This document shows, one piece after another, positions 1 to 64,000 of a stretch of DNA of 64,000 nt. The stretch is from NCBI GenBank assembly GCA_963838925.1, contig CAWISW010000001.1, positions 128,001-192,000 of the forward strand, read 5' to 3'. Made by a program: the position numbers and the translations under genes. Under the pieces are notes generated by a model. The model had not been told where the DNA came from. It saw nothing but the letters and a program-made list of their open reading frames with translations, and made no database searches. Origin of the DNA: an uncultured Nitrososphaerota archaeon. Lineage in GTDB: Archaea > Thermoproteota > Nitrososphaeria > Nitrososphaerales > Gagatemarchaeaceae. Position 1 is the stretch's first letter. Each line of letters begins with the position of its first letter.

Positions 1-71
1 TCTTTGTGACAGCACGTTGGCGAGGAAAACGGGAATTACTGCTTAGTCATCGGTTCACATTGGTTAATTGG

Positions 72-132
72 CGTTCATTCTATCGTTCGACCGTTCATTC
101 ATTTGTTCCTCTGTCCGTTCATTCAGACGTTC
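72..132. repeat. Short direct-repeat array (CGTTCATTC x3; GTTC core x6), iteron/operator-like
   Basis: CGTTCATTC at 72, 92, 116; GTTC at 73, 85, 93, 105, 117, 129 (spacing 12,8,12,12,12); GTACTAGTAC palindrome at 156-165. Confidence 0.55.
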
Positions 133-258
133 AAACCAAAAAATTACCCCCCGGCGTACTAGTACTGGCACGTTCGCTGGGTGGGCCCTATTGGATAAGC
201 AAGGGGTTTCCTCGAGAAGTCCTAGAGACGAGAGACCATCGAGGACGATCTGCGACAG

Positions 259-609
259 CTAAACTGTCTTGCGAGCTTTACGGGCATCCCTTCGTATCAA
301 CTTGCCGCCTTGGTTGGCCCTAAAGCACCTGTAGATGCCGGTCTTGTACCGGGTTTCTTCCTCCCTTACCAATCCGTCGGCCTGGAGCTCTCTCAGGCAA
401 GACTTGACGGCGTTGTAGTTCATGCCCAAGTCGGCGGAAAGCGCCTTTGTAGACTTGCACGCACCTGATTTCGTCAGGTGCAAGAGTATCTCCATACACG
501 TTTGGTGCTCAGCACTGTAACCGAAGAATTTCCCATGGTCTTCCTCCGTACCAGTTGGCTTCTGTTCTGGTGACGTCTCACCGTTCCTTCGGATTCTGAT
601 GGTGGGCAA
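259..609 (-). CDS. Winged helix-turn-helix DNA-binding protein
   Basis: ILLHL..STKALSADLGMNYNAVKSCLRELQADGLVREE is an ArsR/MarR-like wHTH pattern. Confidence 0.7.
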   Translation of the reverse strand: MPTIRIRRNGETSPEQKPTGTEEDHGKFFGYSAEHQTCMEILLHLTKSGACKSTKALSADLGMNYNAVKSCLRELQADGLVREEETRYKTGIYRCFRANQGGKLIRRDARKARKTV

Positions 610-661
610 TGAGATTGAATCTCAAGGGAGACAGATAAGGAGGTTCTCCGCATCATGCCTC

Positions 662-2206
662 ATGAAAGGCGTCAGGATTTCCGACGAAGACAGAGAGCGA
701 GCCCTACAAATGTACATGATGGGGTATTCGTACAGCGAGATCGAGGCCGCCACCGGGGTCTCCCGGGCCTCCATGAGTGGAATCGTGAAAGATCAGACTC
801 GGAAGGACCCCAATCTCGCTGCCATCCGAGAGGTCGCAAGATACTGCAGGGAGCACGAAATTCCGTCAGAGGCTCTCCTGCGGGGGGTGGCCATCATCGA
901 CAGAGTCGAAGAGGCTGGATCTTCGCTCGAAGAGGTGACCAAGATAGTAATCCCTTTCATTGCAAAAGCCGGCGACGACGCGGAAGAATACTGTAAGAAT
1001 GGAGCTGCATACGCCGACCTTGTGGAGTCAACTGGGTTAACTCGCACTGAGCTCGTGGAGGAACACCAAAGGCTAGCGCAGAACCTGACCTCCCTCTCGA
1101 AGAAGACCGAAATCGCGGAACCGAAATTTGCGTCCCTCCAGAAGCAGATCGGTTCGTTGGAGTCCCGGCTGGCGCACCTGCGCGACCTAGAAGTGGTCGA
1201 AGCTAGCCTCCGAGGTAGCGGCAAAGGACCGGGAGAAGCGGCCAAAGTCGTGACCAAGATGGAGGGGCTGCTGAAGAAGGGTCTGAGCGACCACGTGATG
1301 GAAGCGCTTGCATCGGAGTTGGAGAAACGCGGCAGCGACCCCGCGAACGCGCCCCGCGTCATCGCCGAACTCGTGGCGAAGCATGGGAGCCTGGAATCGG
1401 CCGTCGAGAAGGAACGGCGCAAATGGGACTCGCTGAAGCGGCAGACGGAGGGGCTCGATGGGGAAGTGACACACTTGACCGGCGAGAGGGCGACACTGAA
1501 ACGGCAAGTCGACGGCCTTGGAACCAGTCTGAACGAGCTGCGCTCGGGGTACAACTCGATGGCCAAGGACTACAAGGAAAGAGAGTCGGAGTTCGCGCGC
1601 AAGCTCGCCGCGCTGGATCATGAGGCAAAGCAAAGGGCAGAGGAAGTCAAAGCGGCCAAGAATCAACTCGCGGCGCTAACGTGGGACGTCGACCTTGCCG
1701 TCGCGAAGCTCCACGTAACTCAGCGCGAGCAACGAGGATTGGAAGAGGCGATTCCGCAACTGCAATCGACGAAACGGGCGGCAGAGAAGGAGCTAGGCGT
1801 GATTCGGTACGGGTTGAACCAGGCGAAGCAGAAACTTGAAGGATTGCAGAACGAATGCAGCCAGCTGCGAGAGGGAATCGGGACGCTGAAGGAGGAGGAT
1901 CGGGTGCTCTCACAAGCCAAGGTCGAACTGGAGGAGAGCATCGGAAAGACCGTGGAAGTCCTGGACGGGATCGACAAGAAGATTGCAGAGAAGAAGAAGC
2001 TCGAGGTCCTAGTGACCCTGGTCAACGAACCTGAAAACAAGATGAGCCCTGTGACTGTGATGGAGCCAGCCCTTATAGTGCTTGTCGCTCTGGCCGTCCA
2101 CATGAACCAACACGCGTCAGAGATTTCCGAGTACCAGGCGCTCGTTCGAGCTGCCAGGATGCTGATAGAGTTGATGACCAACGCCGTCAGAGCATCGAGT
2201 CGATAG
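662..2206 (+). CDS. N-terminal HTH plus long coiled-coil protein
   Basis: ERALQMYMMGYSYSEIEAATGVSRASMSGIV HTH followed by about 300 aa of heptad-rich sequence; ATG 662 preferred over 599. Confidence 0.75.
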   Translation: MKGVRISDEDRERALQMYMMGYSYSEIEAATGVSRASMSGIVKDQTRKDPNLAAIREVARYCREHEIPSEALLRGVAIIDRVEEAGSSLEEVTKIVIPFIAKAGDDAEEYCKNGAAYADLVESTGLTRTELVEEHQRLAQNLTSLSKKTEIAEPKFASLQKQIGSLESRLAHLRDLEVVEASLRGSGKGPGEAAKVVTKMEGLLKKGLSDHVMEALASELEKRGSDPANAPRVIAELVAKHGSLESAVEKERRKWDSLKRQTEGLDGEVTHLTGERATLKRQVDGLGTSLNELRSGYNSMAKDYKERESEFARKLAALDHEAKQRAEEVKAAKNQLAALTWDVDLAVAKLHVTQREQRGLEEAIPQLQSTKRAAEKELGVIRYGLNQAKQKLEGLQNECSQLREGIGTLKEEDRVLSQAKVELEESIGKTVEVLDGIDKKIAEKKKLEVLVTLVNEPENKMSPVTVMEPALIVLVALAVHMNQHASEISEYQALVRAARMLIELMTNAVRASSR

Positions 2207-2342
2207 CCTTCTCTCAAGGTCACGCGCTCAGACCAAGGAAGCCCGGAGGATCGCGCGAGCAGTCGACGCGTTTGGGGAGAACTATGACCCGATACTGATC
2301 GAGGCGAAGAAGCTGTCGCTTCTCAGGGAAGTCAGCGAGATA

Positions 2343-2777
2343 GTGAAGGGGGTGATGCTGGAGGTGACCAAATTGGAGGATAAGGCGATCGAATTTCCCT
2401 ACAGCCACGAGGGGGAGGAGATCAGGATACGCTGGCAGTTCGCAGAGCGAATTGGCCTCTATGTCCTACGGGCGTTCCTTCTGAAACCTGAGGAGGCTGA
2501 AGCGGCCAATGAAGCATGGATCAATGGACGAGAAGGCCCGTTCTACAGAGTTACAGAATTCAAGGAGCTGGTCCAGGAGCTGAAACGATTGGTGACCACG
2601 TCACCCAGCATGAGCCTCATGGATCGCCCCGGGGGGATCGTCATCTACACGATGATGCAAAGAAGGGATCACCTTGGAGGCAGAAACCAGGTGAAACGGG
2701 GTGCTCTGACCGCGGCCGAAAGCGAGGAGCATGAACGAGGCAAACTAACAACGTTGAGAGCATCCGAAGCGAATTGA
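2343..2777 (+). CDS. Hypothetical protein (frame is open upstream to 2178)
   Basis: Protein-like composition, co-oriented with the upstream gene; no family recognised. Confidence 0.5.
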   Translation: MKGVMLEVTKLEDKAIEFPYSHEGEEIRIRWQFAERIGLYVLRAFLLKPEEAEAANEAWINGREGPFYRVTEFKELVQELKRLVTTSPSMSLMDRPGGIVIYTMMQRRDHLGGRNQVKRGALTAAESEEHERGKLTTLRASEAN

Positions 2778-2901
2778 CTTTAGATGCTCAATAGGTCCTT
2801 AATTCCCAACAATCGGCAAGTCCAGGGTAAGCATTCGGAGACCCGGCTTGTCATGTCGAGTAGACCTTGAGCGTCTTGTAGCGGCGGAAGGGCACACTGT
2901 C

Positions 2902-3147
2902 ATGCAACAAGGGACTTTGGAAGAAGTTAGCGGCGACGTGCGGGAATCGATCCACGAAGTGGATTTGGTGATCGCCAACATGGACGAACGCGAAGCTGCC
3001 TCTCCGGCCGAGTCAGTTCTGGCCAGAGAGCAAGATGCTCTGTGGGTGCAGATCCGCTCGGAGCTAGTCCTGTTGCGCGGGTACTACGGCGAGGCGCTAG
3101 GCCGGCTAGAGCGGATTGTGAAGGCGATGAGCGAGTCGAACACCTAG
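2902..3147 (+). CDS. Small helical hypothetical protein
   Basis: Amphipathic helical sequence MQQGTLEEV...LERIVKAM; start uncertain. Confidence 0.45.
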   Translation: MQQGTLEEVSGDVRESIHEVDLVIANMDEREAASPAESVLAREQDALWVQIRSELVLLRGYYGEALGRLERIVKAMSESNT

Positions 3148-3212
3148 CAACGGTGGCTCTTCGTCGACATGGAAAACGAATTTCTCGCGACAAAGACGTT
3201 GCCTGGGCGCCG

Positions 3213-3629
3213 TCAAACAAAGGCTTGGTATCTTGGAGGCTGCTTCAGTAGATCACTGAGAGATTTCGAATACCTTGTCTCGTCAAGCGGAGTGCTCTCA
3301 TCCATGACCCGGTGCATTCTGAACCAACCTGGTTTGGACTCGCAGACGACACCACATTGCTGAAGGTGCTTGAATGTGTTCTTGCTAGTCTCGTGATCGA
3401 CCTGTGCAGCCGAACTGATCATCTCGAGCAAGTTGCCCTCCCTGATGGGTTGCTCTCCTCTTCCCATCGCGCACTCGAGGAGAAACTTCCGAAGAGATCG
3501 CTGCCCCTTTTTGTTCAACTGCAGCTCTGTGATGACGCCTGCCAAGGCGCCTGACCAATCACTTAGTTGAAAGAGAATCTCGTTGGGAATCATCAGCGTT
3601 CCATTCGTCTTCCGTGACGCCCCTTTCAA
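3213..3629 (-). CDS. Small protein with winged helix resembling the archaeal MCM C-terminal wHTH
   Basis: IREGNLLEMISSAAQVDHETSKNTFKHLQQCGVVCESKPGWFR resembles the L...G.iyEpkPG.y wing motif. Confidence 0.5.
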   Translation of the reverse strand: MKGASRKTNGTLMIPNEILFQLSDWSGALAGVITELQLNKKGQRSLRKFLLECAMGRGEQPIREGNLLEMISSAAQVDHETSKNTFKHLQQCGVVCESKPGWFRMHRVMDESTPLDETRYSKSLSDLLKQPPRYQAFV

Positions 3630-3785
3630 ACAACGCGTAGTCCCACGGACAGTTCATTAAGGGTTAAGATTCACTTTGTTTCTCCATCTGTCAGTCCGAG
3701 TTCACAGGTTCGTGTCATCCATCCCCTAAGCTCAACGTGCGAGTGAGATGCCCCCGCAGAGGCGCAATGAGACCCTCGCGCATGG

Positions 3786-4226
3786 TTATCGGCTCTCGCC
3801 CGTTTCATCCACGAATTCCTTTGAGGTCAAGACCCTGATGAACTTCGCGGCTTTCTTGAGAGACTCGTCGTTCGAGATGAGGCACTCCGCCTCGCCTTTC
3901 ACGGCAGAAGCGACGACTATCGCATCCGGCAACCTGAGCCCTGTCTCCGCCTTGATCCTTCCGGCCTGGTCCGCCACGCCCACGGAGAGTTCGACTATGT
4001 CGTAGCTTTGAGAGGCCTCGATATGCGTGAGAAAATCGTCTTTTTCCTTGGTCTCGCCCGCCATGTGATACCCCGCGCACATCTCGGCTATCACGACGGT
4101 TGACACGACACAATTGAGGGACCCGGAGTCGATTCCGTCGAGGATTTTCTTGGAATCGCCGGACAGGGGCTCCTTGTTGACCACACCGACGAAGACGTTG
4201 GTGTCCAGGGATACGTTCAATCCCAT
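3786..4226 (-). CDS. vapC: PIN-domain VapC toxin
   Basis: SLDTNVF, STVVIAE, LRLPDAIVVASA, LISND; overlaps the antitoxin stop. Confidence 0.9.
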   Translation of the reverse strand: MGLNVSLDTNVFVGVVNKEPLSGDSKKILDGIDSGSLNCVVSTVVIAEMCAGYHMAGETKEKDDFLTHIEASQSYDIVELSVGVADQAGRIKAETGLRLPDAIVVASAVKGEAECLISNDESLKKAAKFIRVLTSKEFVDETGESR

Positions 4227-4462
4227 TCTTTCCTCAGCTTCCTCTGGAACTGGAGCGCGCCCACCTTCCAAGGCTTCTGACTCTGAAGGGCCTCGGAGAG
4301 CTTCTCGGACTTTGCCTTTCGGAGGATTACTTGCTCGCCTGCCTCTAGGAAGACCACGCGGTCTCCCTTCTTCAGCTTGAGAGAATCTCGTATCTCCTTG
4401 GGAATGGTCACCTGGCCCTTCTCGCTCACCGGAGAGACGCCTATTTCAGACATGGTCGCCAT
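4217..4462 (-). CDS. AbrB/MazE/SpoVT-family antitoxin
   Basis: VSEKGQVTIPKEIRDSLKLKKGDRVVF signature. Confidence 0.9.
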   Translation of the reverse strand: MATMSEIGVSPVSEKGQVTIPKEIRDSLKLKKGDRVVFLEAGEQVILRKAKSEKLSEALQSQKPWKVGALQFQRKLRKEWD

Positions 4463-4478
4463 ACCAAATGGAAGGACT

Positions 4479-4500
4479 TGCTTTACTTAAATGCTTTACT
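4479..4500. promoter_or_regulatory. TA promoter with direct-repeat operator
   Basis: TGCTTTACT at 4479-4487 and 4492-4500 around a TTTAAG TATA-like box upstream of the AbrB gene. Confidence 0.55.
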
Positions 4501-4835
4501 CCGTAGAAGCATCTCCCGATGAATCGAAGATCGTCGAAGAGTTAGGCAGGGTTACAAGAACGAAAGAAGCGGTCGAGGTCACTATCTGAGAGGCGTCTCC
4601 CCCCATCTCGTGGAGAGACGTCCTGAATGCCCAGCGGAAGAAGGGCTTCTCGCCAATTCGCCAGAGCGGGAGTCACATCGCATTGTCTTCCGCCGACGGC
4701 AAGCGGAGAGTGATTGTCCTCCGACGAAACGAAATCAAACCTGCAACCTTGCTGAGCATGGCCAAGGGTTCGGGCCGGAAGGAGCCCACCGCAATAATCA
4801 ACCAACATCTAATATCACGGCAGTGGCGCCGGTAA
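4501..4835 (+). pseudogene. hicA: Decayed hicBA locus: probable HicB tail (to 4589) plus start-less HicA toxin (4590-4835)
   Basis: Frame from 4590 reads PPISWRDVLNAQRKKGFSPIRQSGSHIALSSADGKRRVIV..NEIKPATLLS (HicA GSH motif) with no start codon; not in the ORF track. Confidence 0.75.
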
Positions 4836-4839
4836 GCCG

Positions 4840-6171
4840 TTGAAGGTGGGAGTCGTCGGGCTAGGATACGCAGGCCTGTGTACGGCTGTCTGCCTTGCGA
4901 GCAGATTCGATGTGGCAGGAGTCGATGTCGATGAGAAGCGCATTACGCGACTCAATGAGGGGGAGGCGCCGTTCCACGAGAAAGGGCTGTCTGCGCTTCT
5001 TGGAGGCGGCCGGGCTAAGGGAAAGCTCACCTTCTCCAGCAGCTACGACGCGCTCCGTGACAAGGATTCGATCTTCATAGCCGTCGGCACGCCGTCGGAA
5101 CAAGACGGCTCGATCGACCTCTCTCAAGTGAAGAGTGCGTCAACGCTGATCGGGCGGGAAATCATGAGGAGCAAGAACAAGCCACTGGTTGTCATCAAGA
5201 GCACCGTCACTCCTGGGACTGCGACCAACGTCGTCAGGCCCCTATTGGAGAAGGAATCCGGAAGGGATTGCGGGAAGGGCTTCGGTCTGTGCTCGAATCC
5301 AGAATTCCTCCGCGAAGGCGCGGCGATAGAGGACACCTTGAATCCAGACAGAATCGTCGTCGGTCCCTTCGACAAGAGTTCAGGGCTGGCCATGAGGTCG
5401 CTCTACAGAAGATTCTACGGCCCGAAGTTGCCGAGAATCGTCGAGACCACTCCTGAGAATGCGGAGCTGATCAAGTACGCCAGCAACACGTTTCTCGCCA
5501 CCAAGATCAGTTTCATAAACTTCATCGCGAGGATCTGTGAATCCCTCTCTGGAGCAGATGTGGGAGTGGTGGCGGAAGCGATGGGGCTTGACCCGCGGAT
5601 TGGGCGAAGATTCCTTCAGGCGGGTCCTGGATTCGGAGGCTCCTGCCTTCCAAAGGATTCCAGAGCGTTGAGCGCATACGTGGAACAACTCGGGATGGAC
5701 GCGTCCCTCTTGCGCTCTGTTTTGGCAATCAATGACACGCAGCCCGAACGCATTCTCTCCGCGGTCGAGAGAACGCTTGGCACAATCAAAGGGAAAGAGA
5801 TTGCTGTCCTCGGAGTCGCTTTCAAGGAGGAGAGCGACGACGTGCGGGAGTCCCGGGCCATCGTGCTCGCCAAGAAGCTTCTAAAGAATGGTGCCCGGGT
5901 GAGGATCAGCGACCCGATGGCGATGGACGGGGCGAAGAGGGAACTTGGGGAGAGCGTCAGGTACTACAAATCGGCCAGAGATTGCATCCGCGGAGCGGAC
6001 GCGGCGGTCGTGATGACTGCATGGGATGAGTTCAAGAAGCTGAGACCTGGGGACTTTGTGAAGCAGATGCGGACTCCCATTCTCTTTGATGCAAGACGGC
6101 TCTACGACGCAAACGAATACCGACTTGGAGGGCTAGAGTTCATTGCGGTGGGACGCGGCAGCTCGCGGTAG
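4840..6171 (+). CDS. ugd: UDP-glucose/GDP-mannose dehydrogenase family protein
   Basis: GLGYAG, IAVGTP, KSTVTPG, SNPEFLREG, GFGGSCLPKD. Confidence 0.92.
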   Translation: MKVGVVGLGYAGLCTAVCLASRFDVAGVDVDEKRITRLNEGEAPFHEKGLSALLGGGRAKGKLTFSSSYDALRDKDSIFIAVGTPSEQDGSIDLSQVKSASTLIGREIMRSKNKPLVVIKSTVTPGTATNVVRPLLEKESGRDCGKGFGLCSNPEFLREGAAIEDTLNPDRIVVGPFDKSSGLAMRSLYRRFYGPKLPRIVETTPENAELIKYASNTFLATKISFINFIARICESLSGADVGVVAEAMGLDPRIGRRFLQAGPGFGGSCLPKDSRALSAYVEQLGMDASLLRSVLAINDTQPERILSAVERTLGTIKGKEIAVLGVAFKEESDDVRESRAIVLAKKLLKNGARVRISDPMAMDGAKRELGESVRYYKSARDCIRGADAAVVMTAWDEFKKLRPGDFVKQMRTPILFDARRLYDANEYRLGGLEFIAVGRGSSR

Positions 6172-6183
6172 GCGCTTGTCGGC

Positions 6184-7116
6184 ATGAGGTGTCTCGTGAC
6201 TGGGGCTGCAGGATTCATCGGGTCACATCTCTCGGAGGCTTTGGTCAACGAGGGCAACTCCGCCCTCGGGGTTGACTGTTTCACCGACTACTACCCCAAG
6301 AGAATCAAGCTCTCGAACCTCTCTGCGCTTCGCAAGATGAAGAAGTTCAACCTGGTCGAGGCGGACCTCTCCTCTGCGAAGCTCTCGCCCCTGCTTCGAG
6401 ATGTGGAATATGTCTTCCACCTCGCAGCGCAGCCAGGCGTTCGCGCGAGCTGGGGCACCTCGTTCTCGCACTACGTCAAAGACAACATCGTGGCGACGCA
6501 GAGACTACTCGAAGCTGTGAAAGACTCCGGACTCAAGAAGTTCGTCTACGCGTCGTCCTCGTCGATATACGGGGACTCTGAGCGCCTGCCCACTCCTGAA
6601 GAGACCACGCCGCGACCGGTCTCGCCTTACGGAGCGACCAAGCTTACAGGAGAGCACCTGTGCCACGTGTACTTCAGGAACTACGCAGTCCCAGTCGTGG
6701 TGTTGAGATACTTCACGGTCTACGGGCCGAGGCAGAGGCCCGACATGGCGTTCAACAAGTTCATTGCCAAGATCGCGGCTGGAAAAGAGATCCAGGTGTA
6801 CGGGGACGGAGAGCAAATGCGGGACTTCACCTTCGTCGCCGATATCGTCGCCGGGAACATCTTGGCTCTAGATGCGAAGCCGGGGACCACCTACAACGTG
6901 GGGGCAGGGAGGACGGTCGCCCTGAATGACGTGATAGCCACGATGGGGTCGATCATCGGCAAGAAGGCCAAGGTCGCGAGGCGGGAGACCGCGTTGGGGG
7001 ACGTGAGGAACACTTCGGCCGACATCACCCGCATCTCGCGAGACTTGGGATACGCGCCGCGAACAACCCTCGCAGAAGGGCTAAGGCGGCAGATTGACGC
7101 CCAGCTGGCAGGCTGA
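6184..7116 (+). CDS. NAD-dependent nucleotide-sugar epimerase (UDP-glucuronate 4-epimerase-like)
   Basis: TGAAGFIG, HLAAQPGVR, YGATK, RYFTVYGPRQRPDMA. Confidence 0.9.
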   Translation: MRCLVTGAAGFIGSHLSEALVNEGNSALGVDCFTDYYPKRIKLSNLSALRKMKKFNLVEADLSSAKLSPLLRDVEYVFHLAAQPGVRASWGTSFSHYVKDNIVATQRLLEAVKDSGLKKFVYASSSSIYGDSERLPTPEETTPRPVSPYGATKLTGEHLCHVYFRNYAVPVVVLRYFTVYGPRQRPDMAFNKFIAKIAAGKEIQVYGDGEQMRDFTFVADIVAGNILALDAKPGTTYNVGAGRTVALNDVIATMGSIIGKKAKVARRETALGDVRNTSADITRISRDLGYAPRTTLAEGLRRQIDAQLAG

Positions 7117-7209
7117 TGCCTGCATATCGATGGACGGCGGGCCGGCAAGAGATATCAACTCGACCTCGTCGGTACTACCTGCATGCTCGACACTCGTTCA
7201 GCACCTCAG

Positions 7210-8115
7210 ATGCCGCGCATCTCCGTCGTCATCCCCACAAGGAACAGGATGGACAAGCTCGTTAGGTGCCTGGAGTCTGTCTTCAAGAGCGACTACGGCG
7301 AGTTAGAAGTGATGGTGGTCGACGACGCGTCAGACAATCCTGTTGGGCCGATTCTATCTGGAAGGTTTCCAAGCGTCCGTTTCATCCGAAACAGGGAGCG
7401 GAGGCTCCTCTCGTGCTCGCGGAACATGGGTGCCGCAGCATCAAGCGGGGATTATCTCTTCTTCCTGGACGACGACAACGTTCTCGCTCCTGACGCAATC
7501 CGACTTCTTTCGGAATCGCTGGGCAAATCTGAACGCATAGCGGTCTCCGCTCCACTCATCTTTTATTTGGGTCGTCCCACGACGGTGTGGACGTCATACA
7601 TCTCAAGGAGCAAGTTTCCTGGATTCTACACTTTGCACACAGATATCCCGGCCTCTGACGCAGTCACCTTCTCGTTCCACAACTCCTTCATGGTGAAGAG
7701 AGAAGTCTTCGAACGACTGCGCGGCTTTGACTGCACGAACTTCCCCATTCATTTCAGCGAAGTTGATTTTGCTCACCGTGTAAGTGAAGGGGGTTATCTT
7801 GCTGTAATCAATCCTCGAGCGAAGGACTGGCACGACCTAGGCTGGTCGATGGTCCATGTGGACAGCGCGAGGTCCTACTACACTGAGCGCAACAGAATCA
7901 TCGTCATCAAGAGATATTATCAGAAGGGGGACCTCAGGTTTTATAGCGTCTGCATCCTTCCATTCATCAGCCTATATTACCTTCTTCACCATACGATCAG
8001 TTCGTCGGACGGAAGAATTCAGACCGCAACATCATTTCTGAAAGGCATCATCTCGGGACTGACATTCAAAGAAGACTTGAGTGCCGCTCATTCAGAGGGC
8101 TTTCTCCACCGCTGA
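7210..8115 (+). CDS. Glycosyltransferase family 2
   Basis: ISVVIPTRNR, VVDDAS, FLDDDN. Confidence 0.88.
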   Translation: MPRISVVIPTRNRMDKLVRCLESVFKSDYGELEVMVVDDASDNPVGPILSGRFPSVRFIRNRERRLLSCSRNMGAAASSGDYLFFLDDDNVLAPDAIRLLSESLGKSERIAVSAPLIFYLGRPTTVWTSYISRSKFPGFYTLHTDIPASDAVTFSFHNSFMVKREVFERLRGFDCTNFPIHFSEVDFAHRVSEGGYLAVINPRAKDWHDLGWSMVHVDSARSYYTERNRIIVIKRYYQKGDLRFYSVCILPFISLYYLLHHTISSSDGRIQTATSFLKGIISGLTFKEDLSAAHSEGFLHR

Positions 8116-8183
8116 AGTTCTGCTTGCGGACGTAACGCTTATCTCAACTGATGCAGGGTGTCTTTGGCATAGCGCGACTCTGA

Positions 8184-9059
8184 TTGAAAGTAGCCTGCAT
8201 TCCAGCCCTGAATGAGGAGAGGACAATCGGCAGGGTCGTAGTCCTTGCTCAAAGATATGTCGATAAGGTCATCGTGTGCGACGATGGTTCAGATGACATG
8301 ACTGGTCAAATTGCCGAAAAGCTGGGTGCAAGAGTAATCGTTCACTCGCAGAACATGGGAAAGGGAGAAGCAATGCGCTCTCTGTTCGCCGCGTGCAAGG
8401 AAATGGGCGTAGACGTCATGGTCACCCTGGATGGTGATAATCAGCATAATCCCGACGAAATCCCCCTTCTCGTTGAGCCTCTGGAGAGTGATTCGGCAGA
8501 CATCGTAATAGGGGCGAGATTCCACGAGGGGAACAAGGGCATACCCGCTTACCGAAAGACAGGAAACAAGCTTCTCAATGTTGTCACGCTAAATGGAATC
8601 TCTGATACTCAATCAGGCTTCAGAGCCTACAACAAAAAGGCCATCGAGACAATAATGCCGGCCGAGATGGGGATGGGCGTAGATTCGGAGATTTTGATGG
8701 AAGCGTCACGCAAGGGACTGAGATTGCTAGAAATTCCGGTTTCTGTCATGTACGGCGAAGGCAAGACTTCGACCCATAACCCGATTTATCACACAATGGA
8801 CGTGATGATAAGCGCGCTGAAGATTACTTCAATCAGACATCCGCTCATTTTCTACGGTATCCCGGGCATCGGAATCTCGTTGGTCGGTCTTTATTTCGTT
8901 CTTCACGCGTTTGTTCTCTTCTCGGAACAGCAGGTGATTACCAACATCACAATGACCTATGCGCTGATGGGTTTTTCGATTGGAATCTTTGGGCTGTTCA
9001 CCTTCTTCACAGGGATAATTCTATTTACCCTTTCCACCGTAGTGCGAAAAACTGCGTAA
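8184..9059 (+). CDS. GT2 DPM1-like polyprenol-phosphate glycosyltransferase with C-terminal TM helices
   Basis: IPALNEE, CDDGSDD, TLDGDNQH, DTQSGFRAY, two C-terminal hydrophobic helices. Confidence 0.88.
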   Translation: MKVACIPALNEERTIGRVVVLAQRYVDKVIVCDDGSDDMTGQIAEKLGARVIVHSQNMGKGEAMRSLFAACKEMGVDVMVTLDGDNQHNPDEIPLLVEPLESDSADIVIGARFHEGNKGIPAYRKTGNKLLNVVTLNGISDTQSGFRAYNKKAIETIMPAEMGMGVDSEILMEASRKGLRLLEIPVSVMYGEGKTSTHNPIYHTMDVMISALKITSIRHPLIFYGIPGIGISLVGLYFVLHAFVLFSEQQVITNITMTYALMGFSIGIFGLFTFFTGIILFTLSTVVRKTA

Positions 9060-9136
9060 CCTCTATTTGTCGGGTGGCCTCCGGATGCCTTCGCACCTAT
9101 ATATCGTCAGAATCTTGCTGAGTTTCTGAAGCGCCG

Positions 9137-10706
9137 TTGTCCTCGATTAAGGTAGCGCAAGAGTCAGCGAGGGGGACAGTAATCCTCTTCGTAGGTAACC
9201 TCTTGTACGCCGGAATCACGGCTGTAGCGGCCGTATTCGTCGCAAGGTTGCTCGGTCCAGATGGCTATGGAATCTACACGCTGGCGTTTGTAGTTCCCTC
9301 ACTACTATCTCTCTTTGTGGGACTCGGTGTGAACATCTCAGTGACAAGATATGTGGCCTATTACGTCTCAAGCGGAGACATCGAAAAGGCGAAAAGCGTA
9401 ACGCGAAGCGCGACGAGTTTCCTCCTGATCTTCGGGCTTTTGTTGTCGGCGGTCAATTTCTATGGAGCATCATACTTTGTGGATGTTCTATTGCACAGAC
9501 CCGAGTTGGTGCCCTACGTCCAAATCGCTTCGCTTTTCATCTTAGGCCAGGCCATCTCCGGATCTGCGACCTCGGTTTTCATTGGTTGGGGTTCGATGAT
9601 GGAGCTGAGCGCTTTTACTGTCCTGCAAGCCGGACTCAAACTTGTCCTGACCATCGGGTTGATTCTCGCTGGGTTCGGGGTACTCGGTGCCGTGGTCGGG
9701 CACACCCTCTCCTATCTTAATGCAGGGCGCGTTAGCAACCCTCTTTCTCTACCTCACGCACATGAGACCGTGGTCGAGGGAATCGAACACATTCTTCGCA
9801 GACACGAAGATGATGTTGAGCTACGGCTTCCCTCCATACGCCGGAAACATCATTTCAGGCGTGGCTTCACAATATGTCACGATATTACTCGCCGCGATTG
9901 CGACGAATGCTGTGATAGGCTACTACCAAGCTGCCCTAAATGTGACTATAGCGATTTCCGTTATTTCGGGCACGGTGACGAACGTATTGTATCGCTCTTT
10001 TGCCGCACTTCAGGGCCTTGCAGGTGACACCTCCCTGGCATTTTCGTACGCCGTCAGGTATGTGTCGCTCATCGTTACCCCAATCGTCTTCTTTCTGATT
10101 GCGGCTGCGGAGCCTCTTTTCGACCTCTTGTACGGGCCCTCCTACTCTCCCGGCATCGTATTGCTTCGGCTCGTGGGGCTTTCCTTTCTGCCAATCTCAA
10201 TCGGCCTGACCGTTCTTGCGCCGTTCCTGAACGGCATCGGGAAGAGCAGGATGACGATGCTGATTACGGTATCAAGTGCGGTCGGCCTTGCCGTTGGGGG
10301 GTTTTTCTTTGCAGTCTCTCTTGGTCTTGGTGCCGAAGGGATAATGCTGGCTCTCCTGGTATCTAGCGTCGCATTGACCGTCCCGGGATTGTTTTTCATC
10401 AGAAGATATCTCGATATTCGCATGCCCATGAAGCCTCTAGCTGGGATTGTTGTCGCTGCCTTGATTGCTGGCCTTGCAATCACGTTCTTGCCGCTAGGGG
10501 CATTGCCAAGCATCCTTATTCTCGCCATTGACTGTGTGATATACACACTAGTTTACCTGACCTGCGTTCCTCTAGTCTGGGGCATTGACGGGAATGATAT
10601 CGTCAGACTCTCGATAGCTGGGGAAGCTTTGGGGCCTGCTCGAAGGATACTGAGCCTAACATTCGCGTACGAGAGGCGCATATTGGCACTCGTCAAACGT
10701 GTTTGA
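9137..10706 (+). pseudogene. Wzx-type oligosaccharide flippase with a +1 frameshift near 9719
   Basis: ORFs 9137..10027 and 9687..10706 join into one multi-TM flippase (ARLLGPDGYG ... IGYYQAA) if one base in TAT CTT A ATG is removed. Confidence 0.8.
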
Positions 10707-10739
10707 GCGGCGCAGTATCTTCCCAACAAACCGCAAGAA

Positions 10740-10950
10740 CGTGGTCTATTGCGCAGGGAGGTGACTAAGCCCCGATGGAGATCCGCATCGTAAAAAGCCT
10801 CTATCGTCCCTCGATAGGTGACGCCGAGACCCTTACTAGCATCTTGGTCAAGGGGACTCTCCCGGCCGAAGCCACGAGGAGATGGTCTACTGTGCGTACG
10901 ATCCTCTTGCGCTAGGAGGCAGCTCTCCGCGACCTAATCGAGCGTGCGCT
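10740..10950 (-). pseudogene. Heavily decayed DUF3368/PIN-like remnant
   Basis: Collinear fragments across frames: RLGRGE / LLAQE / VDHLLV / KGLGVTYRGTI..RGLV. Confidence 0.4.
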
Positions 10951-11195
10951 GGCAGACCGTCTCCCCAACGGCGGAGAAAATCCAGACGAAAAAATAGCTG
11001 ACTGATTAATTGCGGGTCACGGTCAGAACTTGATGGATTGTTAACGATAGACCGTTGAATTCGAGTTGGGCCGAATTATGTCGCCGGGAACGCTTATGTC
11101 CACAACCTCCTCGAGGAGTCCAGATGCAGAGCGGAGCCCAGAAGACACTTGGTGCGATACGATTGCGCCTAGTTTCAGCAGCACATCTCCGCACC

Positions 11196-12968
11196 ATGGA
11201 CGCCAAGACCCTAGCAGGTTGTTTCGCGGCGTTGGCCGTCCTCTGCGCCTACCGGTTCTACAGCTACTGGACCACCGGCTTCTTCGTCTCCGACGAGTTC
11301 GGCTACTTCTTCGACGCACTCCACGGGCAGATTTACGGTGGAAGGTGGTTCTTTGGCTGGATGAATATCTACCTCTTCAGAGCACTTGGGATAACGAGCG
11401 TCGACGCCTTCTCGTACATGCTTCCGTTCTACTTGTTCTTCTGGACTGGAGTAACCTTGCTCGTCTTTTATGAGACGTTGAGGCTGCTTGGATTTGACCA
11501 GAGGACCATCACCATCTCGCTGCTCTCCGCTTTCGCGCTGATCTCATTTGTGCTGCTTTCTCTCGGCTTCTTGACAGAGCCGGTGGGGCTTTCTCTTGCA
11601 ATGGTCGGGATATACTTCCTCACCCGATGCGCGAAGTCGAAGAGCGCGAAGGGCATGATTGCCTTTCCCATCTTTGCGGCGGCGTCGTTCGGGGCGGCAG
11701 CGGGTACGAGAGAGCCATACGAAGCTTTCTTGATAGGCGGCATCGCGATTGTCGCACTAATAGCCTTCTCTCGCCGCAAGGAGAAAATCGGACCTTCGAA
11801 GCTCGGCGCCCGGGCAGTGCTCTTGATAGCTGTTCTGGGCTTCGCATTTGCCGCAACCTTTTTCCTGACGGTGCCGACGCAAGCATTCTCGACACAAGTT
11901 GCACCGGTTTCAAATCAGCTAGCGCAAAGCTTCGTCACAAACCCCACAATATCAGTTCCAGTTACTGCAACTACGATCACCAAGGCTGTCACAAACACGG
12001 TGACGATGACGACTCAGGTCACGTCCACGTTTACGACATTGAACAGGACAGTTACCACGACCACAACGATGATTGAGACATTCACATCGACGACGACTAC
12101 GACTTCGACTGCTTCGCAAAGCGTTCCGTTCTACCGACAGTCACTGCTTACAAATACGGTTCTGATTTTCCTAGGAGGAATAGTTCTTGGATGGGGGCCG
12201 ATTTGCTTCGTAGTAGGGCTCGCGGGTTTCTTGATCTTGTTTAAGAGAAGCATCAGGAGCGATGACATCGCGGCGAGGGTCGTTTTCCTCACCTCATTGA
12301 TCGCCTTGGGCTCGTATTTCGTCGTCTCGTTCATCTTCGCTCCTGACCCGTATTACTTCTCCTTCCAGAACTACTCTACCATTATCAGGTTCTCAGACAC
12401 AGCCCTTCCTGCTTACTTCATGGCCGCACCCTTCTTTCTTGCCATAGTCTCGAAGAGCCGAAAGCGCATTCTCTCGCTTCTTGGTGTGTTTGTCGTGTTC
12501 CTCCTTATTGCACTCCCTGTTTACCAGGGGTACGCCGCGTCCAACATCAGCTACACGAGCGCGAACCCTTTCCAGCTGGGTTACAGATCCGATGCTGCCT
12601 TGGTTCGAGACTATTTTGCATCGGTAGGGGGAAATCAGACCATCAACCTAGTCGGATTGCCGTATGGGTGGCCATTCACGCCAGGAGTGCAGGATCTTCA
12701 TTCTGTTCATGCCTACTCGATAGGCGAGAGCCAGCTCTTTCCGCACCTTACTGAGAGTAATTTCACTTCGGCCAGATGGAACTTCTTCTATCTACTCACC
12801 AGCAGTGCAACAGCCTTTCCATCAGACTCCCAGTCTTTGCTCCAGTTCATCGACCAAACCCCGGCCAACAACCAAACATTAACGTCTTCATTCACGATAC
12901 TAGCTAGTCAGCCTGTGTTCAACGGGTCGGACTTCATCCTGTACGAAGTTCAACTCGGATGGCAGTAG
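11196..12968 (+). CDS. Polytopic membrane protein, GT-C (PMT/ArnT-like) candidate with a Thr-rich insertion
   Basis: About 11-12 TM helices, SDEFGY after TM1, FLTEP motif, roughly 55-aa Thr-rich loop; start uncertain. Confidence 0.6.
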   Translation: MDAKTLAGCFAALAVLCAYRFYSYWTTGFFVSDEFGYFFDALHGQIYGGRWFFGWMNIYLFRALGITSVDAFSYMLPFYLFFWTGVTLLVFYETLRLLGFDQRTITISLLSAFALISFVLLSLGFLTEPVGLSLAMVGIYFLTRCAKSKSAKGMIAFPIFAAASFGAAAGTREPYEAFLIGGIAIVALIAFSRRKEKIGPSKLGARAVLLIAVLGFAFAATFFLTVPTQAFSTQVAPVSNQLAQSFVTNPTISVPVTATTITKAVTNTVTMTTQVTSTFTTLNRTVTTTTTMIETFTSTTTTTSTASQSVPFYRQSLLTNTVLIFLGGIVLGWGPICFVVGLAGFLILFKRSIRSDDIAARVVFLTSLIALGSYFVVSFIFAPDPYYFSFQNYSTIIRFSDTALPAYFMAAPFFLAIVSKSRKRILSLLGVFVVFLLIALPVYQGYAASNISYTSANPFQLGYRSDAALVRDYFASVGGNQTINLVGLPYGWPFTPGVQDLHSVHAYSIGESQLFPHLTESNFTSARWNFFYLLTSSATAFPSDSQSLLQFIDQTPANNQTLTSSFTILASQPVFNGSDFILYEVQLGWQ

Positions 12969-13012
12969 ACTTGACATCACGTTCATAAAGAGCGCGGGAT
13001 ATCTGATCCTCG

Positions 13013-14923
13013 ATGGGGTGTGGTATCTGCGGCTTTGTTGGCATCTCAGATAGAGAGCTTCTGCGGTCGATGTGCCAAGCCATCCAGCACAGGGGACCGG
13101 ACCAATCAAACTATTACGTCGATGACGGCGTTGGCTTGGGCATAGACCGGCTCAAGATAATCGACTTAACCAGCGGAGACCAGCCGATTCACAACGAGGA
13201 TAGCTCAATTTGGGTGGTATTCAACGGCGAAATCTACAACTACAAGGAGCTGCAGCCCGAGCTTGAATCGAGAGGCCATAGGTTCTACACGGCATCAGAT
13301 ACCGAGTGCATTGTGCACGCGTACGAAGAGTGGGGCAATTCTTGCGTGGACCATCTCAGGGGAATGTTTGCGTTCGCGATATGGGACTCGAAGGCGAGAC
13401 GGCTCTTCCTCGCCCGTGACAGGTTCGGGAAGAAACCTCTCTACTACGCTCACAATGGTAACGTATTCCTCTTCGCTTCGGAACTCAAGTCGATTCTCCA
13501 GTACAGCGGCATCAAGAGAGACCTGGACTACGATGCGGTCGACCTATTCTTCACCTACATGTACGTGCCGGCACCCTTCTCGATATTCAAGCAAATTCGC
13601 AAGCTTCCGCCAGGATGCTATGCAACGCTAGAAAACAACCAGCTGAGCATCTCCCAATACTGGGACTTTGCACCAAGGCCAGACCCCTCCTTGGCTGACG
13701 AGGACAAGCTGGTCGAGATGCTCTACAAGACAATCGAAGAAGCAGTCAAGGTGAGGATGAGGAGCGATGTCCCGTTAGGGGCATTCCTCTCCGGAGGGAT
13801 TGACTCGAGCACAATCGTCTCTTTCATGACGCGCCTCTCCGATCAGCCGGTGAAGAGCGTCTCGATTGGGTTTGACAACGAGATGAGCGAGCTGCCTTAC
13901 TCCCGAAAGGTGGCGGAGTTCTTGTCGACCGACCATCGAGAACACATCGTATCCCCTGAGGCGTTCAGGATTCTTCCCAAGCTCATCTGGCACTTCGACG
14001 AGCCCTTCGCCGACCACTCGATGATTCCGACGTACTACCTCTCGGAGGTGACCAGGCGCGAGGTGACCGTCGCCTTGAGCGGGGACGGCGGGGACGAGCT
14101 GTTCATGGGATACCCGTTCCTCCTCGACCCGAGGGCGTATTCGCTCTACTCGAAGGTCCCGGGCTTCTTGAGGCGTCCCTCGCTGAGGCTCCTCCTCGCT
14201 CTTCCATTCAACAGCCAGACGAAAGTGATGGCCAAGCACGCGTACGAGAAGGGATACGCGGACCAATCATATGACAAGAGGTTCACGATGCGCGTGACGC
14301 TAAACGATTCCCAGGGGCTGCGGAGTCTCTATTCAAAGGAACATCTCTCTCAGCACAGCCTAATGGATACGTACAGCTACTACCTCGGACTGACAAAGGA
14401 GTGCACCAGCAGCAAGGACCCGCTGGACGCGGTGGACTACGCTACCGTCAGGGGGTACCTCGAGGAGGACATCCTGGTGAAGGTCGACAGGATGAGCATG
14501 GCAGTCTCCCTCGAGGCGAGGTGCCCGCTGCTGGACCAGGAAGTAGCGGCACTGGTCGAGCGCATTCCTTCGCACCTAAAGATGCGCAACAGGGAGACGA
14601 AATACATCCTCAAGAAGATGGCGGTGAAGAAGGGCCTCATACCCAAGGAGATAGCCCTCAGGAAGAAGCAGGGCTTCGGAGCCCCGATAACATCGTGGAT
14701 GCAGAAAGAGTGGAAGGAAGTGGTCCCGCAGGTCCTCGACCCGGTCGTGGCGAAGGGTTACACCGGGCTCTTCGACAGGGAGAAGGTCCGTTCCTACATC
14801 GAAGACCCTTACTTGAACTCTGGCAAGCTGTTCTCGCTGATCACCTTCGTCCTCTGGTATAGGATGTACGTGGAGCAGGAAAGGGTCGACTCACCTCCGG
14901 AGGGGATAGGAGTGATTGCTTAG
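13013..14923 (+). CDS. asnB: Asparagine synthase (glutamine-hydrolysing)-like amidotransferase
   Basis: CGICG, HRGPD, FNGEIYNY, RDRFGKKPLYY, LSGGIDSS, SGDGGDELF, KVDRMSMA. Confidence 0.92.
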   Translation: MGCGICGFVGISDRELLRSMCQAIQHRGPDQSNYYVDDGVGLGIDRLKIIDLTSGDQPIHNEDSSIWVVFNGEIYNYKELQPELESRGHRFYTASDTECIVHAYEEWGNSCVDHLRGMFAFAIWDSKARRLFLARDRFGKKPLYYAHNGNVFLFASELKSILQYSGIKRDLDYDAVDLFFTYMYVPAPFSIFKQIRKLPPGCYATLENNQLSISQYWDFAPRPDPSLADEDKLVEMLYKTIEEAVKVRMRSDVPLGAFLSGGIDSSTIVSFMTRLSDQPVKSVSIGFDNEMSELPYSRKVAEFLSTDHREHIVSPEAFRILPKLIWHFDEPFADHSMIPTYYLSEVTRREVTVALSGDGGDELFMGYPFLLDPRAYSLYSKVPGFLRRPSLRLLLALPFNSQTKVMAKHAYEKGYADQSYDKRFTMRVTLNDSQGLRSLYSKEHLSQHSLMDTYSYYLGLTKECTSSKDPLDAVDYATVRGYLEEDILVKVDRMSMAVSLEARCPLLDQEVAALVERIPSHLKMRNRETKYILKKMAVKKGLIPKEIALRKKQGFGAPITSWMQKEWKEVVPQVLDPVVAKGYTGLFDREKVRSYIEDPYLNSGKLFSLITFVLWYRMYVEQERVDSPPEGIGVIA

Positions 14924-15009
14924 GCATTGCAAATAGGACGTGAATCCAGCGGCCTGGGCGACCAATCCATCAGACCGTTGCGAGGATGCCCCGGCCGACA
15001 TCCTGCAGA

Positions 15010-15441
15010 TCACTTTTCCCAAACTTCCCACTCGTCGTGCTGAGCTGCGAGGCGATATCCCGCGTTGTCGAACGCTCTCCTAGAACGAAGATTGTCCGAC
15101 TTTACGACGGCTTTCAGCTTCTTGCCCGGAAAGAGGTCGCTCAGCGAGGCAATCGCTTTGGAGCCGATTCCCCTCCCGCGGAACTTCGGGAGAAGGGCGA
15201 CGCTTACTTCATTCTCGGGACCTTCGACCCTGCAGTATCCGGCGGGTCGACCATCACTTTCTATCACATAGAGGGACTTCCCCGGATTGATTACCGCTTT
15301 CTTATACCAATTCTGGTGATTATCAAAGGAGATTGGATCGGAATTTCGAGAGGCTCTTCGTGACTCGGGATCGTTTCTTGCCTCGAAAAAGAGAAGACAA
15401 TCTGACTCGGAGTCCCTGGCTTTTCTCAACTTGACATCCAT
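15010..15441 (-). CDS. GNAT acetyltransferase (PseH-like)
   Basis: FRGRGIG motif; RNDPESR..ISFDNHQNWY resembles PseH; downstream of dehydratase and aminotransferase. Confidence 0.7.
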   Translation of the reverse strand: MDVKLRKARDSESDCLLFFEARNDPESRRASRNSDPISFDNHQNWYKKAVINPGKSLYVIESDGRPAGYCRVEGPENEVSVALLPKFRGRGIGSKAIASLSDLFPGKKLKAVVKSDNLRSRRAFDNAGYRLAAQHDEWEVWEK

Positions 15442-15526
15442 TGGCTCTTCTCTCGAATACAGTAGAACGGCGTGACATATAGATTTCATCGACTTGTATG
15501 CCGTTGCGACGGGCGCACTCCCACAT

Positions 15527-16591
15527 TTAAGGCGAGAACTGCTTCTTCCGCTTGACGATGCGGGAACTGTAGAGCTGCGAAAGTTCGCTGAGTATCTCTT
15601 CCGTGCTCAAGGGAGTCACGTCGTTCGACGAGAACCCTCTTCGTCCACCCTTGCGGGCGATTACATTGCCGGCACGTTGATTCGGGTTAATCACGTAGAA
15701 GTCGTCAGAATCGACGGCGCTCGCCATCTCCGTCTCGTTCATCAGCTCTTCGTGCACCTTCTCCCCGGGTTGTGCACCTATCCTCTTGATTGCTAAAGCC
15801 TTGGGGTCCAGACCTAGGCGCTTCGAGAAGAAGACTCTGCAGGCCTCGGCAAGTTCCCCGATCCGCACCGTTTTCATTTTCAAGACGAATATCTCCCCTG
15901 GCTTCGCTGCTTCGGCGGCGCGCAGAATCAGCTCCGACGCCTGGGACGGGGCCATTATGAACCTGGTCATGTCGGGATTTGTGATGGTGATCGGTCCTCC
16001 CTCGCGCACCTGTTTCTCGAAGATAAGGACCACCGATCCTCTGCTTCCGATGACATTCCCGAACCTCACTATCGAGAAGACCGGCTTCTTTGTCAGTTTG
16101 CTGGCGCTGATGACCAGTTTTTCGGCAAGGAGCTTGGTGGCCCCTAGCGTGTTGATCGGGTTCACTGACTTGTCGGTGCTTATGAAAACAAATTTCTTGA
16201 CGCCGTTCTTGACGGCGCAATCGATAACGTTCTGGGTCCCGAGGATGTTCGTCGTAATGGCCTCGTACGGATTCACTTCGCAGAAGGTCACGTGCTTGAG
16301 CGCCGCTGCGTGGAATACGTAGTCGCAGTCTTTCATCACGGTTTCCAGACTGTGAGGGTCCCGAATGTCGCCGAGCCTGTACTCTACGTCGCTCCGCGTC
16401 CCGATTTCGCTCCTCGTCTCGAAGAGGCCGTTCTCGTCGTTGCTGAAGACTATCACCCGCTTGGGACGGCGCTCGAGTAGTGTCCTGAGCAATTCGCTTC
16501 CGATGGATCCTGTTCCGCCCGTGATGAGAATCGTAGCGCCGGCATAACCGTTGCCGCGCGCGCCCCTGCCGCCGGCGTTGTCGCTCACCAT
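15527..16591 (-). CDS. UDP-N-acetylglucosamine 4,6-dehydratase (PseB/FlaA1/CapD family)
   Basis: TGGTGSIG, FHAAALKHV, STDK, RFGNVIGSRGSV, MTRF, PGEKVHEEL. Confidence 0.9.
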   Translation of the reverse strand: MVSDNAGGRGARGNGYAGATILITGGTGSIGSELLRTLLERRPKRVIVFSNDENGLFETRSEIGTRSDVEYRLGDIRDPHSLETVMKDCDYVFHAAALKHVTFCEVNPYEAITTNILGTQNVIDCAVKNGVKKFVFISTDKSVNPINTLGATKLLAEKLVISASKLTKKPVFSIVRFGNVIGSRGSVVLIFEKQVREGGPITITNPDMTRFIMAPSQASELILRAAEAAKPGEIFVLKMKTVRIGELAEACRVFFSKRLGLDPKALAIKRIGAQPGEKVHEELMNETEMASAVDSDDFYVINPNQRAGNVIARKGGRRGFSSNDVTPLSTEEILSELSQLYSSRIVKRKKQFSP

Positions 16592-16595
16592 TCGT

Positions 16596-17714
16596 TCAGG
16601 CCTCTTTGATTCCCCTTACGACATATTCAACGTCTTCCTCTGCCATTCCTGCGTGCATCGGCAAGGCGAGGGACTTCAGGCCTATGATTTCAGCGTTCGG
16701 GCATTCGAAGGGCCCATCTGAGAAGGCCTTGAAGTACGGCTGGGTGTGAATGGGCCTGAACATGACGGTCGTCTCAATCCCCTTTGACTCCAGTCGCATC
16801 GCCAGGTCATCTCTCGACAGCGGCGAGTCGGGCGCGAGCCGGACGATGTAGCTGTAATGGGTGCTCAGGGAATGTTTAGCGACTTTCTGGGGCCGTATCC
16901 ATTCAATATGAGAGAGCAAGTCGTTGTAGGCGGAGGCGAGACGGTTCCTTTTCCTCACAAAGGCGTCGATGTGGCCGAGCTGGTTCAGACCGATGGCAGC
17001 GTGGATGTCCGTCATGCGGTAGTTGTTTCCCAACATCACTATCGGGCCGGCACCGAATTCGGCTCTTCCCGCGTTTCTGAAGCTGCGTGCGAAGTCATGT
17101 AGAGACTTGGAATCGGTACCAAGCATCCCGCCTTCCGCAGAGGTAATCACCTTTGTCGGGTAGAGGCTGAACGCGCCTGCATAAGAGAGAGACCCGCACT
17201 TTCTACCCTTGTAAGTGGCGCCATCGGCGTGAGCAGCGTCCTCTGCCAAAGTTATTCCTCTTTTCCTGCACAGCGAAATTATCGGTTCCATTTCACACGG
17301 ATTCCCGGCCACGTGAGTCACAATCACGGCCTTGGTTCGCTCAGATATGCAGCGGTCTACGCTCTGTGCTGTGACATTGAAGGTATCGAGGTCGCAGTCG
17401 GCTAATACCGGCTTTGCGCCCACGTATATTGCAGCGTTCGCAGTCGAAGCGAACGTGTTCGCGGGCACGACGACCTCATCCCCCCCTTTCAGGTTAAGCG
17501 ACGCGGTTACGGTGTGAAGAGCGGCGGTCCCTGAACTGAGCGCGACCGCATACTTCGTCCCCGCCACGGTCTTGAACCTCCGCTCAAGCTCCTCGACCAG
17601 CGGGCCCGAAGTCAGCCAGCCGGATTGAAGCACAGAAGCGATAGACTTGCATATGGATCTGATGTCCGCTGGTGTGAAGAGTGGAGGCGCTAACCTGACC
17701 TTTCGCGATCCCAT
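16596..17714 (-). CDS. DegT/DnrJ/EryC1/StrS sugar aminotransferase
   Basis: SSGTAALH, EDAAHA, FSLYPTKVITSAEGG (PLP Lys present), NYRM. Confidence 0.92.
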   Translation of the reverse strand: MGSRKVRLAPPLFTPADIRSICKSIASVLQSGWLTSGPLVEELERRFKTVAGTKYAVALSSGTAALHTVTASLNLKGGDEVVVPANTFASTANAAIYVGAKPVLADCDLDTFNVTAQSVDRCISERTKAVIVTHVAGNPCEMEPIISLCRKRGITLAEDAAHADGATYKGRKCGSLSYAGAFSLYPTKVITSAEGGMLGTDSKSLHDFARSFRNAGRAEFGAGPIVMLGNNYRMTDIHAAIGLNQLGHIDAFVRKRNRLASAYNDLLSHIEWIRPQKVAKHSLSTHYSYIVRLAPDSPLSRDDLAMRLESKGIETTVMFRPIHTQPYFKAFSDGPFECPNAEIIGLKSLALPMHAGMAEEDVEYVVRGIKEA

Positions 17715-17895
17715 CGGAAGTCGGACCGGAGAGTCCGGCTTTAAGTCTGTGTTGGTCGAGGGAAGATCATTCGTCGTCCCAGTGCAAGTCTCCCTTCGGC
17801 TTTATCAAGCAAGACGGTTTTCCAGCGGCTGGGTAACAATCGGTACTACCACGTGCCTAAATACTCACCACCCGAGTTGACGCTACAATATAGCG

Positions 17896-19143
17896 ATGAA
17901 TATCGGATTCGTTGTGTCAGAGCTACTCGATGGACGCTTTGTCCCGTGGGAAAAATCACTCGAATGGGAATCATATCTCGATTTGTATTGTCTTGCCTTG
18001 AATAGGAAAGGTCATACTTGCGTCAAGTATGTCCCCTCCATAGGACTATCCAAAACTCAAACATACCTTCACAAATTTGGGCACAAGGTCAAGAGGGTGC
18101 CAGCCTACAACAAGATGCTTGCCCCGAAGACCTTGCTAAGACCTCGAACATACGCGGGAGGCAATACCACAATCCTTGGGCAGTTCCTGGGCCCATCGTT
18201 CACGATTAATCTCATGAGGGAGGCAAGCATCGACAACGTCCAAGTTTTGCATTATTCTAGCTACTACACTTCTTTTTTTGTTCCCGCCATCATTGCGGCA
18301 CAGCGCATTCCGATTGTCACGCAGTACACAGGAGGAATGCTCCCAACAAACACATCAGGCCGATTGCTTTGGAAACTCTTACTCCTTCCGAGTTTGAAAG
18401 CTTCTCGCGCAGTTCTTTTGGGCGATTATGAATCGGAAACAAAGACATTGGTCTATGACCTAGATGTGCCGAAAACAAAACAGGAATTCTTCAACGCCCC
18501 GATAGTCGATAGCGCTCTCTTCCACGAGCTGAACAAGCAGGAGGCGCAACGAAACCTCGGATTTGATGCGAAGAAGAAAAATATCCTCTGCGTGACATAT
18601 ATTCCGGCGAAACCAAGTACCCCTGTTCTCCTCGCAAAGGATCCGTACCTAATGATTGACGTCATCGAACGTGCAGTATATGCTGGTGGTGACGAGATAG
18701 CAGTTTACGTTGCTGGATGGGGTCGAGGCGCAGTTGAGTTCGAGGGCCATGTCCGTGATCGAGGCCTGACTGGACGAGTACACATTCTAGGACAAGTGGA
18801 GCACTCCAGACTTCCGCTGTACTATTCCGCAAGCGACTTGCTCTTCTTCCCGTTCAGGCTTGAGAAGCTCAACGAAGGCTCGGCAACAATCGAGGCATTT
18901 GCTTGCGGCAGACCAGTTACAGCATTCAAGCGGGACGCCTCCAATCAGACTGAGCAGTCTGGAGGATTCTTAGTTGATGGGACTTCGGAACTCGGAGCAT
19001 CGACACTTCTCGACAGACTCCGCCGCCCCGGGTACTTGGACGAGAAGGGGAGGGAGGGGCTTGTGCTCGCTTCCCAATACACGCTAGACATCGCGGGCAA
19101 AAGACTCGAAGAAATCTACTTCAAAGCTATCAAGAAGGATTAG
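17896..19143 (+). CDS. Glycosyltransferase family 4
   Basis: GT-B C-domain: YYSASDLL..EG..IEAFACGRPV. Confidence 0.8.
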   Translation: MNIGFVVSELLDGRFVPWEKSLEWESYLDLYCLALNRKGHTCVKYVPSIGLSKTQTYLHKFGHKVKRVPAYNKMLAPKTLLRPRTYAGGNTTILGQFLGPSFTINLMREASIDNVQVLHYSSYYTSFFVPAIIAAQRIPIVTQYTGGMLPTNTSGRLLWKLLLLPSLKASRAVLLGDYESETKTLVYDLDVPKTKQEFFNAPIVDSALFHELNKQEAQRNLGFDAKKKNILCVTYIPAKPSTPVLLAKDPYLMIDVIERAVYAGGDEIAVYVAGWGRGAVEFEGHVRDRGLTGRVHILGQVEHSRLPLYYSASDLLFFPFRLEKLNEGSATIEAFACGRPVTAFKRDASNQTEQSGGFLVDGTSELGASTLLDRLRRPGYLDEKGREGLVLASQYTLDIAGKRLEEIYFKAIKKD

Positions 19144-19248
19144 ATTCGCGTTCCTCGAAAACCATTCCTTTCAGGTTCAAACTAAACTCGCGCCACCGCG
19201 CCAATGAGATTACAGACTCTCGCTTCATTATCAATAAGTTAATAGCGG

Positions 19249-20022
19249 ATGAAAGGCTTACGAAAAATATCAAACAAGATGAACACCAAAGACTCCCTCT
19301 ACAGGATCAACAAGATGATGCGCAACGCGTTCGAGCGAATTGGGATAGAATTACAGATAATGCCCATTCCGAAACGCAAGACAATCGCTGTTAACAACGA
19401 TGCAGGAGGCTTGCCAATGGATGACTCAGTCAACTGGTTGAGGATTCCAATGTACAACTCGATTTACTCGGTTCTCTTGAAAAGCCTCGGACCTGAATTC
19501 TTCAGAGGAAAAGTGGCAATCGAAATCGGTGGAAGTGAGGGCACGATTGCAAAGATGCTGAGACTATTGGGGGCAACTGTTCAGGTTGCACCTGACTATC
19601 CTCGCGTGGATGTAGAGAATCTTCCCTATCGGCCGGAATCTTGCGACATCATCGTCCTCGATCAAATTCTAGAGCATCTTCGGCATCCATGGATAGCAGT
19701 AGAACAGGTTAGGCGAGTCCTCAAGAAGAGCGGTCTGTGCATTTGCACGTCAGTCTTCATCTATCCAATTCATCACGGTGGAAACTACGGAGATTACTAC
19801 AGGTTCTCTCCCGATGGTTTCAAGGCCATTTTCGAGGACTTCAAAATCATATCTTCCGACGGGTGGGGGAACGCCGAAATTCTAAGGCTAACTTACAATC
19901 ACTCGGATAGAGGCCCTGAAGGAACAAATCCTATTACGAGGGCGGAAGCGGAGCGTTTGGGAGTATACAATCACACAGATACAATGAATTACATGATGAC
20001 TTGGTGCATCGCCGAACGCTAG
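19249..20022 (+). CDS. Class I SAM-dependent methyltransferase
   Basis: IEIGG, DVENLPY, DQILEHL, VLKKSG, DYYRFSPDG. Confidence 0.8.
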   Translation: MKGLRKISNKMNTKDSLYRINKMMRNAFERIGIELQIMPIPKRKTIAVNNDAGGLPMDDSVNWLRIPMYNSIYSVLLKSLGPEFFRGKVAIEIGGSEGTIAKMLRLLGATVQVAPDYPRVDVENLPYRPESCDIIVLDQILEHLRHPWIAVEQVRRVLKKSGLCICTSVFIYPIHHGGNYGDYYRFSPDGFKAIFEDFKIISSDGWGNAEILRLTYNHSDRGPEGTNPITRAEAERLGVYNHTDTMNYMMTWCIAER

Positions 20023-20029
20023 GGCACGC

Positions 20030-21265
20030 CTAACCGCTCACTGATGCTTTGAGCAGTCGCAAAGTTTCGTCGGCGTGTTCGTCCCACGTATAGGGACGCA
20101 CGGTAATCCAGGCTGATTCCCCAATCCGAGCTCTTCGCATAGGATCCAGCAGGGCTTTCACAGTCTCTTCGCCAAATACTTCAGCGCTTGGGGGAATCAG
20201 AATTGAATTCTCTCCGTTTCTGAGGAACTTGCCGTACTGTTGGAACCAATTGCCGCCTGCGATTAGCGCTTTCCCATGAACCATGTACATCACAACTTTT
20301 GTGCCCATGCACCAATCGTCTAGCAGTTGAGTGCATAGGTCTGAAAGGGCAAGATAAGGACCAAGTTCTGCATATGGAATGGATCCGGCAAAGATGAAGC
20401 GATCTTCAAGATGAGAAGCTCTCACGGACTTCATTAGCGAGTGAAGGGTTGGGCCACTGCCTATGACGAGAAATTTCGCATTTGGAATTCGTGACACAAT
20501 GAATGGTGCTGCCGAAACCATGATGTCCAGACGATACACAGCCGTAATCTGACCTGCGTAAAGTATTACCGACTTGCCTTCCAACCCAAGCCTTCTCTTG
20601 AGCGAGACGACGCTTGCCGAGTCGACTGCAGGCGGAGTGTAGCCCACCTCGTACCCTCCGTTCGGCAGAAAGAGCGTCCTTTCAACGGGGAAGTTGTCCT
20701 TGATGTATTTGCCCACAACTTCATCAACATAGATTATTGCGTACGCATTGCGTCTGGTCATGACCAGGTCTTCGCAGATTTTGAAAGCCTTTCTAGCCAG
20801 ACCGTGTTCTCTCACGAAGTCGGGGTCGCCGTAGTTGGCGACGAAAGGTATCTTCTTTCTCATTCTAATCACGGCGCCAACCGACCCCACGAGGATTGTT
20901 GTGCTGTATTGCGCCGCGACTTTGATTCGGGTAACAGTGAGGTATGCGAGTATGAATAGGGTCCCCATGACGAGGGTTAGAGGTGTGGTCGCGCTTGCCG
21001 GGCTGACAATGACCGGAGGGAAGAGGTAGACCGTATTCCTGCTTACGATTCTCTTTGGGAATAGGTTGGTCACGAAGTCGCAAAAGGGGTTTCCGACGTG
21101 GCGGCCGATAGGGCAGTAGACCAGTAGCTTCTGTCCTTTCTCTGAGAGCTTTCTCGCGAGGTGGTATCTTGGAGACGCGGCTTGGGCCTCGAATACGGGA
21201 TGGGTGAAGTGGTTCGTGATGTAGAGAACCCAGTCATCAAATGGACTTATCTTTGTTTGCTCCAT
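20030..21265 (-). CDS. Glycosyltransferase family 4
   Basis: LPNG, ILYAG, VIGSGP, YLALSD, TKVVMYMVHGK. Confidence 0.8.
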   Translation of the reverse strand: MEQTKISPFDDWVLYITNHFTHPVFEAQAASPRYHLARKLSEKGQKLLVYCPIGRHVGNPFCDFVTNLFPKRIVSRNTVYLFPPVIVSPASATTPLTLVMGTLFILAYLTVTRIKVAAQYSTTILVGSVGAVIRMRKKIPFVANYGDPDFVREHGLARKAFKICEDLVMTRRNAYAIIYVDEVVGKYIKDNFPVERTLFLPNGGYEVGYTPPAVDSASVVSLKRRLGLEGKSVILYAGQITAVYRLDIMVSAAPFIVSRIPNAKFLVIGSGPTLHSLMKSVRASHLEDRFIFAGSIPYAELGPYLALSDLCTQLLDDWCMGTKVVMYMVHGKALIAGGNWFQQYGKFLRNGENSILIPPSAEVFGEETVKALLDPMRRARIGESAWITVRPYTWDEHADETLRLLKASVSG

Positions 21266-21502
21266 CTTGCTGTGTGACCATCGAAACGGCTAGCCTGCCG
21301 GCCTTTTAGGCTGTCCAACGGCATAACATTTAGCCTTACGGCTTTGAATCCCGTTAGCTGCATTGTGGCTACGCAGGCAGCGACACGATTCATTTGTGAA
21401 CGGGCCGCCCAGTCGCCGGATTCTTGCGGATGAACCATCAAGTCGAGTCTAGATGCACTGGTGATTCAACACTTAACTACACATCGGCGAAGAAACCAAT
21501 AG

Positions 21503-22693
21503 TTGACCAGGGCAGTTCTGCTCATGCTCCCTAATCCGGTCCACCTCGCCTACAAAATTGTTGCAAGCAATCCTCCAGTGGGATACTCATTCGTCCCAGA
21601 GTTGCACAGCGTAATGGAGCAATCATCCAACATTGGAGTCCAGCAGGGGAGTGGCTTGTTCTATAAAGAGAATCGATTCACTGGTGGTATCATCTTCCTA
21701 AGAGATTGTTTCCTACTGACAAGGGAGAGACTTGCCTCGCTCAGAAGACCCTCTGAGGTGTCTCTGGTTTTTTCTTTATCGAAATACACTGCGTTCAATC
21801 GAGTGCCTACGATACTCTATACAGAGTATGTCTCGCCGCAGGCTGCAAGCAGGCGTGCTATTCAGCGAACCCTGTATCTGCAAAGGAGCATCAAGAAGAT
21901 CCTGGCGAGCAGTCGAACATCCATAGCAACCTACCTAAGCGTTCTCACCGAGAAGGAAGTGGAGGAGAAGGTTGATTCTTTCATGATTGGTGTTCCTTTG
22001 CCACCCCCTTTCCAGAAGCAGGAGAAGGAAACAGTGAACCTGCTTTTCGTTTCTTCCGGGAACTATCAGCAGAATGAAAGTTATGCTCACGCGGCCTTCA
22101 CAATAAGGGGCGGGATGGATGTTCTTCGTAGCTTCAGACTTCTAAACAAACAATATGGGAACAAGATTAGACTCGTGATGCGAAGCTACATTCCACGGGT
22201 TGTGAAGGAGAACTTCGCTGACGTGCTCGGCCTTCCCAACGTTTCCGTCTACGAGCAATTCGTTCCAAAGAGCGAGCTGCGGGCGTTGTACGAATCAAGT
22301 GATATCATGTTGTTCCCCGCCTATCGTGGAGTCGCACTAACTATCGGCGAGGCCTTTGGATACGGCTTACCCGTAGTTGGAGCCGATTCATGGGACATGC
22401 CGGACTACGTCACGGATAAGTTTGATGGTTTGCTGCCTCACAGAGACGATACAGGAAAACTCACTATTCGGAACCATGTGCCGTTTTGGGATTTTGAGAA
22501 CATAATCAGAGGACTCAGTGACGACGACTTTCTGAAGTCGTATGTGGAAGCTGTTTCAACCTTGATAGACCAAAAGCGCACAAGACAAGAGCTTGCTGCC
22601 AATGCAATCGAAACGGTACGCGCTGGTGGACTTTCAATTCCCTACATGCGCAAACGCTTGGGTCAATTCTTCGAAGAGGCTATTGCTCGGTAA
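21503..22693 (+). CDS. Glycosyltransferase family 4
   Basis: LYESSDIMLFPA, EAFGYGLPVV, DGLL. Confidence 0.78.
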   Translation: MTRAVLLMLPNPVHLAYKIVASNPPVGYSFVPELHSVMEQSSNIGVQQGSGLFYKENRFTGGIIFLRDCFLLTRERLASLRRPSEVSLVFSLSKYTAFNRVPTILYTEYVSPQAASRRAIQRTLYLQRSIKKILASSRTSIATYLSVLTEKEVEEKVDSFMIGVPLPPPFQKQEKETVNLLFVSSGNYQQNESYAHAAFTIRGGMDVLRSFRLLNKQYGNKIRLVMRSYIPRVVKENFADVLGLPNVSVYEQFVPKSELRALYESSDIMLFPAYRGVALTIGEAFGYGLPVVGADSWDMPDYVTDKFDGLLPHRDDTGKLTIRNHVPFWDFENIIRGLSDDDFLKSYVEAVSTLIDQKRTRQELAANAIETVRAGGLSIPYMRKRLGQFFEEAIAR

Positions 22694-22817
22694 CGACGAT
22701 TGGGATTCATTCTCCAACCAATGGTAACCAGAACATCGTGTGCGCACAGGTCTTTCAACTGATGAAATACAACTCTTTTTGGATAGGGAAATATGCTTTC
22801 AGATTCTTGCGGCATGC

Positions 22818-22988
22818 GTGAAGGAGGAAAGAATTCTGAATACCGGGGCCGCGGCCTACATCGGAAGCGTCCTATGCGAGCATCTTCTTTCGTTGGCTCA
22901 CTCGGGAACCGCAGTGGACAACCTAGCTTACTGCCAGAGCTCTTTGTTGCATGTTTGTCATTACAAGACACTTGCCTGTATGTGGTGA
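22818..22988 (+). pseudogene. N-terminal remnant of an NAD-dependent epimerase
   Basis: RILNTGAAAYIGSVLCEHLL..AVDNLAY is a degenerate GxxGxxG Rossmann start, truncated after about 55 codons. Confidence 0.7.
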
Positions 22989-23054
22989 CGCCTACGAACG
23001 TCCTCGGCTAGGTAAGCTTCGTCACCGAGGAACCAATCTTTGCGAATCGCATGT

Positions 23055-23981
23055 CTACTTCGCCGACGGGAGGCTGGGGAATTGTTCCCCAAGCGCGTAC
23101 TGAATCGCTTCTTTAACTTCTTGAGAGATCTCTGCTTTGATATCCTCTTTCTGGGCTTCGGAGAGTTCCAGCCTCCTCTCCTCGTAGAGGAGTGGATCCC
23201 TCTTTGCGAGTTCGGCCAATTCACTCTTGCTCCTGGCATCAGGCTGCCCTTGCTTGTGCCAGCAGAGCCTGGTGGTATTCATATCCACGATATAGGGTTT
23301 CGATGTTTCTCTGACTACCGTAGAGGCCTCGCTCACGGCTTGCATTACTTCATCGAGGTGGTTACCGTCAACCTGAGAGGACTCGATTCCGTATGCCTTT
23401 GCCCTTTCGGCGATGGTCTTGGTGGGGAGGTAGAACTCAGGGCGTATATTCCCCGCCAGTCCGTTGTTCTCACAGAGCATTAACAGGGGTGCCTTTCTGA
23501 CGCTCGCTATATTTAGCCCCTCGTGGAACTGCGCGTTACTTGTGGCCGCATCGCCGAAGAAACAGGCGACAATGTCAGAACCCTTCAGGTAGTTCTTCAC
23601 TGTCCAAGCGAGTCCCGCTGCGACGGGCACACATGTCCCGACGAGCTGGAAGCTGAACATGTAACGTAACTTCGGGTAGCTGATGTGCATCTCCCCCGCC
23701 ATTCCTCCATTCACACCGCTCTCCCTTCCGAGTATCTCGGCTACAAGCGGCTTCAGGGGCATCCCACGAGACACTGAGTGTGCAATCGTCCGGTGATGAG
23801 TCACTATATAGTCGGTCGGACGCAGCGCAGCACAGGCCCCGACGGATATCGCTTCTTGGCCCTTGCTAAAGTGCAAGTCACCTGCGTCCCCTTCAAGGCA
23901 GAGCCTCTGCAGCTCGTCTTCGAGGACACGTATCTTCAGCATCCTCTTGTAGAGCTCAATTTCGACGACCGTCTCCATCAA
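23055..23981 (-). CDS. TPP-dependent E1 alpha-like subunit
   Basis: GQEA, THHR, GDAA...CENN TPP-binding motif, VDGN. Confidence 0.88.
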   Translation of the reverse strand: MMETVVEIELYKRMLKIRVLEDELQRLCLEGDAGDLHFSKGQEAISVGACAALRPTDYIVTHHRTIAHSVSRGMPLKPLVAEILGRESGVNGGMAGEMHISYPKLRYMFSFQLVGTCVPVAAGLAWTVKNYLKGSDIVACFFGDAATSNAQFHEGLNIASVRKAPLLMLCENNGLAGNIRPEFYLPTKTIAERAKAYGIESSQVDGNHLDEVMQAVSEASTVVRETSKPYIVDMNTTRLCWHKQGQPDARSKSELAELAKRDPLLYEERRLELSEAQKEDIKAEISQEVKEAIQYALGEQFPSLPSAK

Positions 23982-24967
23982 TTCGATAACCTCCTTATCG
24001 CCGCAAGTATCTCCTCATCGGTGGGTAACATATACTTGTGCAGTGCCTGGCTGGCAGGTATGGTTGATTTGGGCGCGCCCAGCCTTTCAATTGGCTTCTT
24101 GAGGCTGTTGAAACAACGCGATTGGACCTCGGCAGCGATTTCTGCCCCGACACCTCCATATTTTATGTCAGGTTCGACTATCAGTAGCTTTCCTGTCCTT
24201 GAAACGGACTCGCAGACGGTCTCAAAGTCTACAGGCGCCACCGTCCTAAGGTCGATAAGATCACATTCTATTCCATGCTGGGCAACTAGAGATTCCACCT
24301 GACACATCGTCAGCGCGTAGGATACAATTGTTAGCTGGTCCCCGGCGAGTCTCCGCCTCGCAAAACCAAAGGGGATGGGGTTGTTGGAGGTTAGATTTTG
24401 GTCAGACTCGTCAATGTTTGCGTCACTAATCATCCTGTCCTCGAAGAAGAGCGTCACGCCAGGTGTCCTAAGGGCAGTCAGCATCAAACCACGAGCATCG
24501 TTGGGTGCTGACGGCACTGCCACGTTCAACCCCGGGATGTGTGCGAAGATGGCTTCCGGTCTCTGTCCTGTTGTAGGCCCACCCATGAAGTATTCTGCCC
24601 TGATTACTATGGTCCTTGGGTCCATCGCTCCTCCTAGGACGAAGTTGATTTTCGCTGCCGTGTTGCATATGCTGTCGAGAGTTCGATAAAGGAAGTCCCC
24701 GAGTATGACATCAACTACGGGCTTGATTCCCGCGAGCGCCGCCCCCACGGCGAAGTTCGTGTTGCCGTCTTCAGAGATGGGCAAGGTGATGACCCTCTCC
24801 CCGAATTCCTTCTCGATATCAGGCGCGTCGAAGTGAATCTTCATGTGCGCCCCTTCACCGAAGAGGTAGATTGACGGGTCGATTCTCATCTGCTGTAATA
24901 TTGCACCATAAATTCCGTTTCTTATCAGCCTGTTCCGGGCCCAAGCATTGGGCTTTTTTGTCTGCAA
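23978..24967 (-). CDS. TPP-dependent E1 beta/transketolase-C-like subunit
   Basis: LFGEG, PISE, HIPGLNV, IDLRTVAP, SVSRTGKLLIVE; probable TTG start at 24967. Confidence 0.88.
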   Translation of the reverse strand: MQTKKPNAWARNRLIRNGIYGAILQQMRIDPSIYLFGEGAHMKIHFDAPDIEKEFGERVITLPISEDGNTNFAVGAALAGIKPVVDVILGDFLYRTLDSICNTAAKINFVLGGAMDPRTIVIRAEYFMGGPTTGQRPEAIFAHIPGLNVAVPSAPNDARGLMLTALRTPGVTLFFEDRMISDANIDESDQNLTSNNPIPFGFARRRLAGDQLTIVSYALTMCQVESLVAQHGIECDLIDLRTVAPVDFETVCESVSRTGKLLIVEPDIKYGGVGAEIAAEVQSRCFNSLKKPIERLGAPKSTIPASQALHKYMLPTDEEILAAIRRLSN

Positions 24968-25021
24968 TTGAGCTCTGCAGTAAACAAGGTTCTTATAATG
25001 TATTTTGAACGCTATGCATGA

Positions 25022-25990
25022 TTGGCTTCGGATTTCTTCCGCGACAAACTGGTGGCCGTGACAGGCGCGACTGGTCTGAACGGATCGTATATCATGAATG
25101 CTCTTTCTGGGACGGGCGCCAAAGTTAGGGCGGTGATTCATCGAAGACCGCCTACTGAATTTACCAAACTTGCGGATGAATTCGTCACAGCCAACCTTAT
25201 GGAGGGCGAAGCAACTCGGAGTGCTATCAAGGGTGCAGAAATAGTAATCCACGCTGGAGGCGTCACAGGAGGAATCCCATTTGCTATGGCTGATCCTGCC
25301 GCTTTGGTCGCTCCCAACGCAATAATCGCCACCCAGGTCATCGATGCTTGTGCGAAGGAGAAAGTTGAACGTCTCTGTGTGCTCAGCAGTACGACCGTTT
25401 ATCCTCCTTCAGACTTGCCGGTGAAAGAAGATGAGGCGTGGACGGGCGAACCCTATGAGATGTACTACGGAATAGGTTGGGTCAAAAGGTTCACCGAAAA
25501 GCTCTGCACGTTTTACGCCGAGAATTACGGTCTCCAGGTTGCTATAGTCAGGCCAGCAGGAGCCTATGGTAGGTTCGATGACTTCGATGAAGGGACATCT
25601 CACGTGATTCCTGCCATGATAGCTCGGGCAGTCTCCGGGGTGAATCCATTCGTGGTGTGGGGTGATGGTGGCGATGTGAGAGACTTCGTGCACGCGAGCG
25701 ACCTGGCTCAAGGGGCATTGCTCGCAGTGGAGAAGCACGCGAACTGTGACGCCGTCAACATCGCGTCGGGCGTGCCATGCACCACGGGGCAGCTTGCCAA
25801 GATAATCTTGGAGGCCGTTGGGAGCGGTGCAGAGATCAAATTCGACCCCACCAAGCCGTCTGCAATGAGGATTCGCAAGGTGGACATCTCAAAGGCGCAG
25901 AGTCTGCTAGGTTATTCCCCAAGGATGTCGTTGCATGAAGGAATCAGAGATACGGTCGCCTGGTACAGGAGTCGATTGCGCGGAAGCTGA
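25022..25990 (+). CDS. GDP-L-fucose synthase/ColC-like extended SDR (atypical active site)
   Basis: TGATGLNG, GGI, SSTTVYP, SHVIPAMI, WGDG..RDFVH; YxxxK position reads IGWVK. Confidence 0.78.
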   Translation: MASDFFRDKLVAVTGATGLNGSYIMNALSGTGAKVRAVIHRRPPTEFTKLADEFVTANLMEGEATRSAIKGAEIVIHAGGVTGGIPFAMADPAALVAPNAIIATQVIDACAKEKVERLCVLSSTTVYPPSDLPVKEDEAWTGEPYEMYYGIGWVKRFTEKLCTFYAENYGLQVAIVRPAGAYGRFDDFDEGTSHVIPAMIARAVSGVNPFVVWGDGGDVRDFVHASDLAQGALLAVEKHANCDAVNIASGVPCTTGQLAKIILEAVGSGAEIKFDPTKPSAMRIRKVDISKAQSLLGYSPRMSLHEGIRDTVAWYRSRLRGS

Positions 25991-26000
25991 GTTGACTTCA

Positions 26001-26906
26001 ATGAAATTCCTAATTACCGGTATAGGCGGGTTCATCGGGACAAACCTCGCTTTGGCGCTTTCTAGGAGTGGCGCTGAGGTCGTTGGCATCGATGTGCCGA
26101 AGTCGCTCGAGAGGACTGAACTCAAATCGGCTTCTAACATTGAACTTGCCGTGGCGGATATCAGGGACTACTCCAGCCTGATTAAGCTAGGAGACAAATT
26201 CGATTGCATCATCCACCTCGCGGCCTTGGCTGCACCCAAGCAATGTGACGAGAACCCATCGTTGGCCTTTGATGTCAACGTGCACGGGACTCATAACGTG
26301 CTCAAGTTCGCCCTCAATAGCGGCGCAAGCAGATTCATCTTTCCCTCCACAGCCCACGTTTATGGTATCAGCCCAAAGTACATCCCCACTGATGAGAGTC
26401 ACCCGCTCGCCTTGCAGAATACCTATACCACAACAAAGATACTCGGGGAGAGCCTTTGCAGACTCTTCTTCGAGAACCACGCATTATCCTATCTGACCCT
26501 TCGCCTGTTCAACGTGTACGGGCCCGGGCAGAGCCTTGACTATTTCATCCCGGCTACGATAATGAAGGCCAAGGAGGGCCGTATCGCTCTTCGAGGCGCC
26601 GAGGTCACGAAGGATTTCGTCTTTGTGAGCGATCTCATGAGTGCTTTTAGGGCGTCGATAGAGTCCGAGTATGTCGGCGAAATCAACATTGGGACAGGAG
26701 TCCAGACCAAGCTGAAGACGGTCGCATCGTACATTGCAAATAAAATGGGCGCTGAATTAAGCATAGACAATGCATTTGATGAGGGTCCGACCTTCATGCA
26801 GTGTGACCCGACTAGGGCTAATAGGGCTCTGCATTGGCGGCCAACCGTGAAGTTGGAAGAGGGGCTGGACCGAACGATAGAGCTCTTTGGCACCGATAAA
26901 CGGTAG
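26001..26906 (+). CDS. NAD-dependent epimerase/dehydratase
   Basis: TGIGGFIG, IHLAA, YTTTK, RLFNVYGPGQ. Confidence 0.88.
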   Translation: MKFLITGIGGFIGTNLALALSRSGAEVVGIDVPKSLERTELKSASNIELAVADIRDYSSLIKLGDKFDCIIHLAALAAPKQCDENPSLAFDVNVHGTHNVLKFALNSGASRFIFPSTAHVYGISPKYIPTDESHPLALQNTYTTTKILGESLCRLFFENHALSYLTLRLFNVYGPGQSLDYFIPATIMKAKEGRIALRGAEVTKDFVFVSDLMSAFRASIESEYVGEINIGTGVQTKLKTVASYIANKMGAELSIDNAFDEGPTFMQCDPTRANRALHWRPTVKLEEGLDRTIELFGTDKR

Positions 26907-27081
26907 AACGAAGAGAGACTTCAAGAGCAGTCGTGGTCTTCTTGGATTTGCTGTTGATGCCGTCCGCTGTTTGGGACCTGGACTTCAGTTGCGCTGCGGC
27001 GACAGCCAGAGGAGAAGCCCTCCCTGCCACCGTTTCGAGAAACAATTTTAGCCCATTGGTAAAGGGGTTGGGAATACTCAC

Positions 27082-28359
27082 ATGCCTGACCTGATTGAAG
27101 AGATTAATGAGAGGATAGAGCAGTACTTCGCATCCAAGGCCCGTCATAAATTCGTGCCGGGGAAGACGAAGATTCCCTTGGCAGTTCCTCAGTTTGGCGC
27201 AGCCGAAGTCATCGAGTCGCTGGACTCTCTGATGTCGACATACGTCACCATGGGGAAGAAAGTCAGGAAGTTCGAGGAGATGTTTGCGGAGTACGTCGGG
27301 ACGGGAAGGAGCGTCATGTCTAATTCGGGTTCGTCTGCAAACCTTCTCGCAGTGTCGGCACTTTCATCGAGGCACTTCCGCGACCGGATCAAGCCGGGAG
27401 ACGAGGTCATCTGTCCTGCCGTCACTTGGTCTACAACGGTGTATCCACTCCTAGCGATTGGCGCCACGCCGGTGCTCGTGGACGTCAAGACGGAGAATTT
27501 CGGTATCTCACCAGCTACTATCGAGGAGGCGATAACGCCGAAGACAAAGGCCGTCATCGCAGTGCATCTCATGGGAAATCCGTGCGAAGTCGACGAAATA
27601 CGTCGTATCACGGATAAGAAGGGGATACATCTCATCGAGGATTCATGTGAGGCCCACGGTGCGAGGATTGGCGGAAAGCACGTGGGGCGCTTTGGCCTTT
27701 GCGGGACATTTAGTTTCTATCTCTCTCATCATATTACTACGATTGAAGGCGGAATGGTGCTTTCTGACGACGACGACTTTATGGACCTGGTAACGTCACA
27801 GAGGGCACACGGCTGGATAAGAGAAATGAGGAACCATCAGGCGATTGCTGCAAAGTACAAGGAAATCGACGATCGATTCCTATTCTATGAGACTGGCTAC
27901 AACTTGCGGCCCACTGAAATTCAAGGAGCATTCGGGATACATCAACTGCCAAGGCTCGAACGCCTTGTTCAGTTCCGACGTCGCATTGCGAAGAGAATGA
28001 ACCGCAAGCTGGCGCATCTGAAGGATTACCTAATTCTTCCCGAAGAGCGACCCGGCACGACAAACTCGTACTTTGCGTATCCACTGACTATAAGGAAGAG
28101 TGCACCGTTTGGAAGAAGGGAGTTCATGCAATTTCTTTCTGCCAAACTAATTGACAGCAGGCCGGTCGCAGCTGGGAACCTCGCCGAACAACCGAGCGCG
28201 GCCCTATATGACCACCGCATTGTCGGTTCATTGAAGAATGCGAAGTTAATCATGCGCAACTCCTTCTTCATAGGCCTTCACGAGGAAATACATGAGGAGG
28301 AGGCTGACTACATTGCTAAGTGTGCAGAGGATTTTGTCACGAGTAAAATTACCAAGTAA
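27082..28359 (+). CDS. NDP-4-keto-6-deoxyhexose 3-dehydratase (ColD/RfbH-like)
   Basis: NSGSSANLLA, EDSCEAHG, FSFYLSHHITTIEGG (His in place of the PLP Lys), GYNLRP. Confidence 0.85.
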   Translation: MPDLIEEINERIEQYFASKARHKFVPGKTKIPLAVPQFGAAEVIESLDSLMSTYVTMGKKVRKFEEMFAEYVGTGRSVMSNSGSSANLLAVSALSSRHFRDRIKPGDEVICPAVTWSTTVYPLLAIGATPVLVDVKTENFGISPATIEEAITPKTKAVIAVHLMGNPCEVDEIRRITDKKGIHLIEDSCEAHGARIGGKHVGRFGLCGTFSFYLSHHITTIEGGMVLSDDDDFMDLVTSQRAHGWIREMRNHQAIAAKYKEIDDRFLFYETGYNLRPTEIQGAFGIHQLPRLERLVQFRRRIAKRMNRKLAHLKDYLILPEERPGTTNSYFAYPLTIRKSAPFGRREFMQFLSAKLIDSRPVAAGNLAEQPSAALYDHRIVGSLKNAKLIMRNSFFIGLHEEIHEEEADYIAKCAEDFVTSKITK

Positions 28360-28393
28360 TTCAAACTGATTCTGAAGAGCGTCCCCCGGCTGG

Positions 28394-28846
28394 TCACTTC
28401 AACAGGATTGTCTTGTACTCCTCTCTCAGTTGTTTCGGTAATGCATTCTTTGGGAACCAATGACCTTCGGAGCTTGTCCGGTCTAACCATACTTGGTTGG
28501 TATCCGAGCGGGTCCTGTAAACAAAAGTCACAGCGTGCTCCCTTGGAGTGATGATCTCGACTACGCCCCTAAAGTGAATCATCGAGACATCGACTTTCAA
28601 ACCCGTCTCCCTCTTGAGAATTCTAACTGCGGCGTCTGCCAGCCTCTCATTTCTCAGTATTCGTCCTCCCGGCGTTGCCCATTCCCCGCGCCAGGCATGA
28701 TTGTTGGCATTCCTCCTAAGCAAGAGGAAGCACCTTGAATGATTTGTGACTACTATGTCAGTTGTGATAATCGGAAAAAGCGCGAGGTGCTCCTCGAAGA
28801 CACTCTTCGGCACCCGCTCCAGGTACGTTCGGGTCTTTCGAGTCAA
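28394..28846 (-). CDS. Nudix hydrolase, GDP-mannose mannosyl hydrolase (Gmm/WcaH)-like
   Basis: PIITTDIVV..FLLLRR..W.TPGGRI..NE.LADA..RILKRETGL. Confidence 0.7.
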   Translation of the reverse strand: MTRKTRTYLERVPKSVFEEHLALFPIITTDIVVTNHSRCFLLLRRNANNHAWRGEWATPGGRILRNERLADAAVRILKRETGLKVDVSMIHFRGVVEIITPREHAVTFVYRTRSDTNQVWLDRTSSEGHWFPKNALPKQLREEYKTILLK

Positions 28847-29250
28847 AGCCGGTTCCCACCATTCGTTGTGGTTTGCTCTTCTGTTGGCATTAGACTTCTC
28901 GTTCTAAGCACCATTTCTTCATAGCTGAGAATCAGGGATAGAACAACTGAGATTCTGCCAAGCCCACCGGTTGCCTGGCGGAGTCTCCTCACGTCTTGCA
29001 TGTCAATCGCCCTCCAGACCATGAAGGCTCGGCCTGATGAGGATTGCCGTGTAATGAAAACTGGTTGTCGCAATGCAAAGCCCGCAAGGCAATTCGACGG
29101 GCCTTTCTCCCGAAGGTGATGGCCGACTCCAAGGGCATACTGCGTCAGGATTTGAAGAGTTGAACTGATATTTATCAACCTGCTAATTCGAGGATTAGAT
29201 CGCGACAGTCAAGGCATATATGTGAATCAGGTCTATGTATCAGTCGAGAC

Positions 29251-30060
29251 TTGAAGCCGCTCGTTTCGGTAATCGTCCCGACGAAAGACAGCGCGGCTTA
29301 TCTGCCGAGATGTTTGGATTCTATTGTATCTCAGACATATGTTAATCTTGAAATCATAGTCGTGGATAACTACTCTAATGACGAGACGGTCGAGATAGCA
29401 AGGAGGTTCAAGTCGAAGATCATCCTAATCCCGGACTCAGAAAGAAGCGAGCAAGTGAATTACGGGGTGATGATAGCAAGGGGAAAGTACGTGTATAGGG
29501 TCGACAGCGATTTTGTGCTCAGTGCCGAAGTAATTGAGCAGGCGGTAGCGAAGGCTGAAACTGGTTATCCCGCAGTGGTCGTCAACAACTTCTCCGATAG
29601 CACTGTCAGCTTTTGGGCCAGGGTGCGTCTGTTAGAAAAGGAGCTTGTAACGGGGGATTGGGCGCACACGGCCCCCACGTTCTTTTCAAAAGAACTGTTT
29701 ACGGAAGTCGGGGGTTACAACGAACGGCTCGTTGCAGGTGAGGATTATGATATAAGGAATAGGATAGCGACGAAGCATAATGTTGCCGAGATAAACGCAA
29801 GGATAACCCATCTTGGGGAACCGAAGACGCTAGGGCAGATAGTCCGAAAGTTCGTCTACTATGGGTCGGTGATAGATCTGTTCTTCGAGGAGAATCCTGG
29901 GAAGGGAGCTTGGCAGATTGCTCCCATTCGCCTCATTTACTGGCGGAAGAGGAGACTCTTCGCTCAGTTCGGCCCCAAGGTGTTTCTTGGCTTCATCGTC
30001 TACCAATACACGCGATACATGGCTGCACTCTTTGGCTACATGACGGTTAAGATGTCATGA
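29251..30060 (+). CDS. Glycosyltransferase family 2
   Basis: VSVIVPT, VVDNYSND, VDSD, GGYNE..GEDYD. Confidence 0.88.
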   Translation: MKPLVSVIVPTKDSAAYLPRCLDSIVSQTYVNLEIIVVDNYSNDETVEIARRFKSKIILIPDSERSEQVNYGVMIARGKYVYRVDSDFVLSAEVIEQAVAKAETGYPAVVVNNFSDSTVSFWARVRLLEKELVTGDWAHTAPTFFSKELFTEVGGYNERLVAGEDYDIRNRIATKHNVAEINARITHLGEPKTLGQIVRKFVYYGSVIDLFFEENPGKGAWQIAPIRLIYWRKRRLFAQFGPKVFLGFIVYQYTRYMAALFGYMTVKMS

Positions 30061-30830
30061 TTCCTCTTTCGATAGTTATTGCTACCTATAACAGAAGAGA
30101 AATCGTGATGGGACTAATGAAGGAATTGGAGCCCTTGATGATTGAGTGCGAAATCTTGGTAATTGAGGATTCGTCGGACAGAACGAGCGATGAACTTCGG
30201 ACCGCTTACGGTTCTCAAATAATACTGGACCATAGTGACAAAAGGAGGGGCGCAAATGCTTGGAATATAGGCATTGAAAGGGCAAGGAACAAGGCGGTCC
30301 TTTGTCTAGGGGATGATACTCACATAGTGGGCGATGTCATAGAGTTCGCGCACAAGTTGGTTCGTTACATTGAGACTCGTGGGGAGATCGTGGGATTGCG
30401 AGTCATCGATGCGAGTGGGAAGAGATTCGAGCACAGGCGACTATCGAAACTCCTTTGGTGGTTGGCGGGACAAATATTTCCTCAGCAAAGCAAGAGTGGA
30501 TACGTCGACTTCTGCTCGAATTTTGCGCTCGACAAATCCAAAGTCCAGGCAAGGTTCGATACCGATTTCGAGGGTATTGGCTTCAACGCGGAATCGGACT
30601 TGCAATTGAGGGCTCGGAGGGCCGGGGCTAGGTTGTTCTTTGCTTTTGACTTGGTGATAAGGCACGACGAACTCAGGATGAGTGCCGAGAGCGCATCAAC
30701 AAGAAAGGCTCAGATGCTGAAAGGACATGCGCATTTCCTCAAGAAGAATTTTCGGCACTCGTGGTGGCTGAAGATGTTCTTCTACCGCCTCTACCTCTCG
30801 ACGGTTTGGCGATACTCCCAAGGCAAGTAG
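30057..30830 (+). CDS. Glycosyltransferase family 2
   Basis: LSIVIATYNR, LGDD, FD.DF..AESDLQLR; 4-bp overlap with the upstream GT. Confidence 0.82.
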   Translation: MIPLSIVIATYNRREIVMGLMKELEPLMIECEILVIEDSSDRTSDELRTAYGSQIILDHSDKRRGANAWNIGIERARNKAVLCLGDDTHIVGDVIEFAHKLVRYIETRGEIVGLRVIDASGKRFEHRRLSKLLWWLAGQIFPQQSKSGYVDFCSNFALDKSKVQARFDTDFEGIGFNAESDLQLRARRAGARLFFAFDLVIRHDELRMSAESASTRKAQMLKGHAHFLKKNFRHSWWLKMFFYRLYLSTVWRYSQGK

Positions 30831-30916
30831 AAACGCATCGAGCACTAGCAAACGTTGATACGCCATTCTCTGGCCTGTTTGAACCTCTTCTTCAAGCGCC
30901 TGCTTCTTTCCGTCTA

Positions 30917-31215
30917 TTATCGCTTGGCGGAAAGCGCGACCATCACGTCGAGCAAGTCAGCCCTTACTGGCCTGAATTTGGCCGCATTCTCGGCATCTCG
31001 TCTTGTCAGCGGGACGACCTGGACCTCAAGGGCTTTCAGGAACGCCTCGTATCCGGAGGAGTCGAGCCGGGCGGGAGTGTAGCCCCCGACCAGTTGGAAG
31101 CGCGTTACGACGAAACCAAGAACTCGTCACCTTTCTCCCGCCGACACACTATCTCCTCGCGCACGAGCTTGAGGCCGCCGTCACTCAGTATCGATGTGTC
31201 GAGAAATATCCCAAA
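30917..31215 (-). pseudogene. Decayed PIN/VapC toxin
   Basis: Across frames: IFLDTSIL ... FLVSS* ... VVPLTRRDAENAA ... DLLDVMVALSAKR*. Confidence 0.7.
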
Positions 31216-31451
31216 TCAGAGCAGACTCTGCTTCCTCCACGTGCGGCCCTATCTTCTTCAGCTCTCTCGCGAACGCATCGATCGCGGTCCATAATTCTTG
31301 GGGCTGGTCTTCTCCTCGGCGGCCTTCCCGAGCTTGAGTTCGCCCTCGGACTCTTCAAAGATTATCGAGTCTCCGGGCCTGATGTCGAGGTCTTCTGCGA
31401 ATCTCTTGGGGCAGGTCCCTGAAACTTCCGCGTGACCTGATACCGCTTCAT
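31181..31451 (-). pseudogene. Frameshifted AbrB-family antitoxin
   Basis: MKRYQVTRKFQ / PKRFAEDLDIRPGDSIIFEE / LWTAIDAFARELKK read across two frameshifts. Confidence 0.72.
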
Positions 31452-31500
31452 AGTTCCTATTTTCCTGCCGCAGACTTGACCTTTGCGGAAGATCCGCGGC

Positions 31501-32046
31501 TCATAGCCTGCGCCGCCCTTGTAGTTCCTGAATGACCAGCGCCGCGCTCGCCTCCGGGGAGCCCTTCTCGGTCTCCACCACGATGTCAGCGTCGGCAGGT
31601 TCCTCGTATGGGTCCTGGATGCCTGTCATGTTGGTGATTTCCCCTCTCCTGGCTTTGGCGTAGAGCCCCTTTGGGTCTCTCATCTCGCATACCGCGAGGG
31701 ACGCCTTCACGTAGAGTTCCAGAAATCTCTCCGGCCCGATCATCTGCTTCGCGCTTTCTCGAGAAGTACGGTAGGGTGAGATCAGCGCGACTATCGCGAC
31801 GACCCCGTTCCTCGAGAGCAGCTTCGAGACGAACGAGACCCTCCTGGCGTGCTCCTCCCTGTCCTCCCTCGAAAGGCCGAGGTCGCGCGAGATGCCCTTC
31901 CTCACCTCGTCGCCGTCAAGAATCTCGACTCGCATGCCGTAGTCTTTCTCGAGCTTCGCCTTTAGCAGGCCCGCGAGCGTCGACTTGCCGGACCCCGGAA
32001 GGCCGGTCATCCAGAGCGTGAACCCCTCCTTCGTCTCACCCGTCAC
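31501..32046 (-). CDS. cysC: Adenylyl-sulfate kinase
   Basis: WMTGLPGSGKST, LDGDEVR, ISPY, RDPKGLY, TGIQDPYEEP. Confidence 0.95.
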   Translation of the reverse strand: MTGETKEGFTLWMTGLPGSGKSTLAGLLKAKLEKDYGMRVEILDGDEVRKGISRDLGLSREDREEHARRVSFVSKLLSRNGVVAIVALISPYRTSRESAKQMIGPERFLELYVKASLAVCEMRDPKGLYAKARRGEITNMTGIQDPYEEPADADIVVETEKGSPEASAALVIQELQGRRRL

Positions 32047-33449
32047 CTCGCTTCGCTTCCGAGCGCGTCCTCTATCATCCTTCCACCAAAGCCCGCGCTC
32101 TTTGCGTCGAGGCCGAGAAGGGTCAGGAGCGTCGGGGCCACGTCCTCGGCTCTCGCTCCCTTCACCTCGCGCCCCTCGAGGTCGCGCCCCGGCTCGCGCA
32201 TCATGAATACCCCGTCCATCGAGTGCACCGAGTCGTCCGGTCCGGTGTCGTTCTCGGCGAGATAGAGCGAGTCGTGCCCGACGGTCCCTGCAGACCTCCA
32301 GTCCAAATCGTCGAAATATACCATCAGGTCGGGCTTGTCCCCGACCGCCTTCCCGTACAGTCTTGCGGGCTCGGTGACCCAGTTCTTCATGGTCCTGCCT
32401 GCGTCGTCCTTGATCTTCGAGATCCGCTCGGAGAGCCGCCTCTTCTCTGCCTCGAAGTCAGACGGGTCGACCACTCCCTGTGCCTCCCTGCCCTTCACGT
32501 TGAAGAATATCCTGGCGTAGTAGCCTCCCCATCCCCAGGCCTTCGTCCTGCTCCAGTCTATCTCGGCCTTCTCCAACTCGGTGGGTTTCTCTGGTCTCTT
32601 CTTGAACCTAAGGTACCCCTCCTGCTCCAACCACTGGTTCACACAGAAGCCTCCCTTCATAGCCTTCGAGCCGTGGTCAGAGACGATGAAGGTCGCGCAG
32701 TCCTCGCCCAAGAAAGGCAGAAGCCTCCCGATGCGCCTGTCCACCATGGAGTAGTACTCGACGTCAATCCCTTCGTACTCATTTCCCTTTACGTATTTTG
32801 GATGCTTCGGATCGAAGAACTTCCAAAAGGCATGGTGCAGCCTGTCGAACCCAATCTCATGCATCATGAAGAAGTCCCATGGCTTGGTCTTGGCCAGGTG
32901 CTCTGCGACGTCGAACCGCTTCTCCGTCATCTCGAAGAGCTCCTTCTTCACCTCTGCTCTGTCTTCCGTCCTGAACGTCACGTCGAAGATGTACTTCCCT
33001 CCTGCCGCTTTGATTACCTCGTCCCTCATCTCATCAGGGTTGGTGAAGGGGCGGTCTGTTGAAGGGGTCAAGAAGCAGGACACCGTGCTGGCGTTCGTCA
33101 CATGCTTAACCGGGTAGCCAGGTGGGACGCCAATCACCACCGACCTCCTCCCCTTCTCTGAAAGAACTTCCCAGACGGTCTTGGCGCGGACATTCGCTGA
33201 GGTCACGATGTAGCCGTCGTTGTACGAAAAGCCTCTCCTGTGCTTGAAGCCGTAGATTCCGAGCTCGCCGGGGTTCTTCCCCGTCATCATCACCATCCAC
33301 GCGGGAACAGTGATGGGCGGGTCGCACGTCCTCAGCCTGCCGTGCAGCCCCTCGGCGTAGATCTTTCGGAAGTTCGGAAGCTTGTCGAGGAGCTTGTCAA
33401 AGAGCAGCTCCGGAAGGACCGAGTCCAGACCGAGGACAGCGACTTTCAA
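32043..33449 (-). CDS. Alkaline-phosphatase-superfamily enzyme (nucleotide pyrophosphatase/phosphodiesterase type, COG3379-like)
   Basis: LGLDS, PPITVPAW..TGKNPG, DRLHH, VSDHG, H..DG. Confidence 0.88.
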   Translation of the reverse strand: MKVAVLGLDSVLPELLFDKLLDKLPNFRKIYAEGLHGRLRTCDPPITVPAWMVMMTGKNPGELGIYGFKHRRGFSYNDGYIVTSANVRAKTVWEVLSEKGRRSVVIGVPPGYPVKHVTNASTVSCFLTPSTDRPFTNPDEMRDEVIKAAGGKYIFDVTFRTEDRAEVKKELFEMTEKRFDVAEHLAKTKPWDFFMMHEIGFDRLHHAFWKFFDPKHPKYVKGNEYEGIDVEYYSMVDRRIGRLLPFLGEDCATFIVSDHGSKAMKGGFCVNQWLEQEGYLRFKKRPEKPTELEKAEIDWSRTKAWGWGGYYARIFFNVKGREAQGVVDPSDFEAEKRRLSERISKIKDDAGRTMKNWVTEPARLYGKAVGDKPDLMVYFDDLDWRSAGTVGHDSLYLAENDTGPDDSVHSMDGVFMMREPGRDLEGREVKGARAEDVAPTLLTLLGLDAKSAGFGGRMIEDALGSEAR

Positions 33450-33459
33450 TCTCTCAGTC

Positions 33460-34599
33460 TCACTCCACGAACGGGTGGTCGAACTTCAGTATTGCCTGCG
33501 CCACCTCGGGCCTCATGAACTCCTTCGGGGGCACCTTCCGCTCCGAGAACATCTGCCTCAGCTTCGTACCGCTGAAACTGAGCCTGTCCTCTCCTCCATG
33601 GGGACAGGTCTTTTCGCTCGCTATCCCCTCGCACTTCTTGCAGTAATAGAACTCCCTGAAGAAGAAGGGGGTGATGCCTAGGTCAGGAAACTCCTTGAAT
33701 ACCTCCTGTGCAGCATAGGGCCCGTAGTAGCTTCCGACGCCGGCATGATCTCTTCCGATGCAGATGTGGGTGCACCCGAAGTTCTTCCTCATTATCGCGT
33801 GCATTATGGCCTCCTTCGGCCCCGCGTACTGCATCTCATAGTGGAGGGCGCTCATCACGACGCTTTTCCGGGGATAATAACCCCCCGTCAAAGCCTTGTA
33901 TGACGAGAGTATCACCTCGTCCCGAAAGTCCCCTGCCTTCTTTCTCCCGAGCACCGGATTGATGAAGAGGCCGTCGACCATCGAAAGGGCGGTCTTCTGA
34001 AGGTACTCGTGGTTGATGTGCGGCGCGTTCCGCGTCTGGAACGCCACGATCGTCCTCCATCCCTTCTCTGCGAAGAGGACCCTCGTCTCCCTCGGCATCA
34101 GGGTCATGTCGGCGAACTGGCCATAGTCAGGCCTGACCGCGACCTCCAGCTTCCCCGAGATCGCGGTTTCAGGAGCCGCGCACACCTTCGCCACGCCCGG
34201 GTGCGCCTCGTCCTCGGTGCCGTAGATCTTCTTGGCGTACTCGCGCTTCGATATCTTGAACGTCCCTTCGGGCTTCATTATAGCCACCGGGTTGGCGCTC
34301 TCGTCCACCAAGAGAAGGCTGCCTCCATCCCGAGTCGGACGGTCGGTCGTAAGCAGGAGAGGTATCGTCCAAGGGACGTCGCTCTCCAGCCTGTCCTGCT
34401 CGAGGATGTTGAGATAGTCGTTCTCTGACATGAATCCCTCGACCGGGCTGAAGACGCCGTTAGCAATGTTTGCCACCGTCAGGACGACTTCCCTTGAGAC
34501 GGTCAGGCGCTGTTCCTCGGTGAACTCGCTGAAGGCCTCGGGGTTGCTCGACGACTGCCTGATCTGGACCAGCCTGCCTCCGTGAGGCGTGTTTGACAT
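33460..34599 (-). CDS. sat: Sulfate adenylyltransferase (ATP sulfurylase)
   Basis: PHGGRL, AFQTRNAPH..HE, YAGPKEA, GRDHAGVG, SGTKLR. Confidence 0.95.
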   Translation of the reverse strand: MSNTPHGGRLVQIRQSSSNPEAFSEFTEEQRLTVSREVVLTVANIANGVFSPVEGFMSENDYLNILEQDRLESDVPWTIPLLLTTDRPTRDGGSLLLVDESANPVAIMKPEGTFKISKREYAKKIYGTEDEAHPGVAKVCAAPETAISGKLEVAVRPDYGQFADMTLMPRETRVLFAEKGWRTIVAFQTRNAPHINHEYLQKTALSMVDGLFINPVLGRKKAGDFRDEVILSSYKALTGGYYPRKSVVMSALHYEMQYAGPKEAIMHAIMRKNFGCTHICIGRDHAGVGSYYGPYAAQEVFKEFPDLGITPFFFREFYYCKKCEGIASEKTCPHGGEDRLSFSGTKLRQMFSERKVPPKEFMRPEVAQAILKFDHPFVE

Positions 34600-34609
34600 G
34601 CGCCTCTAC

Positions 34610-34828
34610 CTACAGGTACCCCAAGGCCTGGAGGCGCCTCTTGATCTCGACAAGGTCGGTGCTCGTGAAGGGCTCGGGAACGTCCTTCATCTCGTGCATC
34701 GCGACCACTTCTCTTAGGACATAGGTTACATAGTCTGAGACCGATTTGAAGCCGGTCTTCTTCGCAATCAGCTTCTCCAGCCTCTTGTGGAGCGTCAGCG
34801 GGATCGAGACGGACGTGTACTTCGTCAT
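34610..34828 (-). CDS. CopG/ribbon-helix-helix regulator with RLQALGYL tail
   Basis: YTSVSIP..L...GFKSVSDYVTYVLRE RHH; first gene of the sat operon. Confidence 0.85.
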   Translation of the reverse strand: MTKYTSVSIPLTLHKRLEKLIAKKTGFKSVSDYVTYVLREVVAMHEMKDVPEPFTSTDLVEIKRRLQALGYL

Positions 34829-34887
34829 GCCTTGTCGCAGACCGGGTCTAATTACATATAATTATGCTTGATTGCCATCCATGACAG

Positions 34888-35994
34888 GTGGCGGCCTTCG
34901 ACCTTTCCCTGGGTGTCGTCGTCTTCTTCGTCCTCCTCTCACTGGGGGCGTCGGTGGTCAACGGAGGCCTCGGCTACGGTTACTCCTCCCTCTCGACGCC
35001 CCTCGCGATTCTCGTCTTCGCGAACAAGATACTCAACCCTGCCTACATCCTCCTGGAGGCAGGGATCAACACATTCATGCTATTCCTGTCCGGCAGGAGG
35101 AACATCACCGCAACATACAGGCGGACGATTCCAGTCATCCTCGCGCTGATCCCTGGCGTCATCGTCGGCAGCCTCATCCTCAACGACGTCGCCCCATTGT
35201 GGATACGCTTCACGGTCTACGTAGTGATCCTGCCCTTGATACTTCTCCAGGCGGCGGGATTCAGGCGACCGCTCGAGGGCGAAGCTCGCGCTGGCGTCCC
35301 GCTCGGGTTGAGCGTCGGCCTCCTCTACTCAATCACGACCATCTCCGGCCCTCCTATCGCCCTGTTCTGGAACAACCAGGGTCTGAAACAACAGGAGTTC
35401 AAGGCCGCCGTCGCCCAGGTACGCATCGCAGAGTCCTATCTGACGTGCGTCTCCTACTACCTTCTCGGACTCTTCACGGCTCAAAGCCTATCGATCTTCA
35501 AGGTCATCTCGCCTCCCGTCCTCCTCGGCATTCCCATCGGAATGTTCATCGTGAGCAAGGTGGCGGTCGAGACCTTCAGGAGGGTCTGCATGGCGTTCGA
35601 CGCGGGCATCGTCGGTTTCGGCCTGTCTGCGACCCTGCCGACGCTCTTCGGGATCAACCCTCTCCTGGGCGACCTCCTCTTCGCCGCGGTCCTGGCCCTC
35701 GACCTCGGCCTGCTCTACCGCTTCTTCAGGGGAAGATCAAGGGGCGTGGCGCCCGAGGCCAGTGCGATCGAAACTGGAAAGAGGATGGACGGGGGGACTG
35801 GCCCCCCACGAAGCTCTGGCGTCTGGGCTCAGGCCGTACGGAAGCTAGACTACGACCTCCTCGGCGCCTCCCCCGGATCGGCTCGGACGCCCCCAACACC
35901 GGGACGGGCCTGTGGGAATCAATCCGGCCGCAAGGACGTCGGCGTTCGGGGACTGTCGCGGACTACGGGAGCACGTCGAAGCCCGCCTGCTTGA
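34888..35994 (+). CDS. TauE/SafE-family sulfite/organosulfur exporter with a long atypical C-terminal tail
   Basis: VNGGLGYG and TTISGPP motifs, about 8 TM helices; the last ~85 aa are low-complexity and overlap the convergent vapC. Confidence 0.82.
   Translation: MAAFDLSLGVVVFFVLLSLGASVVNGGLGYGYSSLSTPLAILVFANKILNPAYILLEAGINTFMLFLSGRRNITATYRRTIPVILALIPGVIVGSLILNDVAPLWIRFTVYVVILPLILLQAAGFRRPLEGEARAGVPLGLSVGLLYSITTISGPPIALFWNNQGLKQQEFKAAVAQVRIAESYLTCVSYYLLGLFTAQSLSIFKVISPPVLLGIPIGMFIVSKVAVETFRRVCMAFDAGIVGFGLSATLPTLFGINPLLGDLLFAAVLALDLGLLYRFFRGRSRGVAPEASAIETGKRMDGGTGPPRSSGVWAQAVRKLDYDLLGASPGSARTPPTPGRACGNQSGRKDVGVRGLSRTTGARRSPPA
35850..35896 (-). repeat. Diverged duplicate of the ABC permease 3' end (cf. 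36674-36721)
   Basis: 22/26 identities counted by hand; encodes DPGEAPRRS* vs NAVEALRRS*. Confidence 0.75.
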
Positions 35995-36385
35995 AGTGGG
36001 GGTCGAACGCGAAAGCCTGGTGTATCCCCGAAGCTCGCATCGTCACGAAGGAAACGCAATCCGTGAGGCTCCAGGCCTTGTCCCTGCTCTGCTTGAACAG
36101 TTTGAAGGCCTCCGCGAAACCTTCCTTCCCGACATATTCCACGGCGAGTATCTTGGACGAGATGCATGCCTCGCCGAACTCGACGGCTTTACCGTGGCTG
36201 TGGGCGAGCATGATGAGGGTGATTGTCTCGTCAAGGACGTAGTCGGTCGTCACGAGCCGTTTGGTCTTAGACTCCTTCGACCCAAGAGTCTCCATCCAGG
36301 CGCGAGCCCTCTCGTGGAGATCGTCTTCCTGGTCATAGTATGCCTTGAAGGCTGATGAATCTACGAACACGCGAGAGCCCATCAA
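35963..36385 (-). CDS. vapC: PIN-domain VapC toxin
   Basis: VFVDSSAF, TTDYVLDET, SLTDCVSF, AFDPHF. Confidence 0.9.
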   Translation of the reverse strand: MMGSRVFVDSSAFKAYYDQEDDLHERARAWMETLGSKESKTKRLVTTDYVLDETITLIMLAHSHGKAVEFGEACISSKILAVEYVGKEGFAEAFKLFKQSRDKAWSLTDCVSFVTMRASGIHQAFAFDPHFKQAGFDVLP

Positions 36386-36612
36386 GTGTAAAGGACCTCG
36401 TCGATCTCATCCGCCTTCACTTTCACCTTGAACCTGAAGGGCTTCAGCCTCACAAGCGGGTCGTCAGCGATGTTGCTCGAGGAGACCGCCCACTCGACAA
36501 TCGCGACCTTCGCCGCCTGTTTTATCGTCATCCCCTTCGACTTGGCGCTCGAGGCGAGCATGTCGTACTCCTTGCTCTCGAGCTCCGTCTGCACCACTTT
36601 CCTCTCCGCCAT
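36382..36612 (-). CDS. Putative antitoxin (RHH-like)
   Basis: Small gene overlapping the vapC start; KVVQTEL..EY..L...AK.KGMTIKQAA. Confidence 0.75.
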   Translation of the reverse strand: MAERKVVQTELESKEYDMLASSAKSKGMTIKQAAKVAIVEWAVSSSNIADDPLVRLKPFRFKVKVKADEIDEVLYT

Positions 36613-36621
36613 GCGTAATTT

Positions 36622-36633
36622 ACATGTACATGT
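36622..36633. promoter_or_regulatory. Palindromic TA operator
   Basis: ACATGTACATGT between a TTAAAT TATA-like box and the antitoxin start. Confidence 0.55.
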
Positions 36634-36673
36634 CGCATTTAAGGGTTGCATTCGCCTGGCGGCTCTGCGGACT

Positions 36674-38062
36674 CTACGACCTTCTCAGCGCTTCCACCGC
36701 GTTCATCCTCGACGCCCGCCACGCCGGAATGAGCCCGCCGAAGGTGCTGATGGCCACCGCCAGAAATATCGCGAGCAACAACAACTCGGGCGTGACCGCA
36801 GGCGTGATCGCCAGGGTCGACGAGGCCGACGACGCCGCCGGGCCAACGAAGGAGGGCCCCGCCCCTCCTCCGCCCGTCGCTCCGCGAGCCGCCGTTGCGG
36901 CGGACGTAACTCGGACGCCTCCGCCCCCTCCACCGCCCCCGCCGAAGCCTGGGACCCTCAGCGTACCGCTGAGCGCCCCTATCACGAGGAACGAGAGCAT
37001 GTATCCCGCCCCCGCGCCTATGAATCCGCCGATGAGGCCGGTCACGATCGCCTCGGCGATGAAGACGACCATTATCCCCCTGCTAGTGGAGCCGAGGGCC
37101 TTCAGGACGCCTATCTCCTTGGTCCGCTCGAGGACTGAGGTCAGCATCGTCGTCATTATCCCGATGAACGCCACGAGGACGGATGTCCCGGCGACCGCCT
37201 CGAGCAGGGTCGACGTCCCGGAGGTCACAGACTGGATCGAGGAGAGCAGGGAGCTTACCGATGTCGTCCTGATGTTGTTGCCGTAGGCCGCCGTAAGCTC
37301 GTTGGTCACCTCGGTGACCGCGCCTGGGCTCGTTGCGACCACCATTATGCCCGTGAAGGTCGTGCTCTTTAGAATCTGCTCACCCGAGGCGAGCGGGATG
37401 AAGACCGTGGTGTCTGGGGTGATCTCGAACCCCGACCCGTACGGGCCGAAGATGCCCGTGACGACGAACGAGTGCGCGGTGGAAGCTGACGAGCTCGAGC
37501 CGCCGAACGCGTTTGTCCCTACTCCAGCCCCGATGACGAACCCGGACGACCTGCCGACCCCTGAGACGGTGACCACTTGGTTGACCGTGAAGTTGCCGGC
37601 GCCCGAGACGTTCGGGTATGCGATGGAGTTGCCGATAGCCGCGCCCAAGGTGTCCGTGCTCGCGGGGGCCCCTCCCTGGGAGAGGGCGAGTTTGGGAAAG
37701 GCCGTGGCCAGCTGGGAGAAGTCGACGGCGACGATCGAGGCCCCTATCTTGGTGCTCCCGTCTGTGATCTGTCCGTTGAGCTGCTGGTAGGGGATGGCGC
37801 TGAGGACTCCGGTCATGTTCCCGATGGCCGACGCGTCTACCGCGGTCAGCGTCGTAGTCCGACCGACCGGCGCCACGTAGAGCGTGGTCGCCCCCAGAGA
37901 GGAGAACTGCGCGGCGCTCGCGTTGCTGTACCCTTGGGTCGCGCTTACGAGAGAGACTATGGTCGCGGGCCCGATGACGATGCCTAGTATCGTCAGGACG
38001 GCCCGAAGCTTGCGCTCTGTAAGCGCGCGCATCGCGTACTTTACGAGTCCGACAGGCCGCAT
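36674..38062 (-). CDS. ABC transporter permease (MacB/FtsX/LolE type)
   Basis: RAVLTILGIVIG, SVLERTKEIGVLKALG, PAWRASRM..VEALR. Confidence 0.92.
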   Translation of the reverse strand: MRPVGLVKYAMRALTERKLRAVLTILGIVIGPATIVSLVSATQGYSNASAAQFSSLGATTLYVAPVGRTTTLTAVDASAIGNMTGVLSAIPYQQLNGQITDGSTKIGASIVAVDFSQLATAFPKLALSQGGAPASTDTLGAAIGNSIAYPNVSGAGNFTVNQVVTVSGVGRSSGFVIGAGVGTNAFGGSSSSASTAHSFVVTGIFGPYGSGFEITPDTTVFIPLASGEQILKSTTFTGIMVVATSPGAVTEVTNELTAAYGNNIRTTSVSSLLSSIQSVTSGTSTLLEAVAGTSVLVAFIGIMTTMLTSVLERTKEIGVLKALGSTSRGIMVVFIAEAIVTGLIGGFIGAGAGYMLSFLVIGALSGTLRVPGFGGGGGGGGGVRVTSAATAARGATGGGGAGPSFVGPAASSASSTLAITPAVTPELLLLAIFLAVAISTFGGLIPAWRASRMNAVEALRRS

Positions 38063-38097
38063 CTAGCTGGGCACCCGCCTTCCGGCGTCGCTCTCGG

Positions 38098-40755
38098 TCA
38101 AATCACCGACTTCTCTTCGATGTCCTGTTGGGGCATGTTGGCGAACCTCTTCGACCGGTACCTCCTCATGAGGAAGCCCCCGACGACGATCGTTACGGCG
38201 ACGGCCGCGACCGCTCCATATGCGACGTAGGTCGTGTAGTCCACGCTCGTGGTAGTCTTCGTGGTCGTGACGGTTCCGCCGGCGCCGACGAGCTGGCTCG
38301 CAGTCTTCACCGTCGTTGGGACGGTGAAGGCAAAGACTTGGTTCGCGCTGAAGCCGTCCTTGTAATTCAATGTGAGCACGATGCTCGCGGAGGCGTTCGC
38401 GCCCGTCGAAGTGCGGCCTACGCCGAAGGTGCCTGCACCGCCTGGCACGAAGCTGCTGTTCCTCGAGAAGCTCCCCGTGAGCGTCCTGCTGGTGCTCACT
38501 GAGATGAAGGTGCTAGACGTGCTGGACGAGGCGGTCGTCGAAAATCCCGTCCCGTTCAGGCTGCTGGCCGCGGAGGTGGTGCTAGTGGTGGTCGTCGTGG
38601 AGGCCGTCGCGGCGATGTAGGGTATCGTGACGCTGAACGGGGCTGGCGTGTTGGGGTCGACCTCTCCTATGTAGACGGCCGTGCCCACGTTCGGCCCGAA
38701 AAGGCCGGTGAGAGAGGCGTAGTAGGCGGGAACTGTCCCTTCGTTGAGGATGGAGCCCGTCACCGTGAAGCCGGTGGTGGTCTGGGACACCAGAGTGTTC
38801 TGGAGGATCAGTATCACGGTGCCCTTGAGAGTGAACGAAAGCGGGAATGTCTGCGTGTGCGAGGCCCCGTTGGAGTCCGTGAAGGTCACCGTCAGCGTCC
38901 CGCTGTAGACGCCGATCGCCGCGCTAGGACCGCTGGTGAGGACCACGTCGAAGGTCGTGGCCTTGCCGGGGTCGAGCTGCGGTGCGGGGACGCTGGACCC
39001 CGTCGAGGCGACCACGATGGGCGAACCGACGTTAAGCGAGAAGGTCGGCGAATAGATCGAAGCGGTCCCCTGGTTGGTCAGCTGGAAGCCCGCGGGGTTC
39101 TGGGAACCCGCCGCCAAAGTGGAGTTCACCTGCACCACCGCGAGCGGGAAGCTAGCGGTCGTCGCAGGCGCCGCGATCGGAGGTGGGGAGAAGGAGGCGC
39201 TCTGAGTCAGCGTCACAGAGACTGACGTGATCCAAGAAAGCCCAAGAGAGAAGTTGTAGCTGCCTGGCTTCACACTGCTGGCAACGTCAAGGTTGAACGT
39301 GAGGCTGATGACTTGGTTTGCGGAGACGATAGCCGCAAAGGCAGTCGCCGTTGGGTGGCCGTTGAGGTCGGTTATTCCGGCTGGCATCGTGACGGTGCCC
39401 TTCAGGCTTGTGACTGATGTCGTCCCGAGATACTGCAGGGTGACGACTAGCGGACTGTTCTGTGTTCCGGGGAGGGGGGCGGTCGCGGTAGAGGACGTGC
39501 CCCAGGTCGCTCCTTCGACCAGGAACTGGGACTGCAGCGCGGGTATCGGGGGTGGGGTCAGGACCGCGGTCTGAGTGAGTCCGACCGACTGCGACGTGCT
39601 CCACTCAAGGTTCAGCGTGAAGTTGTAGCTCCCGGGCATCAACGAGCTCGCGAGGTTGACATAGAAAGTTAGCTGTATCGCCCCATACTGGTTCGTAGTC
39701 GCAGATGAGAAAGCGACTGCCGTGCTGCGTCCGTTTAGGTCGGTGATGCCCGCAGGCAACTGGACCGTCCCTTGGAAGCTCGTCACCGGGGTCGAGCCGA
39801 GATACTGCATGCTCACGACCAATGGCGTGTCTTGGGTTCCAGGGAGCGGTGAAGTCGTCGAACCCGCGCTCCCCCACTGGGATCCCTCGACCACGAACGA
39901 TGACGCGGGCTCGACCGTCGGAGAGGAGACCATGAAGCCGAGTGTCTGGGTGACGGTCTGGGTGTTCGAGTAGGCGTCGAGGTACTTCGCGGTCAAGGAC
40001 ATGGTTATCGCTGTCCCACTCAGTGAAGAAGGAACGAACAATTGCAGTACCTCCGTGGCGCTCCCTCCGGGTGCCAAGCCTGTCGTCATCGGCAATTGGT
40101 TCAGCAGAGTGACGCTCGAAGGCGCGCTAACTGTGGTCGAGACCGGACCCGAGGAAGCTGACCCTGAGTTGGAGATGGTGAGCGTCAAATTGTCCACCCC
40201 TCCAGCCGACAGGTGTGAAGACCCCGCTGCAAAGTTCAGTTGGACGGGACCGTAGAGCGCAATAGGTGCCGTGGCGAGCTCTGTTATTACGCTCGAGACC
40301 GAATTGTTGTCATACTGGATTACTACAGGAATGTAGTATGTAATGCCCGTAGTCGCACTCTGCTCCACGTTCATGTAAAATGTCTCTGTAAAGAGAGTGT
40401 TTGGGCTGACGTTCAGGGCGATGTTCTTGGGCTGCGTGACACCGTCTTGCCCAGTGAACGGAACAGGGTTCGAGGACGAAGCCAGGCTCAGCTCTATGCT
40501 CGCCTGGGGGGCGGTGCATGGCCCGGAGAAGAGCACAGTTATGGTAAGAGGCACGTTCTGGTCGCCGGGGTATACGCTCTGTGGAGACCCCGACACCCCC
40601 CAGATTGCTCCTATTACCGCGAATGGGTTGGTCTGGGACGTGCAAGAGGTGTCCGACGTAGAGCCACCGATTGCCGCAAATGCGGGGGATGCGTAGGCCG
40701 TCGCAGAAATGACCAGCAGGGCGAGCACGAAAGAGCCGGAGATGGGTTTCTTCAT
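38098..40755 (-). CDS. Large secreted, C-terminally membrane-anchored Ig-like/S-layer domain protein (COG1361-like)
   Basis: Signal peptide, beta-rich Ser/Thr repeats, Thr/Ser linker, C-terminal TM plus basic tail; lies between ABC ATPase and permease. Confidence 0.8.
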   Translation of the reverse strand: MKKPISGSFVLALLVISATAYASPAFAAIGGSTSDTSCTSQTNPFAVIGAIWGVSGSPQSVYPGDQNVPLTITVLFSGPCTAPQASIELSLASSSNPVPFTGQDGVTQPKNIALNVSPNTLFTETFYMNVEQSATTGITYYIPVVIQYDNNSVSSVITELATAPIALYGPVQLNFAAGSSHLSAGGVDNLTLTISNSGSASSGPVSTTVSAPSSVTLLNQLPMTTGLAPGGSATEVLQLFVPSSLSGTAITMSLTAKYLDAYSNTQTVTQTLGFMVSSPTVEPASSFVVEGSQWGSAGSTTSPLPGTQDTPLVVSMQYLGSTPVTSFQGTVQLPAGITDLNGRSTAVAFSSATTNQYGAIQLTFYVNLASSLMPGSYNFTLNLEWSTSQSVGLTQTAVLTPPPIPALQSQFLVEGATWGTSSTATAPLPGTQNSPLVVTLQYLGTTSVTSLKGTVTMPAGITDLNGHPTATAFAAIVSANQVISLTFNLDVASSVKPGSYNFSLGLSWITSVSVTLTQSASFSPPPIAAPATTASFPLAVVQVNSTLAAGSQNPAGFQLTNQGTASIYSPTFSLNVGSPIVVASTGSSVPAPQLDPGKATTFDVVLTSGPSAAIGVYSGTLTVTFTDSNGASHTQTFPLSFTLKGTVILILQNTLVSQTTTGFTVTGSILNEGTVPAYYASLTGLFGPNVGTAVYIGEVDPNTPAPFSVTIPYIAATASTTTTTSTTSAASSLNGTGFSTTASSSTSSTFISVSTSRTLTGSFSRNSSFVPGGAGTFGVGRTSTGANASASIVLTLNYKDGFSANQVFAFTVPTTVKTASQLVGAGGTVTTTKTTTSVDYTTYVAYGAVAAVAVTIVVGGFLMRRYRSKRFANMPQQDIEEKSVI
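39154..39897 (-). repeat. Tandem internal domain duplication (2 x about 124 aa)
   Basis: FxVEGxxWG..PLPGTQxxPLVVxxQYLG..PAGITDLNG..PGSYNF repeated at 372-bp spacing. Confidence 0.85.
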
Positions 40756-41499
40756 CTACTTCAGCTCGTTGTTCCTAATCTCCACGATAGAGCCGTCGCG
40801 TATCGATATCACCCGCTGCGCGTGGGCGGCGACCTCAGGGTTGTGCGTGATTATCACGAGCGTCTTCCCGAACTCCCGGTTAAGCTGCTTCATCAGTCCC
40901 ATCATCATCTCGGTGTTCCTCGTGTCGAGGTTCCCGGTGGGCTCGTCGGCGAGCACGATCTTCGGGTCGTTGGCAAGGGCGCGCGCGACGGCGACCCTCT
41001 GGCGTTCCCCTCCGCTGATGTTGTTCACGTTCTTGTCCGCCTTGTGCGCGATGCCGAGCCTCCCGAGGAGCGCTAGAGCGCGTTTCCTGCTGAAGGCAGG
41101 GTCTGCGCCGGCGATGAATAGGGGGAGCTCCACGTTCTCGACCACTGACATCCGCGAGAGGAGGTTGAAGTCTTGGAACACGAATCCGAGCTTCCTGCTC
41201 CTGACCAGGGCGAGTTCCTTGTTCCCCAGCTTCGAGATGTCTATGCCGTCGATGTAGACCTTCCCGGAGGTCGGCCGATCCAGCGCTCCCAGGATGTTGA
41301 GGAGGGTGGTCTTCCCGCACCCCGAGGGGCCGATTATCGCGATGAACTCGCCCTTGTCAATCGAAAAGTCCAAGCCCCGAAGCGCGAAGACCGCGTCCTC
41401 CCCTGTGCCGTACCTCTTCTTGAGGCCCGCGACCTTTATCGCGTGCTCCTCCACGGGCGGGGGGACGGGAACCTGGACTGCCGATGCGGAGGCGCTCAT
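40756..41499 (-). CDS. ABC transporter ATP-binding protein (LolD/MacB type)
   Basis: GPSGCGKTT, SGGERQRVA, LADEPTGNLD, ITH. Confidence 0.93.
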   Translation of the reverse strand: MSASASAVQVPVPPPVEEHAIKVAGLKKRYGTGEDAVFALRGLDFSIDKGEFIAIIGPSGCGKTTLLNILGALDRPTSGKVYIDGIDISKLGNKELALVRSRKLGFVFQDFNLLSRMSVVENVELPLFIAGADPAFSRKRALALLGRLGIAHKADKNVNNISGGERQRVAVARALANDPKIVLADEPTGNLDTRNTEMMMGLMKQLNREFGKTLVIITHNPEVAAHAQRVISIRDGSIVEIRNNELK

Positions 41500-41822
41500 G
41501 GCTTCTTCTCCTCCGGTTTCGCGGCGGCCGGGGGCGGGGCGCTGGGGTTGAGGGCCTCGAGCTCGCTGTGGGCGGCCGACAGGCCTGGCACCGCGCCGAC
41601 GTCCGTGAAGAGAGAGAAGACCTCGAGGACCAGCCCCACGCCAATCAGCCCGATGCCGACGATGGACTCGTAGGTTGACGTGTTGTCCGTGCTTCCGAAG
41701 CTGTTCAGGAGGCTCGTGTTCGTCGATCCCGTCGTGACTACGCTGTATAGGTCGCTGGAGGGCAGCAACATCAGTAGGCCAGCAAGGATGAGGAGCGCGC
41801 TAAGGACTACCAACCGCCGCAA
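41496..41822 (-). CDS. Small two-TM membrane protein
   Basis: Two hydrophobic helices; 4-bp overlap with the ABC ATPase. Confidence 0.7.
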   Translation of the reverse strand: MRRLVVLSALLILAGLLMLLPSSDLYSVVTTGSTNTSLLNSFGSTDNTSTYESIVGIGLIGVGLVLEVFSLFTDVGAVPGLSAAHSELEALNPSAPPPAAAKPEEKKP

Positions 41823-42018
41823 ACGAATCAGACTCCAGCCCTTACGGTCGAGTTATAGCGGTTTTCCTGAATGGTTCCGGAATCCATACAGAATCTGCCC
41901 CGTCTCCTGACTTCCTCGTTCTTAACCGCTATGAATTACAAATAGAGTGGGCGTATTTGAGATAAAATGCAACTGCTGCTAACCTGCGGCGCCCGATGCA
42001 GATCGTCCGAACTACAGC

Positions 42019-42043
42019 ATGATGCCCTTAAATCTATGATGCC
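42019..42043. promoter_or_regulatory. Antitoxin promoter with direct-repeat operator
   Basis: ATGATGCC at 42019 and 42036 flanking TTAAAT. Confidence 0.55.
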
Positions 42044-42055
42044 GATGGTTGAAGA

Positions 42056-42310
42056 ATGGCAAAGATGGGCGACGTCGCCACAATCACGAGCAAGAGCATG
42101 GTGACCATACCCTCCAGAATAAGGAGAAAGTACGGTCTGCATCAAGGAAGCAAGGTGGCGTTTGTGGAGATTGAGGAAGGCATCTTTTTCGTTCCTGTAA
42201 ACACGCTTGGAGAATTGAGGGGCGCTGCGGGCACGGACTCCAGTCTCTTGTTCGAAGCGGTTAGAGAACTGGAGAGAGAACACAGAGAAGAAGCGCGAAA
42301 GGATGGATGA
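42056..42310 (+). CDS. Orphan AbrB-family antitoxin
   Basis: TITSKSMVTIPSRIRRKYGL..GSKVAF; the overlapping ORF MDEKVVI stops after 15 codons. Confidence 0.85.
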   Translation: MAKMGDVATITSKSMVTIPSRIRRKYGLHQGSKVAFVEIEEGIFFVPVNTLGELRGAAGTDSSLLFEAVRELEREHREEARKDG

Positions 42311-42502
42311 GAAGGTAGTGATTGTTTCAAAAGGCATTAATGACTGCTGACCTTTCCTGAGCTCATCTCGGCCTGAGCTAAGGATTGGACGCACCACCCA
42401 GGATTAGGGCTTTGGTTTCACTAGGAGGCAGGGTTGTGAGGTCGAGCCCCTCCTAAGTCGGCGATACCTTAAGAACCGAGGCGGCCGCCTTTCGACGCAG
42501 CA

Positions 42503-43546
42503 ATGAAGGTGGCGATCCTGACCAGGGACTACCCTCCGGCCATAGGCGGGATAGCCACGCACGTGGAGGGGCTCGTGGACGCCCTGAGGCGGATGGGCGT
42601 CGAGGCTGACCTCTACGTGGGCTCCAACGACGTCAAGACCCTCTTCCTCCCCTTCGACATCCCCGTCAAGGAGTACGACGTGGTCCACGTCCAGAGCCTC
42701 CCCTACGGCGCCTTCGTCTTCGGGGCGCCGCTCGTCGTCACAGTCCACTCCCCGGTCCTCGAGGAGTTCGCCCACTACAGGAACGCCTTGAAGGTGGCAT
42801 CCATCCCGGCCATCGCCCTTGAGAAGGTCTCCCTGTCCAGGGCCAGCGCTGTGCTCGCCGTGAGCGAGCAGAGCAGGGCCGACCTCGTCGAGAAGTACGG
42901 GCTGGAGGAGGGGAGAGTGGAGGTGATCGGGAACGGCGTGGACTGTGAGCGCTTCTCGGGGCGGAGGGATTCGGCGACCTCGTCATCTCTGAGGAAGGTG
43001 CTAGTGGTGTCGAGGCTGGAGCCGCGCAAGAACGTCAAGGAGGCGATTGAAGTGGTCGTCAAGCTTCCGAGGGGCAGCTGCCGCCTCGAGATCGCTGGGG
43101 ACGGTTCCGAGAAGTCTGCTCTGATGGAACTCACGAGGAGCTTGGGGGCCGAAGATGTCGTACACTTCCATGGACGAGTCAGCGCAAGCGCGCTCCCGGA
43201 GCTCTACGGGGACTCCTCTATCTTCCTAACCACGAGCAGCTCCGAGGGGTTCGGGCTCTCCTTGCTCGAGGCCATGTCCTCAGGCTTGGCTTGCGTGGCG
43301 TCGGACCTCCCAACCCATAGGGCGTTGATTGAGCACGGGGTCAGCGGCCTGATTTACTCTAGCAGAGCAGAGCTGGTCTCGTGTCTCGAGGAGATACTCT
43401 CGTCGCCGGAGAAAGCAGAAAGGCTCGGGGAGGCCGCGCGGCAGGTTGCTGGCGGCCACAGGTGGGAGAAGGTTGCCGAGAAAGTGGCCGGGGCGTACGA
43501 AAGCGTGGTTCGGAACTCGGCGAAATCCTCACTGCGAGTTAAATAG
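42503..43546 (+). CDS. Glycosyltransferase family 4
   Basis: YPPAIGG, VIGNGVD, SRLEPRKN, EGFGLSLLEAMSSG. Confidence 0.92.
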   Translation: MKVAILTRDYPPAIGGIATHVEGLVDALRRMGVEADLYVGSNDVKTLFLPFDIPVKEYDVVHVQSLPYGAFVFGAPLVVTVHSPVLEEFAHYRNALKVASIPAIALEKVSLSRASAVLAVSEQSRADLVEKYGLEEGRVEVIGNGVDCERFSGRRDSATSSSLRKVLVVSRLEPRKNVKEAIEVVVKLPRGSCRLEIAGDGSEKSALMELTRSLGAEDVVHFHGRVSASALPELYGDSSIFLTTSSSEGFGLSLLEAMSSGLACVASDLPTHRALIEHGVSGLIYSSRAELVSCLEEILSSPEKAERLGEAARQVAGGHRWEKVAEKVAGAYESVVRNSAKSSLRVK

Positions 43547-43574
43547 GAACCAGAACTCTCTGGACCGCAGCGTC

Positions 43575-43754
43575 TTGCCTTCAAGAGCTTCAGAGAAGGC
43601 CCCCGAGTGGGTCGAAGCATACCTACTCCCTAGAATCGAATCTATCTTCCGCTCAATCCTGAAGCAGGAGCTTTCCCATCTTGAGAAGGCAATGAACGCG
43701 AGATTCGACGCGCTCGATAAGAAGCTAGGCGTCGAACTTGAGAAGCTTGAGTGA
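43575..43754 (+). CDS. Short (possibly truncated) coiled-coil protein, paralog of 59248..59619
   Basis: EKAPEWVEAYLLPRI..NARFDALDKKL vs EKVPGWLGRVLLPQI..HARIDGLDAKI. Confidence 0.55.
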   Translation: MPSRASEKAPEWVEAYLLPRIESIFRSILKQELSHLEKAMNARFDALDKKLGVELEKLE

Positions 43755-43759
43755 AAAGA

Positions 43760-44152
43760 TCACCAGCGTATGACGCGGATGCCCTTCATCTCTGAGAAGT
43801 GCTCGTCTCTTGAAATCAGGGTCTCCCTGTTTTCAGCCACAATTCCCGCTATCAAGACGTCGAACTCGCCCGACAACTTACCCTTCCTCCTTAGGTCGGC
43901 ATAGATGTCCGCTCCAAGTGTGCAGCTCTCGTTGGTCAGCGGCAAGACCCTCAGCCCTTCGATTAGCGTTCTCACGCTCTCCGTGTTCCTTGCCGAATCC
44001 GATGAGATGAGCGCCCCCTTTAGGAGCTCGTACGCGGTGATCGCCGTTGTAGTCGGAATCCTCTTTTCATCCTCGAGGAGTCGCAGGACTTCTGCGGCCT
44101 TCCCATCTCCTCTGAGGAAACCTATTAGGAGGTCGGTGTCTAGGCAGACCAA
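43760..44152 (-). CDS. vapC: PIN-domain VapC toxin
   Basis: CLDTDLLI, TAITAYEL, FDVLIAG, ISRDEHF; TTG start just after the antitoxin stop. Confidence 0.9.
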   Translation of the reverse strand: MVCLDTDLLIGFLRGDGKAAEVLRLLEDEKRIPTTTAITAYELLKGALISSDSARNTESVRTLIEGLRVLPLTNESCTLGADIYADLRRKGKLSGEFDVLIAGIVAENRETLISRDEHFSEMKGIRVIRW

Positions 44153-44153
44153 C

Positions 44154-44381
44154 TCAGAGCCGTAGCTCCCTGCCCTTCGTGTTCTCTCTTTCCGCCGCCA
44201 GCATCCGGCCAATACTCTCCAAGTCGTCTCCCGACCATGCCCCCTTCAGTGCAAGCAGCGAGGGCCCCCGCTTGTCCCCGGTGAGTCTCACCACAACATC
44301 GGAGAAGGACTCGCCCTCTCCCTTTCGCTGCTTCAGCCTCCGGTACGCATCCTCAGATAGTGATATCACCTTCGTCATCAT
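44154..44381 (-). CDS. vapB: VapB-type antitoxin (DUF217/COG1753-like)
   Basis: TKVISLSEDAYRRLK..K.EGESFSDVV.RL. Confidence 0.88.
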   Translation of the reverse strand: MMTKVISLSEDAYRRLKQRKGEGESFSDVVVRLTGDKRGPSLLALKGAWSGDDLESIGRMLAAERENTKGRELRL

Positions 44382-44386
44382 ATATG

Positions 44387-44396
44387 TGCATATGCA
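44387..44396. promoter_or_regulatory. Palindromic TA operator
   Basis: TGCATATGCA between a TTTTATA box and the vapB start. Confidence 0.5.
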
Positions 44397-44512
44397 TGCA
44401 CCTATAAAAGCGCAACGGCAGGCATCAATCTGATTGTGTTTCTAGTCGCTTGCTTGCGCTTTGTTCATGCTTTAATGGCCGGAGATGCGAAGGCCCTCAA
44501 GACCGAGGAAGA

Positions 44513-45541
44513 TTGCCAAAGACATTCCTTCTCTGCTGGGCTCCGTTCGGGTTCAGATTGGATGAACTCGCGCAAGTCGTGGGAGCCGAGCGCGCCAGCA
44601 TTACTGTGCTCTACGGCCCGCGCTACTTTGCCCCGATCCGTTACCTCGCGCTGTTCTTCCGGACGCTGGTTCTTCTAGCACAGAGGCGGCCTGACGTCGT
44701 CTACGCCCAGAACCCCCCTGTCTTCTGCCCTCTGACTTGCCTGCTCTATTGCCGCCTGACGGGCGCGAGGCTCGTGCTCGACCACCACTCGATATGGAGC
44801 GTCAAGACCCTGGGAGGGAGAAGCCCCCTCTCGCGCGGGATTGCCTTCCTCGAGCGCGTCGTCTCACGCGCCGCCGACGCCAACACGACCCCTCACAGCC
44901 TCTGGGCGCGGATGCTGGTGAAGATGGGGGCGAGGGACGTCCTGGTGTACCACGACTACGTCCCCAAGAACCAGCGCCGGCCTGACGAGGCGTTGAAGCG
45001 AGAGATGGCCGAGGGTCCCCTCCTCGCAATCGCGTCCCACGGGGGCCACCCCCTCGAGAGGCTGGAGGTCGAGGCAGCGGCTGTTGGAAAGGAGAGGGAG
45101 GACGGGGTCTCGCTCGTGATCAGCGGCCCAAAGGAGAAGCTGGAGAGGAGGTTCGCCTCGATGGCCCTGCCGCCAAACGTGAAGTACGCTGGGTTCCTCG
45201 ACAGGGAGGTGTACGAGTCGCTGAAGGCGTCCGCCGACTTCGCCCTCAACATCACCGACGAGCCGTACACGCTCTCCCACGTGCTCTTCGAGTTTGCCGC
45301 AAGCTCGCTCCCCATCGTCTCGTCGAGGCAGGAGGTCGTGGAGGAGCTCTTCGGCGACTCCCTCCTCTACGCGGACTCTACCGTCGAGGACGTAGCGGAG
45401 AAGGTCAGGCAGCTCTGCTCCGGGCCCGCTAGGGCGGAGTGGGCCGCGAGGGTGAGGCAGAAGCAGGACGAGCTGACGTCGTTGAACACGAAGGAGGTTT
45501 CCGAATTGAAGCGCCTTGTCTCGGGGAGTGAGCTGCAGTGA
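44513..45541 (+). CDS. GT-B glycosyltransferase (GT4-like)
   Basis: RPDVVYAQNPP, LDHH, YAGFL, EFAASSLPIV; probable TTG start at 44513. Confidence 0.75.
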   Translation: MPKTFLLCWAPFGFRLDELAQVVGAERASITVLYGPRYFAPIRYLALFFRTLVLLAQRRPDVVYAQNPPVFCPLTCLLYCRLTGARLVLDHHSIWSVKTLGGRSPLSRGIAFLERVVSRAADANTTPHSLWARMLVKMGARDVLVYHDYVPKNQRRPDEALKREMAEGPLLAIASHGGHPLERLEVEAAAVGKEREDGVSLVISGPKEKLERRFASMALPPNVKYAGFLDREVYESLKASADFALNITDEPYTLSHVLFEFAASSLPIVSSRQEVVEELFGDSLLYADSTVEDVAEKVRQLCSGPARAEWAARVRQKQDELTSLNTKEVSELKRLVSGSELQ

Positions 45542-45550
45542 TTCCGGTGC

Positions 45551-47050
45551 TTACGCGAAGCTCTCCTTGAGCGCCTTGAGTATGAACTCCCTGAGGGTCT
45601 TGTCGAGCGCGAGGACGAAAGCCCCGTACGCGCAGACCCCGACAGTGCTAACGACGACGAGCTCGAAGGCGAGGAAGAACGTGCCCCCGCCATAGACGAT
45701 GAAGCGCTGGAGCATGTAGAGCACGACGGCCATTATCGCCGCCCCCACCACGTACAGCTCTATCGAGCGGGGGATGACGAGCCTCCCAACCCTGCGGACG
45801 CGCCTCGCCTTCACGAGTATGAAGAAGGCGAACACGGACAACTGCGCTAACGCCCAGACGTCGAGCGTGGTGGCGATGGGGACGCTGTATGCGATCCCGC
45901 CCGCGACTGTGAGGAGCACCGCCCCGAGGTACACCGCTGTCAGGGCGATGTTCACCTTCGCGACGAACAGGATGCTGCTCTTGAGATAGTCGCTGAACTT
46001 CGCGTCCTCGTTCACGTCGACCCTGTCCTTCCCCAGGAGGATGGTGTCAAACACCGCGGAGACCGTGTTGACCAGCGCCGCAAGGGCAAGGACGCCCAGC
46101 GCTACGCTCGCGTCGAGGTACTCCGGGTTGAGTAGGTGGAGTATGGGAGCAGCAAGGACCGCGGCCCCCACCGCCATCGGGATCCCGAAGGCCAACGCGA
46201 GGTCGAGGGTCATCGCGGTCACCTCGTCGCTCCCGCCCTTGAGGAGGAGGGGATACATCGCGGAGGCGAGGTAGAACGAGTACCCGGCGAGTCCGGCGAC
46301 CGAGAACGCCGCCTGGTAGTGCCCGACGAGGACAGTGTCGCCCGCTGCGAGCGAGGCGATGTACGTGTCCGCGAGGCCGAGGTAGAGCGGGAGCGTGGTC
46401 AGCATCGGCAGCCAGGAGTGAGCCAGCCACTTCCTCCCCTGCTCGAGGCTGATGGGGCTGGAGGTCGCGTCGCCCGCTAGCGCTGCTGAGGCTATCGACT
46501 GGGCGAGGTTCGCCACCATGACCGCGAGTATCACTCCGTCTATCCCCACCTTGAACACTATCAGGAGCGGGTAGCCGACCGCGAGCTTGGCGACCTCGGA
46601 GAATATCACGGCGTAGCCCAGCACCACCGGCCTGTGGCCGGCGACCACCGAGTTCGCGGCCTGGTTGAAGTAGGCAACCGGCACCAGGAGCACCGCGAAG
46701 AGGAGCGTCGCGAGGTTGGCCGAGGGGATCCTCGACGCGCTGAAGTAGGAGAGCCCGAAGTAGATGGCCACGCCGAGCGCGCTGAGGGCGACGTTGAGGA
46801 CGAGGGCCGTCTTCCCGAGGAGCTTCCCGCGCGCGATGTCCCTCGTCGCCCAGAAGGCGGCCAGGCCGGCGGGATAGGCGGCGAACGCGATGATGTCGGT
46901 GATGACCTCGTAAAGCCCGAACTGCTGGACCGAGAGGGAGCGCGTCATCATCACGAGGAAGATCAGACCGGTGAAGATGCTCGCGATCCGGGCGCCGAAG
47001 ACGACCAACCCCGTCTTCCTAAGTGAGATTTGTGAGCTCAAGCCTTTCAC
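45551..47050 (-). CDS. Polysaccharide/oligosaccharide flippase-like membrane protein
   Basis: About 14 TM helices, TRSLSVQQFG, VGHYQAAF (MOP/Wzx pattern). Confidence 0.78.
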   Translation of the reverse strand: MKGLSSQISLRKTGLVVFGARIASIFTGLIFLVMMTRSLSVQQFGLYEVITDIIAFAAYPAGLAAFWATRDIARGKLLGKTALVLNVALSALGVAIYFGLSYFSASRIPSANLATLLFAVLLVPVAYFNQAANSVVAGHRPVVLGYAVIFSEVAKLAVGYPLLIVFKVGIDGVILAVMVANLAQSIASAALAGDATSSPISLEQGRKWLAHSWLPMLTTLPLYLGLADTYIASLAAGDTVLVGHYQAAFSVAGLAGYSFYLASAMYPLLLKGGSDEVTAMTLDLALAFGIPMAVGAAVLAAPILHLLNPEYLDASVALGVLALAALVNTVSAVFDTILLGKDRVDVNEDAKFSDYLKSSILFVAKVNIALTAVYLGAVLLTVAGGIAYSVPIATTLDVWALAQLSVFAFFILVKARRVRRVGRLVIPRSIELYVVGAAIMAVVLYMLQRFIVYGGGTFFLAFELVVVSTVGVCAYGAFVLALDKTLREFILKALKESFA

Positions 47051-47087
47051 TGGATCCGAGAGTTCAGCCCTTGCTGGCGCAGGGCTT

Positions 47088-47336
47088 TCAGTCTTGCCTT
47101 GATGCTCGCGGCCTGTTTCCGACGCGAACTAGTGAGCCTGAATTGCCCCGCCTCATTCTCGCGATGGTCGCCTTAATCGACCGGCCTTCCTGGGGTGTCA
47201 GTGCCCCGGCCAAGTCGAGAATCGCAGTCCGCTGAATCATTCTCTCAATCAAATCGGTAAAGCTCTCTCCTGGCTTCTTTAGCGCCTCCAGTCTCCTGTA
47301 TGCTTCGTCTGAGATGGCAACGCTCTTAGTCCCCAT
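47088..47336 (-). CDS. vapB: Orphan VapB-type antitoxin
   Basis: TKSVAISDEAYRRLEALKKPGESFTDLIERM, homologous to 44154..44381; no toxin downstream. Confidence 0.8.
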   Translation of the reverse strand: MGTKSVAISDEAYRRLEALKKPGESFTDLIERMIQRTAILDLAGALTPQEGRSIKATIARMRRGNSGSLVRVGNRPRASRQD

Positions 47337-47408
47337 GGCCTCTTGCGCTTGCATCTACAGTCGGAATAAGGCTTCCCTTGACAGTTCAGCAGTTTTTATA
47401 TATGGCCT

Positions 47409-47431
47409 TGTCATACATAAATTGTATGACA
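47409..47431. promoter_or_regulatory. Inverted-repeat operator over the antitoxin start
   Basis: TGTCATACA-N5-TGTATGACA overlapping ATG 47426, just after TTTTTATATA. Confidence 0.7.
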
Positions 47432-47650
47432 GAGCTTGTCAGCGTGAGAGTGGACAAGGAAACGAAGGAGCTTATCAGCAAACTCGGAATCAATGTCAGT
47501 GAGACGGTGAGGAAAGCCCTCCAAGACGAGATTAAGAGGAGAAGGGAGGAAGAACTCTCTCAAGGCTTGAAGAAGGCAAAGCTGATTCTCAGCAAGGTCT
47601 CCGACCGGGATATCATCAGAGCGGTGAGAGAGACACGGGATCAAAGGTGA
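47426..47650 (+). CDS. RHH antitoxin (CcdA/VapB-like)
   Basis: VSVRVDKETKE...LGINVSETVRKAL; overlaps the toxin start. Confidence 0.85.
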   Translation: MTELVSVRVDKETKELISKLGINVSETVRKALQDEIKRRREEELSQGLKKAKLILSKVSDRDIIRAVRETRDQR

Positions 47651-48063
47651 GCGATTCTACCGAATGCCTGCTGGACGCCAGTTCTCTCATGCTGATGATG
47701 AAGAATTTGGGAGGCGAGCTTGTTCCCAAATTGGGAAGCTTCAGCATTCTCGACCTGACGATGTACGAGATGGGGAACATCCTCTGGAAGGAGGGCTACC
47801 TCTCAAAAAGTCTTACGAGGGAGGAGCTCGCGAGCCTCGCGTCGACTACTGAGCAGATTCTGACTCTGGTCGAACGAGTCTCGATGAGTCCTGGGGACAT
47901 CGGCAAGACCTTGGAGCTCGCTGAAGACGAGGGCTTGACCTTCTACGACGCCAGCTACCTGCGGGCCGCAATCGATCAAGAGGTCTCCCTGGTAACCGAA
48001 GATGCAAAACTGCGGCGGGCCGCGCAGAAACATGTCACAGTAAAAACCGCAGCCGAACTCTAG
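47647..48063 (+). CDS. vapC: PIN-domain VapC toxin
   Basis: LLDASS, YEMGNILWK, LTFYDASY, LVTED. Confidence 0.9.
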   Translation: MSDSTECLLDASSLMLMMKNLGGELVPKLGSFSILDLTMYEMGNILWKEGYLSKSLTREELASLASTTEQILTLVERVSMSPGDIGKTLELAEDEGLTFYDASYLRAAIDQEVSLVTEDAKLRRAAQKHVTVKTAAEL

Positions 48064-48130
48064 GAGAATTCGGCGCTCATGCTCCTGAACGAGATAATTA
48101 AGGGGACTTGGCTGGGAGCCAACAAGGAGA

Positions 48131-49114
48131 GTGCATGAACGTCTCATGAAGATGAAACTCGTCTCCACCGCATTCTTCTCGATCACCGTCGTGCTCTCCC
48201 GCGTTTTCCCGACTGCAGGGTTCCTGCTGGCCGTCTTCTTCGGAGCAGCCTTCTGCGCATACGGAATAGCCCGAAGCTTTGCCAAACGCCTTGACCCCTT
48301 TAACGACGTCCCTAACGCCCTCCGAGTCTTCCTAGCATCCTTTGGTGGCTTTCTAGTCACCTTGACGCCGGCCTTCGTCTTCCCGTCGGCTGGTATTCTC
48401 TTGCTGGTCGGCGCGCTTTTCCTCAACGACGAGTTCCAGCGGAGGGCCCTATATGCGGTGAGGACGGGGAGGAAGGGCGGCTCAATCGCCCTCCTCGGGA
48501 TCGACGGGAGCGGCAAGTCGTCGCACTCGAGGGTCACGGGGAGGTGGCTCGAGGACCGAGGGTACCGGTGCACGGTCATGCCCTTCCACAGGTACCTCTT
48601 CGTGGAGCGCCTCGCCGCGATATCGTCTGCTGTGGGCGGCGGGGGAGGCGGCGGAGAAAAGTTCCAGTTCAAACGGGGCGGCAACCCTCTCAGGCCGGTA
48701 GCCTCGCTCCTCGACAACCTCCTGCTCCAGCTCTCGAGCTCGGTGGGTTGCAGGGTCGAGGGAAGGGTCGTGATCTACGACAGGTTCATCTGGAGCACCT
48801 ACGTCAAGTACAAGGCCTTGGGCTATCCGGTCAAGCCGATCTCCGGGCTCTACCTCGCGCCCAGGCCGACCTTCGCGCTGGTGCTCAACGTCCCTGTGGA
48901 CAAGTCGCTGCATGTCATCGACCAAAGGGTGTCCCACATTCACTACCCACGGGAGGTCCTCGAGTCCGAGAGGGAGCAGTACCTCGAGATCGCTAGGAAG
49001 AACGGCTATCCTGTAATCGATGCGACGGCCGCTTTCGAGGACGTGCAGGGCAGGATAGAGTCGCATCTCGGCGCCCTCTTCCCGCCGGTGGGTCGAGGAG
49101 CAAAGGCGAATTGA
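48131..49114 (+). CDS. Membrane-anchored thymidylate-kinase-like P-loop protein
   Basis: About 4 N-terminal TM helices, GIDGSGKSS P-loop, IYDRF motif. Confidence 0.75.
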   Translation: MHERLMKMKLVSTAFFSITVVLSRVFPTAGFLLAVFFGAAFCAYGIARSFAKRLDPFNDVPNALRVFLASFGGFLVTLTPAFVFPSAGILLLVGALFLNDEFQRRALYAVRTGRKGGSIALLGIDGSGKSSHSRVTGRWLEDRGYRCTVMPFHRYLFVERLAAISSAVGGGGGGGEKFQFKRGGNPLRPVASLLDNLLLQLSSSVGCRVEGRVVIYDRFIWSTYVKYKALGYPVKPISGLYLAPRPTFALVLNVPVDKSLHVIDQRVSHIHYPREVLESEREQYLEIARKNGYPVIDATAAFEDVQGRIESHLGALFPPVGRGAKAN

Positions 49115-50358
49115 CCCTCAGGGAGTCGGCATACTCGGCGTTCTTTCTCGAGGGAAGCCTCGGCCTCCCGTCGGGCTCTCTACGCCCCGAGGATGTCCCG
49201 GCAGGCCTCGTCGAAGAGCTTTCGTCGGTGCTCCGCGGCACACCCCCGAAGGACGCGGCCACGCCTTCGCTCGACGCCCACGTGATGAGCTTCCTTGCGT
49301 CGCTCGAGCGGTCTGCTATCAAAGAGAACGGCTTCTTCGTCCGAAAGGCCAGATGGCCAGACGCCGCCCCCCTAGCCGTCTGCCTCACCCACGACGTGGA
49401 CAACATCGAGCGTCCTAGAGAGCACATCCTGAAGGTGAAGGAACGCTTCAGCAGGGCTGACCTTGCGAAGTGGAAGAAGGGCCTTGTCTCGCTCTACTAC
49501 AACCTCGAGCTCATCGGCGAAAAGGAGGGCGCCGAGGGCTTCCGCTCGAGCTTCTACCTCATGTCCGCGAACTACCCCCTCGAAAAGGTGAGGGCGACCT
49601 CCCGGAGGCTCCACGACAAGGGATGGGAGGTCGGGCTCCACGGGGACTTTGGGACGCACGACTCCGCGACCGAGATGAACGAGGCGGTACAGCGCCTGAA
49701 GTCAGGCATCGGGATACGCCCCCGAGGGCTGAGGGAGCACTACCTCAGGTTCGACTTTGCAAAGTCCTGGGAGGTCATGGAGGGCGCGGGCTTCGACTAC
49801 GACACCACCGTGGGGAACACCGACAGGCTCGGGTTCAAGCTAGGACTCGCCACGCCATTCCACCCGCCCGACGGAGGGTGGAGGCCGATGAGGCTGCTCG
49901 AGCTCCCCCTGTCCCTGATGGACACGACCCTCTGGGGATACCTCAAGAAGAGCGAGAGTGAGGGTCTCCAGGACGTGATGAGGTCGATGGCCATGGTGGA
50001 GCAGGTCGAGGGCCTGTTCACGCTTCTCTGGCACCAAGAGTCCGTGAGGATGAGGGGCGGGAGGATCTACTGGAAGATTCTGAAGGAGATTAGAGGACGG
50101 AAGAACGTGTTCGTCGGCAGCGGCGCGGACATCGCGAAGTGGTGGCGAGCCCGCGAGGTGCCGCTCAAAGTGGCCGGGAGCGGCAGGCTGATTACCCTTG
50201 GCGGGCGCCCACCAAAAGGCTTGACGCTCATCCTCAAGACGAAAGCCGGAGCGAAGGTGAAGGTTGCCGGAGGGTCGGTGAGCAAGGAGGGTGCAGGGAA
50301 GCTCCTCGTCAGGCCGTCAGGCCCCGCGTTCAAGATGGAGATGTCAGGGGGCGCTTGA
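49111..50358 (+). CDS. Polysaccharide deacetylase (CE4-like) family protein
   Basis: CLTHDVD, EVGLHG, REHYLRF, FDYDTT, PLSLMD, LLWH. Confidence 0.82.
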   Translation: MTLRESAYSAFFLEGSLGLPSGSLRPEDVPAGLVEELSSVLRGTPPKDAATPSLDAHVMSFLASLERSAIKENGFFVRKARWPDAAPLAVCLTHDVDNIERPREHILKVKERFSRADLAKWKKGLVSLYYNLELIGEKEGAEGFRSSFYLMSANYPLEKVRATSRRLHDKGWEVGLHGDFGTHDSATEMNEAVQRLKSGIGIRPRGLREHYLRFDFAKSWEVMEGAGFDYDTTVGNTDRLGFKLGLATPFHPPDGGWRPMRLLELPLSLMDTTLWGYLKKSESEGLQDVMRSMAMVEQVEGLFTLLWHQESVRMRGGRIYWKILKEIRGRKNVFVGSGADIAKWWRAREVPLKVAGSGRLITLGGRPPKGLTLILKTKAGAKVKVAGGSVSKEGAGKLLVRPSGPAFKMEMSGGA

Positions 50359-51451
50359 GCTGAAGCCGACGCGCGTCCTCGTCACGGGGTCAGGCGGCCT
50401 CGCCGGCGTCAACTTCGTCCGCGCCCTGCGCGCCTCCTCCAGGGAGTATTACATCGTCGGGACGGACTTCAACAAGTACCACCTCCTCTATCCGGATGTA
50501 GACGCGAGGTACCTCACGCCCCGGCACAGCGACACGTCGTTCGTCAAGCGCGTCGCGGAGATAGCGAAGAAGGAGAGGGCGGACTTCCTCCATCCGCAGC
50601 CTTCCAGCGAGGCCTACGTCATCTCGGGCGCCAGGGAAAGAATACCGTGCAAGGTCTTCCTGCCGCCCGCCTCCGTCATGCGCGTCGGACAAGACAAGCT
50701 CCTCTCAGAGAGGAGGCTCAAAGCTGATGGCATCCCAGTAGCAAAGACGTTCCCAATCAGGGCAAAGACCGACATCGGCAAGGCCTTCGCCAAGCTCGGC
50801 CAGCCCCTCTGGGCCCGGGCGAGGCACGGGGCGGGAGGCAGGCTGAGCCTGCTCTGCGAGGACCCCCGCGAGGCGGCCCTCTGGATCGAGCTCTGGGTGA
50901 AGAGGGGCGGAGTCGGATATAGCGAGTTCATCTTGCAGGAGTACCTCCCGGGGAGGAACATCGCGTGGGACAGCATCTGGAAGGACGGGAAGCTCGTCAC
51001 CTCCTACTGCCGAGAGAGGCTCGAGTACCCCTTCAAGCACATCTCGCCCTCCGGAATAACCGGGACTCCCTCTGTCTCGAGGACCATCCGGTACCCGCGG
51101 CTCAACGACGTCGGGCAGCGCGCGGTGAAGGCCATCGACCCCAGGCCCCACGGAGCATACTCGGTGGACGTCAAGGAGTCTGCGAGCGGGAGCCCCTGCA
51201 TCACCGAGGTCGACTCGGGCAAGTTCCACTCGACGATGCCCCTCTGGGGGTACATCGCCGTGAAGCACCTGGGCCTTCCGGAGTACGCCAACCTCGCTGA
51301 CCTCTACGTCAGGCTGGGCATGGGCGAGGACGTGCGCGAGTTGCCCCCGAAGACCGACCTCCTCCCGGAGGGGTACTACCTCCTCAGGGACATGGACGTC
51401 GGCGCGTACCTTTGGAGGGAGGACGACGGGTCGAAAGTGAAGGTGCTCTAG
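50291..51451 (+). CDS. ATP-grasp enzyme (single-domain, CPS-like)
   Basis: VLVTGSGG, QDK, ILQEYLPG, VDVKE, ITEVDSGKF; true start probably near 50354-50360. Confidence 0.78.
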   Translation: MQGSSSSGRQAPRSRWRCQGALELKPTRVLVTGSGGLAGVNFVRALRASSREYYIVGTDFNKYHLLYPDVDARYLTPRHSDTSFVKRVAEIAKKERADFLHPQPSSEAYVISGARERIPCKVFLPPASVMRVGQDKLLSERRLKADGIPVAKTFPIRAKTDIGKAFAKLGQPLWARARHGAGGRLSLLCEDPREAALWIELWVKRGGVGYSEFILQEYLPGRNIAWDSIWKDGKLVTSYCRERLEYPFKHISPSGITGTPSVSRTIRYPRLNDVGQRAVKAIDPRPHGAYSVDVKESASGSPCITEVDSGKFHSTMPLWGYIAVKHLGLPEYANLADLYVRLGMGEDVRELPPKTDLLPEGYYLLRDMDVGAYLWREDDGSKVKVL

Positions 51452-51455
51452 GCCG

Positions 51456-52058
51456 GTGGCCGGCTCGAGCGCCAGATACTGCGTCCTCGACATGGACGGC
51501 ACCCTCATCTCGCTCCCAGTCGAGTGGGACAAGGTGAGGGCCGACCTGCAGAGGCTCACGGGCACCTCGCTCCAGTTCAACCCGTTCTTCCTCGACGTGC
51601 AGACCATCATCGCGAAGGCCCCGCTGCTGCTCGGCCCGATGATGAGGACTATCGACGAATACGAGTCTCGGGCGGTCCCGGAAGCAAAGCTCGAGGAGGG
51701 CGCGCTCGACGCCCTCTCCGGCCTCTCGGGGCGCATGAAGCTCTCCCTGGTCACGATGCAAGGAAGGGCTGCGTGCTACATGATACTCGAGCGGCTGAAG
51801 ATCGGGAAGTTCTTCGCCTCGGTCTTCACGCGCGAGGACTCGATGGACAGGACGGCCCAACTGAAGATGGCGCTGGGCAGCCTCGACGCGAAGGAGGCCG
51901 AGACGATATTCGTGGGAGACAGGATCAACGACCTGAACGCGGCGCGCGCGGCTGGGGTGAGGTTCGTGATGATCCGCAAGAGGCCCGACAGCCCGCCAGC
52001 GGACGAGCTCTACAGGAGCGTCGCCGAGTTCTCTAGGTCCCCTTGGGTAACGGGTTGA
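51456..52058 (+). CDS. HAD-superfamily hydrolase
   Basis: LDMDGTL, VT, FVGDRIND..AARAAG. Confidence 0.88.
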   Translation: MAGSSARYCVLDMDGTLISLPVEWDKVRADLQRLTGTSLQFNPFFLDVQTIIAKAPLLLGPMMRTIDEYESRAVPEAKLEEGALDALSGLSGRMKLSLVTMQGRAACYMILERLKIGKFFASVFTREDSMDRTAQLKMALGSLDAKEAETIFVGDRINDLNAARAAGVRFVMIRKRPDSPPADELYRSVAEFSRSPWVTG

Positions 52059-52851
52059 GCAACTTCATGATGCGCTCTTGGATCGTGGCGTTGCAGGAGG
52101 CGACCACGTTGAACTTCTCCTCGAGCGAGACCCTCGTGTTGACCGGCTTCCCCTGCGGGTCCGACATGACCGCGCCAGCCTCCTTCGCTATTAGGTAGCC
52201 CGCCGCGAAGTCGACCACCCTCATCCTGTCGCGGATGTCGACGAAGGCGTCCAGCTTACCATCCGCGAGGAACGCTAGCTCGAGCGCGTTCGCGCCCAGG
52301 TGCGCGGGCTTCCTGACGGCTGCGATGAGGGGGACCAGCCTCTCGACTGTCGCGCGCGGCGCCTTCGACATGTCTATCCCAACGCACGACTCCTGGAGCT
52401 TCTTGGCCTTCGAGGTGTGGACGGGCGTCCCGTCCCTCTCCGCCCCGCGCCCCCTCTCCGCGTAGTACGCCTCCTCGCTGATGAGGTTGCGCACCATCCC
52501 GTGCTTTGCGTCCTCGAGGGAAGGCCCGTCGAGGACCGCAATCGACGTGCAATAGAACGGGAGCCCCCTCGCGTAGTTCCCGGAGCCGTCTATCGGGTCG
52601 ATCACCACGGTCCACGCGGCGGCGCTCGGCCCGACCACCCCCGCCTCCTCCGTGACGAACCTGACGTCGCTCACCTGGCCTCTCACTATGTCCATGATGC
52701 TCTTCTCGGCGTCGGCGTCCACCTTCATGGTGATGTCCCCTCCCGCGCCCTGGCCCTGCGCCTCTAGGCCGCTCAGCCTCCCCTTGAGGTTGTCCGAGAC
52801 GCTCTGGACCTGCTCGCCGGCCTCCTTCAGGATCGACTCCCAGTTTACCAT
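52033..52851 (-). CDS. Inositol monophosphatase/FBPase family protein
   Basis: TEEAG, IDPIDGSGNY, DFAAG. Confidence 0.9.
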   Translation of the reverse strand: MVNWESILKEAGEQVQSVSDNLKGRLSGLEAQGQGAGGDITMKVDADAEKSIMDIVRGQVSDVRFVTEEAGVVGPSAAAWTVVIDPIDGSGNYARGLPFYCTSIAVLDGPSLEDAKHGMVRNLISEEAYYAERGRGAERDGTPVHTSKAKKLQESCVGIDMSKAPRATVERLVPLIAAVRKPAHLGANALELAFLADGKLDAFVDIRDRMRVVDFAAGYLIAKEAGAVMSDPQGKPVNTRVSLEEKFNVVASCNATIQERIMKLLNPLPKGT

Positions 52852-52991
52852 GATTCGCTATCGCAAGTCGGCGACCCGGGTGAGCATTTTACTGTTCTCC
52901 TCGGCGGACGAGTCCGTTCTCAGACCTGAGAATCGAGTGGTTGCCTAAATGCCTAAAGGAGACGGGTTTTCCTTGGGATTGTGTAAGCGGA

Positions 52992-53819
52992 ATGGCGCAG
53001 GACCCGGCCCCCGCTGCGGACGACGCCCCCGGAAAGAGCCCGATTGCGGGCCCGAAAGAGATCTTCACGGGCATAAGCAAGCCCGGCCACAGGCTGTTCC
53101 AACTTGCGTTCACAGCCGACATCCTGAACTCGCCCCTGCAAAAGCTCTGGGAAGTGCTGAGGACGCGCGACATCATCATGCTCAGCTCCACTATGTCCTC
53201 CACCGACGGAAGGCAAAGCAGGTGGAGCGTCTTCCTCGACTGCGAGGACTACGGGGTCACCATCGAAGGGCTCAGGCACATGCTCGAGGGCCTCAAGGTC
53301 TTCGGCGACCTCGAGATCGCGGGAGGAGGGTCATTCATCGTCGACGAGCTGTTCTTCCCCGTTACCGAGTCCCTAGGGGACAGGACGATGCTCATCAGCC
53401 AGGAGGCCTTGCAGAGCATGATCACCGCCATGGGCGAGCAGTTCGGCACCGGCGGGAGCCTGATCTCCTACCAAGAGGGCGTCGCCCTCGGGTCCAGATG
53501 GGTGGCGCAGCTCAAGTCGACCGTCAAGGGCGACCTGCGGGTCTTCATCACCGAAGCGGTCAAGCTCTACGGCGCGGTCGGGATAGGACGCGCCGAGTTC
53601 GTCACCGCGGACTTCGACTCCCTCCACTTTGTGCTCAGGATGCACCACAACATAGAGTGCGAAGGGAAGAAGAGCAGCAAGCCGAACAGCCAGTGGATCA
53701 GGGGGCATCTCGTCGGGGCCGCGGTCGCCACTCTCAACGTAAGGCTCGTCTGCACCGAGACCAAGTGCATGTCGATGGGCGACACCTACTGCGAGTTCGA
53801 CCTCGTAAAGCAAGAGTGA
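52992..53819 (+). CDS. V4R-domain protein with an N-terminal ACT-like domain
   Basis: EC..., RGHLVG, ETKCMSMGDTYCEF V4R signature. Confidence 0.82.
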   Translation: MAQDPAPAADDAPGKSPIAGPKEIFTGISKPGHRLFQLAFTADILNSPLQKLWEVLRTRDIIMLSSTMSSTDGRQSRWSVFLDCEDYGVTIEGLRHMLEGLKVFGDLEIAGGGSFIVDELFFPVTESLGDRTMLISQEALQSMITAMGEQFGTGGSLISYQEGVALGSRWVAQLKSTVKGDLRVFITEAVKLYGAVGIGRAEFVTADFDSLHFVLRMHHNIECEGKKSSKPNSQWIRGHLVGAAVATLNVRLVCTETKCMSMGDTYCEFDLVKQE

Positions 53820-53831
53820 GCTTCGTCGGGC

Positions 53832-54452
53832 TCAGGGAAACGCGAAGAACAGCCCTGGCTGGAATATCAGGAGGTAGGCGACGTAGAGGACAAAGCCCGC
53901 CGCGATGTAGGTGACCTGGGGGACGCCGTACTGCACCTCGACCATAGTCTTCGCGTCCTCGGGCCCGGCAGTGGCGTGCTCCTCCGCGAGCTCCCTAGAG
54001 ACGTTCACGTCGTTGGTTATCTCTCGGCGCTCGCCGTTCACGACCAGCGCCTTTGGGATCCACTTCGCCTGCGTGCGGAACTCATCGAGGGTGACTAGGT
54101 GCGACTTCCTGGCCGTACCTGTGAGGTAGAGGTAGGCTATGTGGGCGATGGCGACGACGCCCGTGCCGAGGAGGACCGGGATCGGAGCATAGGGGGTGGG
54201 GTCGGCGGCCACCAGAGCCAGCGCTATCGCGTCCGCCTGGCCTATGAAGCCGAACCACGTGAACGCGAACGCTATCACGCCAATCAGCGTGATCCTCGCG
54301 ACGAGCAAGAAGTCCATGGAGGGAAGGAAGGCCACCGCGAGGACCGCCGCAATTATCCCTGGGATCCAGTAGAAGTCTGAGACCAGCCGCTCGCGGGCGT
54401 CCTGGTAGCCGGCTAGGAGGAACGACGCCAGCATCAGCAGCTGGAAGTACAC
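53832..54452 (-). CDS. Prepilin/prearchaellin peptidase (A24, PibD/FlaK-like)
   Basis: YQDARER.VSD..W and GQAD aspartate motifs, multiple TM helices; divergent from the pilus operon. Confidence 0.75.
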   Translation of the reverse strand: MYFQLLMLASFLLAGYQDARERLVSDFYWIPGIIAAVLAVAFLPSMDFLLVARITLIGVIAFAFTWFGFIGQADAIALALVAADPTPYAPIPVLLGTGVVAIAHIAYLYLTGTARKSHLVTLDEFRTQAKWIPKALVVNGERREITNDVNVSRELAEEHATAGPEDAKTMVEVQYGVPQVTYIAAGFVLYVAYLLIFQPGLFFAFP

Positions 54453-54494
54453 GCCGCGCGGAGAGCCTGTTGCCGTTTTTAAGCACGGTCATCG

Positions 54495-56120
54495 TTGGTG
54501 GAGGTGGAAAGGATCTCGTCCGACGCGGTCGTTCGGGGGATGGCAGCCGTCTGCCCTCTTCCCTCGGCGGCGTCACGGCTCGAGCGGAGGATGGTCCCGA
54601 TGCTCTCCTCTGCGAGCCTCTTCATCTCCCCCCGGGTCTACTCTCGGTTCGTCGTCTCGATGATCCTCCTTCCCGTCCTGCCGGAGGCAACCGCGCTCCT
54701 TCTCCTCCCGCTCCAGCAAGCGCTCCTCATCGTGGGGTCGCTCGCCGCCTTGCAGGCCATGCCGATGGTGGTGCTGGTCTCGCGCGCAAACTCGAGGAGG
54801 AGAGCTGCGGACGCTGAGCTCCCGTTCTTCCTCATGGCCCTCTCGGTCTTCGTCCACGAAGCTAACCCCACCATCCAGGAGGGGTTCAAGCGCATCTCCG
54901 CCATCGGGCCGCGGGTCTTCCCCGCGTTCGCGAAGGAAGCCGAGATCCTCGTCAGGGACGACGCTTTCGTCCCGGGGTCCCCGATGGGCGTAGCTGAGAA
55001 GGCGTTCGCGGGACACCCGAGCGCGAGGGTAAGGGGATTCGTCCAGGGGTTCCTGAAGACGCTCTCCACCGGAAAGGAGGTCTCCGAGTTCGTCCGTCAG
55101 GAGACCGCCTTCCAGACACAGAAGCTCGAGCAGTCCTGGGCAGCTTTCAGCGTGTCCGTGGGGTCGCTGGCTGAGGTCACATTCATCCTCCTGGCACTCT
55201 TCCCGGTGGGACTCCAGATGGTCGGAGCGACGGTCTCCGGTTTCACCTCCTCCCCCCTCTTCCTCGCCTCCTTCGCGCTGTTGGTGGTGACGGCCATCGT
55301 CTTCATCGTCCTAGCTGACTCCATGCAGCCAGTGGTCTACGACCTCCCCCCGCCGGCCCTCTGGCTGGGCGTCTCGATCGGCGGATGGGTGTTGTCCACC
55401 GCGGCGTTCCAGGCAGGGCTCCTGGGCTCGCGCGAGTACATCCTCGTCCCCCTCTGCGTCTCCGCGCTCGGATTCTACGAGACGAGGAAGCACTACTCCA
55501 GGATCAGAAAGGGCGAGGAGGAGGTCGGGGCGATGCTCCACGACCTCGCGGAAGAGAGCAAGGCAGGAGTGAGCCTCCCAGAGGCTCTGTCGAAGCTCAG
55601 CGCACAGGCCGACTCGTTCCCCTCGATAGGGGACCAAGTGCTCTCGTTCTACCAAGCCACGAGGATGGGGCTCACGCCCGTGGAGGCCCAGCGCAGGGTC
55701 TCCCACCCCTCGTGGCTCGTCAGGCTCGGTTTCGGGATCCTCTCGGTCGCTTTCGAGACCGGCGCGGGATTTGAGCACCTTGAGGATCTCTCCTCCCTGT
55801 TCAGGCGCGTCGCGGACGCGCGAAAGAGCGTGACCCAGTCGATGATCCCGTTCATGCTCATCGGCGCCATAGTCCCCGTCATCTCCGTGGCGGCCATCAC
55901 ATTCCTCGCGGGGTTCGCCCAGCAGAGCGTCCCCATCGGGCTCCCCGTCTTCGCCGTCCAGACTTCCCAGGCGTCGCTGATAGTCTCGGTCTCGACCGTC
56001 TCGGTGCTCACCGGGCTCCTCCTGTCGAAGCTCCTCACGCAGACCGTGAGACACCAGCTAGCGCTCCCCATCCTCATGGCCTCGACCCTGGTCTCGCTCC
56101 TCGCCTTCGGGGTCGCGTAA
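54495..56120 (+). CDS. Type IV pilus membrane platform protein (TadC/ArlJ, T2SSF-like)
   Basis: ELPFFL, HPS, GVSLPEAL; two T2SSF-like halves; in the pilin/ATPase operon. Confidence 0.8.
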   Translation: MVEVERISSDAVVRGMAAVCPLPSAASRLERRMVPMLSSASLFISPRVYSRFVVSMILLPVLPEATALLLLPLQQALLIVGSLAALQAMPMVVLVSRANSRRRAADAELPFFLMALSVFVHEANPTIQEGFKRISAIGPRVFPAFAKEAEILVRDDAFVPGSPMGVAEKAFAGHPSARVRGFVQGFLKTLSTGKEVSEFVRQETAFQTQKLEQSWAAFSVSVGSLAEVTFILLALFPVGLQMVGATVSGFTSSPLFLASFALLVVTAIVFIVLADSMQPVVYDLPPPALWLGVSIGGWVLSTAAFQAGLLGSREYILVPLCVSALGFYETRKHYSRIRKGEEEVGAMLHDLAEESKAGVSLPEALSKLSAQADSFPSIGDQVLSFYQATRMGLTPVEAQRRVSHPSWLVRLGFGILSVAFETGAGFEHLEDLSSLFRRVADARKSVTQSMIPFMLIGAIVPVISVAAITFLAGFAQQSVPIGLPVFAVQTSQASLIVSVSTVSVLTGLLLSKLLTQTVRHQLALPILMASTLVSLLAFGVA

Positions 56121-56162
56121 GGCGCGGTGGGCGATTAAATATCGCCCGCGCCTTCAACGCCG

Positions 56163-56624
56163 ATGAAGTTCCAGCACGCAGCCAATAGGGGCAGGGCGGC
56201 GATCAGCCCGTTCCTCGCGACAGTGATCCTCGTGGTCATCACGCTCATGATCGGCGGGATACTCTACTCTTCGTTCAGGCAGCTCATAGTGGCGCAGGTG
56301 AAGAACCCGTCCGTCACGCTCCTGGACACGAACGTCTCCCCTGACGGCGAGACGATGACTCTGGACGTGAAGAACGACGGCAACGTCCCGGTCGCCCTGC
56401 AGGCGATAGACGTCAGCTACGGAGCGTCTTCTGACACGTTCAAGGAAAGCGGGACCGGCGCGAACATCACGCTGCTGTCGACTTCGTCGGGCAGCGCGAC
56501 CCTCCAGCCCGGCGACACGCTGACCGCGAAGGTCAAGACCAACTTCCAGGTTCCTGCGTTCGCGACGTTCACCGTCACGGTGGTCGGCGACCAGGTAGCG
56601 AAGGCGTTCAACATCCAGGCCTGA
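56163..56624 (+). CDS. Archaeal type IV pilin
   Basis: Class III signal RGRAA|ISPFLATVILVVITL; VKNDG. Confidence 0.88.
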   Translation: MKFQHAANRGRAAISPFLATVILVVITLMIGGILYSSFRQLIVAQVKNPSVTLLDTNVSPDGETMTLDVKNDGNVPVALQAIDVSYGASSDTFKESGTGANITLLSTSSGSATLQPGDTLTAKVKTNFQVPAFATFTVTVVGDQVAKAFNIQA

Positions 56625-56631
56625 GCGGCGG

Positions 56632-57270
56632 TTGAAGAGCCGCAAAGCGGTCGCCCAGTACGAGGCCACGGTGGTGCTCGTGGTGGTCTCGCTCTCGCTC
56701 GCCTCCGTGGTCTACTCCGGCCTCAGGAAAGAGTCCAGCCTCACTCCGCAGCCCGTCTTTGTGAGCGGCGAGACGCAGGTGGGAGGCAGCCCGGAGATAG
56801 TGCGGGTGGAGGTCAACGCATCCATGGTCACCGACGTCTCCTCGCTCAGCCTTGACGAGGCGAGCTCCGACGCCGGCGTAATAGGGTTCGACGGCTCTGC
56901 CTACTCCACCTCCCCAACGCTCTGCGCCGCTGGCAAGACGACGCTCTTCTCTGTCCTAGCGGAACAGTCGGGCGTCCTGCAGGTTTCGACCAACGGGCGG
57001 GCCTGGGTCGACGGTACTTGGGGAGGCTCGGTCAGCGTCTCGCCTGGATGGCAGGAGGTCATGATCCAGGGAGGGAGCTCGTGCGCGGTGACGCTCCCGG
57101 GCGGACAGACGGTCCCCGCGAACTGGACGCCGTCCTCTCCAATCGTCTCATCGATCCCGGCCATGGGCGGAACCTCGGGCACAAGCTTCGTCTTCTACGT
57201 CCCTTGCGACGGGAGCTCCCATCGTCTCCTCATCACGTCTAGCGGAGGGTTCGACGACGTCTCGATTTGA
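56632..57270 (+). CDS. Minor pilin-like protein
   Basis: MKSRKA|VAQYEATVVLVVVSL class III-like signal, beta-rich body. Confidence 0.72.
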   Translation: MKSRKAVAQYEATVVLVVVSLSLASVVYSGLRKESSLTPQPVFVSGETQVGGSPEIVRVEVNASMVTDVSSLSLDEASSDAGVIGFDGSAYSTSPTLCAAGKTTLFSVLAEQSGVLQVSTNGRAWVDGTWGGSVSVSPGWQEVMIQGGSSCAVTLPGGQTVPANWTPSSPIVSSIPAMGGTSGTSFVFYVPCDGSSHRLLITSSGGFDDVSI

Positions 57271-57673
57271 GAAAAGGAGGGCGGGAGTGAGCGAGGTCGT
57301 CTCCTCGCTCGCGGTGCTCATGATCACCATCGCGCTCCTGGGCGGGATAGGGGCGGTCGCGCTGGGGTCGGTGAGGGGCTCCGGGAGCCTCCTTTCCTCG
57401 AGCGCCCAAGGAGCGGCGAGGGAGGACGGGCTGCTCCTGGCGCTCGTCTCGGTCCAGTCGAACTCGAGCGGCTCCTTCGCGTGGGTGTACGACTATGGGT
57501 GGGTGCAGGGGGCGCTCTCCGCCACGTACCTCAACGGCGGGCTCGTGAAGTGGTCCTCGAGCTGCGGCGGCGTGCTGCAACCCGGGAAGGTGTGCGCCGT
57601 CTCCGTCCCGCCCGGGTCGCACGGCGAGGTGAGTATGGTCTTTGGAACGAAGAGCCTGGACTACTCGGTTTAG
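57267..57673 (+). CDS. Minor pilin; start codon out of frame by one base
   Basis: KRRAG|VSEVVSSLAVLMITI is in frame, but TTG 57267 is one base off (A4 run). Confidence 0.7.
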
Positions 57674-57686
57674 CGGCCTCGCCAAG

Positions 57687-59216
57687 ATGGCGGGCGGGAG
57701 TGCGAGCAAGCCCCGTCTCGCCACCCCCGGCCTCCAGGCGATTCCCTTCGAGCCTCCGCACGGGGGCAGGCTCGTCGAGAACTACGTAGTGGAGTACGAG
57801 CTCCGCTCCTCCGGAGGGGCGCCCTACAGGTCGAGCTTCGCCGTCTACGTCTACGACGACCGCGGGAAAGGGCTCTATCTCGTCAAGGAACCGTACCTGA
57901 GGCCTGAGGTCGCCGGGACTGTGGCGGAGGCGATTTCCTCGCTCTCGACGTGGCTCGCGCCGTCGCCCGTCATCTCCGTCGACCCGCTCGGCTACCTCTT
58001 CGCCGAGCTGCGGAGGGCGGGATACATGGAGGGGCGCTCACCCGAGCAGCAGGAGGAGGCGAAGGCAGTGACCCACTACCTCATGCGCGAGATCCTGGGC
58101 TACTCGCTCGTCGACCCACTGCTGAGGGACCCGGAGCTCGAGGACGTCTCTTGCGAGGGGTCCGGCCGGCCGGTGAAGGTCTGGCACAAGCGCTACAACT
58201 CAAACGGGTGGCTGGAGAGCAACGTCGCCTTCCGCGAGCAGGACGAGCTCGACAGCGTGGTAGCCCGGCTCGTCCAGCGCTCCAACCGCTCCCTCTCAGT
58301 CTCCACACCGGTGGTCGACTGCGTCCTCCCCGAGGGGTACAGGCTCGCCGCGACGTGGGGGAAGGAGGTGACGTCGCTGGGGAGCTCCTTCAGCATCAGG
58401 AAGCTCCGCGCCACACCCTACACGGTCTCAGAGCTGATCCGGGCGGGGACCCTCGACTCGGGCCTCGCGGCCTACCTCTGGCTCCTCCTCGAGATGAAGG
58501 GGTTCGTGATCATCGCGGGCGTCACGGCCTCCGGAAAGACCACCCTGCTCAACGCGGTCGCGACCGTGTTGAACCCGAATTGGAAGGTGCTGTCGATCGA
58601 GGACACCCGCGAGATCACCCTCCCCCAGGGCGGGTGGAAGCCGCTTCACACGCGGTACGCCCACGGCAGCGTGGGCGGCGACGTCACCCTCTTCGACCTC
58701 GTGAAGCTCAGCCTTAGGGAGAGGCCTGACTTCGTGGTGCTTGGCGAGTCGAGGGGGGAGGAGGTGCAGGCGCTCTTCCAGACCGCGGCGACCGGGACGG
58801 GATGCCTCACAACGTTCCACGCCTCCAACCCGGAGGGCCTCACCACCAGGCTCACGCAGCCCCCGCTCTCAGTGGCGCAGAGCTCGCTTGGCCTGATTGA
58901 CGCGGTGGTGTTCATGGTGAGGGGGCAGGGAGGGCACAGGTTCGTCCAGAGCGTGGTCGAGCCCACGGGCGATGGTCCGAGCCGCACGTGGAACGCCGTC
59001 TTCACCCGAGAGGGAAGCGAGGGCGTGGAGCGCGAGGGCTCCTCGAGCCTGGGCAAGAGGGGGCAGGGCTTCGGGCACTCCGCGAAGAGAATCTCAGCGG
59101 AGCTGGACAGAAGGACTGCCTTCCTCGACGCCCTGGTTGGGAGGGGCGTGTCAGACTACGAGACTTTGGCCAAGGAGCTCAGGTCTTTCTATGCGAACTC
59201 GGCGTTGACCTTCTGA
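57687..59216 (+). CDS. Type II/IV secretion ATPase (VirB11/ArlI/TadA family)
   Basis: DPELEDVSC, FSIRK, GVTASGKTT, SIEDTRE, SLRERPD..GESRG, TTFHA. Confidence 0.92.
   Translation: MAGGSASKPRLATPGLQAIPFEPPHGGRLVENYVVEYELRSSGGAPYRSSFAVYVYDDRGKGLYLVKEPYLRPEVAGTVAEAISSLSTWLAPSPVISVDPLGYLFAELRRAGYMEGRSPEQQEEAKAVTHYLMREILGYSLVDPLLRDPELEDVSCEGSGRPVKVWHKRYNSNGWLESNVAFREQDELDSVVARLVQRSNRSLSVSTPVVDCVLPEGYRLAATWGKEVTSLGSSFSIRKLRATPYTVSELIRAGTLDSGLAAYLWLLLEMKGFVIIAGVTASGKTTLLNAVATVLNPNWKVLSIEDTREITLPQGGWKPLHTRYAHGSVGGDVTLFDLVKLSLRERPDFVVLGESRGEEVQALFQTAATGTGCLTTFHASNPEGLTTRLTQPPLSVAQSSLGLIDAVVFMVRGQGGHRFVQSVVEPTGDGPSRTWNAVFTREGSEGVEREGSSSLGKRGQGFGHSAKRISAELDRRTAFLDALVGRGVSDYETLAKELRSFYANSALTF
59189..59215 (-). 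repeat. Diverged duplicate of the DNA ligase 3' end (cf. 59697-59723)
   Basis: 19/27 identities including a 10-bp identical block TGACCTTCTG; QKVNAEFA* vs QKVRADPA*. Confidence 0.7.
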
Positions 59217-59247
59217 AAGTCTTGACCTAACACGCGATTCTGTAGAG

Positions 59248-59619
59248 CTAGGCCTTGGCGCTCAGTTCCTTGAGCTGCGTCTCTACCACAGCGAGTCGCT
59301 GAGTCATGTCAAGACGCTTGTCGAGGTCGTCAATCTTCGACCCTAACCGCTTGTCGACTTCGTCGATCTTGGACTCGAGCCGCCTCTCGACTCCGTCGAT
59401 TTTCTCCCCAAGCGCTTCTATCCTCCCGGAAAGCTTCTCATCAAGACCAACAGTTTTCGCGCCAAGCCCATCCATCCGGGTCGAGAGTTTGTCGTCGAGC
59501 CCGCCTATCTTTGCGTCGAGTCCGTCGATTCTGGCGTGCACCACTTTGATCTCCCGCTTTAGCTCGCTTATCTGAGGCAAGAGCACCCTCCCCAACCAAC
59601 CAGGGACCTTCTCGGCCAT
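59248..59619 (-). CDS. Small repetitive coiled-coil protein
   Basis: Repeated (I/M)DGLxxK and KIDxxDKRL units; own TTAAATA TATA-like box. Confidence 0.8.
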   Translation of the reverse strand: MAEKVPGWLGRVLLPQISELKREIKVVHARIDGLDAKIGGLDDKLSTRMDGLGAKTVGLDEKLSGRIEALGEKIDGVERRLESKIDEVDKRLGSKIDDLDKRLDMTQRLAVVETQLKELSAKA

Positions 59620-59696
59620 CTCGGGTCGGTGGATTTTCGACCAGGTGATATTTAACCACCAACGAGAACCAATGCTCCGACCCTAAAACGAGTCGT

Positions 59697-61385
59697 CTAC
59701 GCCGGGTCTGCCCTGACCTTCTGGCTCTCGTAGATCTCCTTCACCCTTTCGAGGTTGTCGATGTCGGACGCCTGCTTGTCGTCCCGTATCCGCTTGATGC
59801 GCGGGAACCTCAGGGCGTAGCCGCTGTCGTGCCTCTCGCTCTTCTGGATGCTGTCGAAGGCGACCTCCAGAACTATCTCGGGCCTCACCGCCATCCTGTA
59901 CCCCACCTCGCCCACCGCGAGCCTCTTGATGCGGACCATCATCTCGTCGATCTCCTTGTCCGTGAGCCCCGAGTAGGCCTTGCCGATCACCTTCAGCTTA
60001 TCGCCGTCCCTGACCGCGAAGGTGTAGTCGCTGATCTTCCCAGCCCTCTTACCGTGCCCGAACTCTGCGGCGACCATCACCAGGTCGAGGGTGTCGAGCT
60101 CCTCCTTGAGCTTGGCCCAGTACCTCCCCCGCCTCCCAGGCGTGTAAGGGCTCTCCGGGTCCTTCAGGACGAGCCCCTCGTAGCCGAGCGACCTGCTCTC
60201 CCTAAAGAACGCCCCTATCTCCGACGCCGTCCTCACCGTCTTGGAGTCAGCCCTTCTGATCTCGGTCCCCTCGAGCAGCCCCCACAGGATGGCGCGCCTC
60301 GCGCGGAATGCCTCCCTGTGGACCGGGCTCCCGTCGAGGTAGAGTATGTCGAAGCAGAAGTAGCGTATAGGCGCGATCCTCTTCGACTCCTCGACGTCGG
60401 CCCGCCTGAGCCTCCGCTGGATGAGCTGGAAGGAGAGCGGGCCCTCGCCCTCCCTGAACGCGACTATCTCCCCGTCTAGGACGACGTCGTGCGGGATCTT
60501 CTCCGCGGCCGCCACGACCTCGGGGAAGCTCGCGGTCATCTCCTCCAGCCTGCGGGAGAATATCTTGACCTGCCCGCCGAGCTTGTGCACCTGCGCGCGG
60601 ACGCCGTCGTACTTGTACTCCGCGAAGAGCTCCCTGCCCTCGAAGTAGTCCGAGATCTCTTCGGCCGAGGACATCGGCTCGGCGAGCATAAAGTTAGTGG
60701 GGCGCATCGGCTCGATCCTCACCTCAGCCAGCCTGCCGCCCTTGGCCTCGCGGGCCAGGAGCCCGACGTCCCCCAGCATGAGGTAGGCCTCCTTGACCCT
60801 CTCCCTCCCGATGTCCTTCCCGAAGGCCTCCGCAACGGCCTCTTCGACGAGGCCCTCGACGAGCCCTATCCTCATCTCCTTGCTCAGGATCTTGACGATG
60901 TACTTCGCCTCCAGCTCGCTCTCGCCCCTGTGAAGGAGGGACTTCACGAGCTCCTTCTTGAGCCCGGCCGACCCCTTGCCCTGGGCTTCCGTGATCTTCT
61001 CGAAGATCGAGGCGACGTCGAGGATGGCGAGCGCGTCCTCCGCCCCTTCGAAGAGCGTCGCCTCCCTCCTCCGGCCGATGAACTCCGCGACCGACTCGCT
61101 GAGGTCGCCGTGCTTTAGGTAGCTCTTGCTCAGCTCCTCCTGTGTCACGCCGGTGAGGTCGCGAAGCACCCCGATCAGCGCGGAGTACCCCACCTGCGTC
61201 TCGTCGACGCTCCCCTTTCGCGTCGACCTACCAACGGCGAAGCGCGCCGCGTACTCCACCTCGTCCTCCCCCTTCAAGCGCCCGAGCAACCCCGCCAGGA
61301 TGGCGACCTTCTCGTTCTTGCCCTTGGCGAGCCGCACCTTCTCCAGCGTCTTCGCGAGCTCGCGGAACGGGGTGCCCAAATTCAA
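59697..61385 (-). CDS. lig: ATP-dependent DNA ligase
   Basis: EYKYDG, LDGE, FDIL, EGLVLK, WAKLK, LRFPR. Confidence 0.96.
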   Translation of the reverse strand: MNLGTPFRELAKTLEKVRLAKGKNEKVAILAGLLGRLKGEDEVEYAARFAVGRSTRKGSVDETQVGYSALIGVLRDLTGVTQEELSKSYLKHGDLSESVAEFIGRRREATLFEGAEDALAILDVASIFEKITEAQGKGSAGLKKELVKSLLHRGESELEAKYIVKILSKEMRIGLVEGLVEEAVAEAFGKDIGRERVKEAYLMLGDVGLLAREAKGGRLAEVRIEPMRPTNFMLAEPMSSAEEISDYFEGRELFAEYKYDGVRAQVHKLGGQVKIFSRRLEEMTASFPEVVAAAEKIPHDVVLDGEIVAFREGEGPLSFQLIQRRLRRADVEESKRIAPIRYFCFDILYLDGSPVHREAFRARRAILWGLLEGTEIRRADSKTVRTASEIGAFFRESRSLGYEGLVLKDPESPYTPGRRGRYWAKLKEELDTLDLVMVAAEFGHGKRAGKISDYTFAVRDGDKLKVIGKAYSGLTDKEIDEMMVRIKRLAVGEVGYRMAVRPEIVLEVAFDSIQKSERHDSGYALRFPRIKRIRDDKQASDIDNLERVKEIYESQKVRADPA

Positions 61386-61442
61386 AGGTCGCGAAGACCC
61401 GGAACATATGGGCGCTTATATGGAAATGCTAATTCTAGCCCT

Positions 61443-62690
61443 GTGACCCGGGTCCTAAAAGGAATCAAACAGGCATTCCGACCCACCGTTCAAACTCTCC
61501 GGCTCATGGAGGACTTTCGGCAGATGGTCAATGACTGCATACGAATCGGGTTAGAATTTGAAAGAACATCAGCGGACCATCAGACTCCCTCGATGAAAAA
61601 ACTCTCGTCTCTTTCGTACAGGCAAATTCGGAGCCGGTATGGCGGATACTCCAGTTACGCCTCATGCGCCTCCTCAATGGCAGCCGGAATCCTGGCCTCT
61701 CGAAAGAAGTCAATCAGGAGAGGATTCCCAACCTCAAGTCCCTATGTCAAGAGGCCTCTGCTCGTTTCGTGTTTCGGCTTCAAGGTGGAGGGTCAAGCTC
61801 TCACCTTTCATATTGGTTCCGACAAATTTGAATCGATACCTTTGAACCCGTATACGATTTCAGCGGTATCCGACCCATCAATAAAGATCCGTTCCTTCAC
61901 CTTGACACTCGAGTCTCTTTGCCTTACGATTGCCAAGGAGAGCAGCGAAGTCCCCCCCGTAGATTTCACCGATTTCGTCGGAATCGATCGAAACCTTCGC
62001 AACGTGACGGTCGGGAATCATAGGAGGGCGATTCGATACGAGATGGGAACTGTCGTCGAGATCATGGAAAACACACGAGCGATAATTCGCTCCTTCAGAC
62101 GAAACGATGCGAGGATAGGACGACAAATTCGCTCCAAGTTCGGCAGGCGGAGGACCAACCGGGTGAAGCAGTTCTTGCACCTCATCTCAAGAAGGATTGT
62201 CGAATCAGCCAGCGCGCGAAGAGAGGCGATCGTCTTCGAGGATTTGAGAGGAATCAGAGGACTCTACTCGAAGAGGAACCCTCGAGGGAGACGATACAGG
62301 GCCGAAATGAATTCGTGGCCCTACGGCGAACTGAAGAGGCAGATAGAGTACAAGGCTGCGTGGGCGGGTATTCCGACCTTTACTCTTTCGAGAATGGAGA
62401 CGAGAGGCACGACAGTGGATTGTCCGCGATGCGGGGAGAGACTCCAAGCGGCAAGACGCGGTGATTGCAATCACTATCGGCAGTTGTGGTGTCGTGTCTG
62501 TGGGCGGTGGAGAGACCGTGATCTGGTTGCGGTCATGAATATCTCCCAGAGGGGGCGGTTGAGGTTCGACCGCTCAAAGGAGCAAGGCGAGGCAAGTGAA
62601 GCAATGAAGCGGAATGCGGAACTCGAAGGAGAGCCGCTAATCCTCCGAGTCGATGCCTCGAAACTGCGTCTCCCCCGGGAGACTATGTAG
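61443..62690 (+). mobile_element. tnpB: TnpB RNA-guided nuclease (IS200/IS605 family, IS1341-like, no tnpA)
   Basis: RuvC motifs VGIDRN, VFEDL, DRD.VAVMNI plus CPRC/CRVC zinc finger; lower GC than its neighbours. Confidence 0.9.
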
Positions 62691-63189
62691 AACCGAGCTG
62701 CTGCGCCATGAGGTAGGCCGACTCCCCGTCCTTGTAGTATCCCTGCATCGTGCCGGTGACCTGGAAGTTGAGCTTCCTGTAGAGCTTCACGGCGTCGTCG
62801 TTGGTGACCCTCACCTCCAGGAAGACCTCCTTGCACCCTCCTTTCCTCATCTCGTCCATCGCCCGCTGGATGAGGGTGGTGCCCACGCCCTTCCCCCTGT
62901 GAGCCTCCATGGTGGCTATGGAGATTATGTGCCCCTTCCTCGCGAGCCCGAACCGCTTCATCACCGAGAGGCCGTACTCTATCCTGCACATGATGTAGCT
63001 CACGACCTCGCCCCCTAGCTCGGCGACGATGAACGTGTTCGGGAACTCGTTGAGAATCTCGTAGTAGAAGTAGTCCGAGTAGTGCTCCGGGAGGGTCGCC
63101 CCGTTGACGCTGATGACGCTCGGCACGTCCGACGCCTCGGCGTATCGAATGGTATAGTCCCCCGACCTGCCGAGGATAGACTTCTGCAT
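62683..63189 (-). CDS. Archaeal N-terminal acetyltransferase (Ard1/RimI-like)
   Basis: LPEHY, YIMCRIE, GHIISIA, HRGKGVG, LEVRVTN, YYKDGESAY. Confidence 0.9.
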   Translation of the reverse strand: MQKSILGRSGDYTIRYAEASDVPSVISVNGATLPEHYSDYFYYEILNEFPNTFIVAELGGEVVSYIMCRIEYGLSVMKRFGLARKGHIISIATMEAHRGKGVGTTLIQRAMDEMRKGGCKEVFLEVRVTNDDAVKLYRKLNFQVTGTMQGYYKDGESAYLMAQQLGST

Positions 63190-63288
63190 CCGCGTCTTCG
63201 AGCGGGGTCGGCCCGCTAAATAAACGTGGCCGATTTGCCGTTCACTAACGTTTAATGCCGTTGGTTTCCCGAGACTTCTGGAGCACCA

Positions 63289-64000
63289 TTGTCGGCGATC
63301 AACACCGATGTCGACTCCGCGGTGAGGTCGCTCTTCTCGGTGAAAGACTACTTCGTGGCCGAGGAGGGGGCCGCGGAGTACAAGGTGGTCTTCGACCAGG
63401 CGTCGGGCGCGAACTTCCTGAAGCTCCTCGAGACGCTGAAGAAGCCCGACTACTCGGCGCAGCTCTACGGCGACGCGGAGAACGCCACATTGGTGGTCAC
63501 CAAGAACCCCCCGCCTCCGCCCCCGGTGCTCAAGCTCAGGCTCAGCGCGCCGGCCTTTCTCTTCCTCCTGACGATTCTCTCCGTCCTGGTCACGGCCTAC
63601 GTCGTCGCTGTCATCTTCCCGAAGGTCGCGCCCGGGGGGTCCTCCGTCGAGATGGGCGTCGGCTTCGTGGGGGCGCTCGTGGCGGTCTTCGGCGTCCGCT
63701 ATGCCGCACAGAGATACGCGGCGAGGCGAGGGAGCTTCACCTTCCTCTCCTACTACCTGCCGAACATCCCGATCTTCATCGCCCTCCCGACCATGTACTT
63801 CCTTCCCACCTTCGGGTCGGTCAGCTTTCCGGGGACCCCTCCCGCTAACAGGAACAAGCTCTTCGACTTTTACCTCATCGGCGCGCTGGCCATGGTCGTT
63901 GTCGCGCTCGCCGTCTCCTTCCTTGGCGCCGGCACTTCGGTCATCCTGACGCAGGCCCAGTACGCCTCGATCTCCGCTGGCAACCAGACCGCCACGATAC
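63289..64000 (+). CDS. Site-2 protease (M50)-like membrane protein lacking HExxH (runs off the window)
   Basis: Frame read by hand: LFLLTILS..FGVRYAAQRYAARRG..YYLP..PTFG..PANRNKLFD..G.LA; not in the ORF track. Confidence 0.7.
   Translation, partial: MSAINTDVDSAVRSLFSVKDYFVAEEGAAEYKVVFDQASGANFLKLLETLKKPDYSAQLYGDAENATLVVTKNPPPPPPVLKLRLSAPAFLFLLTILSVLVTAYVVAVIFPKVAPGGSSVEMGVGFVGALVAVFGVRYAAQRYAARRGSFTFLSYYLPNIPIFIALPTMYFLPTFGSVSFPGTPPANRNKLFDFYLIGALAMVVVALAVSFLGAGTSVILTQAQYASISAGNQTATI

Follow-up and report, generated by a model that had tools for sequence, protein, structure and literature searches.

The window analysed here, a 64-kb stretch of a Nitrososphaerota genome, carries an operon with the gene order RHH-Sat-AlkP-CysC and a divergently oriented gene for a TauE permease, and the locus lies inside a glycan cluster (Table 1). 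The open reading frames agree in position with those of the initial annotation, including the minus-strand orientation of all four operon genes, and the tight coupling it described is seen in gaps of 10 nt between RHH and Sat and 10 nt between Sat and AlkP, and in a 4-nt overlap of the CysC start with the AlkP stop. Sat is matched by PF01747 (E 1.9e-88) and NF003166 (459.8 bits, cut-off 387), CysC by PF01583 (E 1.6e-59) and TIGR00455 (219 bits, cut-off 138.7). The surroundings of glycosyltransferases and flippases were likewise found, as the window contains GT2, GT4, flippase, DegT, epimerase, UDP-Glc dehydrogenase and AsnB-like genes. In agreement with the earlier statement, a domain scan of the 64 kb revealed neither a reductase nor a sulfotransferase domain.

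Table 1. Genes and candidate operator of the sulfate activation locus (positions within the window).
Feature	Position	Strand	Basis
RHH/CopG-like small regulator, 72 aa, first gene of the operon	34610-34828	-	ORF and synteny
Sat, ATP sulfurylase, PUA_2 and ATP-sulfurylase domains	33460-34599	-	PF01747, NF003166
AlkP-superfamily enzyme, NPP-type, predicted cytosolic, 468 aa	32043-33449	-	PF01663
CysC, APS kinase	31501-32046	-	PF01583, TIGR00455
TauE/TSUP-family permease, divergent from the operon	34888-35994	+	PF01925
TAATTACATATAATTA, candidate operator TAATTA-N4-TAATTA in the RHH/TauE divergent promoter region	34849-34864	.	motif count

For comparison, 100 loci were fetched, 20 from Thermoproteota and 80 from other archaeal and bacterial phyla. 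The Pfam support for the RHH gene is weak, as CopG/RHH_10 matches are sub-threshold and appear only in longer homologues. Its homologues precede Sat in most of the fetched loci and are found within 3 kb in 17 of the 80 broad loci. The motif TAATTA-N4-TAATTA has a single perfect match in the window, located in the 59-nt region between the RHH and TauE genes. When up to two substitutions are allowed, 22 of 36 loci have it within the 120 nt upstream of RHH, compared to 27 of 1800 random 120-nt windows from the same loci. We regard it as a conserved element upstream of the RHH gene with a candidate role as operator. The divergent gene had been called a TauE transporter before, and its product indeed matches PF01925 (62 bits, cut-off 32.6, residues 15-237), contains 47 hydrophobic windows and is extended at its C-terminus by some 130 low-complexity residues. 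At least 11 of the 100 loci have a TauE homologue of 244-271 aa next to the module, and the protein is probably a sulfate uptake permease.

The AlkP protein belongs to PF01663 (NPP/Phosphodiest; 151.3 bits, cut-off 23, profile positions 1-342). This is its sole match at E up to 0.01; PF00884 and the sulfotransferase domains PF00685 and PF13469 gave none in Pfam, no NCBIfam model covers the protein, and it lies outside family I pyrophosphatases (PF00719). A search by sequence found no PDB relative at E up to 0.01, and a profile search returned a weak match of about 50 residues to the arylsulfatase 6hhm (E 7e-7). The ligands of the two-metal site, D9, D202, H206, D258, H259 and H409, each reach 90% conservation or more across 62 sequences, and R71, R160, R203, R313, R321 and R385 are among many invariant arginines of the family. 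The threonine of the PPIT motif, which the initial annotation had proposed as the site of a Ser/Thr intermediate, corresponds to T47. In the profile alignment it falls on the Thr of 'SLTFP' in Xac NPP, the nucleophile Thr90. Most of the sequences listed have Thr or Ser at position 47, and one has Met (P0159).

The AF2 model of the protein (pLDDT 96.7) has Xac NPP and ENPP1/3/4/5 as neighbours (VIA Z 29-30.5, rmsd 3.0-3.4 Å, 342-360 residues, 15-19% identity), with Xac NPP (7n1s_B) at Z 30.5 and 3.2 Å over 348 residues, and Foldseek returned ENPP1 with E 1.6e-18. Fold, six metal ligands and the Thr nucleophile are thus common to the AlkP protein, Xac NPP and ENPP1/3/4/5/6/7. Unlike these enzymes, the AlkP protein is predicted to be cytosolic, has its catalytic Asp already at residue 9, leaves about 120 residues unaligned and is embedded in PAPS-synthesis operons. 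Neither a signal peptide nor a transmembrane segment was found, which would place it where PAPS is.

The source genome (1.84 Mb, three contigs, 87% complete) gave no match to PF01507, PF01077, PF00685, PF13469 or PF00884, and the best score for aprA was no true match (19.6 bits, cut-off 641). PF03567, PF17784 and PF09037 were silent, as were their controls. The earlier observation on the window could thus be extended to the 87% complete genome, in which no cysH, sir or apr was found. Since nothing that could reduce APS, PAPS or sulfite was detected, PAPS would serve as sulfate donor and not as a step in sulfur assimilation. The removal of PAP had been tentatively assigned to the IMPase-family gene at 52033-52851. 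This part is weakened, as the gene lies 20 kb away, is best matched by the archaeal FBPase/IMPase model NF009321 (225.7 bits, below the cut-off of 264) and remains far below the cut-off of the CysQ model TIGR01331 (43.3 versus 228.8 bits). A CysQ equivalog was not found in the source genome, nor was a module-type DHH protein in genome or window; the single PF01368 match of the genome is a 486-aa frame on contig C3. The genome further encodes a paralogue, AlkP2, which adjoins a flippase and is a candidate for an alternative transferase.

The gene order of the operon recurs, at least partly, in all 20 Thermoproteota loci. In the broader set, spread over many phyla of archaea and bacteria, 55 of 80 loci have Sat or CysC within 3 kb of the AlkP gene; among the 55 loci with 1.5 kb or more to each side, this holds for 44. 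Together these counts place the arrangement far beyond chance. Of 36 Thermoproteota genomes whose AlkP orthologue reaches 43% identity or more, 27 carry CysC within 3 kb and 23 carry Sat within 5 kb. The neighbourhood statistics proposed in the initial annotation therefore reveal a strong link of this AlkP subfamily to sat and cysC. Across species-representative genomes from many phyla of both archaea and bacteria, the subfamily is found in at least 589 places. It is widespread, and its neighbourhoods tie it to sulfate activation. Moreover, fusions to Sat and to CysC exist (P0131, P0136), the former as 863-aa frames in five Anaerolineae loci, and AlkP is also fused to GT2 (P0127) and to an NTP-transferase.

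The module itself is already known. It was described in Thermococcales as a cluster of CopG, ATP sulfurylase, DHH pAp phosphatase, a 'type I phosphodiesterase/nucleotide pyrophosphatase' and APS kinase (Jin et al., 2021; PMC8268124), and the adjacency of TauE has been noted in print. In P. yayanosii the cluster PYCH_17520-17560 begins with a 'putative copG transcription factor' (PMC8268124), the DHH-DHHA1 family was shown to be a specific pApase, and it is stated in print that neither a sulfotransferase nor a sulfite-reducing enzyme was identified. For T. onnurineus, TON_1705 is reported to be an inorganic pyrophosphatase, in accordance with the title of the 2009 paper by Lee et al. (J Bacteriol 191:3415), and secondary sources place it between APS kinase (TON_1704) and PAP phosphatase (TON_1706). 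The locus in the window is a non-reductive, RHH-regulated relative of TON_1704-1707 and PYCH_17520-17560 with the same parts in the same order (a CopG-type gene, Sat, a PF01663-type gene and CysC, next to TauE). However, the Thermococcales cluster has the DHH pAp phosphatase between the Sat and AlkP genes, which the window lacks, and only the window cluster sits in a Nitrososphaerota glycan cluster. We infer that the AlkP protein of the window is the counterpart of TON_1705 and PYCH_17550, equated by annotation and gene order in the two papers. The published role of this protein is that of a pyrophosphatase, measured for TON_1705 and assigned speculatively to PYCH_17550 (Jin et al., 2021; PMC8268124). 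The initial interpretation had overlooked both the published cluster and the TON_1705 report. The two computational checks it had proposed, the neighbourhood statistics with sat and cysC and the genome search for cysH and sir, both turned out in its favour.

Following the published role, the AlkP protein would be a dedicated inorganic pyrophosphatase that clears the PPi formed by Sat and pulls the unfavourable formation of APS, and the sulfotransferase would be encoded elsewhere, as AlkP2 or in an unknown family. We consider this rather unlikely, although PPi removal was rate-limiting in a published coupled ATPS/APSK assay. TON_1705 has a Km of 18.8 µM for PPi and a kcat/Km of 1.1e5 M-1 s-1, which is not negligible and speaks against a sulfotransferase, but its kcat of 2.1 s-1 at a pH optimum of 9.5 is about four orders below the 2.995e4 s-1 of Ton1914 from the same organism (PMC9653972, Table 1). 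Canonical pyrophosphatases are already present in the module genomes: family I enzymes in 17 of 25 and an H+-PPase in seven of the remaining eight, so that 24 of 25 have either type, and the source genome has both.

The distribution of the genes bears on the same question. In 11 of the 80 loci the AlkP gene has CysC as a neighbour but lacks a Sat within 3 kb, and two Archaeoglobaceae loci (L043, L048) contain an operon RHH-DHH-AlkP-CysC, which makes no PPi; in the Archaeoglobus genome of L048 the only Sat is part of a sat-DUF6955-aprB-aprA locus on another contig. The AlkP family was not found in any of the 43 genomes of an ammonia-oxidiser-like family (f2), where Sat has a small PAPS_reduct gene at its side (judged by eye in six), and CysH or sulfite reductase was not found once among 233 scanned neighbour proteins of the fetched loci. 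A pyrophosphatase would also leave PAPS without a consumer in P. yayanosii, according to the literature, and in one 95% complete module genome (G255), which has Sat, CysC and AlkP but gave no match for PAPS_reduct, a sulfotransferase or a sulfatase, nor a second PF01663 gene above the cut-off. The Sat-AlkP and NTP-transferase-AlkP fusions fit a pyrophosphatase as well, and PAPS-synthase-pyrophosphatase fusions occur in stramenopiles. Distant AlkP relatives (32-34% identity) adjoin CysD-CysN-TauE in families in which no CysC was found, an arrangement that fits PPi removal or else needs APS as donor.

Two further gene types point to the product of the pathway. A DHH-DHHA1 gene is part of the module in eight of the 100 fetched loci and a PHP gene in four, the latter with 3',5'-nucleoside bisphosphate phosphatase as best NCBIfam match (211-221 bits, below the cut-off of 400). 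This shows that two unrelated pAp-phosphatase types were recruited into the module and implies that the module generates PAP. As PAP phosphatase genes commonly accompany PAPS genes in the literature and the source genome has neither a CysQ equivalog nor the DHH protein, the AlkP protein might itself hydrolyse nucleotides of the pathway, acting as a PAP 3'-phosphatase analogous to CysQ or as a valve that limits activated sulfate by breaking down APS or PAPS. Its structural neighbours, the NPP-fold enzymes, do bind and cleave adenine nucleotides. We nevertheless judge such a function very improbable. In the 12 loci which already have a pAp-phosphatase-type gene by AlkP it would be redundant and there would still be no producer of PAP, while the breakdown of APS or PAPS in the operon of its own synthesis, or in the same polypeptide as in the Sat-AlkP and CysC-AlkP fusions, would be a futile cycle.

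We therefore tentatively favour, at slightly below an even chance, that the AlkP protein is a PAPS-consuming sulfotransferase and not a helper pyrophosphatase. This is based on the linkage to sulfate activation, the fusions, the two pAp-phosphatase types and the Archaeoglobus operon without Sat, which has no PPi-forming step. It is further supported by the lack of any other PAPS consumer found in the source genome, in G255 and, in print, in P. yayanosii, by the missing CysH and sulfite reductase neighbours, by the canonical pyrophosphatases in the module genomes and by the slow turnover of PPi by TON_1705. The pyrophosphatase activity of TON_1705 would then be a side reaction, since PPi mimics the phosphosulfate anhydride.

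In the proposed pathway, TauE would import sulfate, while Sat forms APS and CysC PAPS according to their family assignments. The sulfuryl group of PAPS would be transferred to the metal-activated Thr47 of the cytosolic AlkP protein, with release of PAP, and from there to a hydroxyl acceptor. PAP would then be cleared by a phosphatase encoded outside the window, and elsewhere by the DHH-DHHA1 or PHP protein of the module. Read in order, CysC, AlkP and DHH of the Archaeoglobaceae operon would be three consecutive steps, and in the CysDN-linked branch APS may replace PAPS as donor. NPP enzymes normally attack phosphorus, not sulfur, which counts against this scheme, and we know of no precedent for a sulfo-Thr intermediate on the AlkP/NPP fold. 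Classical PAPS sulfotransferases transfer the group directly, with no covalent enzyme intermediate. Those of PF00685, PF13469 and PF03567 catalyse the reaction that is proposed here (PAPS + ROH -> ROSO3- + PAP) but have no relationship to the AlkP protein in sequence or fold. Classical sulfotransferases near the module in two cases (G201, at about 5 kb, and L101) and the AlkP2 paralogue by the flippase speak against a sulfotransferase role of the AlkP protein, as does the incompleteness of the source genome. In favour of the role, PF13469 was found in two, PF00685 in two and sulfatase-like genes in five of 24 other module-bearing genomes.

A precedent for sulfotransferases in the AlkP superfamily is given by Agl30 (VNG1056C) and Agl31 (VNG1057C) of Halobacterium salinarum, for which gene deletion and heterologous expression revealed a function as N-glycan sulfotransferases; the Haloferax volcanii protein Agl7 (HVO_2046) is annotated as N-acetylgalactosamine-4-sulfatase. 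Like the AlkP protein, these have an AlkP-superfamily core and are encoded in archaeal glycosylation clusters without classical sulfotransferases, and both genetics and heterologous expression have demonstrated their involvement in the sulfation of lipid-linked or N-linked glycans. However, they are sulfatase-like, with sulfatases as closest structures, whereas the AlkP protein is a PF01663 member with a putative Thr nucleophile, so that the superfamily is shared but not the family. Unlike the AlkP protein they have no reported link to Sat or CysC, and the 2025 paper on Agl30/Agl31 names no sulfate donor; the words 'donor', 'adenosine', 'APS' and 'phosphoadenosine' are absent from it.

The acceptor in the source genome would most likely be a nucleotide sugar or lipid-linked glycan made by the surrounding cluster. 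The AlkP-GT2 fusion, an AglB/STT3 gene adjoining the module in L034 and glycan genes within 3.5 kb of the module in 9 of 20 Thermoproteota loci link the putative sulfotransferase to glycans. The glycan acceptor of the initial annotation is only partly supported, as in the broader set 7 of 80 modules have glycan genes as direct neighbours and most modules stand alone. AlkP orthologues share 43-50% identity between archaea and bacteria, which argues for a conserved substrate. Together with the unrelated flanks, this is more readily explained by a small, universal substrate, for example PPi, than by variable glycan acceptors.

With a little less confidence, we suggest that this PF01663 subfamily, which currently carries the annotation 'alkaline phosphatase family protein' and has been published once as a pyrophosphatase, may be a widespread non-canonical sulfotransferase acting on a conserved acceptor, and that RHH, TauE, Sat, CysC, the DHH or PHP pAp phosphatase and AlkP would form one self-contained, mobile sulfation cassette. 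If true, this would explain why PAPS is made by archaea and uncultivated bacteria without any known PAPS-using enzyme, and would provide a source for sulfated glycans and exopolymers.

The AlkP-fold protein is encoded in a compact operon with the ATP sulfurylase Sat, the APS kinase CysC and a small RHH-like ORF, and a TauE-family permease gene lies divergently next to it. RHH and Sat as well as Sat and AlkP are separated by 10 nt, and AlkP and CysC overlap by 4 nt. The whole module is embedded in an archaeal glycan cluster with genes for a UDP-Glc dehydrogenase, epimerases, GT2 and GT4 glycosyltransferases, flippases, DegT aminotransferases and an AsnB-like amidotransferase. ORF spacing and family matches thus confirm the initial annotation, which had described a tightly coupled RHH-Sat-AlkP-CysC operon with divergent TauE among glycosyltransferases and flippases.

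Genes of the sulfate activation module in the window
Feature	Position	Strand	Assignment
RHH-like ORF, 72 aa	34610-34828	-	weak
Sat (ATP sulfurylase)	33460-34599	-	family solid
AlkP-fold protein, 468 aa	32043-33449	-	PF01663, 151.3 bits (cut-off 23); no matching NCBIfam model
CysC (APS kinase)	31501-32046	-	family solid
TauE-family permease	34888-35994	+	solid; start 59 nt from the operon

The divergent promoter region carries the 16-bp element TAATTA-N4-TAATTA (TAATTACATATAATTA) at 34849-34864, the sole perfect match in the window. When up to two substitutions are allowed, 22 of 36 loci of several archaeal phyla carry it upstream of their RHH gene, compared to 27 of 1800 random 120-nt windows of the same loci. 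The element is probably the operator of the RHH protein.

The TauE ORF has 368 aa, compared to 244-271 aa in its homologues. Its last approximately 130 residues are rich in Arg, Gly and Pro, lie beyond the Pfam match and represent either a real tail or an earlier stop or frameshift that was missed. The 3' end of this ORF overlaps by 32 nt with a PIN-domain gene that has a small upstream partner (35963-36651, reverse strand; partner at 36382-36651), the two being probably a VapBC-type toxin-antitoxin pair. A second PIN gene is located at 43760-44212 (reverse strand), and a TnpB-like gene with a Cas12f1-like TNB domain (E 8.9e-13) adjoins a DNA ligase gene at 61443-62690 (forward strand). One block on the reverse strand (36674-41499) encodes an ABC ATPase (40756-41499), an 885-aa protein (38098-40755) and a MacB/FtsX permease (36674-38062); in L023, the closest relative locus, a MacB-type permease is found two ORFs from TauE. 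The 885-aa surface protein is Ser/Thr-rich, with an N-terminal signal-like segment, a C-terminal hydrophobic anchor and no Pfam family, and is likely a glycoprotein substrate. Within the glycan cluster, a TPP-dependent E1 dehydrogenase alpha/beta pair (23055-25252, reverse strand) lies alongside two epimerases and a DegT aminotransferase and may contribute unusual sugar side-chain chemistry. Two overlapping forward-strand ORFs in different frames make up a Wzx/Polysacc_synt flippase, 9137-10027 with the N-terminal part (profile positions 2-181) and 9687-10706 with the C-terminal part (PF13440 positions 154-290); the split reflects a frameshift, decay to a pseudogene or an error in sequencing. 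A second scan of the 10 ORFs in the window that lack a Pfam family, with hits accepted up to E 0.001, detected no hidden sulfotransferase; only a thymidylate-kinase-like C-terminus (48131-49114) and a weak Peptidase_A24 match were obtained. The 64-kb window contains no tRNA genes or Rfam families. Homologues bear Nitrososphaerota/Thaumarchaeota names.

The AlkP protein is a true member of PF01663, in a subfamily that looks uncharacterised; the protein atlas returned only "alkaline phosphatase family" clusters. In an alignment of 62 relatives D9, D202, H206, D258, H259 and H409 are conserved, and most of the rows displayed have Thr or Ser at residue 47. T47 lines up with the nucleophilic Thr of Xanthomonas NPP in a profile search. 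The AlphaFold model (pLDDT 96.7) is closest to the catalytic domains of NPPs among solved structures (Z 29-30.5, rmsd approximately 3.2 Å over about 350 residues, 15-19% identity), relative to which the AlkP protein has about 120 extra residues. Neither a signal peptide nor a membrane segment was found, and the first metal ligand is already residue 9. In contrast to typical NPPs the protein is therefore cytosolic, where PAPS is.

The gene cluster as a system is already known from Thermococcales, which the initial annotation missed. In Pyrococcus yayanosii, pych_17520-17560 encode CopG, ATP sulfurylase, a DHH pAp phosphatase, a "type I phosphodiesterase/nucleotide pyrophosphatase" and APS kinase, with TauE adjoining (Jin et al., 2021, PMC8268124). 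In that paper the DHH enzyme was shown to be a fast and specific pApase, PPi degradation by the PF01663 protein is the authors' speculation, and the same cluster is listed in Ferroglobus, Aciduliprofundum, Aeropyrum and Ignicoccus. The authors identify no sulfotransferase or sulfite-to-sulfide enzyme and call the significance of the pathway unclear. For Thermococcus onnurineus, a later paper (PMC9653972) reports for TON_1705, published as a pyrophosphatase, a pH optimum of 9.5, a kcat of 2.1 s-1, a Km of 18.8 µM and a kcat/Km of 0.11 x 10^6 M-1 s-1, and for Ton1914, the family I PPase of the same organism, a kcat of 2.995 x 10^4 s-1. From gene order and annotation we infer that TON_1705 is the PF01663 gene. 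Beyond Agl30/Agl31 and two papers on the Thermococcales cluster, no PF01663 or AlkP-fold PAPS sulfotransferase was found in the literature.

Among 301 sampled genomes of the phylum, 46 have an AlkP match. An orthologue with at least 43% identity is present in 36 of them; of these 36, 27 have CysC no more than 3 kb away and 23 have Sat no more than 5 kb away, and the majority of the exceptions are genes divided between contigs. No AlkP gene was found in the 43 genomes of an ammonia-oxidiser-like family that has Sat with an adjacent small PAPS_reduct gene. The order RHH-Sat-AlkP-CysC, often with TauE next, was seen at least in part in 20 fetched loci. A scan of species-representative genomes of all prokaryotes with an alignment of 14 closer sequences gave 589 relatives, the best 80 of which share 43-86% identity. 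Archaeal sources among these 80 are Nitrososphaeria, Bathyarchaeia, Thermoplasmata, Archaeoglobi, Hadarchaeota, Asgard archaea, Micrarchaeota and Desulfurococcales; the bacteria include Chloroflexota, Latescibacterota, Omnitrophota, Armatimonadota, Planctomycetota, Desulfobacterota, Acidobacteriota, Actinomycetota, Bacillota and others. Of the 80 loci, 55 have Sat or CysC no more than 3 kb away. The count is 44 among the 55 loci that extend 1.5 kb or more to either side, so that the proposed association of this AlkP subfamily with sat/cysC is strong. The 50%-identity representative library also contains Sat-AlkP, CysC-AlkP, AlkP-pyruvate-kinase-barrel-Sat, AlkP-GT2 and NTP-transferase-AlkP fusions, and five Anaerolineae loci share 863-aa frames that have Sat similarity immediately upstream. 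P0200 and P0252 join the AlkP domain to a pyruvate-kinase barrel, and one of the two (1151 aa) continues into Sat; one idea is that the barrel regenerates ATP for PAPS synthesis.

The absence of reductive genes noted for the window extends to the genome (1.84 Mb, 3 contigs, 87% complete), where profile searches gave zero matches for PAPS_reduct, NIR_SIR, Sulfotransfer_1, Sulfotransfer_3 and Sulfatase and no true AprA. Three further sulfotransferase models, PF03567, PF17784 and PF09037, had no match either, but likewise none in 14 control genomes, and are hence uninformative. As a CysH marker PF01507 is too broad, with matches in 209 of 301 phylum genomes, mostly in frames of about 600-700 aa of no assigned role, and only its complete absence was taken as evidence. 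Because no reductive genes were found, PAPS in this organism would serve as sulfate donor or signal, not as an intermediate on the way to sulfide.

In line with the mechanism proposed in the initial annotation, we tentatively favour the AlkP protein as a sulfotransferase and candidate consumer of PAPS, since only this reading closes the pathway. Profile searches detected no classical sulfotransferase in 21 of 24 genomes with the module and no sulfatase-like gene in 19 of 24, and in the 95% complete genome G255 none of the known families of PAPS consumers is present. Among 100 fetched loci, a DHH-DHHA1 protein occurs in 8 and a PHP-domain protein in 4, the latter with 3',5'-nucleoside bisphosphate phosphatase as best NCBIfam model (211-221 bits, below the 400-bit cut-off). 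The recruitment of two unrelated pAp-phosphatase types argues that the module produces PAP and that the pathway therefore has a PAPS consumer. With such genes beside AlkP, a role of the AlkP protein itself as PAP phosphatase was demoted to a minor rival, and a pathway nucleotidase is improbable; the remaining probability falls to some other function. Among the 233 neighbour proteins scanned, no CysH or sulfite reductase was found.

A pyrophosphatase is the main rival, which we consider less likely. PPi hydrolysis is the sole activity measured for TON_1705, and PPi removal, rate-limiting in a coupled assay, would plausibly pull the ATP sulfurylase reaction; the Sat fusions would suit such a role. 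However, the turnover of TON_1705 is about four orders of magnitude below that of the cell's own PPase, and a family I or membrane PPase is present in 24 of 25 module genomes, both types in the genome studied here. Since PPi resembles the phosphosulfate anhydride, its slow hydrolysis is the side reaction expected of an enzyme attacking the terminal group of PAPS. The family is also absent from reductive Sat-CysH clusters, and 11 of the best 80 loci lack Sat in the surrounding 3 kb but have AlkP next to CysC. Most clearly, in an Archaeoglobus genome (L048) the operon is RHH-DHH-AlkP-CysC, and the only Sat belongs to a sat-DUF6955-aprB-aprA locus on another contig, so that nothing in the operon makes PPi. 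As a sulfotransferase, AlkP would complete three consecutive steps there, APS kinase, PAPS consumer and pAp phosphatase.

There is a precedent for AlkP-superfamily sulfotransferases in Agl30 and Agl31 of archaeal N-glycosylation, established by deletion and expression in Haloferax. Unlike the AlkP protein both are sulfatase-like, their paper discusses no donor, and Agl7 carries a sulfatase annotation.

Distant relatives with 32-34% identity (L106-L108, from G150, G023 and G103) adjoin CysD, CysN, TauE and sugar-related genes; the families concerned yielded no CysC. Their linkage to CysDN without CysC would again suit a pyrophosphatase, and an APS-using variant is another possibility for this divergent branch. 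An apparent PAPS reductase beside these relatives was rejected, as the PAPS_reduct-domain gene precedes an EF-Tu-like gene and the pair thus represents CysD-CysN, the second type of ATP sulfurylase.

The acceptor is the weakest part of the sulfotransferase reading. The initial annotation had proposed a sugar or lipid-linked glycan, and in the window glycosyltransferase genes do surround the module. Elsewhere its neighbours include AglB/STT3 (L034), GT2/GT4 genes, sugar epimerases and flippases, and a GT2 fusion exists; in the 100 fetched loci NAD-dependent sugar epimerases occur in 8. However, most modules stand alone, with glycan genes directly flanking only 7 of the best 80 loci, and the AlkP protein is conserved at 43-50% identity between domains. 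Both features would also suit a pyrophosphatase. For a sulfotransferase they point to a common acceptor rather than variable glycans; this might be a nucleotide sugar, a polyprenyl-phosphate sugar or a small metabolite.

A paralogue, AlkP2 (PF01663, about 510 aa, 23-31% identity), adjoins the module in 10 of the 100 loci, and TauE does so in at least 11. The AlkP2 of the genome studied here (C2:461475-463007; L105:9476-11008, forward strand; 510 aa, 26% identical to the AlkP protein) shares 14 nt with the beginning of a Wzx-type flippase gene in a second glycan cluster, with GT2 and two sugar epimerases near. It is a candidate glycan-modifying enzyme, as alternative or additional transferase. 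A classical sulfotransferase (PF00685 66.6 bits, PF13469 27 bits) was found in L005 (4500-5333; G201:C20:14562-15194), within a GT2/GT4 cluster about 5 kb from an RHH-Sat-CysC/AlkP/AlkP2 module. In this genome the module clearly feeds glycan sulfation, whatever the role of AlkP.

Two Thermococcales papers ask what the cluster is for, as PAPS is made and a dedicated pAp phosphatase is present, yet there is no known sulfotransferase or sulfite-forming enzyme. If AlkP acts solely as a pyrophosphatase, the finding is an ordinary one and the question passes to the AlkP2 paralogues or an unknown enzyme. If it is the PAPS consumer, a published pyrophosphatase would be re-assigned and the very common annotation "alkaline phosphatase family protein" would hide a new class of sulfotransferases with covalent, metal-assisted chemistry. 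The finding on the sulfatase-like Agl30/Agl31 would then extend to a second AlkP family and gain a named donor. Sulfation would become predictable in uncultivated Bathyarchaeia, Thermoplasmata, Asgard archaea, Anaerolineae, Latescibacterota, Scalindua and others, which would bear on how sulfated exopolymers and surface glycans shape envelopes and biofilms.
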